A DNA stretch of 64,000 nucleotides from Schmidtea polychroa. Taxonomy: Eukaryota. The notes below the pieces were generated by a model. It was not told the DNA's origin, did no database searches, and saw nothing but the letters and a program-made list of their open reading frames with translations. The position numbers were made by a program, and so were the translations under genes. Below, one piece after another: positions 1 to 64,000 of the stretch (the stretch's first letter is position 1; the number at the start of each line of letters is the position of its first letter). The stretch is taken from NCBI GenBank assembly GCA_044892525.1, contig CM097885.1, positions 35,962,001 to 36,026,000 of the forward strand. Direction: 5' to 3'.

Positions 1-305
<305 letters not shown>

Positions 306-351
306 GAAATTCTAAATATTATGCTTTAAATATACACTCAAACTAAAATTT

Positions 352-709
352 ATTAACACATTCACATTCATCATCTCCACATTTCATAACATTTTCAACA
401 ACATGATCTATACAATCGTTATATACACGCGGTCAGTATCCGTAAATTCCTCCATAGGTTCATCAATTTCTTGAATGCTTTCCTCATCATCTTGAGTGTT
501 TTCTTCATCAGTTTCATCAAATCCCGAATCTTCACTCTCTGCTACCCAGTCTATATTTAATGCATTTGTAACAGATAATATATCATTCATTTTCACACCA
601 GATATTTCTGCTAATTTTCCCAATAAAAAGTTTATTACAAATTCTAAATATTAAATAATTCGATAAGTAACTAATCATATTAACCTTTTTCTGTAGTCAT
701 TATTAGCAT
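352..709 (-). pseudogene. Polinton acidic small protein, frameshifted copy of 42393-42778, with a 41-nt intron at 644-684
   Basis: KLAEISGVKM..ILS.TNALNI.W is shared with the intact copy, and the intron has the same position and length. The C-terminal DCIDHVVEN.MKCGDD is in a shifted frame. Confidence 0.8.
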
Positions 710-828
710 TTTAAAACTATAGTGTATATTTGTTTACAGAATGTCTTTGTTAAATTTTTTGTATTAGTATAGAAAATAAGTGAAAAACAAATATGACTAA
801 ATACATTTATTAAATACATCATCATTTA

Positions 829-1248
829 TTAAAATATCTGTGAAAGTCTAGCAGACATAATTTTCCAAATTGGAGAATACACATCATTATTATCAACTTT
901 ATATCCTTGGATTGCAATTGTTATATACCAATTTTCATTTTCTTTGAAGCTGATTTCATCAACGGAATCATAAAATCTTGCATATCGGTTGTTGAAAAAT
1001 GCATGTTGATTACATGATAGATTCGTATTCAACCGTTTAAAAACCTCATCAATAGATTTAATATCTATCATTGAAAGTGTGCCGGATACGAATTGAAATT
1101 GAGTAGGAATTAGCTTGATCGGTGACACCAATTTCATATTGATTTCTTCTTTTAAAAAATACATTTTGTAGTTGTGGAACATTTGAACAGGTTGTACAAG
1201 TTCTGGAACAACTTTTGGATTTTCAGTGCTTGAAAATTTCTTTGTCAT
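829..1248 (-). CDS. Polinton accessory protein, near-identical homologue of 41856-42266
   Basis: Intact 139-aa ORF; the C-terminal ISFKENENWYITIAIQGYKVDNNDVYSPIWKIMSARLSQIF is identical to the intact copy. Confidence 0.8.
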   Translation of the reverse strand: MTKKFSSTENPKVVPELVQPVQMFHNYKMYFLKEEINMKLVSPIKLIPTQFQFVSGTLSMIDIKSIDEVFKRLNTNLSCNQHAFFNNRYARFYDSVDEISFKENENWYITIAIQGYKVDNNDVYSPIWKIMSARLSQIF

Positions 1249-1469
1249 CTCGAATTATGATTAAAATGAAATGGTACAAGGTTTTTATACCTATGACTAT
1301 TGTTTTTCATCCAATCAGATTGCAGCATGTCTTTGTTTTAATTGCATTCAAATTGCATTGATATTGTATTGGCACATGTTTTACATTATTAAAATTATTA
1401 TTATTAATAATATTATTTCTATTACTATTTACTAAAAAAGACAAAACAAAAAATAGTTAAACATAAAGA

Positions 1470-1871
1470 TTTATTTGGATAAAATTTGACAAAAATAATA
1501 TTTGCGAAGTGTCTTTACCAAAGACCATTCGACATATCTCTGGTAGCGGAAATCGCAACAGCTACATCCCAAAATGCAAGGGTATTCTGCTTCCACTTCC
1601 TTCATTGTTCTTCCAATCTACACATCCCAGAGAAATGTATTGATAATATCAAAAATCCAGATTCTTGTTTCATTGTAAATTAAATCTGGGATTATTGCAA
1701 CATCTCGATCTTTGAGAATATCATACATTTAATAAAAATACAATCTTTCCAGTATTATTGCATGATATTCATCTGTAAATAATAATATGATAAATACAAT
1801 TAATATTAAAATTTGCCATAATGTTTATGTTCTTTCATGGCTGCTATAGCTGAACTTTGAATATTGTACAT
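1470..1871 (-). pseudogene. Degenerate copy of the Polinton CSCC-motif protein (41020-41437)
   Basis: Minus-strand translation gives IIPDLIY...FLWD...EYPCILGCSCCDFRYQRYVEWSLVKTLR with internal stops. Confidence 0.75.
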
Positions 1872-2109
1872 GGTTTAAAAATGATAACTAAACCCAAAAC
1901 ATTTTGTTATAAATAATCATCATTTAATAAGATTTCGACCAATCAGAATCATGCATTTCAATTGCACTGAATTTGCAATGATAAATAATTAATTAAGTGA
2001 TAATAAAAATCTCAAAATTCTTTTCCTTCAATTATTGATTTAATTTCAGATATGATATTATCAACTATACATTTGTAATCAATATTTTTTATTCCAAGAA
2101 TTACTATCT

Positions 2110-2504
2110 TACCGCTAGTGAATACACTTGGATTAGAGAAGCAACAATATCAAGAAAAATCGGCTGGTATACGTAAACCAAGAAGCAACCATATCGGGAA
2201 AAATCGTAAACCAAGAATCATCATCATAAACCATCATCAACAAATGTTCATATATACTAATATTATTGAGCTCATCATTGTTGGTGATTCTAGTGTTCCT
2301 TTTTTGAAATCGGTATGGATTGGAAGATATGAACACGATGAAGTTGTCAGTATAAATATAGATAATCCCATGTATTTACCAATTTCAAGCTCATGTATAA
2401 ACAATATAGAAATAAATATTCGTGACGATAGTGGAAAATTTATAAACTTTCCGAAAGATTCGAAAACTCATTTGACATTACATTTTCGTAAAGTAGATGG
2501 CTAA
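2110..2504 (+). pseudogene. Minor capsid (penton) C-terminal fragment
   Basis: HHQQMFIYTNIIE..IVGDSSVP.LKSVW...IEINIRDDSGK.INF....KTHLTLHFRK matches 37058-38131; the N-terminal two thirds are deleted. Confidence 0.9.
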
Positions 2505-2858
2505 TTCAGATATTATTAGTATGTATAATGATAGCCAAACTGGCGGTGAATTACCATATTTCGTTGGTAAACAGTACGGATCAGGTTGGTTAAAAACAAT
2601 AAGGAGATTTGCATTACTTATTCTTAAACGTATTGGTAGTTTTGGCATGAAAACTGCTAAAAACGTGATTATGAATGAACAGAAAATATTACCATCTCTA
2701 AAAACAAATGCTTTGGCTGAGTTAGGGAAGGTTCTACCTGGAGTTGCTGGTATGTTTCAAAAGATACGCTTTCAGCCCCAGCTCCAAAACGTAAAGGACA
2801 TGGAAAATCGCGTATAAATAAACGAATGAAAGGACATGGAACTATATTTGCTAAATGG
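2497..2858 (+). pseudogene. Core protein (QxGG/QYGSG family), frameshifted near the C-terminus
   Basis: Homologous to 36700-37071. Confidence 0.85.
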
Positions 2859-3171
2859 TTTGTGGTAAATCCGAATTATGTATATTTGATAGACCATCGC
2901 CTCAAGCGGTAATCGAATTTGGGGCCTTTGAGGAAGTTTTTCCTATGAATTCACTTACTGATAGTAGAAATGATATCGAGTTTATATTAATGGTTCGCAA
3001 ACTGAATATTTAGATTTGAACGATACTTTATTGACTGTTCAGATCAAGGTTGTAGATAAAGATAAAAAGGTTTTGGATGCCAATGCTGATGTATTGCCGA
3101 ACAATTTCATGTTTCATACTTTTTTTAAAGATGCAGTGTTGGGATTTAATAATATCAAGATTGAGGGTGAT

Positions 3172-3175
<4 letters not shown>
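2855..3175 (+). pseudogene. Major capsid protein N-terminal fragment
   Basis: MVCGKSELCIFDRPSPQAVIEFGAFEEVFPMNS matches the intact MCP; there is a frameshift and the gene is truncated at the (AAT)n tract. Confidence 0.9.
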
Positions 3176-3625
<450 letters not shown>

Positions 3626-3629
3626 ATAA

Positions 3630-6600
3630 TAATATTAATCAAATAGGTTTTGGTGTCGTAGATGTCACCAGTGATATAAATAATAATCATATTATATTAA
3701 AAATGGACGTTTCGTCTTTAGATTTAAAAATGTCTCTGTGCCAGACATTGTAATAAATAAATTAAATTTCTATGTAAATTAAAATCATGTAAAATTCAAT
3801 TTTGTCTAAAGGTGGAATTTATAAAAGATGATGAGTTACAATCTTTTGTAATCTCGAATTCCGCCCGAGTTTGGAGCGACACATTCATTGACGAAGGTAT
3901 TGCTCGTTTAAATGAAAAAATAATTAAAATTAATGAGAAAGGTAGTAATTGGACTATCAATAAAATCGATTACATAAGCTTTGTTCTGACTCAATTTGCT
4001 GAAATAAGTCGGTTAAGTGTCAAAAGATTTATTGAAACCCCAAAATCTTTAAGAAAATTAAGCTGTCTCATTAATGTAGTTAATAATGCCCACTTCTGCT
4101 TTTTTGTATAGTTTCTTGTCAATTATTAAATATGACAGTATAAATAGGCAATATAGAAATCGTCCTAATTCCTACAATCTTTCTGATATTAAATTTGATA
4201 CTAATGATATGCCGATGAAACTATCAAATATAGGTAAATTTGAACAACAAAATCCAGGTTATAGTATTAATGTTCTTACTTACAACAAAAAGGCTTTGAT
4301 AGACATTTCTGATGAAGATGCAGTTATGAAGTATCCCTTTATTGATATAATATACAGGAGTAAGATAGTAGGAGCCATATTGTAACACCTTATTATTATA
4401 AAAATTATCAAAAGAAAATGATAATTACAGATGAACAACAATTAATGTTTGAAAACAGCACATCATGTTATTTGTGCAATGAGCCTTTAGTTAGTCCAGT
4501 TAGGGACCATGATCATTTTACCGGTCTATATCTTGGTGCCGCTTGTACAACTTGTAATCTGTCGAGGCAAATTAGACATACCCTTCCTGTTGTATTTCGT
4601 AATTTAAAGGGTTATGATCTGCATCATATCTTGAAATTTGGCCTTTCAAAATATCATTCATGGAATATTAGCTGTATTCCTTTAACCAGCGAGAAATTCT
4701 TTAGTCTTTTTGCTAGGATTGACTCATTAACTGTTAAATTTATAGACTCTTATCAATTTGTTAGCGAGTCTTTAAATAATGCTGTCAAAACTTTATCATC
4801 TTTACCCTTGACCGAATCAGAATTTCAGGGTACAATAATAACTGCAAAGGGAATTTTTCCTTATGATGCCGCAACTTCATTAGAGGTTTTACATAACACT
4901 CGTCAGTTACCTCCTATTTGTAAAGATGTGACTCCCGCTGAATATGAGACAGCTCAGAGAATTTGGCTAGCGAGTCTTTAAATAATGCTGTCAAAACTTT
5001 ATCATCTTTTCCCTTGACCGAAACAGAATTTCAGGGTACAATAATAACTTCAAAGGGAATTGAAATTTCATTGATTACTTCACTTTTTGATTACATGATG
5101 GTTTATTTAAAACTTGATGTTTTCCTTTTAGCCGATTTTTTTCCAGCAATTTAGAGCTAAGTCCATTGCTCATAACCGACTAGAGCCATTAAATTTCTTA
5201 GGGATTCCAGGTATGTCTTGGAATTCCGCCTTATTAACTTTAAACTCTCCAATTGAGCTCCTCACCGATATTGAGATGTATAACTTTTTCGAGGGCGGTA
5301 TCCGTGGCGGACTAACTTTTGTAAAAAAACACTATGTAAAAACAGACCCGGATACCGCTTTGCTTTACATAAATATAAATAATTTATACGGTTGGGCTTT
5401 AAGTCAACCATTACCTTGCAGTAAGTTTGATTGGGTTACAGATGATAATTTATTAAACAATATAATTGTTGAGTGCACAGCGGTAGATTTAGATCTGCTT
5501 GATTATGGTTATATCATAGAAGTGGATTTAGAAATACCAACGTCAATTCACGACAAACTGGACGATCTTCCCGTTGCCGCTGAAAAGATGTGTGTACCGG
5601 GTTCGAAAATAGAGAAGCTGTTGCTTACACACAGCCCCAAGAGGAACTACGTTCTTCATTGGAGGCTTCTACAAATATTTATTAAATTAGGTGTTAAAAT
5701 ATCAAAAACACATAGAGCAATTAAATTTAAACAAGATAAAATTTTCAAAAATTATATTAACACAAATACGGCGTTACGAGCAGCGTCGACAAATAAACTC
5801 GATAAAACTTTTTATAAATTATTAAACAACAGTCTTTGACTGTTGAAAATCTTAAAAAACGTATTAATTTACGTCTGTGTAATTCTTCACAGAAATTATT
5901 AACATTCTGTTCGAAACCGACTTTTCGTAAATCCACGAAAATCGATGATGACTTGATTTCGGTTTTATTGAGGAAGGATTGTATCTGTTTGAATAAACCT
6001 AGTTACATTGGTCAAACTGTACTAGATTTATCCAAACTCAGGATGTACCAGCTGCAGTATGAAGAGTTGCAAAAATCTCGCGACGAATTCAACTGCAAAA
6101 TTAATATCGTTGCTTGGAACACAGATTCCTTCTTCATGGAAATTAAACATTGTAGTCTTGACATTCTTTTACCTGTGATGATTAGAGATCAATTATTAGA
6201 TACTTCGAATTATGACCCAAATCATCCTTTATATAGTAGGAACCTTGATTCTGTCATTGGTAAATTCAAAGACAAGAATAAAGGGTTATTATATAAAGAT
6301 TGGGTGTTCTTGAGACCTAAATTTTACAGTTTGATGGGTGATGAGGAAAGTATGAAGGCTAAGGGGATTAGTATGAAAGATACTGGACTAACACATCAGT
6401 CGTATCTAGATTGTTATTTAAACGATAAAATATTCACAGTCCCTCAGTTTTGAATAACATAGAAAAATCACCAACTTTTTAGTATTAAAAATAATAAAAG
6501 AGCCTTGACATATAGAGATGATAAGCGAAATTGGGTGGATAAAAATCAAAGTTTGGCATATGGCCATTATTGGGGCGGTGACACAGATATATTTATAGAT

Positions 6601-6687
6601 TCATCAGAAGCTGTCTCAGCAAATGATCCAGATGATTTCCATGATCCAGCAGATGATAATTATTTTGGACATGATTATTTTCGATGA
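3630..6687 (+). pseudogene. Protein-primed DNA polymerase B pseudogene
   Basis: Fragments carry VRDHDHFTG, GIRGGLTFV, INNLYGWALS, KLLNNSL, YIGQTVLDLSK, GKFKD and DDKR, with many frameshifts, deletions and a local duplication near 4750-5060. Confidence 0.92.
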
Positions 6688-6901
6688 TGTGGTTAAATTA
6701 TTTAATAAATGTATTGATTTTATTGCCTTGCATATTTTTAGCAGTACCTTTGTGAACAATTTTTTACATGTATTTTTTTATACATTGTATATGTGTGTGT
6801 AATAATATGTTAAAGTTTTGCCTTGAATATTTTTAGCAGTACCTTTGTGAGCAGTACCCATAGGGGGACAGAATATCTTGTCGGATAAACTCGGAGTATA
6901 C

Positions 6902-11291
<4,390 letters not shown>

Positions 11292-11929
11292 TCTTTCGCG
11301 CGGGGGTTAATATCTTAAGATAATAATGATATTTATATATCATTAGATAGATCTTGCACTAGAATTTAAGATGAGCTATTGTATAATAAAATCGGATGAT
11401 GGGAACACTAACTTGTTGCATGACCAAAACCATGTGCCCGCTAGAACACTAATAATATTTTCAAAAATAATAATAATTTAACTTTGAAAAAGATGCTGGT
11501 CCTCAATTATTAATATCTTTAAAAGTAATAATGATAATAAATATATCTATAGCTCATTGAAAGGGTCTTGCAGTGGGGTTTAAAATGAGCCAACAGACAA
11601 TATAATATAATGATAGGAACACTAACATTTTGCATGATCAAAACCATGTGCCTGCTAGAACACTAAATAATATTTTTTATACATTGTGTGTGTGTGTGTA
11701 ATAATATGTTAAAGTTTTGCCTTGAATATTTTTAGCAGTACCTTTGTGAGCAGTACCTTTGTGGCCATTACCCTTAGGGGGTCAGAATATCTTGTCGGAT
11801 AAACTCAGACTATATATGATAATAATAATAATGCAAAGTATTTGCAAAGTATGTGCAATAATTTTATTCTGTCAACTTTAGCGTCAAAATAAGTTTTTAA
11901 AATATATTTAAAAAGTATGATGAGTCATA

Positions 11930-13547
11930 TGTCTTTGTTACATAATAGTCCTTTGTTTAAATTTATGTCTTTGTTAAATTGTCTTTGTTGCTTAATATGT
12001 CTTTATTATGTAATATGACTTTGTTATGTAATATGTTTTTGTTACGTTATATGTAAGTGTTGTGTAATATGTCTTTGTTATGTAATATGTCTTTGTTGTG
12101 TAAAATGTCTTTGTTTAAATGTCTACGACTTAACCATCTAATTTTGGTATAATAAATAAGATCTTCATATTTGTGGTCGAGTTCATTAAGTAATTCTTGA
12201 AATTGGCGATGCTTTAATGAATTATTTTTAATTGCATTAATTACCATAACAACAACTGAAATTATATGAGGCATATTTAAAACTTGTGCACATAGATTCT
12301 CAAGATGCAAAAAACTATGGCAAATAAACATTTCAAAATCATTTGAACTTTCCTCCAAAATTTTTTTTTTATGCTCAAGAATTAAATTAACAGCACTAAT
12401 TTTTTTCTAACCATTGAGGGTGCCCCATCTGTCGTGATTCTAACAAGATTTTTTAAATCTATTTGCCGAATTTCGATGCAATTTATGACTGCCTCTTTTA
12501 TATCTCTTCCGGTGGTGGTATTTTTTTAAACTTATAAGATCAAGCAATTCTTCTGTAACATTTATTTCACTAGCAACACCCCTTATAAAAATAGAAAGCT
12601 GTGCAGTATCGTTAATATCAGTTGCTTCATCCAAAGCCAGTGAGAAATAAATGAAACCTTTTTCAATTGTATTGAGCAATACCGAAATATCCGTAGAGAT
12701 ATCAGCTATTCTTCTTACTAACGATTGATGAGAGAGATTTATTTGGGCAAAATATTTAACTTTTTCTGGACATATTTCTTCGATCGCGGCAATAAGACAC
12801 TCTTTTATGTAAGCACCGTCTGAAAATGGTTTCATTTTCTTGGCAATAATGTGAGATATTCGAAAGCTAGCACATACAATGCCGTTTGATGGTGAAATTT
12901 GCTCGTTGTTGCTTTTTGTTGCGCTTTTACATTTTTCTTTAAGAGATGTAACTTGGGTTTTCGTTATTCAATATTAAGTTCATCAATGTCGCCATGCTTT
13001 TGTTTGAAATGTCTTTTCAAATTATAAGATTTTAAAATTGAAATAGAACCGTGGCAGATTAAACATACAGCTGTTTCTTTTATCTGATAGAAAAAAGACA
13101 AATCTTCCCATTCAATTTGGAAAATTCTGTTCTCATCTTCAAGCTTTCTTTTTTTTCAACTCTTCTTCCAGTCATGACTAACTATTTTACGAAAAAAATA
13201 TTAAAAAATATTAATACAATTGATTTTTTAAAAAATTAATAAAATAAAAAATCTCTAACAATTATTAATTTAATTTATCTAAAATAAAATATTTTGAACT
13301 ATTATGACCAAAGTATAACAAAGTATAATAAAATATAACTACAAGTTTTATATTTGAATGGTATTATTTTCCAATAAAATCTTATGAGAAATATATAATA
13401 GGAAAATTTAAATTTGCTAAACTGGTTTTTTTATTTAATGAATTTTTAAATATAAAATATAAAAAGTAAAAAAAAAACTTCAAGTGGGCCGCAAAATTTT
13501 TTAATTGTGCCGCTTGCGGCCCGCGGGCCGCAGGTTGACCGCCCCTG
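11930..13547 (-). mobile_element. hAT transposon (SPIN/GTF2IRD2-like), 3'-truncated, transposase pseudogene
   Basis: 5' terminus CAGGGGCGGTCAACCTGCGGCCCGCGGGCCGC at 13547; fragments AVCLIC..YNLKRHF, KPFSDG.YIKECL, SLALDEATDINDTAQLSIFIRGV, TDGAP and IRWLSR. The distal end decays into a ~18-21 bp tandem repeat. Confidence 0.85.
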
Positions 13548-14080
13548 GCTTAAATTATTATTTAATTGTTTAAAATAATAATATTCATATTAAAGAAAAA
13601 CACAACATATATAATTAAAATTTTTAAGAAAAATTTCATGAAATGATTCCTTAGTGAAATTTTAAAATTTCTTTTAGTGTTAACTAATAAAAGAAACCTT
13701 AGAGAATTGAAGGAGGTCCTATAGGACCAATTAAAACAGAAGAACTACTTGTTTAAATTAATAAGAGTATTTAAAATATTGAAGATACCTTATAAAATCT
13801 CTTTTTAATGTATTATTTTGATAATAATCTAGAAATACTTTTAAAAGTAAATGGCTTATAAATATTAATTAAATTAAAAATCTGTAAATTTTTCATTTAA
13901 TATCATGAGAATTACAGAAGGAGCAAAATGATGTTGCAGCTTTTAGTAGTAATTGACTTGAACATGCTTGCTATGTAAATTATTCTCCATTTGCATTGAA
14001 ACAAGAGTTTCTGCTTCTCTTTAGGCAGCTTCATTCAAATATCTTTACAACTTCATGGCCATCAATGCTATCGTCTATAG

Positions 14081-14620
<540 letters not shown>

Positions 14621-15289
14621 TGTTTGTATAGTTCTGGTGTTTGCTTTCTATTTACATAGAACGTTATTATACCAAAATTTATTAAAATTTTATCTTGGAT
14701 ATGAGAAATGAGAGGTTTCTCTTTTATTCATTCAACTGAGTGGTCAGTCTGGACAAATGAAGCAGACCTGATGAAACATTCATGATATATCTTGGTCACA
14801 AATTTGGTATCCAAAGTATATGTAATATATTCTCTTCCTGTCAATAGCAATAGGTTTTCGTTACATGTTAGTTGTGAACCATGAATAAATGAAGCCCTGT
14901 CTAAATGACTCTTAGATTTTTACAGCATACCAATTTATTAAAAATGTTGGAATTTTGATTGATTGTTGAATAATTAATATTTTTTCATATAAAATTAAAA
15001 AATATTATAAATTTAAAATTATAATTGATATCGTATTTATTAAAAAATTGACTATGAATCAGTAAAGATATAAAAAACATCGATATATTTACTGATTCAT
15101 AGTCAATTTTTTTATTAATACAATATCAATTGAAAAGAAATTAGAGGGTAAAATTGAAAAATATTCTTATAATAAAAATTATAAATTAGTATCAATAAAA
15201 TGTTTTCTGTAAGCAAATTATGAGTGATAAAGAAATTTCGAGCGCAGCTTTAGAATTAATATAATAATTATTAACATTATTATTATTAC

Positions 15290-15343
<54 letters not shown>

Positions 15344-16390
15344 GATTATTATTATTATTATGATTATTATTATTATTATTATTATTATTATGATTATTAT
15401 TATTATTATTAAGTCATTTCATTATTATTTAAGTTTATTTAATGAAACAAAGGAAAGAAGTAAATGTTGAGCAAACATTAACATTTAATTAATTAATGTA
15501 TATATAAATATATAAATATAAAATATGTTGAACATGCGTCAATATTTCCTGGATATAAATTACGTATCGTCTGGCAATGTATAGAGAAAGTTCTCAAATA
15601 TTTATTCGAGACTTCTGAAGTGCCATCGGTACTCAGAAAAATAAATAATTTTCTCATTTGGCTATGAAATCAACTTAATGAAAATTTATAATTGAAATTT
15701 GAACTAGTAATGTAGTTAATGAATTTTATTTGTTTTAATTTTTAATAAATAAATTTCAATTTTATTTATTAATTTCATATGAGAAAATTGGAAATTTATC
15801 ATTTGATACGAGATGACATGTAAAAATGTTTTATTGCTTTTACTGTCTGGTAACGTTATCATTTATTTGGGAAATTATATTTAATCAACTCCCAGAAGAT
15901 TAAAATTAATATTATGGTGTTCTTCATATTAAGTGAGCTTCCTACAAAAAAATTGGTGTTTACTGATTATTAAATCCCACATTCCGGTTTTTGAAAAAGT
16001 CCTAGATTTTTTAACTGAATTTATTTCCATATACACTTTGAGAAGGTGAGATTCTGCTGGGACTCACATTATAACATTTATAACAGAAGTAGTAATTTTA
16101 TCTCGCTGTTCGTTTTGCGAGTTTATTTTATTTATTATTATATGATTAAATGAACTCATATTATTTTACAAATTTCTACTTACATTCTCGCATCAATGAA
16201 TTTTTAAATTCTCCCATCTATCAGTTAATATATTATTTTGCTACTGGCTTTCCCAATACATAAATGACACAATTCTATGTGAATGTAATCCTTATTAACA
16301 TAATTTGTTGTAACAAACACCAATATTATATTATTTTTTCCTTGTAACATAGTATTTCATTTCATATGCCCCCGTTTTTATTTACAATTG

Positions 16391-17438
16391 TGTTGGGTTA
16401 TTGGGTTGGTGATAAATTTAAATGTTACTCTGACTCCAAGCGTGTCTTTCACTGATGCACAAATAACAATTAACACTGGAAACTTTATTGAATATCACAA
16501 ATATTTTCACAATGTTACAATTGACTCAACAAGCTGACTATTATACCGTGCTTATTACAACACTATGGTGAGGAATAGCACATTCATATAACTTTGATTT
16601 GACAATTCTCTCAAAACTGAGAAGTGTAATAATTGGTAATTTTAACTGGTTGTTCTCTGATTTTGACTTGATTTTACTCGCCTAACTTTATTCTATTATC
16701 AACTGAATAAACTTTTTCTAATTCTATTTATTTCTGTTTTCTTTTTAGTTTCTCTGCTTCAATTTTATTCAATTATTTCTTCTAAATTGTTCTCTCAATG
16801 ACTTCTTCAAACGGTTCACTAATACAATTCTCCTACGTCTTCTTAATATTTTAAATCGTCCTCTCTATAGTTTCTCTCCTATAATTCTTCCATAGTTTCT
16901 TCTCTATCTTTTCTTCTTCCTGTTTCTGTTGTGCCACCTACTTTTATACCTTGTCAATTTGTGGCACTTCAATTTATCTCCGATTCCACCATTTTTCCCA
17001 ACATGATTTTTATGTTTTCCCTGCGACCGAGTTATCTTTGATAGCTGTCGCAATGTTTATAATTTTTTACTTTTGCGGCTCCGGCCTGTTTTTGTTTTGT
17101 TTCTCTTATCTCTGACAAACTGTCGAGATAAAAATATTGTTGTTTTTCTTTTTTCCCGATTTCGAAATTCCTTTTCCTTTTTGTACTAATTAATTAGTAC
17201 TGACCTTGATTTTTATTTTCATCTTTGATTTCTTTTGTTTCATTCCTCTTTCTCATTTATCTTTTTTTTTAATTATCAAAACATTGTCACGATTTGTAGA
17301 CAATTCTTTTTCTCTGCTACGTCCGTTAATATACGTTTTGAAATTTTGTTATCTGCTACTGTCGTTTGTTACTGCTAAGAAACTAGTCAAATGTATTACT
17401 TCCGTATTTGTATGTTTTACAGCTTTCCTATCCTCGCA
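16391..17438 (-). mobile_element. Solo LTR related to 46000-46955
   Basis: tgttgggttattgggttggtgataaatttaaa is the reverse complement of the end of the 46-kb LTR, and internal blocks are shared (gatttcgaaattccttttcctttt). The distal boundary is uncertain. Confidence 0.65.
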
Positions 17439-18377
17439 TACAGATAGCAAAAGGGTTAATAAAACACATAATAATTGATCAAAGCCAAAAATGTTTCGAT
17501 TTCATCACTATTACTGATTTTTTTCAATTTCATTTACTTTTTTTTTACTTTTATCTGACAATTGATGAATAGTTTGTTTTATAAGTGGGATGAGTTTTCA
17601 GGATCGCTTGTTTTAAGTACTTAAAAGCACTTGAAAAAGGTAATCATCAAAATACTTTTTAAATGTAAAAGAATATTGGTCGATAGTTAAAACAGAAATA
17701 AAAATAAAATTGTCAATTTAATTTGTTGAATTTTATTTCGAATTTTGTAAATATATTTAACAATGATTGCATGGCAATACAATTCAATTATATTTTATAT
17801 GGTTGAAATTTTCCCAATTTATCTTTTGTATAGGTTTTTATGTGAGTGGAAACTTTACAAATAATTTTGTATCGTTCTTTTTGATTTATCAGTTTAAACA
17901 AATTTTTTACAAAATGATTTTTTTTCTAAATTTTCATATGGTAATTAATGAAATGTTGTGGACGCTGTTAAAAATCTTAAATTGTTCTTATTCTATACTA
18001 TAAGTTGTTTTAATCACCGATTTTTCTGCTAACGAATCAATAAAAATTTTCGACAAAAATTTTTTTTTAGAAATTGTAAAAATTTCCTCCATAACAAAAA
18101 ATTAGTGCCAATGCTTTGCAAAATTTTAATTTTAATTTAAATATTTATTTCAATTTCTAATAGTTTATGATGAAGACAGCAACATAGATAAGAATTAGTA
18201 ATGATTAAAATGTGAAGCATTTAAGTAAAATATTTTATAAATAAATGAAAAAATTTTACAATGAATCAAATCGCATTGTTAATTATTTTTTAATTTAATT
18301 AATTGGAAATTTTTATATTAGTTGAATAATCTTAATATTATTTATATTTCATTTTTAAATTAATTAATTGCTTACAG

Positions 18378-18479
18378 CATGTTAAACTCGCCGGAATATT
18401 TGCCACTAAAATTAACGAAAGTGAATTATTGGAAATAGTCCATCGGGTGGATTTTGGATTGGTCTGCTTTAAAATGAAG
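18378..18479 (+). CDS. Host PLP-dependent aromatic amino acid decarboxylase (DDC/TDC/HDC family), penultimate coding exon
   Basis: ttacag|HVKLAGIFATKINESELLEIVHRVDFGLVCFKMK|gt, phase 0/0; matches the family motif HV.LA..F......FEI......GLVCFRLK. Confidence 0.8.
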
Positions 18480-18504
18480 GTATAATCGGTTCTCTCTATA
18501 CATT

Positions 18505-18856
<352 letters not shown>

Positions 18857-19619
18857 TATAAAATTCAAATAAACTTTAATTGTTTTGTTTTTAACAGAAA
18901 TCCTGACTTATTTATTTTGACTTAGAGATGTTGTTTTCTTAATTTAATTGTTTCAAAGTTTGTAGAAGAGAAACTTGTATTAAAAGCATTGACACTAGTA
19001 GCTAGTTGCCAGTTGGTTGAAGTTAAAATTTGGAATCGAATTATTCAAAGAATAGTCAAAGAGAAGAGTAAAGTTAGAGTTAGTGAATCAAATCAATTAT
19101 AAGTAACAGAAAAGGCAGTTTTCTCTTAAAAAATATTTTCCGTATCTCTTTACTATATATTATAATTGTTCAAATGCATTATGAAAATGAGTTCTACTTT
19201 TGTTGATGAATATATTTATTTGCAACGTAATTTTTTAATGACTTTTCTGAAACTTTTGTTGACTTCATCAACATCCTCTTTATTCTTATTTCCAATTAAA
19301 TTGAAAAATAGATTCATAAACAATTTGACAGGATTTGAGAACTTGAATTTGATTTCTAAAAAACAATTAATTGTCTTTAAATGTTCAAATCGAAAAAATT
19401 CATGAAGCTACCAGTTGCAACCCAGATTCAAAATGGCAGAAGTTCCAGGACACTTCAATATAACTTTTTGATAGCTGATTGAATTTTCATAACAATTCCC
19501 ATCAGTATTTTTTAAAGGAAGAAAGTTGAAAATAAAGTATAAAGTTGAAAAACCTTTATCATAAATACACCATAACGTTAACATTTTAATTCTTTAAATG
19601 AAATGAATGAATTTTTTGC

Positions 19620-19697
<78 letters not shown>

Positions 19698-19719
19698 TGG
19701 ATAAATGCACCAGTCAAAC

Positions 19720-20175
19720 AGATTTTTACACATTATAGAAGATTATTAGAACGTTCAGGAATTTTATATCATTAATGTTCTTAAATGTGTTGACGAAAAT
19801 GAATCTATTTCCAAAAGCAACAGAAATTATAAATATATTTTGACATGTATTGATGTTTTCAGTATATTTGCTGATGCTATTCCCAGGCAAACAAAATTTG
19901 CTAAATAAATTTCAATATTTTCTGATTGTCGTTCAAATAATTTACATCGAAAATTGGAAAAAAAAATGTTTATATCATAAATATTTAATTCTAAATTTAG
20001 TTAAAAAATAATGCAGTGAAAATTTAATAAATCTTAAAGAAATAAAATAAAAAAAATTCTCTCAATTTATGTTGAGCAATTAAATTGTACATTATGAATA
20101 ATATTGTGCATCAATTGTAATAATATTATGGATAAATGTATTGCCAAAATTAATTCATAGTTACAATCATTCATT
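19720..20175 (+). pseudogene. Polinton-type integrase remnant in the decarboxylase intron
   Basis: SKSNRNYKYILTCIDVFSIFADAIP and WINVLPKLIHSYNHS resemble the intact integrase (NKYILTCINVYSRFARAIP; WVNALPKIITSYNHS). Confidence 0.7.
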
Positions 20176-20836
20176 TACACATATTTTCATGGTTATTGTT
20201 GGAACCAGTAATCTATGGAGAATGATCTATATCTGAATGGGTCACGTCATATTATCTAAGTTCCGGTTTATTCAAAAATTTATTATTAAAAATGTCTTTA
20301 TGAAAATACTTTACTTATTAAATTGACATAAAAATTTGAATGAAATTAAGGGATGCAACGAAATTTGATAAAGAAATGAAGAAAATAAAACATTATATTC
20401 ATTTTTTAGAGTCTTAAGTCAATGAGACAACTAGAAATATGTTTACATTTAATTATTTTAAAATTATTTATATATAATACGCGGTATATTTAATATAAAA
20501 ATGTAATAAAAACTTTTAAATTATTTATAATATTTATAAATTTGATGTTTTCACTACTAGATCTAGCATAACTTATCAGAGTTTATAGGGGGAAAAAAAG
20601 AATAGGAAGTAAAAATAAATAATAATGAATTTTGTTTTGAGTAGGATATTTTAGGAAATTTTCTTAATATAGTAGGACGCATGACATTTTTGCTCTTATG
20701 TAGGACAGTTCCCTCAAACTATACCCTAACTATACCCCATTTTAAGAACGGTATTTATCTAAAGTTTTTATAAAAAGTATTCATATAAATTTTAATATAT
20801 ATAATATCAAAAGGTGAAGCGTAAATGAAATTTTAT

Positions 20837-20945
<109 letters not shown>

Positions 20946-21393
20946 TATTTATTGTACAGTAACTTCCCGATATAATAATAAGATTTTTACCAAAAAGTAC
21001 TTTTATTATAAACATCTTTTATAAAACCTGATTTCGTTAAAACGGAACGTACAGCAGTATAGCTAAATTAAGCCATATTAAGAAGGAAGATATATTTTCA
21101 AATAAAGTATCCACATATGTGGAGAATAATATAAAAAGTAATTTTATGGAGATTATAAAAACAACTCTATAATTTTCTCTCAAACTGAAATAAAGTTTAC
21201 TATTTGTGTTTTTTTAAGACAATTAACTCAAAGCTATAATAAACATTTAAAAGATTAACCTTCCTGAAAAAAATATTTCTATTGAATAATAAACCGTAAA
21301 ATGTTAAGGATAAGAAAAGAAATATTATATTGTAAATTTTAAATTTTTTATGATATTTAATGTATTTTTATAATATTTATTTGTTTCAAACAG

Positions 21394-21579
21394 ACCGGTA
21401 ATGAGAAAACTAGACAATTACACAATGAGTTAAAATCGGATCATTCTATTTTTCTGAGTTTGAGCATTTTAGAAAAAAAGAATTTGTTATTTCTACGATT
21501 TGTCTGTGGAGATTTTGCAACAGAAAAAGACGTATTAGCAACATTTGAAAAGATAAATCAAGCAGCAATGAATCTGTGA
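21394..21579 (+). CDS. Host aromatic amino acid decarboxylase, last coding exon
   Basis: aacag|TGNEKTRQLHNELKSDHSIFLSLSILEKKNLLFLRFVCGDFATEKDVLATFEKINQAAMNL-stop, in frame with the previous exon; AATAAA near 21655. Confidence 0.75.
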   Translation, partial: TGNEKTRQLHNELKSDHSIFLSLSILEKKNLLFLRFVCGDFATEKDVLATFEKINQAAMNL

Positions 21580-22439
21580 AATTCTGATTTTTCAAAATAT
21601 GCACAATGATTTTTTGAATATTTAGTTGAAAATATTTGTTGCTTGAGTGATCTGAATAAATATTGTAATAATTATTATAATAGTTATTTTACAATTAGTT
21701 AAATAATTCCAATGAAAAATTTTATTCAACATTCACAGTAACAGAAATGGTTTGAAATATAAATTACGATATTCAACAATTTTCAAAAATAAATAATAGT
21801 TCAATTTTCATAAATATGAGATTTTTAAAGTATTTATTTTTTGTCTTAAATTAGTTTTTAAGTTACTATTTTATCAAATTTTTTCTTTAAAATGAGTATT
21901 TTATAGCTTTTTTGCATGTTTTATTTATTATAGAAATTGCACTCACTGTGTTTGTATGTTTCAATAATGTTTCTAGCCTTTCATGCATCCTATAATAAAT
22001 TGGTAGGTGTAACTGCTAATGAATTTTTAGCACACGAGTTTGTATGTATCTTATAATATAATTTAGTGATTATTTTTTATATTATAGACTTTTTTTATCA
22101 AATGCAACACGGTGTATTTATAATTAATTTAAACAAATAGAAATTGAAAACCTTTTAAAATTAATATTTAATTTTAAATTAACACTAGATCAACGAAATT
22201 CGTCAATTTTCAAAATGAAATAAATTATGAATTATGTTAAACTATTTTTTATATTAAATCGTTTTTGTCATAATCATTTTTTTAAGAAGTAATTTTGCAA
22301 CAACAACCGGATTTTAATGTATTCATCAATATGACGTGTTTCAGTAAAAAAATAAAACTATGCAATTTTGTTCGTAAAGCTAATGTTATTTTGTTTTATT
22401 TAATTGTTCTGAATCAATTACACAATGTTTTAATCATTT

Positions 22440-23800
22440 AACAAGTATGGGAAAATATTTAATAAAATGGATGATAAACAAAGAAACAAATGCAAGTATA
22501 AAGATGAAAATTTTAAGTTTGGATTTATCAAAATTTTCATACAGCTGGAGATTTTCATATACTGTTCTGTCAAGTCAGCAAAAAAAACTCGCAAATGATA
22601 CTTTCGTTTCTAATAAGTTAAAGAGACATCTGGACACTTCAAGACCCAGCCTTATAAAAGTGAAAAGAATAACGAAAAGCAAGAACCCTTTCCAACTATA
22701 TGATGATCCATGAAATTAGATTAATTGTCAACTACTAGGTTGCACAATTGATAGCGCAACATAAAAAACCTCATAAGGAAGCCTAGTTGACCATTACACC
22801 AGCACTAGCATTACTGTTGAAACAATGCTTTGAAAAGAAGCAGCAAAAAGTACTAGCATTGAATCAAAGATTTTTCCTTTGACTTGAAAGAACAAATTTA
22901 CAAGCATTTCGAAGCACAAGAAATGAGCTCTGGTCACTCCAAGTTGACGAATCTACGAATATCAGAGGGAAAGTGCAGCTACTTGCCTTCATTCGATTTT
23001 TGAAAGATGAATTTAGTCTCTTTTTTCCAAAGATTTGAAAATCACGACAAGATCCTAAGACATATATGAGCTAGTGAAAGAAAATGTTTCGTATAAGTGT
23101 ATACACGGAGGAGTGTCCGTCAATTCTTTTGTGCGCCAATATCATTCAAGCCTAATAAGTTTCTAAGTTCATGATTCACATAGATTCTCACGCTTCAAAA
23201 TCTTTACCTTCTGATTAGTTGAAGATTATGTACCAATTTATCCAAGTGGTTAATTTTATACAGACTTAACCTAATCTATCCCGTATTTTCTCTCAGGTAT
23301 ATGATGCAATGGATTTTGACTAAAAACTAATTTATATTACATGCATCGGCGTTAACATCCTTTGGAGTTTCTCTTCACAATGAGCTTTGGTGGCTTTAAG
23401 TTCAGCTTATTTTGAAGTTATTCGAAAAGCTGAATTCTCTGAATTTAAGTCTTTAAGGTTCATTTTATAATATTGTCATATCAACATCAAAATTCAATCA
23501 TTCGTGGGTAAACTAAAACTGTAGAAATCGAAAATTTCGAAGAAAGGTTTAACTGCTTTCTAGGTTTCAATGAATTGCAAGTTAAGGAAAACATTTCTCG
23601 TGAAATTATTTGCAATATTGACGGACTTCAGACCTTCAAAATTATTTTTCTCCGCTGGACAATGATGAATCTTAATGGTTGATTAACTCATTTGTATTTT
23701 GGTACTCACTAAATTTGACAACTAAAAAAGATGTAGAAGATGAACAGCTTATTGACTTGAAGAACAACGAGAGGCACGTGATCCGCCGAAAGAAGATGCG
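22440..23800 (+). pseudogene. Old hAT (ZBED5/8-like) transposase remnant
   Basis: KLAND....NKLKRHL and QVDESTNI.GKVQLLAFIRF fragments with many stops. Confidence 0.65.
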
Positions 23801-24124
23801 GCAACCGACAATTCTTGAGAGCTTTGGTAGGATAAGTAACTTGAGAAGATAAATCTATTTTTACAAACCCTTGTTACTATGCCACTTTTGCTCGATCCTG
23901 ATAGATGAGATAGTAACGAGATTTGAATGTATACGAATTTTCGGCATAACTTTTTCAAGTGATTTTGATATTACCTATATTATAAGAACTGTTTTCAATT
24001 TTCACCATTGATTTCTTTTCAATTGACATTTTGCAAAATCACTTGAAAACGGCAGTGCCGAAAATTGGTGAATATAAAAAAACATCGATATCGTTATTGA
24101 TTCATAGTCAAGTTTTTTAATAAA

Positions 24125-24163
<39 letters not shown>

Positions 24164-25369
24164 TTTTTAAGTGTCTCTCCCATTTAAATCAAGAATTAGA
24201 ATTATTACAAAGCCGATTTTCCTATTTTGTTAAAATGCACGCAATTGTAAATATCTATCTCAAAATAAAACTTCCTGAATTGAGAAAAGTAATGTTTGAC
24301 TAAGAATTCCGATTTGTATAAACTTGTCATATTGGGGACGAATATCTTGAAAATTGTCTCACTTATACCGAGACATATAGAGAAAAGTATACAGATGTTA
24401 AATGTGCTGTGGGTTGTTGTTGATCGTTGGACAGATGAGAACGAATTTCTTTTAAAATATTGTTTAAATATTGTGCATTTATTTATTTATCGACATTTCT
24501 AACTAAATAAATTAAATTGATAGATGTCGTGAAAAGTTTTTGAACTTAAGAACTTAATTAATGGAACATTTCTTTAATCTGTCTCGTCTAATGTGGATTG
24601 CAGAAGCAGAAACCGATGCCTAATTAGTGGGAGGGGGTTAGTGAGTTTGGACCTTTTGTGAGTAATACATATCCAAATTTTTCTTTACATTTATTTACGA
24701 GTGACTCGAGTCAATCTAGAAAACTGTCACAATGTTTTACGTTTGAAGATTCACTGAGTTTGGTCATTTATGGTTGAAAAGATTTCGTCAATTTCAGTTC
24801 TTTTCCACTAATGTTTGTATTTTTTTTTAATTACATGCAAATTTTAATATTTTAGAAAATTATATCTATTTTTTTATTTATTACTATTATTATTATTAAT
24901 TTTAATTATATTTAATTTGTTTTAATAATATGATATAAAACATTATTTCAAAATTTAAATATTTCAGTAATTTTGTTTAATTGCACTAAAACTGTTCACA
25001 TTTAAATCAATACAAAAAATTGATTTTTATTAGTAATTATTTTATTTTGAAGACAATTATTGAACATGAAAAGTTTTATCAATTTCTTTTTTTTGATTCT
25101 TTTTATTATATAAACTATTAAATTAAATTGAATCGCTTTAATGAGACATGGAACATGGGTGAATAAATATAAATATTCTAGAATTTAAAATTATATAATT
25201 AAAACAATAAAATGTACTCATAAGAATAAGTACTTTTGTTTAAATTCGCCATATTACAATCCGTTGATATGTTATTTTTTGGTATTAAATCTGGAATTAT
25301 CTAGACATTCAAAACTCGTTTTAATTTAAATTCAAAATTTTACAAAACTTCTGTGTAAGTGAATGTTTA

Positions 25370-26408
25370 AGTAGATGGATTGGGCACCGCTGGCACAGGG
25401 CACCGCTAGCACAGTACCCCCCCCCCCGTCGGTAAGATTTTCAAAAATATTCTAAGTCTAAAAGTACATTTTTTTTTCAAGGTCAAATTTAAACAAAGAC
25501 ATATGACTCATCAAGGTCATTGAAACAAAGACCATGAGTCATCCTATGACTCATAAAATTTTTCAAGGTCATTTAAACAAAGACCATGACTCATCCGATG
25601 ACCCATCAAGGTCATTTTCAAGGTCATATGACTCATAATATGACTCATCAAGGTCAAAAAAAATTTCTCAAGGTCATTTAAACAAAGACCATGACTCATC
25701 AAGGTCATTTTCAAGGTCGTATGACTCATAGTATGACTCATTTGACCTTGAAAATTTTTTTTCAAGGTCATATGACTCATCCTATGACTCACCAAGGCCA
25801 TTGAAACAAAGACCATGACTCATAGTATGACTCATTTGACCTTGAAAAATTTTTTTCAAGGTCATATGACTCATCCTATGACTCATCAAGGTCATTGAAA
25901 CAAAGACCATGACTCATAGTATGACTCATTTGACCTTGAAAAATTTTTTTCAAAGTCATATGACTCATCCTATGACTCATCAAGGTCATTTTCAAGGTCA
26001 TATGACTCATAGTATGACTCATTCGACCTTGAAAAATTTTTCCCAAGGTCATATGACTCATCCTATGACTCATCAAGGTCATTCTCAAGGTCATATGACT
26101 CATCCGATGACTCATCAAAATTTTCAAGGTCATTTTCAAGGTCATCTGAGTCATCCTATGACTCATCAAGGTCATTTTCAAGGTCACGTGACTCATCCAA
26201 GGTCATTCCCAAGGTCATATGAGTCATCGCGATGACTCATCAAGGTCATATTATTATTTTTAAAAATATTATTATTTTTATTATTATTATTTTTAAAAAT
26301 ATTATTATTTTTAATTTTTTCAAAGTTCCCGCCAACGAAAATTAATAATCGATAGCTCATTTTAAAGCTCAATCCAAGACCTTTCGAATGAGCTATATAT
26401 CTTGTTAC

Positions 26409-26505
<97 letters not shown>

Positions 26506-26667
26506 CTATATACTCCGAGTCTATATACTCCTAGTCTATCCGACAAAATATTTTGTCCCCCTATGGGTAATGCTCACAAGGGTACTGGTCACGCTCAACA
26601 AATCAACAAAACATACATTTATTTAAACAATAAAATAATGTAAAATTAACAAAGGTAAACTAAATAT
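25370..26667 (+). repeat. Left TIR (~1.3 kb) with an internal TGACTCAT/TCAAGGTCA array and (ATT)n
   Basis: Reverse complement of 43926-45106 apart from repeat-unit copy number and a few substitutions. Confidence 0.95.
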
Positions 26668-27294
26668 ATATAGTATGATATTCATTAATCAGTGTTGAAC
26701 AGGCTTGACACTTGCGAACATTCTTCTCATGACACTTAGAACAAACAATTACGTGACCACACGGTAAATACAAAACCGAAACTCGATTTTCTTTACAAAT
26801 TGAACAAGTTAAATATCTTTTCTTAACATCTTTCAATTTTTTCGTTAGCTTATTTTCAATCAAATCGGCTTTCGCTATCCATTCATAAATCAATCTACTA
26901 TATCCCTGTTTCAACCTTAAAAACATACAACTCCAAAAGTATTCATTCAGTGAATCGTTGTTTACTGCTATTTTTTCTAAGTACATTAAATAACAAGATA
27001 ACTTTAAAATGGATTTCTCATAATTAAATAAATCAAACAAATATTCAATAGAGGAATGTTTGAAAATTTTTAAAATATTTATGAGTTGCTTATCACTGTA
27101 AGTATCATGATTATTTATAAAATCTTCAAGTGTATTGTTAAAAAATGTCAATGAAATTTCAGAATAGGCTGGACTTAATTTTTCCTTATTTCTAGTAGGA
27201 CTTCCTTGCTATAAATGACATATAAAAAAAATTGGCAAAATAATAAAGTTACCAAATGTGTTACACATTCATCGGTTTTATTTGTATAAATCAT
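26660..27294 (-). CDS. IAP/MDM2-type C3HC4 RING finger protein, putative E3 ligase; exons 27294-27253 and 27208-26660; ~196 aa
   Basis: CSICKENRVSVLYLPCGHVIVCSKC...KCQAC; a 44-nt GT-AG intron joins an upstream ATG exon in frame; CCAAT and TATA lie upstream. Confidence 0.85.
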
Positions 27295-27461
27295 TATTAA
27301 TAACTAAATTACTTTTGTTTTTACATTTATAAAAATTGTGATAACCAATCAAAATAGAGCTTTCAAAATGTAACCATCAAATGTATAACAATAATAAGCA
27401 TGACTAGTACCCTTTGCAACCTGTTTAAAGTTTTATTATTATTATTATTATTATTATTAAT

Positions 27462-27581
<120 letters not shown>

Positions 27582-27607
27582 ATTATTATTATTAATATTA
27601 TTTCATT

Positions 27608-27830
27608 GATATAGCTGCAGACTATATATAAAAATATAGCTGCATGCCCACTGCAGACTATATATAAAAATATAGCTGCATGCCCACTGCAGACTATATA
27701 TAAAAAATATAGCTGCATGCCCACTGCAGACTATATATAAAAAAAATATAGCTACATGCCCACTGCAGACTATATATAAAAAACATATAGCTGCATGCTC
27801 ACTGCAGACTATATATAAAAAACATATAAA
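27608..27830. repeat. ~33-bp tandem repeat (atagctgcatgcccactgcagactatatataaaaa)
   Basis: About 6 units, one of them partial; the core is shared with the 32.4-33.1 kb array. Confidence 0.9.
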
Positions 27831-28053
27831 AGTCACCATTAAATACTTATAAAATAAACTTAAAAATTATAATAAAACAAACTTAAAAATTCGAAAAATA
27901 TCTGATTACAAAATTTTATTGAATATATACAAATTTTAAATCAATATATTAATACAAGTTTTTATACATTTTTTTTTATAAATCAAAATAAAAAGTTTTT
28001 TTCAATATATACAAGTTTTTTGATCAAAAGTTTCTGTACAATTCTGAGTTGCC

Positions 28054-31000
28054 CTATTGATCTTCGTCCCATTCGCTGTCGTCAAAACTGGGACTTGGAG
28101 CTGCACTGAATTCCTCATCATATTCGCTTAATTCGTCAACTCCTAAATAATGCCCAAATGCGTAACTTAAGTTTTTTCCTAGCCACGCGCGCTTATCATC
28201 ATTATTACTTAGGGCAATTTTCGAATTTTTAAAAGTAAAAAGTTGGTGATTTCTAGTACCTATTCTAGTCTGCGGTACAGAAATCACCTGATTTGAATGA
28301 AAGCAATTTAGATATGATTCGTGATTTATTGATGTCCCTGGTAATTTAACCCCTTTCGCTTTTACCGTTTCCTTACTACCTAAAAGACTATAACATTTAG
28401 GGCGTAAGAAAACCCATTCAGAATACCCTAATCCCTTGCTCTCATCTTTAAACTTCCCGATGACCGAGTCAAGGTTCCTACTATACAAGGGGTGGGTTGG
28501 ATCGTAATTTGACGTATCCAATAAATTATCAGAGATCATCTGAGGTAATAAAGTTGTTAATTTTAAATTTTTTATTTCCAAAAAGAAACTGTCGGTATCA
28601 CCGGCAATAATATTTATGATACATTTATATTGGCGTCTGTACTTCTCCAAATCAATATATTGGAGCTGGTACATCCGCAGTTTAGACAGATCTAGTACTG
28701 TTTGACCAATGTAGCTAGGTCTGTCTAAACAAATCACATCTTTTTCCAAATGTGCCGCAATCAGATCTTGATCGATTCTTATGGACTTTCTGAAAGTCGG
28801 CTTTGAGGAGTATACTATCATCTTTTCGGATGAATTACACAACCTCAAATTCATTCTTTTTTTCAAATTTTCAACCGATTTACCGTAAAGAGAGTTATTA
28901 TACAATTTAAACAAGTCCCTATATATCTCGCTAGTAGACTGAGATCGTAAAGTGGTGTTGGTGTCTATGTAGGATTTAAAGATAGGTCCTTGTTTAAACT
29001 TTATACACCTATGAATATTTACAACAACCGCACCTAATTCTATATACAATTTGAGAAGCCTCCAATGAAGAACATAGTTCCTCTTTGGCCAATGCGTAAG
29101 CATAAGCTTCTCAACTTTTGAATTAGGCGGGCACAACTTTTCCGGCGCAAGCGGAAAATCATTCAAAAAGTCATGCACACATTCCGGAATATCGATATCG
29201 ACCTCCATAGTATACCCATATGGAAGGTTATCAATATCCGTGTTCATACATTCAAGTAAAACATCATTCAAGTTATTATTCACCCAAGAAAAATCACCAT
29301 ACGGAAGATTTTGGCTAAGAGCCCAACCATACAGATTATTTATATCAATGTACAATAATTCTGTATCATCTGAAGTAGCCGTGTAATGTTTGTTAACAAA
29401 TGTTAACCCACCCCGGATACCTCCCTCATAGAAATTATACATTTCCATGTCCTGCAGAAGTTCTATTGGTTCCGTTAATGTCATAAGCGCTGAGGCCCAT
29501 GACATACCGGGAATCCCGTAGAAATTAAGAGGATCCAGACCATTGTAAGCAATTGCCTTACCGCGGAATTGCTGAAAATAATCTGCGAGGAGGTATACGT
29601 CCAATTTTAGGTAGATTAACATATAATCTAACAAATTATTACAGTTATGCTGACTCCAAATTAGTTGAGCCTCAGCGTACTGATCTTCCGTAACATCAGA
29701 CCAAATAGGAGGTAATTCTAAAGTCGATTCAAGAACATCTAAAGAAGTAGCGAAATTATATGGAAAGATACCTTTAGAGTGAATCATCGACCCTTGAAAG
29801 ACAGACGAAGTCAAAGGAAAAGTAGTTAAGGTTTTCACAGCTTTTGCTAAAGAACAATTAACAAATTGCATGCTGTCAATAAAACGAACAGGCAATTTGT
29901 TAATATATGCAATTAAAGATATAAATTTTTCTGTAGAGGTAGGTATAATATTAAGTTCCCAAAGGGGAAAATCACTGAGACCATGTTTTAAAATATGGTG
30001 GAGGTCATAGCCTCGTAAATTATGAAAGACAACAGGTAACAATTTATTAATCCTGCGAGAGACATTGCATTTCCTACATGCCGCTCCGACATATCTACCT
30101 GTAAAATGGCAATGATCTCTCACAGGATTAATAATAGATTTTTTACACAAATAACAAATAGTGGAAGATCGAAAGGCACGCTCCTGAGCAAAAGACAAAG
30201 TAGACATACCTTTACGACCTTCAAGATCATAATATGGCAGGACAATTGTGACAGCAATTTCCTCCACTTTCCTCAAAAAATCCAAAATACAATTAGGTCC
30301 AAAAAAATAATAATAAAATTTAGTGTGTGTATAATTATTAATTAATAAAAGACCTGCTGATATGGGTAAATGTATTTGATGATATGTTTCATGTTCTGGT
30401 AAAACCGATTCAAAATCGGCATAAATTACGAAGGGAGGTGTAACTGTTTTTGCGTAATCTGTGAATAATAAATCTTTATTTTTAGGAAGTGTATACAAAG
30501 TTGTGCCAGTCTGATTTTTACAGCATAGAGCAACATGCTGATCGAAAGCATTCTTATATCTAAAGCCATTTAAACAATGTGGGCACCAGTTACACCTTAT
30601 TTGAACATTTACATTTTCATTTTCATGACAATTCATTAATTTGTCCAAGTCTGTCACGGCTGTATAATGATATTTATCTTTATTACTCAAAAGTAATAAA
30701 TAAATTGGTCTACCGTCTATAACCTTGGAGCGATGTACTATATTAAGATGAGGGTGGTGAGCTACATAATCCTCAGAAATATCTAAATCAGAACTGGCTG
30801 GATTATAAGACAGAACGTTTATGCTCAAGTTTAAATCTCTATTTTTTCTTTCAAATTTGGGAATGTTGCATAGCCTCATCGGGCAATCAGTGTCTTCGTC
30901 ATAATTTAATAGAGGTAAAAATTCTATATATTTGGCGGCTCTTTGGTGATTACGACCTATTTCTTCTCTTTTTAAAAGTGCAAGAATGCTATACAAGAAG

Positions 31001-32357
31001 CACTTATGGTCGTTGTTTTTAACGTTAATTATTGCATGTTTTAATTTTAAAGCCGATGGGGTTTTTATATAGCTATGTCCGGATAATCTACTAACGGGTG
31101 CGTATTTCGTTAAAATAAAATCTATTTCTAAAATATTCACTACTCGCCACCCGCTTCCTAAATAGGTGAATTGCTCAATCTTTTCATTTAATTTGCTCAC
31201 CCCCTCGTTTATAAAGTTTGATGTAAAAACTTGAGCATTGTTTGAAAAATAATTATCCCGGATCTCCCCATCTTTTTCAAATTTAATTAAAATTGTGAAT
31301 TGTATTTTTACATTGCCCATCTTTTCTATTTCCTCTATTAATCTATCTTCAATTTTTGATGTTAGGGCTATTTTAACCAGGTTTTCATTTCTTATATTAA
31401 ATTTTAATGTTTTACGTGATCCATTCAAATCGGATTCAACAACTGGTTCAAACAAAGAGCCGCCTATTTGAAATATGTTGAAAGACGTTGAAGCTACACA
31501 TTCATCATTGATGACTATCACTTCTTGTTGTGTAATGGGTGATTGTTGTGTAATGGGTGCTTGTTGTGTAAACGATGTTGAAGCTACACATTCATCTTTG
31601 CTGATGACTATCACTTCAGGTCGCGATAATTTATTAGGAATGCAATTTTTAATTAAACCAGCAGGTCTTTTAATAGAATCTTTTTTAATATTTATAATAT
31701 CTTTTTTAATAATATTTATAGTATCTTTTTTAATAGCATCTTTTTTAATAGAATCTGTTTTTTCTTTTATAATATTTTTTTTAATATTTTTTAAATCTTT
31801 TTTAATATCTATTTTTATATCTTTTTTAATAGTATTTTTTGGTAAATTTTTTTGTAATTTTTTATTTATTTTTTTAAATAAAACATTTTTTGATATCGAA
31901 AATTGCCCTAAGTGACAATGATGTTTATTAAAAAATTCCCTATATTTTACTTTTTCGCTCGTTACACATTTGGGGCATATAAAAAAGTTGAGCGAATTAA
32001 ACGTCTTTTTGTAGTATTTTCTCATTGTGCGATGACATTTATCGCTATGTCCATTTGCAGCTTGGCAATAATTTGGGTATAGTTTACCTGTTAAATAATA
32101 AAATTAAAGTTTTATTTTTTTTTCTAATTGTTATTAATTGTTACATCTATAAGGATTTATCATCATTTGTTATTTAATTCAAATGAACTATATAACAAAT
32201 GATGATAAATCCTTATAGAAAATAGGTTAATATATTCGAGAGAATATTAGAGAGATTTTAGTAGATAGGTCAGATTATTATATGAATATGTTAAATATTA
32301 GAGAGATTTTAGTAGATAGGTCAGATTATTATATGAATATTAGACGAGTCAGATTAA

Positions 32358-32410
<53 letters not shown>

Positions 32411-33118
32411 TGAAGAGAAGTAGCTGCATGCCCACTGCAGACTACTATGTAGCTACATGCTTACTGTAGACTACATTATTATTATTAATATTATTATTAT
32501 TATTATATTGAAGAGAAGTAGCTGCATGCCCACTGCAGACTACTATGTAGCTACATGCTTACTGTAGACTACATTATTATTATTAATATTATTAATATTA
32601 TTATTATTATTATATTGAAGAGAAGTAGCTGCATGCCCACTGCAGACTACTATGTAGCTACATGCTTACTGTAGACTACATTATTATTATTAATATTATT
32701 ATTATTATTATATTGAAGAGAAGTAGCTGCATGCCCACTGCAGACTACTATGTAGCTACATGCTTACTGTAGACTACATTATTATTATTAATATTATTAA
32801 TATTATTATTATTATATTGAAGAGAAGTAGCTGCATGCCCACTGCAGACTACTATGTAGCTACATGCTTACTGTAGACTACATTATTATTATTAATATTA
32901 TTAATATTATTATTATTATTATATTGAAGAGAAGTAGCTGCATGCCCACTGCAGACTACTATGTAGCTACATGCTTACTGTAGACTACATTATTATTATT
33001 AATATTATTAATATTATTATTATTATTATATTGAAGAGAAGTAGCTGCATGCCCACTGCAGACTACTATGTAGCTACATGCTTACTGTAGACTACATTAT
33101 TATTATTAATATTATTAA

Positions 33119-33188
<70 letters not shown>

Positions 33189-34608
33189 TTAACTATTGTA
33201 GATGCACATTGCAAACTACAAGGATTTATTTTATAACTATAATTTTGTAATCACTTTTTTAAATACTTTGATTATATTTCAAAAAACATAGTATTTTCTT
33301 CATAATTTTCGTCATATTTTCATCATAATTTTGGTCATATTTTCATCATAATTTTGGTCATAATTTTGGTCATAAATCATTTTCATTTTGTTCATAAATT
33401 TTCGTCATAATTTGGGCATAAATCATCATAATTTGGGCATAAATCATTTTCTTCATAATTTGGGCATAAATCATCATAATTTGGGCATAAATCATCATAA
33501 TTTGGGCATAAATCATCATAATTTGGGCATAAATCATAAATCATCATAATTTGGGCATAAATCATTTTCTTCATAATTTGGGCATAAATCATCATAATTT
33601 GGGCATAAATCATCATAATTTGAGCATAAATTCATAATTCATTTTCTTCATAAGTTTGATCATAAGGTTCATCAAAATATTTAAGAAATTTTCATCAAAA
33701 ATTAAAGAAATTTTCATCAAAATATTTAAAAAAAAAGTGATTACGAAATTTAAATATCAAAAATATATATAAAATAAATAAATCTTACATTCTGATTCCA
33801 TATCGGAATCTGAGTCTTCAGCAACCGAACTGAGGGTATTATCATCAATTGTTACATTTTCCATAAAATCTTCATCGATGGAATCCGAGTCTTCAGCAAC
33901 CGAACTGAGGGCATTATCATCAATTGTTACATTTTCCATAATTTCTTCTTCATCGATGTCGACATTGAAATTAAACGCTAAAAAATAAAATTTTTAAAAA
34001 TAAATTACTAAAGTAAATAAATTTACTTTTTTCTTTGATAACCTTGGTTTGCCCAACATCAATAACTGGGGCATCCGATTGTCCAAGAAAAATAATATCT
34101 TCATCACTATTTTCATTAACATTTTCTGTAATGCAAATTAATTTAATAAAAATTAAAATAAATTTACTTTTTTCTTTGAAAACATAGTTGTGCCCAACAT
34201 CATTAACTGGGGCATCCGATTGTCCAAGAAAAATAATATCTTCATCACTATTTTCATTAACATTTTCTGTAATGCAAATTAATTTAATAAAAATTAAAAT
34301 AAATTTACTTTTTTCTTTGAAAACATAGTTGTGCCCAACATCATTAACTGGGGCATCCGATTGTCCAAGAAAAATAATATCTTCATCACTATTTTCATTA
34401 ACATTTTCTGTAATGCAAATTAATTTAATAAAAATTAAAATATTAAATTTACCAAATATATTTTCCACATTTAAAATGGCATCGTTTTCTGTAACTTCGT
34501 ACCAGTCGAATGGTTCTAAAATAAAATATAATAAAAATCGAATAAAAATAATAATAATTTACCGTTAGTCAAAAGACTTCTCAATACTCGATTCTTGTTG
34601 GTTTCCAT
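28054..34608 (-). CDS. Protein-primed DNA polymerase B polyprotein. Main exon 32087-28054; predicted upstream exons 34608-34563, 34515-34453, 34407-34309, 34266-34168, 34125-34027 and 33977-33789; ~1540 aa
   Basis: Exonuclease motifs YADFES and FHNLRGYD; polymerase motifs DINNLYG, KLYNNSLYGK and GDTDS; OTU-like NDHKCF..HY; endonuclease VII-like CYLC..VRDHCH..CRKCN. All six predicted introns are GT-AG and phase 1. The main ORF is secure; the leader exons are predicted. Confidence 0.9.
32405..33190. repeat. Seven ~100-bp tandem units with a constant GC-richer core and variable ATT spacers
   Basis: tattgaagagaagtagctgcatgcccactgcagactactatgtagctacatgcttactgtagactac repeated 7 times. Confidence 0.95.
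33295..33655. repeat. 21-bp tandem repeat (tcatcataatttgggcataaa)
   Basis: Seen directly in the sequence. Confidence 0.9.
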
Positions 34609-34949
34609 TGATTTCAAATAGATTTTCGAATTGATTTTCAAAATTTCAAAATAATTGTGACAAATTTTAGATTTGTCAATGTTTATAAAGAGAATGAATA
34701 TTTTCCTGTCCCAGCCAATGAGAATATAGACACACACACATATACATTGAATATTTTACTCTCTCAACCAATCACACGCATGCATGTATGTAATGTAAAT
34801 CAGTCAGAATTACATGTGACTGCCTTTGTTAGTCATGCCTTTGTTAACTTGCACTGTGCATGCCTCAGGCAAAGGCAGTCTTTATGTTACAAATAATAAT
34901 ATTTATTAGAATAATAATAAAATTAATTAAAAATAATAATATTTTTCAC

Positions 34950-34992
<43 letters not shown>

Positions 34993-35069
34993 TTAATAAT
35001 ATTAATAATAACACAACAACAAAGGAAAGGATACATTTATTAAACATCAAATTTATTAAACATTTTTCT

Positions 35070-35482
35070 TTAAACATCAAATTTTTTGTACAATAACCAA
35101 GCTAAACAATGTTGACCGCATGTTTGGGTCAAAGGATTTTGAAACATAGTTTTATTATACACAATAGGTTTTCCCATTGTTTGTAGTTTTGATATCAACA
35201 AAGCTGGGTAATAGAAACCCATCGGATCGAACACGAATATATTACCAGGTTTCACATATATAGCTATCCAATGTTCTCCACCAAGATGAGACGATTGAGT
35301 ATTGACGATTATTGCTTGATTATTGCTCAAATATGGAATTTTATCAAGAGGAAAAACTCCAACAAATTCATTTCCCAATATCTGTTTTCCGATTTTATTG
35401 ACCTGAACAGAACTATTTAAATAAATCCAGAGTATAAAAAAACAACTTACTCCATGATAACTTTTTGTGTTTCTGTATACAT
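35070..35482 (-). CDS. Adenain-like cysteine protease; 38-nt intron at 35413-35450
   Basis: GVFPLD, IVNT......GEHWIA, FDPMG and Q......CGQHC. The spliced N-terminus reads (MYTETQKVI)MDSVQVNKIGKQILG. Confidence 0.92.
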
Positions 35483-36703
35483 TTATACCAACACGGTTCT
35501 ATTTGCAGTAATTTGAACTTCATTTTCAAATACTCCATATATTATAACATGTACTGGTTCAGTAATAGCTTTGGCAAACTTTATATCCAGTCGTAAATTC
35601 CCGTTTTGTGGTAATTGACTTTGATTTAAATCAAAATCAGGGGCTAAAACAAATGTAAAAAATGGGTATTTGCTTTTAAAATCTTCTAGTGTTATTCCGC
35701 AATTCAAATTTTTATCTAAATAACCCAGATTTCTAACAATACTCTGCATATATGTCGCACAGTAATTGTCATTCTCGAAATCTTGAATATATGTTTCTCT
35801 ATAATCAGTATTTTTCGACAAAGTCAATGATGTAACACCAAAGTTTTTGAAAATTGAGCTGGACGCAGTATATGATCCATTATATTGTGCTTCACTTTGA
35901 AATGTTATCAGAATAAAATTAGGCATTCTTCTGTCACCAAATATTTGTTCTTTATAGAATGATGAAGCACCTTTAGCAATAGCAAATTGTACAATTTCCT
36001 TTGTTTTTAAGGGATAAATTGCATGTTTTGAATTAAGACCCAATTGATGACCAGCTAATACAGAGGGGTCTACTCGAACTCTTCTCACCAATAATTTTGC
36101 ATCAACTAATTGACATATTGGTGCAGTAGTTGCACTAGTAAGAGATAATGCAGAATCAGACCTTTTCAATCTAATATGTACATTAACTCCCGGTAGTAAA
36201 TATTTCGGTTGATCCATAAAATCAAGTTGTAATGATGAGCACATGGTGAAAACCTTTGAGCCTTTTACCCACTTTTTTCTTTCATCATCACTGCCATAAC
36301 CCATAGGAGTAAGACATGTATTTTTAGTATCGGAATTGTAATTTAAAATAGTTTCTATTAATGCCTTGTGAATGAATGTATTATTTCCGCCCTCAATCTT
36401 GATATTATTAAATCCCAACACTACATCTTTAAAAAGAGTATGAAACAGGAAATTGTTCGGTATTACATCTGCATTGGCATCCAAAACTTTTCTATCTTTA
36501 TCTACAACCTTAATCTGAACAGTCAATAAAGTATCGTTCAAATCTAAATATTCGGTTTGTGAACCGTTAATATAAAACTCGATATCATTTCTACTATCTG
36601 TAATTGAATTCATAGGAAAAACTTCCTCAAATGCCCCAAATTCTATTACAGCCTGGGGCGATGGTCTATCAAATATACATAATTCAGATTTACCACAAAT
36701 CAT
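35483..36703 (-). CDS. Double jelly-roll major capsid protein
   Basis: 406 aa with Polinton MCP motifs KSELCIF..P, IEF.I.G...YLDL..T.L, NNFLFHTLF, Q.KYLLPGV and GNLRLDIKF. Confidence 0.93.
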   Translation of the reverse strand: MICGKSELCIFDRPSPQAVIEFGAFEEVFPMNSITDSRNDIEFYINGSQTEYLDLNDTLLTVQIKVVDKDRKVLDANADVIPNNFLFHTLFKDVVLGFNNIKIEGGNNTFIHKALIETILNYNSDTKNTCLTPMGYGSDDERKKWVKGSKVFTMCSSLQLDFMDQPKYLLPGVNVHIRLKRSDSALSLTSATTAPICQLVDAKLLVRRVRVDPSVLAGHQLGLNSKHAIYPLKTKEIVQFAIAKGASSFYKEQIFGDRRMPNFILITFQSEAQYNGSYTASSSIFKNFGVTSLTLSKNTDYRETYIQDFENDNYCATYMQSIVRNLGYLDKNLNCGITLEDFKSKYPFFTFVLAPDFDLNQSQLPQNGNLRLDIKFAKAITEPVHVIIYGVFENEVQITANRTVLV

Positions 36704-37071
36704 TTTGCAAATATAGTTCCATGTCCTTTCATTCGTTTGTTTATACGTGATATTCCATGTCTTTTACGTTTTGGAGCATGAGCTGGAGCTGGTGCTGGAG
36801 CTGGTTTTTGAAACATACCTGCAACCCCGGGTAAAACTTTCCCTAATTCTGCTAAAGCATTTGTTTTTAGAGATGGTAATATTTTCTGTTCATTCATAAT
36901 AACATCTTTTGCAGTTTTCATACCAAAACTACCGATACGTTTAAGAATAGGCAATGCAAATCTACCTATTGTTCTCAACCATCCTGATCCGTACTGTTTA
37001 CCAATAAAATATGGTAAATCACCACCAGATTGGCTACCACTATACATACTAATAATATCAGAATTTGCCAT
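36700..37071 (-). CDS. Virion core or membrane-active protein with protease cleavage motifs
   Basis: QSGG and QYGSG followed by the amphipathic WLRTIGRFALPILKRIG and a basic C-terminus; typical position between penton and MCP. Confidence 0.8.
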   Translation of the reverse strand: MANSDIISMYSGSQSGGDLPYFIGKQYGSGWLRTIGRFALPILKRIGSFGMKTAKDVIMNEQKILPSLKTNALAELGKVLPGVAGMFQKPAPAPAPAHAPKRKRHGISRINKRMKGHGTIFAK

Positions 37072-38131
37072 CTACTTTACGAAAATGTAATGTCAAATGA
37101 GTTTTTGAACCTTTTGGAAAGTTTATAAGTTTTCCACTATCATCACGAATATTTATTTCTATATTGTTTATACATGAACTTGCTATTGGTAAATACATGG
37201 GATTATCGATATTTATATTGACAACTTCATCATGTTCATATTTGCCAATCCATACCGATTTCAAAAGAGGAACACTGGAATCACCAACAATTATGGGTTC
37301 GATAATGTTAGTATATATGAACATTTGTTGATGATGTTCTAGTATTCTTGGTTTGCGTATACCAGTCGATTTTTCTCGATATTTTTGCTTATCTAATCCA
37401 AGTGAATTTGCCAAATTTTTATCAAATGTAACTTCGCAAATATCATCATTCAAACTGAAGGTAAACATCAAATCTTTCACAATTTCCAAATTTTTAAATA
37501 TGTGTGAACAATTGAACTTTAAATATTTAAGTAAATCATCAAGTTTATCAAAATATAATTCATCAGCAAAGGTAAATGATTCTTCAACTTTATCATTATA
37601 CGACACAGATATTTTGATTTCTTCTTTCATTACACTGTTTGCTTCAAATAGATTAAAACGTAATAAATACTCGGTCTCCGTAACAATATTTTTCAACTTA
37701 TTGCAACCCATTCGTTTGGCATCTTCAATAGTTTCGAATGTTATTGTAAATGGTTTAAAATCACAACTGATATTTAATCCATCCTTGTAAAACATATAGC
37801 AATGCGAATCTAATATTTGATTCGGAATATGATATGTTTTATCATAATTACTGATAACAAAGATACCGCTACATGTTTTCACAATATTCCTTTTGAAATC
37901 AATCTTACATTGACTATAAAATGGGAATGTGTTGTACACGAATGTAAAATCTTGCAGTGCAACTTCCCAATCCCCATTTAAAGAAATCGGATTCTGAAGA
38001 TTGACCATGAATTTACTGGCTTGATTGTCTGGATGAATTAATGGACAACTATTGCTCGGCAAAATAGTATAAAAATTCACTTTACTAGGTCTTTTGCTGA
38101 TATCCATGACGGGTTTTGATAACCATGCCAT
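37058..38131 (-). CDS. Minor capsid protein (penton)
   Basis: FY.ILPSNS....PDN..S.F.V.L..PI.L.G.WEVAL at the N-terminus and IVGD..VPLL...IEINIRD..G..I.F....LTLHFR at the C-terminus. Confidence 0.92.
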   Translation of the reverse strand: MAWLSKPVMDISKRPSKVNFYTILPSNSCPLIHPDNQASKFMVNLQNPISLNGDWEVALQDFTFVYNTFPFYSQCKIDFKRNIVKTCSGIFVISNYDKTYHIPNQILDSHCYMFYKDGLNISCDFKPFTITFETIEDAKRMGCNKLKNIVTETEYLLRFNLFEANSVMKEEIKISVSYNDKVEESFTFADELYFDKLDDLLKYLKFNCSHIFKNLEIVKDLMFTFSLNDDICEVTFDKNLANSLGLDKQKYREKSTGIRKPRILEHHQQMFIYTNIIEPIIVGDSSVPLLKSVWIGKYEHDEVVNINIDNPMYLPIASSCINNIEINIRDDSGKLINFPKGSKTHLTLHFRKVDGKF

Positions 38132-38706
38132 TTGACATAGTATTGTTTATCCTTACCGACCTTTTTAGTTTTCAATATTTTTTGAATTCTAAATACTTTT
38201 GGGGGAGGAATGACTTGTAATTCCTGCTCATAAAATTTCCCCTGTACAATATTATTATCATTGTCTTTGATGACATACATTACAGGATGCTGTTTAGTAT
38301 TTATTTTTGAAATTACAAAGACTTCATCACTCCAATTTGTATCAAAATTTTTAATAAATGGTGATGCACTAATTTTACTAATTCTAACATGGTCACCGAC
38401 TTTATATTTAGGTTTTGCAATTTTTACAGATTTTTTAGATAATGATGTTTTTGATGTAATATCAACCGGTCTCAATCCATTCAGTCCTCGATGTGATGAA
38501 TGATTATAACTTGTTATTATTTTCGGTAAAGCATTTACCCATTTTTTATTACCTTGATGCACGAACAATTTCTTTAATCGATCTCTCAATGTTCGATTAA
38601 ATCTTTCAACATGGGCAGCTTTGTATTGAGAATGTACCGAGTAGTGATTTATTTTCAGTTTATCGAGGATTTGCTTAACTTTGCTATTGTAGAATTCTTT
38701 ACCTAA

Positions 38707-38783
<77 letters not shown>

Positions 38784-39171
38784 CTAAATCTGTTTGCAAA
38801 TTATTAGGATGTCCATCTTTAAATAAAATATTAATTGCCTTGGACATTTCTTCTGCAGATTTTGCCTTGACTGGTATTGCTCGTGCAAACCTGCTGTATA
38901 CATTAATACATGTTAAAATATATTTATTCCCATTGTTAATTTTCGAATATGGTATCATCTCCATCAAATCCATTTGCCATAAATCGTCAATACCAAATGT
39001 TTTATACGCTCTTGTTGGAAATCTTTTCCGCATTGGTTTGTTCAAACTGTACGCAAGCTGATCTGATAACCACTTCTGGGTTTCTTTTTTCGAATTCGGA
39101 ACTCTTTTGTTTAATTTTGCCACTCCACCGAAACCGGCTTCGTCTTCTGGGTTCGTCCAAATCTTCTCCAT
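38077..39171 (-). CDS. Retroviral-like DDE integrase with C-terminal chromodomain; 81-nt intron at 38703-38783
   Basis: WQMDL, QTDLG|KEF, VERFNRTL, YKVGDHVRIS and the chromodomain YYVKWHGY..PSWI. Confidence 0.95.
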
Positions 39172-39229
39172 TACAACAAGAAGATTTAAAATTAAATTTA
39201 ATGTCGGGCAATGAAGGATTAGCACCCAT
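39002..39229 (-). CDS. Overprinted small ORF with N-myristoylation consensus and a CC motif
   Basis: MGANPS (G2, S6), FKSSCC and basic RRRSR; its ATG sits 3 nt after the stop of the upstream gene. Confidence 0.55.
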   Translation of the reverse strand: MGANPSLPDIKFNFKSSCCNGEDLDEPRRRSRFRWSGKIKQKSSEFEKRNPEVVIRSACVQFEQTNAEKISNKSV

Positions 39230-39232
39230 TGT

Positions 39233-39766
39233 TTATGATTGATTTCCTACAACTCCACCTAATAATGATAATGCCAGAGGTATCAAGGCACCAATAAATC
39301 CACCTTGTTGTTTATATATAATTTTCCTCATTTGCTTACGATTTTTATTATTTACTAAAGATAATAAAGGTTTCCTATGTTTGCTCAATAAATGCTTTTT
39401 TGATTTACTGATTTTAATTTTGCCTTTGACTACTTTAAGTATAATATTGAGTAAATCATCGACAACAAAATTTGGGAATGATTGCAATATATTCATTCTT
39501 TTCATACTCGGAGCCTTTAACAATGCATTAAAAAATGGAAAACTGCGATGATTTTTAACTACTTTTTTACCGGTTTTACGGGTTTTACGGGTTTTACGTT
39601 TAGGTTTAGGATTTTTCGAAATAAGATTCATTGCAGAGAAATTTTCAGTTACAAGTTTTTTAGATGGTGTATAACTAGTTGTTGGTGGAACTTTTGGAAC
39701 TTTAATAGTCTTTCTAATACCTTTTCTTAATTTCCTAATATTTTTCACCCTTGCTTTTAGAAACAT
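39233..39766 (-). CDS. Highly basic core protein with C-terminal QQGG and hydrophobic peptide
   Basis: K/R-rich; ends KQQGGFIGALIPLALSLLGGVVG, typical of Polinton core or membrane-lytic precursors. Confidence 0.8.
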   Translation of the reverse strand: MFLKARVKNIRKLRKGIRKTIKVPKVPPTTSYTPSKKLVTENFSAMNLISKNPKPKRKTRKTRKTGKKVVKNHRSFPFFNALLKAPSMKRMNILQSFPNFVVDDLLNIILKVVKGKIKISKSKKHLLSKHRKPLLSLVNNKNRKQMRKIIYKQQGGFIGALIPLALSLLGGVVGNQS

Positions 39767-39784
39767 TATTATTCATAGAGGTTT

Positions 39785-40411
39785 TCAACTTTGTTTATAA
39801 ACCATGGCACCTTTTGGGTTGAAAATATCTGTTTTTACACGTAAATCATCGGGACATTGTTGTGTGAAATCAAGAAATATATATCCATGAGGTATTTTTG
39901 TAGCATCTTGAAATGCACTGATAAGAAAATTACGATTGTTAGGGTATGCTTGACGTGCAAGAAAATCAATCACTGTTGCATCTCTAGGATTCTTGAAAAT
40001 GACTAAATACTGTACATTTAAATTACGTGTTCGATGTGCCCCACCTTGATGAAATAGATTTTGAGTTATGAAAATAACTGTTACACCGACATGTCTGCTG
40101 ATCTTTGTAAATAAATTATTAAAATCTTTTTCTTTATTAGCTTCTTGATACAAATCATCGATAATAATGACATCACCTTTCTTTAATCGGCTGGACCAGT
40201 TTTTATCGAATCCCTTTACTATTTTCATGTTTTTTAATTTACAGAAACTTGATTGAGTTAATCCATGTTCTTCATCAGCACCCCTATGCCAATAAATCCT
40301 GTTGAATTTTGATTTGAATAAATTTGATTTTAGTAATTTACAAACAAATAATGTTTTTCCACTACCACTCGGACCAACGATTTGGTATACTGCATCATTT
40401 CTTAATTCCAT
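39785..40411 (-). CDS. A32/FtsK-like DNA packaging ATPase
   Basis: Walker A GPSGSGKT, Walker B IIIDD, SRH, FITQNLF, LVIFKNPRD and HGYIFLD. Confidence 0.96.
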   Translation of the reverse strand: MELRNDAVYQIVGPSGSGKTLFVCKLLKSNLFKSKFNRIYWHRGADEEHGLTQSSFCKLKNMKIVKGFDKNWSSRLKKGDVIIIDDLYQEANKEKDFNNLFTKISRHVGVTVIFITQNLFHQGGAHRTRNLNVQYLVIFKNPRDATVIDFLARQAYPNNRNFLISAFQDATKIPHGYIFLDFTQQCPDDLRVKTDIFNPKGAMVYKQS

Positions 40412-40510
40412 TTCAAAAATTTTATATATGTATATTTGTTTATATTCGATGATTTAATGAACTCATGCTCAATTTGTATATAAAGACTAATTTTCATAAA
40501 TGATTTAATA

Positions 40511-40948
40511 ATGTTAGCAAATATAAATTATCGAGGAAATTTTGATGTATCGAATATGAGGTTCCCACCTGGGAAACCCCAGCAAATTATCGATAGAAGC
40601 GGGAAATATCCGATAATATTTTTCAAGACTGGTAAATGTCGAATCATGGGATGTAAGAAACCTTTGGATATTAATAAATTACAATATCGAATAAATAATA
40701 TTAAAATCCAATCAATTACCGTTACTATGGATATGGGACATAGTATCAATCTATATAACATGTCGAAAAAATGTGATTGTATGTTTGAACCAGAATTGTT
40801 TCCGGCACTAAGACTAATAAAATATAACCCTATATGTGTCAATGTGTTTGCTAGTGGAAAGGTTGTCATGTTGGGGTTGAGAAATTTGGAGTATAGAGAA
40901 TTTGTTGACAATGTTCGAAATGAGATAATTTCATTGGTCGATTTTTAA
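40511..40948 (+). CDS. TATA-binding-protein-like protein (divergent, 145 aa)
   Basis: IKIQSI...INL...FEPELFPAL...VNVFASGKVVMLG aligns to TBP repeat 2 (YEPELFPGL...IFVSGKVVLTG); IIFFKTGKCRIMG aligns to repeat 1. Confidence 0.85.
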   Translation: MLANINYRGNFDVSNMRFPPGKPQQIIDRSGKYPIIFFKTGKCRIMGCKKPLDINKLQYRINNIKIQSITVTMDMGHSINLYNMSKKCDCMFEPELFPALRLIKYNPICVNVFASGKVVMLGLRNLEYREFVDNVRNEIISLVDF

Positions 40949-41019
40949 TTGGTTAATTTCTAATTGGTTATTGATTGATTTAAACAAACGGTTTTTTGTT
41001 TAGAATTCATTTTTTCACT

Positions 41020-41437
41020 ATGTACAAAATACCAAGCTCTGCAACCCTCATGAAGGATATTGACGATTCCGGTAAATTTAAAATTTTTATTTTCACATTA
41101 TTTACTATTTATTATTTTAGAAAAATATATCAAAGTTATGATCAACAGGATAAAATATTATTATCCGCAAATCAATGAAATTATCAAGGATAGAGAAGCA
41201 GAAATAATTCCAGACCTCATTTTCTACACAACACAAATTAGAATAATGGAGGTATTTCACCAGTTCTTGTGGGATCTTAAGATAAACAGAAGCATCAAAC
41301 AAATGGAGCCAGAGTACCAGTGCATCATCGGATGCTCATGCTGTGCCGATCGATATCGGCGATATGTCGAATGGGAGTTAGTGAAAACTCTGCGAAGGTT
41401 TCACTACTCCCGGATTGTAGATCTTGGATATGAATAA
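41020..41437 (+). CDS. Unknown accessory protein with a CxxGCSCC motif; 49-nt intron at 41072-41120
   Basis: Splicing joins two short ORFs in frame; a homologue exists at 1470-1871; AATAAA overlaps the stop. Confidence 0.75.
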
Positions 41438-41855
41438 ATGTATTTTTGTATCTGTTGTGTTTTTTATATTTGAAATAGTAATAAATAATAGTAATAATAA
41501 TAATATTAATAATAATAATAGTAATAATAGAAATAATAATAGTAATAATAGAAATATGAATAGTAATAATAATAGAAATAATAGTAAAAAAAAACATTAA
41601 TAATAATAATGAAACACCTTATTAATAAATCTGTAAATAGAACATATAACAAAACATGTAATAATTAAAACATTAATAATAAAACACATAAATAATAAAT
41701 CTGTAAATAGAACATATAACAAAACATGTGACAATGCAACATCAATGCATTTTGAATGCAATTTTAAACAAAGACATGCTGTAATCTGATTGGTTGATAG
41801 ACATGAGTCAAAGGTATAAAAACCCTGTAACATTTCAATTTATTCATTATTCACG

Positions 41856-42266
41856 ATGACCAAGAAAATTTCAAGCACCGAAAAACCAAAAGAAATGGTA
41901 CAACCAGTTCAAATGTTCCACAACTACAAAATGTATTTTTTGAAAGAAGAAATCAATATGAAATTGGTTGCACCAGTCAAGCTAATTCCAACTAAATTCG
42001 AATTCTTATCCGGCACGCTTTCAATGATTGATGTCAAAACTATTGATGATGTTTTTAAACGGATAGATTCGAATCTATCGTGTAATCAACATGCATGGTT
42101 CAACAATAGATATGCAAGATTTTATGATGCTTTTGATGAAATCAGTTTCAAAGAAAATGAAAATTGGTATATAACAATAGCAATCCAGGGATATAAAGTT
42201 GATAATAATGATGTATATTCTCCTATTTGGAAAATTATGTCTGCTAGACTTTCACAAATATTTTAA
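41856..42266 (+). CDS. Unknown accessory protein (possible OB-fold ssDNA-binding protein)
   Basis: Conserved between the two elements; CCAAT/AP-1/TATA promoter upstream; beta-rich C-terminal pattern. The function is speculative. Confidence 0.75.
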   Translation: MTKKISSTEKPKEMVQPVQMFHNYKMYFLKEEINMKLVAPVKLIPTKFEFLSGTLSMIDVKTIDDVFKRIDSNLSCNQHAWFNNRYARFYDAFDEISFKENENWYITIAIQGYKVDNNDVYSPIWKIMSARLSQIF

Positions 42267-42392
42267 TGTTATATTTAATAAATGTATTAGTCAGATTTGT
42301 TTTTCTCTTTATTAATTGCAACATAAATGCAAATGACATGCAAATTTAACAAAGAAAATCTATAAACAAAATTATAATATAGTTTTAAAGTG

Positions 42393-42778
42393 ATGAAAAT
42401 GACTGCAGAAAAAGGTTAACATGATTAATTAATTACCGAATTATTTATTATTTAGAATTTTTAATCAACTTTTTGTTGGAAAAGTTAGCAGAAATATCTG
42501 GTGTGAAAATGGAGGATATATTATCTATTACAAATGCCTTAAATATCGGCTGGTTAGTTGAGAGTCAAGATACAGGATTTGATGATGAGGAAGAAACTCA
42601 AGAAATTGATGAGGAAGAAACACAAGAGGAAATGTATGAACCTATAGAGGAACCTATAGAGGAACCTATAGAGGAACCTAAAGATGAATCTAAAGATAAT
42701 ATTACGAATGATTGTATTGATCATGTCGTTGAAAATATAATGAAATGTGGAGATGACGACTGCGAATGTGTTAATTAA
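42393..42778 (+). CDS. Acidic small protein with Cys-rich C-terminus; 41-nt intron at 42415-42455
   Basis: The intron is conserved with the copy at 352-709; EEPI repeats; C-terminal CIDH...KCGDDDCECVN. Confidence 0.75.
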
Positions 42779-42846
42779 TAAATCTTAGTGTTTGTAAATT
42801 TATTTAAAATTTTATTTAAAAATCAAACAAAATAACTATATAAATT

Positions 42847-56524: not shown

Positions 56525-57192
56525 CAGTGGTTCCTAACCTTTATAATACTGCTACCCCTGTAACCTGTTAGGAAATCAAATTTTACCCCAATTTTAAAAT
56601 GTTATAAAAACACTCAATGCAAGCGAATTCTAATGTTTATTAATTACAAAGTTGTCATTGCCCAGCAGTTAGTCAGAAAACTGGATACATTGTGGCTACA
56701 TAAAACCACAACAATATTACGAAATTTTAACTATGAATTAATAATAATAATCAGTGTGAGGTTTGAAATTGTTTTGCGTTTACAAGTTTTATCATGTTAG
56801 GTTTAGTGTCACTTAAAGCACATCTCATGTCATGTTCCACATTGAGACGGTTTCTGGCCTTTGTTTTCAATGAAACTAAAGTTGATAAACCACTCTCGCA
56901 TCTGTAAGTGGTGGCAAAAGGTACTATCATTTTTAAAGATCTGTTAGCTATAACAGGATATTCGGCACCTGCTTTAATCCAAAATCTGCTGAGATCATAC
57001 ATTTGATCTCAGTTCGGACAGGTTTATACAGGTTTATACATGTCGAGTATTTGTTTCGAGTGCGGAGGATACCGCATGCGTGATGCGCCGTGACTCAGGA
57101 TTCAGCCTTCGGTTAACAAATTGTTCTCTGTTACCCCTGAAGAATAGCGTGTTTACCCCCGGGGGTAATTACCCCTAGGTTCGGAACCCCTG
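56525..57192 (-). mobile_element. Non-autonomous hAT element (668 bp) retaining the C-terminal dimerisation-domain fragment
   Basis: TIRs CAGTGGTTCCTAACCT and AGGTTCGGAACCCCTG; 8-bp TSD atctatag/atcgatag; ORF 56751-57002 reads FW...YP.....PFATTYRCESG.S....KTK.RNRL. Confidence 0.9.
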
Positions 57193-60100
57193 ATCGATAG
57201 TTATTTGAGATAGTTGGATCACTCAAAAATGTTATGTTTAAATTTTCTGACTAATAAAAATAGAGAAGTGCTTTACAAAAGAATTTTTCATACTATAATC
57301 AAAAAACTGAGTAGACGGACCACGTGTTGAGAACCACTACATAAAATACATGATAAATGTAAAAAAAAGGCTTTGCTCTAATGAATCTTTTGTGTTTTAT
57401 CTTGTAACCCGTATACAAACCGTTTTGATATTTCTTTTTGTGTCTTAAAGTTTGGATACGCATAGTTTAGGCTCGCCATTTAAATATCTCGAGTATTTAA
57501 TGGTCATTTTTGTTAGAAGTGATCGAATTGCATTCCAATTCATTGTTCATTTAAAACAAAATAAATCTAAGTATTAAACAAATTTAATTTTGATGTATTT
57601 CGATGCTGAATATTAAAATTTAGCATTTTATGCCAACAATCTTTAATTTATATTTAACATTTTATAAAAATTAAATCTAACATTTTTTTATATTTTAAAA
57701 TTTAAAATCTTCATTATTCAGACTTTCACTCACATCTCCCGTATTTAAAATCTTTCGTCTTCTCAATATTTCTGAATATTTTCTTGCCTTCTTAGTATTT
57801 TAACAAGTAGATTCTTTCGTGTATTTTTTCTATTATCGTATACGGTCCTATATATTTTCTTAGTCTTTATTTATTAGTATCGTGCCTCTTAATTCAGAGT
57901 TTCTTACATTTTGACTTCTTTAATATTTGCTGTTTCTTCTTCCTTGTACTTAAATATGCTATCTTTATTTATTGCGATATTATTATATCACTTTGATTTG
58001 TTAATCATCCTACCAAATATAATTTGGGCTGAGCTTATATTAAATATTAAAACAAAAAAATATATAATAAATATCATATAAAGTGATGATTTCTTGGTAG
58101 AAGCATTTATTGTTTTATAAATATCATAACATTAACATTTCATTTATTTTTATTACAACCATAGATCAAATTTATGTTACATAATTTTGATCTATAATAG
58201 TAATGAAAAGAAATGAAATATTAAAAGAAAACAAAAATAGGTCAAAGGTGAATAAAAGATAAAGAATTTTACTGTTATTGCGTTATGTTCTATTCATAAT
58301 ATAGTTAGGTATACATAACTAGTTTTGATTCATCAAACCACTTTTATAAAATCCCTTTTCTTATTAAATTTTCTGAATGATCTCTCTGCGAAAGCTACTG
58401 GATTAAACAGGGTTAAAAAAATAAAATATATATTTCCATAAAATTTCCACCTTCTCAAATACTGTTTTATGAAATTGAAAAACTGAATTTCGTCTGGAGG
58501 ATATATCGGTGGTTAAATCTTACTTAATTAGTAAAATCAAATTGCTAAACGGAATCGACAACAACAAATAAGGTTTTCACATTAGTCTGGAAGATTATTA
58601 TCAGAAATGTTAATTATATTTTTGGGTTCAAAAAATGCCAAGTAATTGTGCATTACTTTTTACTTCAGAGCAATTTGAAATTTAAATTGAAATTTGTTTG
58701 CAGATCACTTGGAGTTTCGATGTTTAATATTTATTGAAATAATATTTTTCTTAAAATATACTTGTTAGACAGTTTACTGGATTTCTGAAATTTAAACGAG
58801 CATTAACGTTCCAGAAAGATTAATATTGAGTCATTTGTGTTAATATTTAACTAAGAATATATTATGGTTACAAAATGTTAAATAAAACTAATTAATATTA
58901 ATTTAAATCAGTCAAGATTAATTAACTCTTTCGATAATTTTATTTAGTTCCTATAGATTTATATAATTTTTTGTTCAAACCAAAAATATTAAATAAAGTG
59001 ATGATTTAAGTTTAAAAACTTTTGTTTGTGTTACAAATATGTGTTACAAAAACGATAAATAAATAACCAAAAAGCTGGCTGCACGCTGAAGTATAGAAAT
59101 CGGTTATTCAAACCGCCTTGAAGTTTACTACTAAGCATCAAGGCTGGCCCTAGATGTGCCAACAGCCGGATATGGGTGTCAAAGACAAGACGAGGGTGAT
59201 TCCCGAAAGTTTACACGCGATAGTCTTAATCCCAGAATTGGATAAGACTTTAATTTAAATCAACGCGAAACAACAACAAAAAGAAAACGTGTGCTGACGC
59301 GATACCCTTGTTTTAATTTAATGTATTAATTAATTAAACCTACAAAATTTACCAAAAATGAGAAATTCCTTTAGATTCACAAATTCTGATAAGATATTGA
59401 TGAAAAGTTTCCGCTGAGTAATTCCAAAATTGAAAACAGTTAAATGAAACCAGAATTGGTTCGAAATTAACTAAATACTGAAAGCTAAGGTAAAATCAAT
59501 ATGATCACTATAGATTTTGAGCACTTTCAAACTAATGTTTAATTCTACTGATTTGCAACACCACTTCTGTTTTATGTGTCTTGAAATATATTTGATTTTG
59601 GTTTTTGTATGAATGCCTGTTTTCTGCCTGACTATTTTTGTCATCCGTTTATTTCGATGTCTATTTATATTAAAGTTTTCTAATCTATTCTATAAATAGT
59701 AATTATTTAATTAATATTTTTACTACATATTTTTATTTAAATACTATTTTTATTTATATTCTAAGTATAGTAATTTTTATTTACTATTTTTACTCCATTT
59801 CTTATTATAGTAATTATTAATGATTTATTTCTATTTTAAGTAATTTTTTAAATACTATTTATAATATATCTTTATTCCTTTCCTAAAATCTCTTTATGTC
59901 CTTATCCTGGCTCTTATTGAACCCCAACAATTTTGCTCTCTTTCTTCATGAAAATGGTAAGTCTTGGGTTCTCATATTTTAATTGTAAAGGTCTGAAATT
60001 TATAAGAAAATTGACCATCTAACATATTATTGTTGAGTTAAGTGAACAAACAAAAATCACGGGAAAAATTAAAATGAGTAATAAAAAATAGATCAGATCA

Positions 60101-61344
60101 GCATCAAGACATCAATTAAACCATGAATAAATCAGATAAACAATTAATTTAAAAAATTGAAAGCGCCAAACAAACGAAATATATTTCAAGGAAATTATCC
60201 TCATCATTAGTCTGCCACGATAATCTATGTTAATTGTTATATATGGAAACAATAATGATGTAATTAAATAATCTCAATAAATTCGTTTCTGATTGAATGT
60301 TAATTGTGGGAGATTGTGATTTAATAACCAATGCCTTTCATAAAATTATTTCTCACTTATTATTAAATTTTTATATCTAAACTTTAAAGATTTTAAGTCA
60401 GTTGCACTTTTACACATTTTCCTATGTGTTGATTTTATAACAAAACAGACCATCTGATCCTTCTGACCATATGGTGTTCTGTGATTTAGTTTGTTTACAA
60501 ATGTCCCATTAAATGAAACTATTGATCTTTGCTGTGATTTGTGAAAGAGAATACGCTGAATGATCAGACTTTAGATGAAGTTGCATTTCGTGAATTGTTG
60601 ATTTTTGCCACTTTTAATGTTGCATTTCTTTTTAATTTTTTTTCATCAAGTTGATGGTATCACGTTTATATTCAACTCTTGTATTAATTTTTCTTTCAAA
60701 ATTAGAGAAAAAGATTTCCAAATTTTCTCGTGTAAGGTCTAAGATAAACGTAACTTCGATGATATTTTTTTAATATTTTCCAGTTCTGATAGTGTCCTTT
60801 CTTTTATAAATGATATGAACTGGGCTTCATTCCTATATAAAGTGTACAGTTCAAGAAGAATTTAATTAAGTTAATTCTTTTCTACCATTTTTATATTTGT
60901 TAATTAATTAATACATATAAAGCTAACGGATACATGCCAACACAATACTTCTTATAGCTTTTGTGATTTTAAATATAATAAAACTATGATTACGGGTTTG
61001 ATTTTTAGGTAGTGGTCATTATCTTCTACGTTTGAAATCTCTAGCAAAACTATACATAAGCTTGTTTCTCTTTTGAATAAAAATGACTATTTGTAGAAAT
61101 CGCCAAAAAGGAAATGTAAAAATGATATAAAAAAATAAAGATGGCGACCAATAAACTAGTAAAAGGCAACGGTAAGACCAATCAGGAGAAAAAAGAAGAA
61201 AATTGGCTATAAAAAAAAGAAATTAAAAAATAGCAGATCATGGAAGACCCATCGTTAATCTATTATCACGGAAAGAAAACGAAAATTGGCACAAAAAATT
61301 GAATGATTTCAATTTGGACTAATTGAATGTTTTTGTGTTACTTG

Positions 61345-62403
61345 TGTTGAGGTCCGTAAATTAAAATTGAAAATTTAAATAAAATTTAGAATAATAATTC
61401 AAATGGAAAGGAAGCGAGGAAAAAAGGCAAATAAAAGCGGGATCGTGCACAGAATCAATAGTAAAAGAAAGTGTGATGGAAACAGTATTAGAAAATGCCA
61501 AAAGCAATTACGAAAGGCGAGAATCCGGAAATCCGAGAAAAATCAATAAAGGGAAAAATCATCAAAATCGAATGGGAAAAACGGGACAGGTATAGATTAG
61601 CTAATGGTCAACAAGATGATGGTTAGGGATTTATCAGAAAAGGGTTAAGAAGGGTCGAAAAACATTCAAATGTACGAAAACAGAAAACGTTAATTAATTA
61701 ATTAATTGGCTAATGGAAAACCCGAGCTAATGGGAAACCCGAGCCAATGGAGAACCCGAGAGATAAAGGAAACCCGAGCTGGGTAAACAAGAAGAAAGGC
61801 AAACAAAAGGAAGATTTGGGCCCATTAGCTTGACACAAAGATTAATGGGAAAAGAGTAAGGAGAAGATAGCGCGCGTAGGAAGACCGGTAGGGTCATTAA
61901 TTATCTGGATTCGTTGGACCATTATGGGTGATAGCCGAAGCAAACACGTAGGAGAAAATGTCAAACGAAAGATTGGCTCGGCAATAACCATTTGTCATCC
62001 TGATTTCGAGGAGTATATAAGCAAAGGGAAAATCAGAGAAAATCGGCATTCTGCCTCAGCTAGGGTTCGAAGAATTAGACTGTAGGAAAAGCTGGTAGAC
62101 GAATTAGGGAAAGTAGGGAAAAGAAGAAATAGAATTAAGAATACGGAAAGGCGAAAAGGGATCAAACCAAACAGAAACCGAGGAAAACGAGAGTCAAGAG
62201 AACTAAAGGATCAAAAGGTGAATATTGTTTGTTTGCAAAGCATCAACGCCGAGCGGAGAATCGTATAAAACTTTGATTGGTAATTGTAGCGTGATAATAA
62301 ATTGTGAACCTGTTGTTTCAATATACGTTGGGTCGTTCATTGTTTTAATTTAAAGAACACAGGAGTCAGAGAGAACCGACTTGAAATAATCCAAAACCCA
62401 ACA
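61345..62403 (+). mobile_element. Solo LTR (Gypsy-like, 1059 bp)
   Basis: TGTTGAGG...CCCAACA, 4-bp TSD CTTG, TATA (gagtatataag) near 62011 and AATAAA near 62296. Confidence 0.85.
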
Positions 62404-64000
62404 CTTGTTTTGTTCATCTTCCTTTGCTTTGTGTTCTAAGTCAACTTTTAATGATAACTATCAACCCTGCAATGACCTGACTCTCGCGCCACTGACTCGT
62501 TTTCCCTCCAGGGAATAATCATACCGGAAGATAAAGAACCTTGATTTCAAATTATTAGACATTGACGTAAGCCCTACTATCGGCAGTCTCGAACCCGTTG
62601 AGATGGTCTACTGAGGAGTAGTCTTAACACAGAGGCTCACCTGCTTTATAGCTTTCGGCGACTTAGTACATTTTCAGCATGGTCACAACCATTGGTACTT
62701 AGTCGTTTTGAAACAAGCATATAGTGGCTTACGAAAGTTCGTGATCACACTGGACACTCCTGTTCAAACCTAGTATCAATTTTCCTTTTATCTTCTCTTC
62801 TCGTAAGCGTCAATTATTTGAAACGCGCAGAATTTGTGTGTTTATATTTTATTGACATACTTTTCCCGTGCATAAAAATATCCTAAATTAACAACAACCG
62901 CCCCCTTTTTCTATCTATTTTCTGCTTTTGATTAATCCTCAGAATATAATTATGTGATTCTCTAAGTTTTCAAAACAAAGGAATTATAAATGTCCTTTCT
63001 ATAATAATGGGAGCACGGACGATTATTTTTCAATTTATTTTGTTAATTCTTTTGATGAATGAACCTGTTGTTGATTGAGAAGCTTGTAGCTTGATATATT
63101 AAAAACAAATGTCACAAAATTATTAATATTATTAAAACTTTGACCAGCACAACTAAAAAGTGTAAATTAAAAACTGAAAATTCAATAAATAATAGCAGTT
63201 GAATTATTATAGAATGTTGAATTTTTTATGTCATTATTAATAATTGTAGTTCACATTTGTACATGACACAGGTTGATTATTTATAGTTTTTTATTGTTAT
63301 TAGGAATGATCGGATTCGAATGGGCTACTGAGTTGGCGTTGAGTTCTTACTAGGTGATTTCTGTTTTTCTGATAGTTGTATGTTTTGAATTAATCGAAAA
63401 TTTTATTTTTATAATTTTTCTATTTTATATAACAATAAATTCAATTAATGATCGCAGATCTTAAAAACTCTAATTATAAATGACCTCATTGAAAATCTCC
63501 ATTTGAATGATAGAAATTCGACATTCATAGATCATATTGGAAAATAATGACATTTCCACCTGTCAAGCCAAAAAAATACAATCGATGATAAACATAAAAT
63601 TTCTCAATTGTTTTTATTTTTAGAAATCAATAAAGGCCTTCCTGGACATACTTTTAACTATAGATTACGTCGGATGACACATAGGGTAACTTTTGGAATA
63701 TGAAAGATAAAAGTGTCCAATGGAACAGGTTATTAAAAGAAATGAATTATCAATAAGTTCCATTAGATGGCAAAGCATAAAAACTGGACACAAACTAGGA
63801 GAGACAGGAAAAATTTACGACGGGAGAAATTTGCGAGATTTTAAGAAAATTGATGAGAAGCAGGAAAATAGCTGGAAGAGAGACGAGAAGAAAACTTGCG
63901 TATTAAATTTATAAATCAGAAGTAGTTGAGAAACTCAAATCAAGCTAAAGATAACCAGATCAATTTTCTGAATCGCACATTACTGACAGTAGTCAATTGG

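Follow-up and report, generated by a model that had tools for sequence, protein, structure and literature searches.

Enhancers such as the SV40 72-bp repeat, the HCMV major immediate-early enhancer and the repeats in the U3 region of LTRs are read by host factors, and the number and mix of their host-factor words set strength and tropism. Close to the locus reported here are the baculovirus hrs, described in the cited part of PMC13513840 as arrays of viral repeats, a few hundred bp long, in which sites for host bZIP factors cluster; they are also origins, and their enhancer strength correlates with the number of CRE/TRE words. Host transcription factor sites within terminal repeats are known from the adenovirus ITR (NFI, Oct-1, Sp1, ATF), where they have roles in replication as well as in transcription; adenovirus is a protein-primed linear DNA virus and carries these as single sites in a short ITR (PMC2685984, section cited). 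Mavericks/Polintons and adintoviruses are marked by terminal inverted repeats (TIRs), a 6-bp duplication, PolB, an rve integrase and an A32 ATPase (PMC8097293, PMC8502044), and particles of vertebrate Mavericks have not been observed according to the part of PMC8097293 cited here.

We analysed a window of 64,000 nucleotides from Schmidtea polychroa (contig CM097885.1 of assembly GCA_044892525.1) containing an element with these Maverick/Polinton hallmarks, whose size and arm length lie within the vertebrate Maverick range as given in the cited parts of PMC8097293 and PMC8502044. Both of its arms carry a dense array of words resembling AP-1, NR5-type and HMG-type sites. Judging from the sequence comparisons presented below, we consider this array to be a host-factor enhancer, hr-like and likely serving the element, at a probability of roughly 0.68.

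Results

A young, very high-copy Polinton family

The element and its parts are, in window coordinates:

25370..45106, no strand assigned: Maverick/Polinton of 19.7 kb, with matching ends, 6-bp duplication, and integrase, A32 ATPase and PolB-type ORFs
25370..26667, plus strand: left terminal inverted repeat, ~1.3 kb, aligned to the right arm
26539..26600, plus strand: inner arm block common to many sister families, used as anchor for collecting families
26660..26986, minus strand: RING-finger ORF, the first gene inside the left arm (Pfam zf-C3HC4_3, E 5.7e-10)
28054..32025, minus strand: PolB-type polymerase ORF of 1323 aa, polymerase motifs read by eye in the translation
35483..40411, minus strand: leftward gene block with putative major capsid, PZ-like, putative minor capsid, integrase, basic ORF and packaging ATPase
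40511..43970, plus strand: mostly rightward block with TBP-like ORF, small ORFs, Bcl-2-like ORF (minus strand) and a last ORF ending inside the right arm
43927..45106, minus strand: right terminal inverted repeat, ~1.18 kb, from the arm alignment

The 6-bp target duplication is identical at 25364-25369 and 45107-45112, and end pairs of other copies had matching duplications in 10 of 14-15 tried, the remainder being two unmatched pairs, two with ends not found and one without the inner block. A 30-nt degenerate pattern taken from the inner arm block matches the genome of 781 Mb exactly at 10,398 sites, its reversed control at none. The family of this element is young and very high-copy, all 150 scored ATPase matches (of 5062 candidates) being 100% identical and identity reaching 99-100% in the 40 matches scored (of 1089 candidates) for the element's first 111 bp. 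A contig of run X5, compared with 24600-25369, continues for 96 letters beyond the insertion point without matching the element, which hints at the insertion being absent in that sample.

The motifs behind the PolB-type label of the 1323-aa ORF are ones we take to be those of such polymerases; Pfam returned for this ORF a weak Endonuclease_7 match only and no PolB family match. The packaging ATPase matches Pox_A32 above the cut-off, and the integrase ORF has an rve match at E 1.1e-5 (below the curated cut-off) together with a chromo domain. Its frame (38077-39171, minus strand) contains an in-frame run of ~27 Ile codons in the core, either a microsatellite expansion or an in-frame intron. The capsid and PZ-like labels follow from ORF size and order only, the candidate capsid ORFs being without family match, and no protease was matched among the element ORFs scanned.

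The left gene block points to the left and most of the right block to the right, so that the terminal gene on each side stops at the inner border of its arm. Because the terminal genes thus point towards the arrays, these are not proximal promoters; their action would have to reach across kilobases or concern the ends themselves.

Both arms carry arrays of three words

25477..26248, plus strand: left array with 30 AP-1, 26 NR5-type and 6 HMG-type words, starting 108 bp inside the end
44321..44998, minus strand: right array with 27 AP-1, 22 NR5-type and 5 HMG-type words, one 95-bp block missing

The original prediction, made from the letters of the window, had described the left array at 25485..26250 as a mosaic of ~30 AP-1 words, mostly in the optimal form, ~25 NR5A/ERR-type words and several HMG-box-like words, mirrored at 44320-44996. 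The array exists, its bounds having to be moved to 25477 and 26248, and the hand counts proved accurate, exact search giving 30 AP-1, 25 NR5-type and 6 HMG-type words within the predicted interval. Counted over 25470-26250, 27 of the 30 AP-1 heptamers have the optimal 9-bp form and the 26 NR5-type octamers divide into 23 forward and 3 reverse. The mirror array is likewise present, at 44321-44998 and without the 95-bp block. Altogether 62 exact words lie in the left arm and 54 in the right arm; outside the arrays the window has, in 62.5 kb, 8 AP-1, 1 NR5 and 14 HMG words, the element's internal tandem repeats included.

The motif scan against shuffled controls proposed with the prediction came out in its favour: 1000 dinucleotide shuffles of the left array gave means of 0.37 AP-1, 0.07 NR5 and 0.07 HMG words and maxima of 3, 2 and 2, against the 30, 26 and 6 present, and the maxima for the right array (44320-45010) were 3, 3 and 1. 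Shuffles are a weak control for tandem arrays, as any repeated unit beats them, and the meaning of the words was therefore tested by comparing copies and families. The array is not an assembly artefact, being covered by contigs of two public runs that come from different studies (X1, X5). Two runs guessed to be RNA cover parts of the array; reading this as a sign of expression was discarded since contigs of a multi-thousand-copy repeat are uninformative on transcription. Just inside the array, at 26325-26400 and at the mirror position, we noted a block with a 10-bp inverted repeat, of which the arms of other families have 3-4 copies.

Word cores and spacing hold while unit number and spacers change

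For comparison within the family, 20 other ends were taken from the top 40 matches, 19 of which could be parsed, one being missed by the anchor. These 19 ends contain 16-57 AP-1 and 15-47 NR5 words in their first 1500 bp and share the start and the end of the array, the middle being shuffled. Spacing was analysed on 31 arrays (22,354 bp). Tandem AP-1 words have a period of 12 bp. We compared 355 anchored AP-1 pairs, ~25 of them joining in fact to an NR5 word in reverse. The middle of the spacer is free to vary at all three letters (one position has 165 C and 185 A, for example), whereas the letters completing the 9-bp palindromes hold in 348/355 and 346/355. The AP-1 centre switches between two letters, both of which we assume to be allowed at a degenerate position; inversion of the near-palindrome would give the same outcome. 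Tandem NR5 words also have a period of 12 bp (206 pairs), with spacer changes mostly between the two pyrimidines. The NR5 nonamer has variants common to copies at its first base (71 cases) and its last base (21 cases), and the modal word with these end variants fits the FTZ-F1 consensus as given in the cited part of PMC3630131. The commonest join, an AP-1 word directly abutting an NR5 word, was seen in 223 cases, and the joined 17-mer has 12,802 genome copies, its reversed control having none. Within the family, unit number and spacer letters thus change, and word cores and the 12-bp spacing hold.

A neutral minisatellite, formed by slippage and unequal exchange and resembling transcription factor sites by chance, would account for the unstable array length and the decay after insertion, the more so as the element has other internal tandem repeats and short words often match some motif. 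We regard this as quite unlikely, since three unrelated units each equal a canonical word, the cores are fixed while adjacent spacers vary, the internal repeats are nearly without these words, and in other families the words recur with other spacers or are substituted by other bZIP-type palindromes.

A hypermutable base within the words

Within the cores, variation is highest at base seven of the NR5 nonamer and base three of the AP-1 heptamer. In 33 young arrays the NR5 hotspot base was changed in 63/933 cases compared to 34/6531 (0.5%) at other core positions, and the third AP-1 base in 24/948 compared to 21/5688 (0.4%). In the window arrays and 45 other arms the half-site hotspot base mutates to all three other bases, variants are spread over many contexts, and the letter at a given unit differs from copy to copy. 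Tolerance in the consensus, considered as explanation for the seventh NR5 base, was ruled out by this recurrent mutation. Left and right arms mismatch at 31/360 hotspot sites compared to 76/3910 others in the 10 end pairs with matching target duplications. Of these pairs, one was assigned outside the array through a boundary error, two have an identical duplication, and in one case the duplication is a simple repeat.

That the trinucleotide is a hotspot throughout the host was also ruled out, with 2/1257 singleton changes in internal genes and, pointing in the same direction, 1/702 outside the arrays. As the trinucleotide is not hot elsewhere, the hotspot is restricted to the motifs. It is no evidence of selection or tolerance and is possibly a binding or modification footprint. 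Cores decay after insertion, yet the modal unit stays perfect across families.

Sister families share a vocabulary of words

A second arm in the window belongs to an older element:

11700..12140, minus strand: arm of older sister-family element, with an HMG-word and PAR/C-EBP-type array and one AP-1 word

The PolB pieces of this older element (3776-6645) are 41-61% identical to the PolB of the element at 25370-45106. Inside it, at 7660-10703, lies an inverted fragment pair with reverse-transcriptase- and GIY-YIG-like sequence, which we take to be Penelope-like.

We sampled sister families by 20 matches to this second arm and 40 of the first 100 inner-block matches; the PAR/C-EBP and CRE assignments that follow are token counts combined with reading by eye. 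The anchor is present in 19/20 second-arm matches, most of which show by eye an HMG-word array joined to a PAR/C-EBP-type palindrome, often with a CRE near the end and with 1-2 AP-1 words at the inner edge. AP-1 and HMG words with new spacers occur in L031, L033, L037 and L038, and also in L057. In the inner-block sample, 9/40 belong to the family of the element at 25370-45106. Other loci of this sample have arrays of NR5 words only, with T-rich spacers or with half-sites in 6-bp tandem (L073, L075, L077, L057), or CRE pairs (L042, L048, L049). Arrays of the D type mix canonical bZIP words with a main unit two mismatches from AP-1, which to our knowledge matches no canonical word. Several inner-block loci have no array in the 2.6 kb examined, L061 having been taken on the wrong side. 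L042 and L048 (contig C1 near 122 kb and 348 kb) have arms that close with 2-3 CRE-type words and contain as many as five copies of a further unit of 25-30 bp; in L048, the 500 bp leading to the inner block are free of AP-1 and NR5 words.

In these comparisons sister families, some with a PolB only 50-73% identical, either retain the words and change the spacers or replace words by those of PAR/C-EBP- and CRE-type bZIP factors. What recurs across families is the vocabulary and neither the spacer nor the fold; the families share ancestry and recombine, and are not independent trials. A structural role, in which the single strand displaced in replication would be folded by its palindromic units, would fit the left array, folding at -143.6 kcal/mol (z -11.4 against 20 shuffles), but in two sister-family arrays folding stays at the level of shuffles (z -1.1 and -0.9), ruling out the hairpin as a conserved property and leaving this reading hardly credible.

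A PolB match was found in 6/16 interiors (50-73% identical, partial matches down to 49%). Sorted by end type, three B/F-type loci are 50-65% and one D-type locus is 73% identical, and the putative capsid is 92-96% identical in the three interiors having one. Across L125, L132, L135, L122 and window positions 1-12140, arm type follows PolB type (41-73%), the putative capsid being 91-96% identical. The contrast between PolB and arm on the one side and capsid on the other suggests module swapping between families. Behind such arrays, at least two stretches, L123 and L126, show no element gene and no convincing ORF, and their ends lack confirmation by a target duplication. Two candidate arm pairs of gene-less elements, L044/L063 and L052/L065, were rejected and left uncounted as the inverted identity extends past the stretch examined; L044/L063 moreover includes host HMG-box repeats. 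In the viral_contigs collection, neither a match to the array pattern nor a relative of the putative capsid was found.

Candidate readers are encoded by the host

Arrays read by a protein of the element itself are known from viruses, e.g. EBNA1 on the oriP FR and LANA on terminal repeats. An array for an element-encoded protein serving replication, tethering or packaging would be in keeping with the position in the arms, with several element ORFs without assigned family and with the non-canonical D-type unit, which could be such a site. Nevertheless, none of the 14 element ORFs scanned has a bZIP, NR or HMG domain and a single protein would hardly recognise three unrelated canonical host words, making this explanation highly improbable.

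The identities of the words as transcription factor sites come from consensus matching and are to be taken as our assignment. The host genome encodes factors of the matching classes. The NR5 P-box pattern has one genome match, on contig C2 near 159.88 Mb, the product of which contains an ESCKG P-box and an FTZ-F1 box and has SF-1 and NR5A2 as best structure hits (E 1e-32). For bZIP there are 13 genome matches, two of which were compared to structures, one being Fos-like and one CREB. The HMG box has 127 genome matches, taken here without division into Sox and TCF. Nearly identical genes with two HMG boxes each are arrayed in tandem at C1:83.08-83.16 Mb (21 units) and C1:114-246 kb.

The NR5-type words are likely read by NR5 and not by ERR, because an NR5 gene is present and the shared variants fit the FTZ-F1 consensus (PMC3630131, part cited), and because ERR is reported missing from S. 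mediterranea in the cited part of PMC8363021; papers on S. mediterranea serve as the nearest guide to this host. The ERR-type reading of the monomer sites offered by the original prediction is thus unlikely. Schistosome FTZ-F1 binds SF-1-type elements (PMC8673669, in the part cited). For planarians, the cited section of PMC10558129 cautions that motifs are not experimentally verified and that motif presence alone is no sign of regulation.

Genome-wide weight of the words and neighbouring host genes

The optimal AP-1 9-mer occurs 67,878 times in the genome compared to 2,876 copies of the reversed word and ~9,700 expected arithmetically at 30% GC. Of the first 100 such 9-mers listed, 83 lie in collected Polinton ends, these 100 spanning only the first 627 kb of C1 and not being a fair sample. 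One element family may accordingly outnumber host enhancers for AP-1 and NR5 words, and its repeats could inflate or mask enrichment in motif studies of regeneration in this animal; a planarian AP-1 ATAC study was not found in our literature search.

An influence on neighbouring host genes had also been considered in the prediction. The only host-gene candidate found near this copy, at 49047-49430 (minus strand) and 3.9 kb from the right end, is a candidate neuropeptide precursor with a signal-like start and a dibasic site. Its Atlas leads at 0.87 include diuretic hormone 44/CRF, as a lead only and with no Pfam match. A scan of ten ORFs in the flanks produced no host family and a single weak hAT fragment; intron-rich host genes could have escaped it.

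Discussion

The array combines words at a density far above chance, cores kept amid changing spacers, and cognate factors encoded by the host. The reading as a dense enhancer put forward by the original prediction gains from the words being kept while spacers change, within as well as between families, and from the matching host factor classes. The coupling of activation to stress or wounding and to nuclear-receptor signalling that it added would be a further, hypothetical step; the differing word mixes of sister families and the orientation of the terminal genes had no part in that prediction.

In the model we favour, the array would recruit host factors of the Jun/Fos, FTZ-F1 and Sox/TCF types to the benefit of the element. 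Unequal exchange would shuffle the units and selection on active elements would preserve the cores. AP-1, NR5 and Sox factors open chromatin, and once bound they could open the ends of an integrated, PIWI-silenced copy and so counter silencing. Polintons of S. mediterranea are piRNA targets, repressed by PIWI, and gain H3K4me3 during differentiation (PMC8532177, in the part cited). The array might raise transcription from internal promoters kilobases away, bound factors probably also exposing the ends for excision or protein-primed replication, and the word mix might set the cell state in which each family wakes.

A purely transcriptional role leaves the arrays in front of the gene-less stretches L123 and L126 unexplained. 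Host factors could instead be bound mainly for replication or excision at the ends and not for transcription, a possibility for which the adenovirus ITR is the precedent (PMC2685984, section cited). This would agree with the array being present in both arms, 108 bp from the origin-bearing end, with arrays flanking gene-less stretches, and with arm type following PolB type while the putative capsid stays 92-96% identical. Considered as the main function it appears unlikely to us, the adenovirus sites being single, whereas 16-57 AP-1 words of free length fit dose-type enhancers better. Adenovirus helper sites are close to the end. Replication and enhancer roles may coexist.

An extension of the enhancer reading would see the AP-1, NR5, Sox, PAR/C-EBP and CRE mixes as swappable 'tropism codes' waking families in different cell states, the thousands of copies supplying most optimal AP-1 sites of the genome as a mobile library of wound-responsive enhancers or as a factor sink in a regenerating animal, and the hotspot being an inherited binding footprint; we consider this proposal as a whole doubtful. 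The readable host-factor array offers a direct test of which cells and signals activate integrated Mavericks/Polintons.

In comparison with the known systems, the array works like a baculovirus hr and is none, the 30-bp palindromes read by IE1 that define hrs being absent here. The hrs are dispersed and built on a 30-bp palindrome bound by the viral IE1 (PMC13513840, in the part cited), while the Polinton array sits in the terminal arms, is made of units of 9-12 bp words, is denser (~60 words in 770 bp) and adds NR5 and HMG words, with no viral activator of the bZIP, NR or HMG classes among the element ORFs scanned. Compared to the adenovirus ITR, it is shuffled, variable in length and placed within a 1.2-1.3 kb arm of an integrating element. 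The SV40, HCMV and LTR enhancers lie directly upstream of a promoter, whereas the nearest genes of the Polinton point towards the array. Arrays of transcription factor sites in Polinton arms were not found described in the literature searched, including the cited parts of PMC8097293, PMC8502044 and PMC10680173, with subscription journals and Repbase outside the scope. Multi-site viral enhancers and factor sites in ITRs are already known, and to these the locus would add a putative host-factor array within the arms of a Polinton.

Follow-up and report, generated by a model that had tools for sequence, protein, structure and literature searches.

In adenoviruses, the N-terminal residues of the E2B polymerase and of the preterminal protein are encoded in a small exon that lies upstream and is separated from the rest by an intron; the terminal protein (TP) is encoded separately, and the upstream exon adds a few residues. 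The pPolB of Maverick/Polinton elements (eupolintoviruses, 'Alpha adintovirus') has a TP-vOTU-EXO-PALM architecture (10.1101/2024.03.18.585575; PMC8502044). Introns are reported to be absent from intact vertebrate elements, and it is usual to annotate and filter intact Mavericks as collections of open frames that lack introns (PMC8097293). The core genes of nematode elements are likewise intronless, with introns found only in cargo genes (10.1101/2022.07.12.499685). Dinoflagellate polinton-like viruses carry introners, i.e., repeated mobile introns, in the integrated genome (PMC12166617).

Here, we analysed a 64,000-nt stretch of Schmidtea polychroa DNA (the window; contig CM097885.1, positions 35,962,001 to 36,026,000), in which six small exons encoding an acidic leader lie upstream of a pPolB gene. 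As in Alpha adintovirus, the predicted pPolB comprises a little-finger/PAD-like terminal protein, an OTU domain with Cys and His, an exonuclease and a polymerase, and the element has terminal inverted repeats (TIRs), a 6-bp target-site duplication (TSD), an integrase, an ATPase and a protease. It differs in that a Cys/His module and an acidic leader of several exons additionally lie ahead of the terminal protein, and in that core genes contain introns. Spliceosomal introns within an integrated polinton-type genome are shared with the introner-bearing viruses; unlike introners, those of the window are short and AT-rich, lie in phase 1 at gene starts and are accompanied by exon duplication. Compared with adenovirus, up to 198 residues from six exons would precede a fused TP-OTU-polymerase. 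Phase-symmetric exons, low-complexity acidic sequence and tandem duplication recall exon duplication in cellular genes, whereas here they occur within the replicase gene of a virus-like element.

The host element

A complete Maverick/Polinton insertion of 19,737 bp spans 25370..45106 (unstranded; ends AGTAG...CTACT). Identical 6-mers border positions 25370 and 45106, forming the TSD, and the TIRs measure ~1.2-1.3 kb, with 94% identity over 736-980 nt. Pfam searches detected rve (E 1.3e-5, under its gathering score) plus chromo, Pox_A32 (A32-like ATPase, E 3.5e-7), Peptidase_C5 (adenain-type protease, E 3.6e-6) and a TBP homologue. The TIRs and TSD, the pPolB motifs and the integrase, ATPase and protease matches place the element in the Maverick/Polinton class. 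Two frames of 426 and 362 aa at the usual positions had no informative Pfam match, and an Rfam search of 25000-45500 returned no match. Every core frame is open, and both termini are intact.

Judged from their sequence, the core genes for pPolB, integrase and protease contain introns of spliceosomal type, and the element thus departs from the intronless core of vertebrate and nematode Mavericks. Apart from a candidate 1701-nt intron ahead of pPolB, the introns of the element are 38-81 nt long; that of the integrase gene, in phase 1, is swollen to 81 nt by an ATT run and splits a D-L-G-K-E-F stretch.

Architecture of pPolB

The main pPolB exon (28054..32087, minus strand, as are all pPolB and leader features below) has 1344 open codons past its acceptor and carries exonuclease and polymerase motifs. 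The exonuclease and Pol A, B and C motifs are invariant in an alignment with 11 relatives; PF03175 was detected on two of the five closest relatives, and Pfam gave no PF03175 match on the window pPolB itself. Models predict a terminal-protein-like domain of little-finger/PAD fold (residues 211-333 counted from 32085; 31087..31455) and an OTU-like protease domain (residues 346-482; 30640..31050), in which Cys362 and His473 are invariant. The former resembled a Y-family little-finger domain (4ir1_F; Z 8.2, rmsd 2.6, 92 aligned) and the latter matched 8c83_x (Z 6.9, rmsd 3.2, 94 aligned), with many OTU entries in agreement at Z values that are middling. The modelled order, an LF-PAD terminal protein ahead of an OTU with catalytic Cys and His, corresponds to TP-vOTU.

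N-terminal to these domains, alignment of the relatives delimits a Cys/His module, C-x5-7-C-x3-5-H-x3-6-C ... C-x2-C-x14-17-H-x2-H (31891..32087), which in one relative folds at a mean pLDDT of 87. By sequence it matched no Pfam family and no solved relative; its fold search reached at best Z 2.3 among 48,161 chains and no E < 0.79 in BFVD, which does not imply a new fold, and ESM Atlas held no usable match (best 0.77). Searching the module against longer proteins gave 28 candidates and no spliced product, and a pPolB alignment search of viral_contigs gave no relative. Four of the eight closest relatives examined have introns of 40-52 nt in the 5' part of pPolB, all ten of them in phase 1. Relative L002 has its own near-duplicate exon pair in this part of the gene, and in relatives P0027-P0029 the module is preceded by 80-370 residues.

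Leader exons

The leader begins with the ATG exon E1 (34608-34563, 46 nt, out-phase 1), followed by the acidic/aromatic E2 (34515-34453, 63 nt), the 99-nt exons E3 (34407-34309), E4 (34266-34168) and E5 (34125-34027), and E6 (33977-33789, 189 nt), which has an internal 75-nt duplication and is the sole leader exon ending in T. Introns 1-5 (47, 45, 42, 42 and 49 nt; intron 1 at 34516..34562) are all GT-AG, of host size and in phase 1, so that E2 to E6 have phase 1-1. GC content is 0.08-0.12 in these introns vs. 0.30-0.37 in the exons, with a sharp step at every boundary. Donors read GTAAAT (five) or GTAAGA (one), and acceptors TAG or CAG.

E3-E5 are successive copies of a 141-bp unit (3.0 copies, 97% match). 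E4 is identical to E3, and E5 differs in 6 nt (5 codons) at its 3' end, each of the five codon differences from E4 changing the residue. This pattern supports the view that E3-E5 arose when a unit of intron plus exon was duplicated in tandem. The sequence-only reading had described phase-1 exons at 33.7-34.7 kb, three 99-nt copies with a 141-bp period, a 189-nt exon with an internal duplication and an acidic character (50/193 residues are acidic), all of which held. Its attribution of the leader to tandem exon duplication is supported for E3-E5; comparison of the leader exons with 80 related loci and with one another revealed no similarity save among E3-E5. No homologue of the leader outside Schmidtea polychroa was found in the searches made, in which E6 gave 46 candidates among longer proteins (none scored, no spliced product) and no usable ESM Atlas match, and a 35-nt exon pattern had no match in viral_contigs.

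Together, E1-E6 comprise 595 nt, or 198 codons plus 1 nt. The ~219 aa claimed earlier result when the codon at the junction is added together with the 20 codons that precede the first in-frame ATG (32025); a fair count has 198 residues preceding the conserved module, because the 21 residues after the acceptor are needed whether or not the leader is joined.

Upstream of E1, a predicted promoter-like region (34681..34773) contains ATTGG boxes at distances of 164 and 111 nt from the ATG and a TATAAAC at 79 nt. ATTGG/CCAAT boxes lie <=120 nt from four other ATG starts in the Maverick.

SUMO-interacting motifs (SIMs) consist of a hydrophobic four-residue core with an acidic flank (PMC12751080), and one SIM-like stretch occurs per 99-nt exon. 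Their number (4 vs. 1.67 in shuffles) had p 0.07, or p 0.17 without repeats; the folded core also scored as 'enriched', and an array was present in one of ten relatives. In this shuffle test, the candidate SIM array fell short of significance.

Splicing in sequencing runs

Splicing was traced in X1 which, like X2 from the same study, is RNA by guess, none of the listed runs that match the leader being on record as RNA. In one X1 contig (depth 3.56), E2 follows directly on 34563, the 47 nt of intron 1 being removed precisely (a skip of 52 minus 5 substituted letters); this joint had depth 0 in the DNA-like run X3. Four X1 contigs run from 34027 straight into exon-6-like letters instead of intron 5, with 7/9 residues matching. 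These joints are assigned to related copies, the records having up to 10 differing letters, and excision of introns 1 and 5 is supported for those copies. With their GT-AG ends and exact removal, both introns probably belong to the U2-type spliceosomal class. X1 and X2 also contain unspliced pieces across introns 1 and 2. Exon skipping, which had been suggested from the symmetric phases, is arithmetically possible for E2-E5, but loss of E6 would not be neutral, since it removes a Cys codon, and no skipping joint was seen in the X1 contigs, among whose 98 records 13 fit two places and near-identical copies cannot be told apart.

The six small GT-AG phase-1 exons are thus confirmed. That non-coding DNA rich in AT and in repeats mimics them by chance has next to no probability: short GT-AG gaps are common in such DNA, no homologue was found, and a spliced-chain search with a T-count filter, which introns 2-4 failed, recovered three exons on the real DNA and three-exon chains in 6/300 local shuffles as well, but the exact excision of introns 1 and 5 in X1 largely refutes this view, and the GC steps at every boundary also speak against it. 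So does a diverged copy of E2, in which the peptide is kept via silent changes (6/9 residues). Across the copies, 8/18 listed exonic differences are silent vs. 0.19 expected (p 0.012; p 0.085 if 0.27 is expected, and one site is counted twice among the 18, once for each of two exon copies).

Joining of the leader to pPolB

The acceptor at position 32088 splits the first Cys codon of the Cys/His module. This Cys is present in 16/16 relatives, which were chosen for having the N-terminal module, where the unspliced window frame reads Thr-Gly; use of the acceptor to make the Cys is supported by this comparison. An unspliced pPolB starting at the first in-frame ATG (32025) is extremely improbable. 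Relatives P0001, P0004, P0020 and P0036 do begin near 32025, without the first half of the module, but the 20 codons between acceptor and ATG keep the module's Cys7, His12 and Cys17, unexpected if they were untranslated, and similarity stops exactly at the canonical acceptor.

The E6 donor and the CAG at 32088 are 1701 nt apart, and an exon starting at 32087 keeps the frame of the 1349-codon pPolB. This candidate intron 6 (32088..33788) has canonical ends, is in phase and is ~35 times as long as the other leader introns; tandem arrays (11-28-nt TATGA units, AAT runs, 107-bp and 51-bp units) account for 1347/1701 nt. Past the donor there are 74 AG dinucleotides. The one at 32088 has the most T-rich context, and it shares only with one further site a long open frame beyond it; at the remaining sites, the frame closes within 43 codons. 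Of the six leader exons, E6 alone ends in the base that completes the Cys. For the earlier proposal of a 1701-nt repeat-filled intron leading to an in-frame acceptor, distance, arrays, frame and acceptor use were upheld, but E6 is not the sole fit, a 22-nt exon matching in both phase and Cys. The TATGA arrays, which resemble protein-coding sequence in places (longest open stretch 79 codons), were rejected as a seventh exon because 8/21 unit lengths are not divisible by three. If the E6 donor is read through, the translation gives C-K-I-Y, as in the relatives' modules; this was set aside as a likely product of donor consensus and AT richness. Contig tracing, in which no joint of E6 to 32087 was seen, ended at 33645, short of the acceptor at 32088; X1 has no cover over 33645-33770, run X7 contributed no contigs, and gaps in cover were given no weight. 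At least five loose contig ends fall within 33758-33785.

The size of this intron raises the case that splicing joins the leader to pPolB in sister copies only, the leader being a dead end here because the swollen intron is no longer removed. Its repeat content, in an element whose spliceosomal introns otherwise measure 38-81 nt, and the derivation of the splice evidence from related copies favour this case, which we nevertheless regard as very unlikely, as core frames are open, termini are intact, donor and acceptor are canonical and no strong competing acceptor lies between them.

The 22-nt mini-exon (32166-32145), overlooked in the sequence-only reading, has two ATGs and seven codons plus T, ends in phase 1 and, across a 57-nt intron (32144-32088, GTAACA...CAG), restores the same phase and the same Cys as E6. 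It would allow two genes: E1-E6 would encode a separate acidic protein of ~209 residues with poly(A) near 33230, perhaps an activator partnering the element's TBP homologue, and pPolB would start only from the mini-exon via its own TATA-like box, TATATAG, 28 nt upstream. The resulting N-terminus, M-x6-C, resembles that of the 16 chosen relatives, all of which have a Met start 1-10 residues before the Cys, and in two further genes of this Maverick a short phase-1 intron follows an initial ATG exon of 22 or 52 nt. The arrangement occurred in 0.5-4.7% of 5000 shuffles, in a test defined after the mini-exon had been seen. Against two genes, the mini-exon's intron is longer than those of the leader and its donor unlike theirs, no ATTGG box lies within 200 nt of it, and E6, alone in ending in the base needed for Cys, stops at the donor that looks strongest, beyond which the DNA is rich in T and resembles an intron. 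Reading on through that donor would add 10 hydrophobic codons before a stop, with the first AATAAA (33230) 526 nt on. The first AATAAA lies at -2 to 133 nt for the RING, pPolB, PRO, MCP and Bcl-2-like genes and four plus-strand genes; the poly(A) argument is soft, because it lies 304-484 nt away for the PZ, ATPase and TBP genes and is lacking within 700 nt for three others. We consider two separate genes a serious but doubtful alternative.

Our preferred reading is that the leader is joined to pPolB in at least some transcripts, by a splice from E6 to 32087 inferred from phase, Cys codon and donor, with a probability slightly above even (about 0.55). The mini-exon may provide a second, short isoform, which is compatible with this reading.

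Proposed model and implications

In the joined-leader model, RNA polymerase II would start behind the ATTGG and TATAAAC boxes at 34.7 kb, and the host spliceosome would join E1-E6 and, in at least part of the transcripts, carry E6 over the repeat-inflated 1.7-kb intron to 32087. The product would be a 198-residue acidic, probably disordered tail, followed by the Cys/His module, terminal protein, OTU, exonuclease and polymerase. The tail would have grown by tandem duplication of the 141-bp intron+exon unit and of 75 bp elsewhere in the leader; the single phase common to all introns and the lack of structure in the tail would have made such growth tolerable. In the published model, the OTU cleaves behind the terminal protein, which would leave tail and module attached to the genome-linked terminal protein. 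The true N-terminus is of mechanistic interest because it would belong to the terminal protein retained at the DNA ends. The tail's likeliest job may be that of a low-specificity acidic docking or DNA-mimicking arm. More speculatively, and in our view improbably, alternative first exons could yield two TP/polymerase precursor forms, a short ancestral-type one from the 22-nt exon and a long one with an acidic exon 'accordion', in which exon duplication and host splicing would set the copy number of a SIM- or activator-like module and so tune the SUMO or transcription engagement of the DNA-end protein.

A Maverick lineage that needs the host spliceosome for its polymerase, integrase and protease genes would be tied to nuclear transcription and to a host-specific intron size. 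Spliced Maverick genes would be mis-annotated as truncated or dead, and they would gain a cellular route to protein evolution, namely exon duplication.

The Maverick Element and Its Surroundings

The window is AT-rich and eukaryotic and contains a complete Maverick/Polinton of 19,737 bp (25370-45106), with termini AGTAG...CTACT, the same 6-mer at both flanks and TIRs that are 94% identical. Pfam searches of 15 frames returned an integrase with a chromo domain, an A32-like ATPase, an adenain-type protease, a RING finger protein (26660-27208, minus strand; E 1.5e-9), a TBP homologue (40484-40948, plus strand; E 1.2e-15), and a weak Bcl-2 match. The frame of pPolB, the protein-primed DNA polymerase gene, lies at 28054-32103 on the minus strand. 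A model covering the first 520 residues of the protein predicts that residues 211-333 form a little-finger/PAD-like domain (Z 8.2, rmsd 2.6, 92 aligned) and residues 346-482 an OTU-like domain (Z 6.9, rmsd 3.2, 94 aligned); the order in this model, terminal protein (TP) followed by OTU-like protease domain, is that of polinton pPolBs in the available text of 10.1101/2024.03.18.585575. The integrase gene has an 81-nt phase-1 GT-AG intron (38783-38703, minus strand), swollen by an ATT run and with AG/GT at either side; its removal yields a D-L-G-K-E-F stretch, and the reading frame is open across the intron too. One short intron appears to lie in each of four further genes, the Bcl-2-like gene and the protease included: 41020-41437 (+), 42393-42778 (+), 43361-42847 (-), and 35482-35070 (-), with introns of 49, 41, 44, and 38 nt, respectively.

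The TIR arrays (25370-26667 and 43926-45106) each hold 20-23 copies of TCAAGGTCA and 25-27 of ATGACTCAT, whereas 18.8 kb of flanking DNA has 0 and 1. The motifs match the NR5A/FTZ-F1 and AP-1 binding sites, which suggests that the Maverick has enhancer-like arrays at its ends. A 24-nt motif is common to a 107-bp array upstream of pPolB (32368-33136) and a 39-bp array downstream (27433-27826). Another Maverick, which is broken and belongs to a related family, lies at 447-6500 in the opposite orientation and has no leader region; DNA identity is 84-90% in two of its genes and about 71% in pPolB, and an AAT run marks the junction of its capsid gene and pPolB fragment. At 7167-11196, a 4-kb near-perfect palindrome (98.8%) carries two head-to-head copies of a reverse-transcriptase/GIY-YIG-like frame, presumably Penelope-like as judged by eye. 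A host frame at 49047-49430 (minus strand) opens like a signal peptide, contains a KR site, and has Gly at its C-terminus; it presumably resembles neuropeptide precursors of the CRH/egg-laying-hormone type.

Leader Exons and Their Splicing

The six-exon acidic leader proposed for pPolB is a real feature. Its six exons (E1-E6; 34608-33789, minus strand) measure 46, 63, 99, 99, 99, and 189 nt, the 99-nt and 189-nt ones as the sequence-only reading had described, and are separated by GT-AG introns of 47, 45, 42, 42, and 49 nt, every one in phase 1, with a GC content of 0.08-0.12 vs. 0.30-0.37 in the exons. Asp/Glu account for 50 and Lys/Arg for 10 of the 193 whole codons, and TATAAAC and two ATTGG boxes lie upstream of E1. 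The proposed tandem exon duplication was likewise borne out, with a unit of intron plus exon (141 bp); because E4 repeats E3 exactly and E5 departs from both at 6 nt, it is recent. All five codons that differ between E4 and E5 alter the residue. Introns 2-4 are stop-free and divisible by three in length, and their retention therefore leaves the frame intact. Copy differences listed for 33789-34515, in a table that is neither full nor an independent sample, number 22. Eighteen of those listed fall in exons, with 8 of the 18 silent; p is 0.012 against an expected silent fraction of 0.19, and 0.085 if 0.27 is expected.

The leader was present in six sequencing runs, two of which, from a single study, are RNA by guess (X1 and X2). 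Splicing was checked in 4 of the 12 listed runs by placement on 33645-34885, a stretch that ends short of the acceptor at 32088 and so of the E6-32087 joint; five loose ends at 33758-33785 were set aside. An X1 contig (depth 3.56) joined 34563 to E2, skipping 52 nt with 5 other letters between, which is the exact removal of the 47-nt intron 1 in a related copy; in the DNA-like run X3 (3899 records placed), the depth of this joint was 0. Four X1 contigs ran from 34027 straight into letters resembling the start of E6 rather than into intron 5 (7 of 9 residues matching, two codons shorter). Unspliced pieces spanning introns 1 and 2 likewise occurred in X1 and X2. No exon-skipping joints were seen in the contigs placed on 33645-34885, in which 13 of the 98 X1 records could be placed twice, so that the three exon copies are not told apart.

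Summed contig depth in X1 and X3 over a promoter-like stretch upstream of E1 (34635-34885) was several-fold above that of the exons, with loose ends at 34635-34641; this stretch seems common to other families with different continuations. One X2 contig (record 16), on the minus strand of 34613-34885, reaches 34613 and continues as an 18-nt A run. This may be the poly(A) tail of a transcript from upstream whose end lies 5 nt ahead of the E1 ATG, or else a run of A in the genomic DNA of a related copy.

The Acceptor and the Cys/His Module

The CAG at 32088 lies 1701 nt past the E6 donor and continues the pPolB frame, as previously noted, and its use is upheld by comparison with relatives. When the 80 residues that follow the acceptor served as query, 28 relatives were matched (P0012-P0039). 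They define a Cys/His module, a CCHC-spaced part followed by a CCHH-spaced part, which stands singly or in tandem at the N-terminal end of the pPolBs of this clade (32087-31891 in the window, minus strand). In 16 relatives chosen for their N-terminal module (11 of the 28 and five loci), a Cys stands immediately ahead of the position of the window's first residue past the acceptor, 1-10 residues after Met; the window's unspliced frame has Thr-Gly at this place, without Met. In the window, then, the acceptor divides the codon for the first Cys of the module, which calls for an upstream exon ending in phase 1 with T; pPolB is therefore spliced. The module of one relative was modeled with a mean pLDDT of 87, and searches of Pfam, PDB, and BFVD gave no match to it; its Cys/His spacing suggests that it may bind metal.

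We estimate at roughly 0.55 the probability that the leader is spliced onto 32087 in at least some transcripts. E6 is the sole leader exon with a terminal T, and from the others the codon would be Gly or Ser, which we counted in favor of E6. The E6 donor is followed by 74 AGs; the one at 32088 has the highest T content and keeps 1344 codons open, and the remainder close within 43 codons, bar an AAG nine codons beyond 32088. Read-through of the E6 donor meets a stop after 10 codons, 526 nt short of the first AATAAA; in the Maverick genes, this distance is at most 133 nt in nine (in one of which the signal overlaps the stop) and 304-484 nt in three, and three have no signal within 700 nt. Tandem arrays occupy 1347 of the 1701 nt of the proposed intron 6 (33788-32088) and the integrase intron is ATT-swollen, so introns in this Maverick do inflate. 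Protein searches found no spliced leader-pPolB product.

We consider it less likely that E1-E6 and pPolB are two separate genes, the latter starting from a 22-nt exon at 32166-32145. This exon, which speaks against E6 as the only partner of the acceptor, has two ATGs, a GTAACA donor, a 57-nt intron, and a phase-1 terminal T, gives M-x6-C as in the relatives, and was also returned by the spliced-chain search that tested the leader. TATATAG lies 28 nt upstream of it, but an ATTGG box is lacking. In a test set after the fact, an arrangement like that of the 32166-32145 exon arose in 0.5-4.7% of the 5000 shuffles, the share varying with the rule for the donor. Two other Maverick genes open with ATG exons of 22 and 52 nt, and the phase-1 introns behind these exons measure 41 and 49 nt. 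The sequence-only model keeps its exons, duplication, and acceptor; it had overlooked this rival start exon, and its last joint and exon skipping are unproven.

Comparison With Relatives and Published Elements

Among 80 related loci from metagenome contigs, the eight closest with upstream DNA (39-51% identity) were examined. Four (L003-L006) start at the module, unspliced; the other four (L001, L002, L010, and L015) have AT-rich introns of 40-52 nt in the 5' part of pPolB, and all 10 introns found in relatives are in phase 1, a phase that was not imposed. The leader of L002 contains three 66-nt phase-1 exons, two of them near-duplicates (L002:242-423), by their sequence an independent tandem event in a distant relative. 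The introns of L015 lie behind the module, which is absent from L001 and L002 in the DNA examined; P0027-P0029 have 80-370 residues before it. Judged from these loci, exon duplication and short introns in phase 1 are recurrent traits of this polymerase clade. The leader sequence itself is private, with no homologue outside this organism in protein searches or among the 80 loci.

Adenovirus E2B offers a parallel to a spliced pPolB start. In the available portions of the respective sources, no introns were seen in intact vertebrate Mavericks (PMC8097293), nematode core genes are termed intronless (10.1101/2022.07.12.499685), and dinoflagellate elements carry introners (PMC12166617). The portions available of PMC8502044, 10.1101/2023.08.22.554363, PMC6431247, 10.1101/2024.01.15.575659, PMC12721341, and PMC12220804 do not mention a spliced pPolB leader, and no report of one was found in the literature covered; subscription papers, Repbase, and supplements lie outside this scope and may bear on the point.

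Proposed Mechanism and Role

Host Pol II and the spliceosome would make an mRNA encoding, in order, the acidic tail, Cys/His module, TP, OTU, and polymerase; of this, the splice sites, the excision of two introns, the division of the Cys codon, and the domain order are directly supported. With a single shared phase, intron-plus-exon units could duplicate with the frame kept, and phase-shared duplication is described for disordered modules of human genes in the available text of PMC3632108. Skipping of E2-E5 is possible; skipping of E6 would, from its sequence, lose the Cys. Each 99-nt exon contains one SIM-like stretch by the definition in the text available of PMC12751080, and SIM-like enrichment in the leader was not significant in a test that is unspecific. 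The pre-TP linker (31620-31470, minus strand) has two SIM-like EVIVI stretches with an acidic flank, and one of ten relatives (P0001) has a SIM-like tandem EVIE/DI repeat.

If cleavage by OTU falls behind TP, the position proposed in 10.1101/2024.03.18.585575, the tail would remain with the protein that sits at the ends of the DNA. Our best guess is that the acidic tail serves as a docking or DNA-mimicking arm beside the Lys-rich linker of pPolB, which has 28 Lys/Arg in 85 residues.

Follow-up and report, generated by a model that had tools for sequence, protein, structure and literature searches.

The 64-kb window (the whole stretch of DNA analysed here, from assembly GCA_044892525.1) contains a full-length Polinton/Maverick at positions 25370..45106. 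Its ends read AGTAG...CTACT, and both flanks carry a perfect 6-bp target duplication, TGTTTA (25364-25369 and 45107-45112). The left terminal inverted repeat (TIR) occupies 25370..26671 and its partner lies at ~43926-45106; over 1208 aligned bases they differ by 16 mismatches, and their internal repeats differ in length. The TIRs are near-identical, and the element looks intact and recently inserted. It was assigned to Polintons by its long TIRs starting with AG and 6-bp target duplication, pPolB and rve integrase, and A32 ATPase and C5 protease. The TIRs consist mostly of repeats (25470-26250 and 44317-45005) rich in TGACCTTG and TGACTCA motifs, the latter presumably AP-1-like. A RING-finger gene (26660-26986, minus strand) overlaps the inner edge of the left TIR.

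On the minus strand, the region 28054..32025 matches at the DNA level a decayed copy whose ORFs match PF03175. The pPolB gene is flanked by tandem arrays at 32368-33136 (~107 bp) and 27615-27826 (~39 bp), which have a common CTGCATGCCCACTGCAGACTA motif and interspersed ATT runs. The adenovirus-type protease was assigned by Peptidase_C5 (PF00770). A 406-aa ORF at 35483..36703 (minus strand), which is conserved in relatives, is taken to be the major capsid gene from gene order, and a 357-aa ORF at 37058..38131 (minus strand) is presumed to encode the minor capsid protein; both are without a Pfam match. The packaging ATPase (Pox_A32; 39785..40411, minus strand) and a TBP-like ORF (40511..40948, plus strand) were identified by Pfam. 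A 75-aa ORF with a Met-Gly start (39229-39002, minus strand) overlaps the start of the integrase gene in another frame; it has no Pfam match and is conserved in many relatives.

Other mobile elements are found in the same window. A related family is represented at positions 1-7000 by another Polinton, which is decayed and shows 87% identity at the DNA level over 2121-3178. In this copy, the putative capsid gene ends abruptly in an AAT array of 418 nt (3190-3607), and frameshifted pieces of pPolB follow at ~3800-6600. A near-perfect foldback at 7074-11288, with 1986-nt arms that are 100% complementary and a 58-nt loop, encodes a Penelope-like RT with GIY-YIG and is bounded by AAT arrays. A decayed fragment of another Polinton-type integrase lies at 19771-19971 on the plus strand.

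The integrase gene of the full-length element lies on the minus strand and consists of two parts separated by an 81-nt segment. The upstream part, putative exon 1 (38784..39171), covers the rve core up to the second catalytic Asp, and the downstream part, putative exon 2 (38077..38702), contains the region of the catalytic Glu and a chromo-like C-terminal domain. The Pfam matches of the two parts (PF00665, E 1.1e-5, and PF00385, E 3e-4) both fall short of the curated cut-offs; the homologues do carry PF00665. The integrase also matches that of PFV, and in this weak match (2x6n, E 0.094) residues D68, D128 and E189 align with the DDE triad. According to the same alignment, the insert begins two residues past the second catalytic Asp, in a Gly codon. 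The ORF (39171..38077) runs through the segment uninterrupted and encodes 364 aa, including a run of 26 Ile.

The segment, read on the minus strand from 38783 to 38703, is GTATTATT...ATTTTAG and contains 98% A+T. A perfect AAT array of 25.3 units with 100% matches (38707-38782) fills it. The 8-mer TTTAGGTA is present at both junctions, on the donor side at plus-strand positions 38781-38788 and on the acceptor side at 38700-38707. A GT donor, an AG acceptor and a pyrimidine-rich 3' end are all present, which makes the segment a candidate phase-1 spliceosomal intron of the form GTATT...TTTTAG. The earlier note had described just such a GT-(ATT)n-TTTTAG unit of 81 nt, in frame, stop-free, with an 8-bp repeat at its junctions and placed beside the second Asp, and this anatomy was confirmed by the sequence. 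Two of these features carry little weight. The (ATT)n repeat contains no stop in any of the three sense-strand frames, the sole stop of the segment being the terminal TAG in frame 0, and this stop-free state is no more than chance would give. An in-frame length is a one-in-three chance, and any length change by whole units leaves the frame intact.

The segment is absent from 120/120 of the full-length homologues listed. These have 13 residues where the window's ORF has 40, and the boundaries of the resulting 27-residue gap coincide with those of the segment. In the same 120 listed homologues, residue 90 (38902-38904, minus strand) corresponds to an invariant column from which the window's integrase deviates. 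This position is not a DDE residue, and both sibling fragments described below carry the same state, so a lesion specific to this copy was rejected in favour of a family trait. The AlphaFold model of a natural homologue (P0002) had a pLDDT of 55, which was too poor for use.

A wider comparison covered 255 distinct proteins that reach the junction; of these, 243 go on to the usual x-E-F, and the other 12 depart from it. Among the proteins at least 70% identical to the window's integrase, all five exceptions break at this codon: P0254 and P0166 (99%), P0172 (75%), and P0173 and P0175 (74%). The 99% sibling P0254 leaves the integrase frame right after the Gly and enters an Ile-rich tail of 17 residues. 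The other, P0166, comes from a 1778-nt ENA contig and jumps from the 5' junction to the last 14 residues of the integrase; judged from the sequence, it is apparently an internal deletion with short microhomology and not a GT-AG event. Neither of the two siblings whose fragments extend as far as the junction reads across it (0/2). A full-length uninterrupted sibling was found in none of the protein searches, where the best match was 76% identical outside the insert; sibling ATPase and ORF177 proteins are present in the searched collection as clusters of 5 and 12.

In the second lineage, P0172 and P0347 are 94% identical, come from JGI and Logan sources, and both end four residues past the Gly, and P0173 ends one residue past it. 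The residues that follow the Gly in the broken relatives (I, K, N) are all encoded by codons beginning with A. If the Gly codon were GGT, these junctions could read GTA and would be compatible with a donor; the breaks in the relatives are known from proteins, and GT and AG ends there are deduced from the protein tails. Two C-terminal halves, P0169 and P0171, were found on contigs of the same sizes as those of P0172 and P0173 (3759 and 1550). Of the N-anchored relatives with at least 60% identity that end before residue 300, 6/23 end at residues 128-131. In the group under 60% identity, 18/204 truncated relatives end there, partly since the query ended there. Eight distant integrases of ~35% identity (P0367, P0368, P0375, P0380, P0391, P0398, P0413 and P0434) lose homology at residues 128-131 and continue with unrelated sequence; they are possibly further introns, or splices made by gene predictors, at the same proto-splice site. 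Two proteins with an uninterrupted sister each and no informative tail, P0175 and P0200, were not counted as support; both are probable contig ends or errors.

Phylogenetic analysis placed P0172, P0347 and P0173 in a supported clade (98/96). With the N-terminal halves, a tree with one origin of these breaks and that of the window's family gave an AU p of 0.47. The best tree of the C-terminal halves joins the interrupted rows with low support (58/73). A single origin of the break in both lineages is thus neither shown nor rejected by the trees. All JGI loci that hold the motif are uninterrupted (32/32), including those with the protease intron described below. Scanning of GTDB gave five loci, namely L038 and L039, which are uninterrupted, the broken L040, and two remote matches. 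In L040 (1-1009), an N-terminal half of the integrase in a bacterial MAG breaks just past the codon of the second Asp into foreign DNA. An LTR insertion at the same site was considered and rejected, since the foreign part matches a DDB1-type beta-propeller and the locus looks chimeric; it is probably a chimera and points to contamination of the MAG with eukaryotic DNA. Polinton contigs are present in L038 and L039 as well. Scans of IMG/VR with the integrase, the 406-aa ORF, the alignment and the junction pattern as queries revealed no relatives (0/110 loci match), and the additional proteins from a search of 50% representatives were all distant. The earlier note had pointed to presence or absence in related Polinton integrases: the segment is missing from every full-length homologue listed, and breaks at the same codon, which may reflect the same intron, occur in the siblings and in the lineage of P0172, P0347 and P0173.

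Additional introns were found within the element. The protease gene contains a 38-nt intron, GTAAGT...AG, at 35413..35450 on the minus strand, after the first five coding bases. An intron at the same position is present in L005, L009 and L012, and its donor side is also seen at the end of L017; L024 is without it. As all 32 motif-holding JGI loci have an uninterrupted integrase, carriers of the protease intron included, the integrase intron would be younger than that of the protease. Seven short GT-AG candidates in accessory genes were chosen by eye. One of 49 nt (GTAAAT...TTTTAG; 41072..41120, plus strand) is consistent with the frame of a small Polinton gene, and one of 41 nt (GTTAAC...TTTAG; 42415..42455, plus strand) lies in a small acidic gene. 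The other five belong to a multi-exon gene at 33978..34562 on the minus strand (34562-34516, 34452-34408, 34308-34267, 34167-34126 and 34026-33978). This accessory gene contains duplicated exon-intron units: three tandem copies of 141 bp at 34015-34442, each with an exon and an intron, represent an exon-intron duplication within the element. In L009, a candidate intron starts with GTATTT and is ATT-rich. A host intron of 418 nt, also chosen by eye (18480-18897, plus strand), starts with GTATA and holds head-to-head (AAT)n and (ATT)n arrays. The exon that precedes it (exon and intron together at 18330-18897, plus strand) is presumably amino-acid decarboxylase-like. The short GT-AG introns of the element and the repeat-filled intron of the host show that an AT-rich intron in the integrase gene would fit both the element and the genome.

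The integrase coding sequence was also compared among family copies in four sequencing runs. Twelve of the 16 best-supported variants were synonymous (25% expected, p 4e-5), with 5/8 in exon 1 and 7/8 in exon 2, as counted from the 40 variants listed, with 292 more outside the list. This data suggests that both exons are under purifying selection and that the gene behaves as a functional one, although the bias could stem from uninterrupted copies among the contigs. The stretch is present in 20/24 of the listed sequencing-run rows, none of those 20 recorded as RNA. No spliced read or contig turned up in the four-run contig comparison, which skipped letters at the repeat, and zero depth at this place is no finding. 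In run X11, one contig starts 39 letters to the left of 38793, where 39-40 is expected from the repeat-bearing form and 12 or 34 from the joined form, on the assumption of k=31. This offset suggests that the repeat exists outside the GCA_044892525.1 assembly. X11 is RNA by guess and may be DNA: if RNA, its offset counts against efficient splicing, and if DNA, it says little on splicing.

The origin of the segment was considered together with that of the 8-bp repeat. The earlier note had suggested that an AG|GT proto-splice site was duplicated and the repeat then expanded. The AG|GT context is indeed available, as it occurs at 4/25 distinct junctions of uninterrupted relatives, and a duplication is possible. 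The 8-bp repeat, however, is not diagnostic of it: AG|GT is already present in uninterrupted relatives, and 4/13 comparison introns start with GTA and end with TTTAG, which yields the same repeat without any duplication. A remnant of a duplicated exon was not found inside the segment. According to the available text of a review, repeat frequencies are similar at old and new Drosophila introns (PMC3443670), and in Daphnia the repair of staggered breaks is described as leaving repeats of 4-12 bp at new insertions (PMC4202315). Duplication, staggered-break repair and plain gain at a proto-splice site are all possible and compatible with the segment. The host DNA is AT-rich, and AAT arrays are abundant in the window, with 14 merged arrays of at least 8 units; direct repeats of more than 5 bp flank only that of the integrase. 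As the other 13 have flanking repeats of at most 5 bp, a general mechanism by which microsatellites arrive with target duplication was rejected. Another GT-(ATT)n-AG unit together with a matching repeat, as would be expected of an introner, was not found among the 14 arrays.

In our judgement, the segment is probably a real, lineage-restricted phase-1 spliceosomal (GT-AG) intron whose interior has turned into a microsatellite. The same-codon breaks in related Polintons, the other introns of the element, with that of the protease shared, and the selection on both exons point in this direction, and they lend support to the intron proposed by the earlier note. The intron would have arisen once the lineage had separated from most of its relatives, at an AG|GT proto-splice site within the Gly codon that follows the second catalytic Asp. 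Its AT-rich interior would later have been overrun by (ATT)n, a microsatellite common in this genome, and the host spliceosome would remove it to give an integrase of normal length. What we infer here is splicing itself, the identity of the intron with the break in the 75%-identical lineage, and the secondary nature of the pure repeat. Several observations speak against an intron. The GTATT donor belongs to a rare class (1/13 comparison introns), and the branch-point consensus has no clear match in the pure ATT interior, where its core alone is found. In P0254, the tail resembles a pure repeat less than one would expect of a 99% sibling, and it may come from a mis-join. The motif-holding JGI loci, all 32 of them uninterrupted, also count against an intron. 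The codon may simply attract breaks or mis-predictions, as the 18/204 in the distant group may indicate.

A reading which we consider unlikely is that of an inactivating insertion that is not spliced at all. A microsatellite would have entered a fragile spot at a staggered double-strand break and created the 8-bp duplication; uninterrupted copies would have mobilised the element in trans, and each relative would owe its break to an independent accident. The flanking repeat, unique among the 14 arrays, falls within the size range given for break repair in Daphnia in the available text of PMC4202315, the deleted sibling P0166 and L040, which looks chimeric, are both broken here or close by, and the offset of the X11 contig fits retention. 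Independent accidents would nevertheless have to explain why this codon is also the point of breakage, with starts compatible with a donor, in a second lineage known from two sources. Moreover, the protein searches found no uninterrupted sibling, and introns are in use elsewhere in the element. The deviation at residue 90 from a column invariant in all 120 listed homologues could be taken for a sign of decay; its presence in both sibling fragments marks it as a family trait, and it lies outside the DDE residues. An error of assembly or sequencing that glued a repeat into the gene is highly improbable. Microsatellites do cause mis-joins, and no listed contig spans the site, where repeat letters were skipped; yet the independent assembly of the sibling P0254 likewise departs from the frame at this place, into sequence that begins Ile-rich, the junctions have precise GT and AG ends, and the X11 offset fits repeat letters beside the donor.

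It is also conceivable, though we have serious doubts about it, that the intron is a regulated one. Weak splicing, set by tissue, piRNA or repeat length, would then decide between an active integrase and a dead or repressor product, as in the case of P-element IVS3 (available text of PMC7776569). The donor is of the rare class, and a better donor match lies at the start of exon 2. Retention at a position in the catalytic core would certainly inactivate the enzyme, and planarian Polintons are targets of piRNA, according to the part of PMC8532177 that could be accessed. The same appearance would be expected of any intron in a core gene, however, and several sister introns lie in genes without obvious switch logic. 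The 27-residue, mostly Ile insert which the earlier note expected on retention did not stand up to comparison: the (ATT)n repeat is stop-free in any sense frame, and read-through in the relatives ends within 1-17 residues, so the poly-Ile product would be an accident of the copy at 39171..38077 and not a conserved isoform. The integration switch proposed with it finds no support in these results. Fainter still seems to us a wider form of it, in which the Polinton lineage would control integration by means of a minimal intron, made of splice ends and (ATT)n, beside the catalytic Asp, the spliced fraction of which is tuned by repeat length or host factors. If this were true, the element could choose between integration and staying episomal or viral.

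A lineage-restricted spliceosomal intron, the reading which we prefer, would mean that a virus-like element has been caught in the course of gaining introns, with an older, widely shared intron in the protease gene and a younger one, restricted to a sub-lineage, in the integrase gene. In the databases searched, this integrase lineage was found only as broken halves and would be scored as dead or missed. If spliced, GT-(ATT)25-TTTTAG would be a natural minimal intron, and it would test how little information the spliceosome needs.

The element resembles animal Polintons/Mavericks of the adintovirus type in its TIRs, 6-bp target duplication, pPolB, rve integrase with a chromo-like domain, A32 ATPase, C5 protease and capsid-sized ORFs (available text of PMC8097293). 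As stated there, intact vertebrate Mavericks are intron-free, in agreement with Kapitonov and Jurka 2006 (Barreat and Katzourakis 2021, PMC8097293). An intron in a core gene of a class described in this way is unusual, and the present element differs from those Mavericks by candidate GT-AG introns in its integrase, protease and accessory genes. A survey of protists called genes with prokaryotic tools on the assumption that endogenous viruses are intron-free, according to its available text (PMC10120064). The accessible parts of PMC8502044, PMC10748475, PMC12220804 and PMC6431247 contain nothing on spliceosomal introns in Polinton genes. In the open literature, we found neither an animal Polinton integrase described as carrying spliceosomal introns nor a microsatellite-only intron; subscription papers, Repbase or supplements may describe one.

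The available text on four known systems allows a closer comparison. The transposase intron IVS3 of the P element is similar in that its retention would abolish activity; regulated retention has been proven there, and in the integrase it is hypothetical (PMC7776569). Introns gained at AGGT proto-splice sites, whether by tandem duplication, insertion or double-strand-break repair, likewise sit at AG|GT and are bordered on each side by a short direct repeat (PMC3443670; PMC4202315), but the integrase segment has no duplicated exon remnant and its repeat is expected from consensus ends in ~1/3 of cases. Ginger1 elements also have Gypsy-like DDE integrase/transposase genes, which contain 1-4 introns, mostly GT-AG and in part conserved in position; they differ in being simple cut-and-paste elements without polymerase or capsid genes, and a microsatellite-only intron is not reported in the part of the paper that was available (PMC2836005). 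The Maverick-Polinton-like proviruses of dinoflagellates carry introners, which are mobile copies in a protist, whereas the segment described here has no recognisable transposon body and resides in an animal-type genome. What the two share is the presence of spliceosomal introns, candidate ones in our case, inside full-length Polinton-like elements (PMC11957031).

Follow-up and report, generated by a model that had tools for sequence, protein, structure and literature searches.

A TBP-like protein encoded by a Schmidtea polychroa Polinton and the YATAAACR box before its virion genes: a probable late-gene transcription factor

Why would a Polinton in which no RNA polymerase is found encode a TATA-binding protein? 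The question is raised by a 145-aa ORF at 40511..40948 (+ strand) of the window, the 64,000-nucleotide stretch of Schmidtea polychroa DNA analyzed here; its product is referred to below as mini-TBP. The original prediction, made from the sequence letters, took it for a late-gene transcription factor or TBP mimic that redirects host Pol II. The ORF lies within a 19.7-kb element (25370..45106) with AGTAG termini, terminal inverted repeats of ~1.2 kb and a 6-bp target-site duplication, TGTTTA; PolB, integrase, ATPase and protease, further hallmarks of a Polinton/Maverick, are also present. The host genome (G000) is AT-rich, 781 Mb in size and animal-type. As had been claimed, the element appears to lack an RNA polymerase: Pfam detected no such family among 13 window ORFs, in which spliced genes are represented only in pieces. 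The element genes have GT-AG introns and AATAAA signals, and the anatomy of the element, as read from its sequence, fits nuclear Pol II transcription.

Facing the mini-TBP gene is a block of genes on the - strand. The first encodes an A32-like packaging ATPase (39785..40411; Pfam Pox_A32, E 3.6e-7) and is followed by a basic 177-aa ORF (39233..39766), conserved after the ATPase and without a family match, and by a retroviral-type integrase with a chromodomain (38077..39171; Pfam rve, E 1.1e-5), with an ATT microsatellite near 38700-38785 that is likely intronic. Beyond these lie a putative penton/minor capsid ORF (37058..38131), a basic 123-aa ORF (36700..37071) conserved before the capsid gene, and a putative major capsid protein (35483..36703). 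Both capsid labels are assumed from gene order; a Pfam search for jelly-roll capsid families gave no match for the penton ORF and no significant one for the major capsid ORF. The adenovirus-type maturation protease (35070..35452; Pfam Peptidase_C5, E 2.7e-6) is probably spliced and its start is approximate. A further ORF, that of the PolB (28054..32025, -), is 52-72% identical to 30 PF03175 loci of the same genome, and its own Pfam match is to Endonuclease_7 only.

Other features of the element and its surroundings were also recorded. A small ORF at 39005-39229 (-) overlaps the integrase start and begins with MGANPS, a start that is similar in its relatives and that we take to be a possible myristoylation signal. 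A weakly Bcl-2-like ORF (43050-43361, -; E 0.03) and a RING-finger ORF (26660-26986, -; E 5.7e-10) are, judged by sequence, candidate anti-apoptotic accessory genes. The CCAAT-box-like sequence TGATTGGTTGATAGAC is common to 41787-41822 and 43422-43444 (+), ahead of the canonical TATA of two accessory genes, and ATTGG repeats occur at 40933-40970, before a gene at 41020. One contig of a presumed-RNA run joins across 41070-41120 with GT..AG ends and 21 letters on its short side, a weak hint of splicing that concerns the neighbouring gene only. The terminal repeats (25598-26235 and 44341-44889) contain many TGACTCAT/ATGAGTCA units, presumably AP-1-like, in 93-bp repeats. Elsewhere in the window there is a further, decayed copy of this Polinton family (514-3178, 86-92% to 36379-37341 and 41891-42585) and, at 7167-11196, a perfect inverted repeat of 1986 nt with a spacer of 58 nt.

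The identity of the mini-TBP gene was examined by Pfam, an AF2 model, fold searches and family conservation. The two-repeat TBP signature proposed for it was recovered by Pfam, which matched TBP (PF00352) in two stretches at E 1.3e-15; the score of 57.4 bits exceeds the curated cut-off of 22.9 and places the protein in the TBP family by profile. The second repeat is conserved as had been read, with FEPELFP and VFASGKVV both present. The model, based on an 87-sequence alignment, is a two-lobed saddle (pLDDT 96.5), the fold that structure prediction was expected to give; it aligns with yeast TBP over all 145 residues (Z 13.2, rmsd 2.4 A), the next unrelated fold having Z 6.4. A search of the ESM Atlas with the mini-TBP returned generic TBP clusters. 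An antisense ORF at 40528-40869, found at 12 of 82 loci, was taken as a shadow of the TBP frame.

Relatives of the protein were readily found: 109 of 113 candidates by protein search, and 357 of 1278 when a profile was used. Merging protein searches and loci gave 338 sequences, of which 266 were left below 80% identity, and this survey thus defines a family of 266 non-redundant mini-TBPs borne by Polintons. Gene context was drawn from 81 loci and 5 further loci; among the best 80 of 182 metagenomic TBP loci, 38 have a Polinton core gene, and most of the remaining ones are short. In the host genome, the 150 scored matches were the best of 4174 candidates, a choice biased to near-identical copies, and all were full-length and 99-100% identical. 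When 30 copies were chosen by their ATPase start, a sample that includes the window's own copy and favours young copies, the TBP frame was unbroken in 21 and the ATPase frame in 24, so that the gene is not pseudogenised in most of these sibling copies. A viral contig collection yielded only one TBP (L031), of the ordinary giant-virus type. The TBP ORF is covered by contigs from sequencing runs that are presumably RNA; since one of them bridges the intergenic gap, expression of the TBP gene does not follow from this coverage.

In all 78 pairs of 13 mini-TBP alleles, pS (0.55-0.89, with dS often saturated) exceeded pN (0.15-0.39). By this measure the family evolves under purifying selection, and no positive selection was seen. 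Trees of TBP and ATPase from 23 loci have a common deep 11|12 split, and the gene is therefore old in this Polinton clade. At least five TBP allele types of the host genome (L122-L141, L184, L191) are only 53-62% identical to the window's mini-TBP, whereas the ATPases beside them are mostly 87-97% identical; on these figures the gene either has the look of a cassette that is exchanged between elements or evolves much faster than its ATPase neighbour. Recent capture from the host's own TBP genes found no support in a quick tree, where a branch (SH-aLRT 99) separates the mini-TBP family from the 9 cellular and viral references, host paralogues among them. The host itself (L112-L121) has a canonical TBP and at least five divergent TBP paralogues, some with an intron-free core.

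The first repeat had been described as shortened and without its first DNA-intercalating Phe, and both features were seen. The sheet is complete in the model; lobe 1 is without helix H1, and H2 is shrunk to a 3-residue turn; the lobe-1 spacers measure 15 and 19 residues, whereas those of six cellular or giant-virus references measure 26 and 32-33. Longer lobe-1 spacers occur in distant members (60 of 244 full-length ones). Since these long forms keep the same signature, and most short-form members nest within them in a quick tree, the sequences point to a stepwise loss of the lobe-1 helices. The basic N-lobe helix H2 is deleted in the short form and is net negative on average in the 60 long-form members. 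At the column of the first intercalating Phe, 94% of the 266 members have Pro (Pro23 in the window), so that the full set of four Phe of canonical TBP is not present. The other three are conserved (Phe38 97%, Phe97 99%, Phe113 99%), as are the C-lobe glutamates C.L3.2 and C.L3.4 that bind TFIIB (Glu93 94%, Glu95 99%). Seven further columns, which face DNA in TBP structures, hold polar or otherwise changed residues where cellular TBP has Val, Thr, Asn, Ile or Leu: Asn6 (80% of the 266 members), Arg44 (97%), Met46 (99%), Ser68 (87%), Thr70 (83%), Arg101 (82%) and Asn111 (99%).

The mini-TBP and ATPase genes are separated by a gap of 99 bp (40412-40510) with TATA-like words on both strands, as had been stated. 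Their head-to-head arrangement had been offered as a supporting point. It was found in 20 of 20 loci examined in the host genome, but in 24 of the 26 metagenomic loci that have both genes TBP and ATPase lie on one strand, and the two divergent loci have ~0.4 and ~1.7 kb of DNA between the genes. The layout was thus ruled out as a functional signal.

Two different TATA-like elements are found within the gap. On the + strand a canonical TATA box, TATATAAA (40477..40484), stands 34 nt before the mini-TBP start and, from its sequence, is likely the early, host-TBP promoter of this gene. On the - strand, 33 nt before the ATPase start, is a sequence of the form YATAAACR (40437..40444), which is retained in all five head-to-head allele types of the host genome. 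The same box recurs along the virion block, always on the - strand and often inside the gene upstream. It is found in the 3' end of the ATPase gene, 33 nt before the 177-aa ORF (39792..39799); inside the 177-aa ORF, upstream of the small ORF that starts at 39229 and of the integrase (39309..39316); and, as CATAAACA, 66 nt before the integrase start (39230..39237). The putative penton gene has a variant, GATAAACA, upstream of it, within the 3' end of the integrase gene (38144..38151), and this site reads C/TATAAACA in sister families. The 123-aa ORF has a box 101 nt ahead of it, in the 3' end of the penton gene (37165..37172; 7 of 7 relatives), and itself contains one that lies 42 nt before the putative major capsid gene (36738..36745; 10 of 11). 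Altogether an exact or one-letter variant box precedes six virion-block genes; the protease has TATAAATG at the capsid gene end (35480..35487, -), which is not of the YATAAACR form. Outside the virion block, one box on the + strand (42361..42368) precedes a small gene that is probably spliced.

The box was counted in de-duplicated windows from -120 to +30 around gene starts, sense against antisense and against shuffled sequence; the loci are related, and the counts are not independent events. On the sense strand it was present before the ATPase in 23 of 24 windows, the capsid gene in 10 of 11, the 123-aa ORF in 7 of 7, the integrase in 12 of 15, the penton gene in 9 of 15, PLA2 in 10 of 12, the 177-aa ORF in 8 of 8 and a distant counterpart of the latter in 10 of 10. 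Antisense boxes numbered 0 in each gene class, and shuffled sequence gave means of 0.2-0.8. The set is incomplete among virion genes (protease 3/6, c13 ORF 0/9) and extends outside them (exonuclease-like ORF 14/21, LRR ORF 5/5). The ATG mostly follows the box by 32-50 nt. For the TBP gene itself, YATAAACR was found in 0 of 62 windows, and canonical TATA in 27 of the 62 against 9.7 expected. The two kinds of site also differ downstream: a TCA initiator at +30 to +32 was counted 27 times among 42 canonical TATA sites and 6 times among 80 box sites. Where the box lies inside the upstream gene it constrains codons, 26 of 29 gene-end Y/H-K pairs being box-forming against ~45% expected. Both halves of the 11|12 tree split use the box.

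Polinton stretches without the TBP gene are almost free of the box, which occurred in 1 of 29 of their gene windows. Eight of these windows, all without it, come from a second, unrelated repeat-bounded Polinton type of the host genome that has no TBP-like gene; the other 21 are from four partial contigs without a TBP gene, and their single box is inside a coding region. Of the five control elements, it should be noted, four are partial contigs, three of them with 51-56% GC, and gene starts in the controls were picked by eye. Controls are few because ATPase, capsid and integrase queries gave no match in the viral contig collection. The second type is represented by L202 and L185 (G000 C2, ~104.940-104.955 Mb) and by L203-L197; it has a PLA2-fused integrase, a PolB ~28% identical to that of the window, and mostly genes that start with a TAAAATG-like sequence, and one copy is a 10-kb inverted duplication. 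Five Polinton contigs (L206-L210) are found inside bacterial metagenome-assembled genomes, where they are most likely mis-binned; L206 has a long-form TBP and the YATAAACR box.

From these results we propose that mini-TBP is probably a late-gene transcription factor that binds YATAAACR and recruits host TFIIB and Pol II. What is observed directly is the gene and how it is conserved, together with the box, the position and strand it occupies and the classes of gene it precedes; the term 'late' is taken from the identity of the genes. Host TBP/TFIID would transcribe the mini-TBP gene from its ordinary TATA box and initiator, and mini-TBP would then bind YATAAACR with its rewired DNA face. In cellular TBP the N-lobe faces the 3' half of the TATA box; the lost Phe and new polar residues of mini-TBP lie in this lobe, which would face the part of the box that departs from the TATA consensus. 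The intact C-lobe glutamates are predicted to dock host TFIIB. TFIIA, TAF1, Mot1 and Brf1 act on a basic N-lobe patch of TBP (Ravarani et al., accessible text of PMC7221094), and without helix H2 mini-TBP would escape TFIIA, TAF1, Mot1/BTAF1 and Brf1, with a TFIID-independent late phase as the outcome. Since the N-lobe surface is missing, co-immunoprecipitation with TFIIA is predicted to be negative. The proposal retains the core of the original prediction, for which the box, the rewired DNA face and the TFIIB glutamates argue strongly if indirectly; what fell away are the gene layout and the absence of a polymerase as arguments.

Is the TFIIB partner that of the host? Pfam found no TFIIB in 13 window and 29 neighbour proteins, nor beside Polinton copies genome-wide, a search by which a highly diverged or spliced copy would be missed. 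The host genome gave 32 TFIIB candidates against 2998 TBP candidates; the ten TFIIB loci that were inspected have the appearance of genes of the host, and an integrase fragment lies near one of them. Clusters of ~13 intron-less, divergent host TFIIB paralogues are present at L150 and L151 (G000 C3, 38-39 Mb; C1, 23.8-24.2 Mb). Host TFIIB retains the Arg-Thr pair. Complex prediction of mini-TBP with a TFIIB core 92% identical to the host exon scored 0.48, the best control scoring 0.00; runs agreed in at least 81% of contacts, and partner pLDDT was at least 84. The mark for such scores was passed by 51 of 78 solved and 2 of 108 mismatched pairs, while scores at 0.60 or under comprised only 5 of the 78 solved pairs and all 4 passing mismatches. 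Like complexes have already been solved, and the score may therefore reflect memory; the model lends weak backing to TFIIB docking. For the fuller formulation, in which mini-TBP is a 145-residue Pol II 'sigma factor' that swaps specificity to YATAAACR, uses host TFIIB and is blind to N-lobe regulators, we consider the chances to be about even.

The strongest competing explanation, though an unlikely one, is that host TBP itself reads YATAAACR as a weak TATA variant and that mini-TBP is a decoy or repressor, soaking up TFIIB or occupying TATA boxes and thereby dampening host or early viral transcription. We take C(-25) of the TATA box to correspond to position 7 of YATAAACR. A crystal structure (1qn3) has cellular TBP on a C(-25) variant, bound with Hoogsteen pairs (PMC4402545, accessible portion), and a box of this kind is thus open to binding by host TBP; the latter would not be expected to favour C over A or T there, yet the C is fixed. 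The gene ends themselves supply a second consideration. Two contigs, L208 (5244, 7685) and L209 (967, 3361), have TATAAGAC/TATAAAGAC where TBP-bearing Polintons have YATAAACR, and no TBP gene was detected within the contig stretch examined; on this sequence comparison, TATA-like boxes at these gene ends may predate the viral factor, as the decoy would allow. The loss of one intercalating Phe also suits a decoy, as does the contrast between the divergent TBP alleles and their conserved ATPase neighbours, which is the behaviour of a host-facing gene. A decoy would need no invariant, rewired DNA face, however, and it leaves the box unchanged in all allele types and the canonical promoter of the TBP gene, unlike YATAAACR, to be accounted for.

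Considerably less probable is that the box is bound by a different factor, perhaps a forkhead protein of the host, and that mini-TBP has its role elsewhere, as in Pol III transcription with Brf1/2. The forkhead core is RYAAAYA, which ATAAACA matches. Among 120 box sites, however, a pyrimidine precedes the core in 111 and G is the last letter in 20, GTAAACA being nearly absent, and the strict sense orientation and fixed distance of the box likewise speak against this reading. Brf1/2 use the same C-lobe glutamate, but Brf1 also requires the N-lobe basic patch that is deleted in mini-TBP (both from the accessible text of PMC7221094). Least probable of all, by a little, is a packaging or replication role with mini-TBP as a DNA-bending scaffold on repeated signals: the gene often adjoins that of the packaging ATPase and the box is repeated along the genome, but the box tracks gene starts and gene strand rather than genome ends, and the TFIIB-contacting glutamates are near-invariant.

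The preferred reading, a late-gene factor, may be compared with known TBP systems. Mini-TBP resembles cellular TBP (PF00352; eukaryotic TBP and paralogues, archaeal TBP) in its saddle (Z ~13, rmsd 2.3-2.7 A), three of four Phe and a C-lobe EPELFP stirrup with both glutamates, and differs in its Pro for the first Phe, the absence of H1 and basic H2, and its polar DNA face. A viral TBP without a viral polymerase had been regarded as unusual; here there is a precedent in the beta/gamma-herpesvirus vTBPs, since KSHV ORF24 works with host Pol II at TATT late promoters (accessible text of PMC7498053) and, in the part of bioRxiv 2025.08.25.672222 available to us, has a polar DNA face for its variant box. 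The likeness thus covers the lack of a viral RNA polymerase, the polar DNA face and a variant TATA before late genes. As far as these sources go, ORF24 is a multi-domain protein that makes direct contact with Pol II, depends on five further viral activators, and has four Phe and no TFIIB glutamates, whereas mini-TBP is a bare 145-aa saddle that keeps those glutamates and does not fit the ORF24 type. By analogy, mini-TBP likely works like ORF24 but stands outside the ORF24 family.

The TBPs of NCLDV share the viral TBP fold and a divergent N-lobe, the best BFVD match of mini-TBP being at E 1.5e-8 and 16% identity. The glutamates are lost from most viral TBPs, which come with a TFIIB encoded by the virus itself: in the accessible text of Ravarani et al. 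(PMC7221094), C.L3.2 is ~40% conserved in NCLDV TBPs and nearly all have their own TFIIB. In mini-TBPs the position is 94% conserved and a TFIIB was not found, so that the sequences make this family the opposite. A gene labelled 'TBP', in a midsize virus whose PolB is adintovirus-like, is also named for the MELD/adintovirus-like maps of Starrett et al. 2021 (PMC8502044; bioRxiv 697771, as accessible). The label appears in the Fig. 5 legend only, in a section on non-animal datasets whose accessible text gives neither an analysis nor a promoter motif, and the gene so labelled may belong to the mini-TBP family. The terms 'TBP' and 'TATA' gave no match in the accessible text of Jeong et al. (PMC10748475), Krupovic et al. 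(PMC11161782) and bioRxiv 2026.06.19.733378, or in one supplement of PMC8502044, and the available parts of PMC5294985 and PMC8575486 hold nothing on the mini-TBP family. No study of a Polinton TBP or late promoter was found in the openly available text of articles and preprints, to which the search was confined.

If the late-factor reading is true, mini-TBP should favour YATAAACR over TATAAAAG, and host TBP the reverse. The pair of factor and box, one small protein and one 8-mer, is directly testable, and a TBP of altered specificity, paired with a promoter of its own, could be put to use for orthogonal transcription. It would be a third viral design on the TBP fold, beside the TBP-TFIIB pairs of giant viruses and the six-protein herpesvirus complex, and the long and short forms within one family trace the stripping of the TBP regulatory lobe. 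The pair addresses the question of the autonomy of Polintons as viruses and of the timing of capsid production, and it argues for a regulated nuclear life cycle. A clade of animal Polintons would then have an autonomous early-to-late switch that needs no viral polymerase, viral TFIIB or helper virus.
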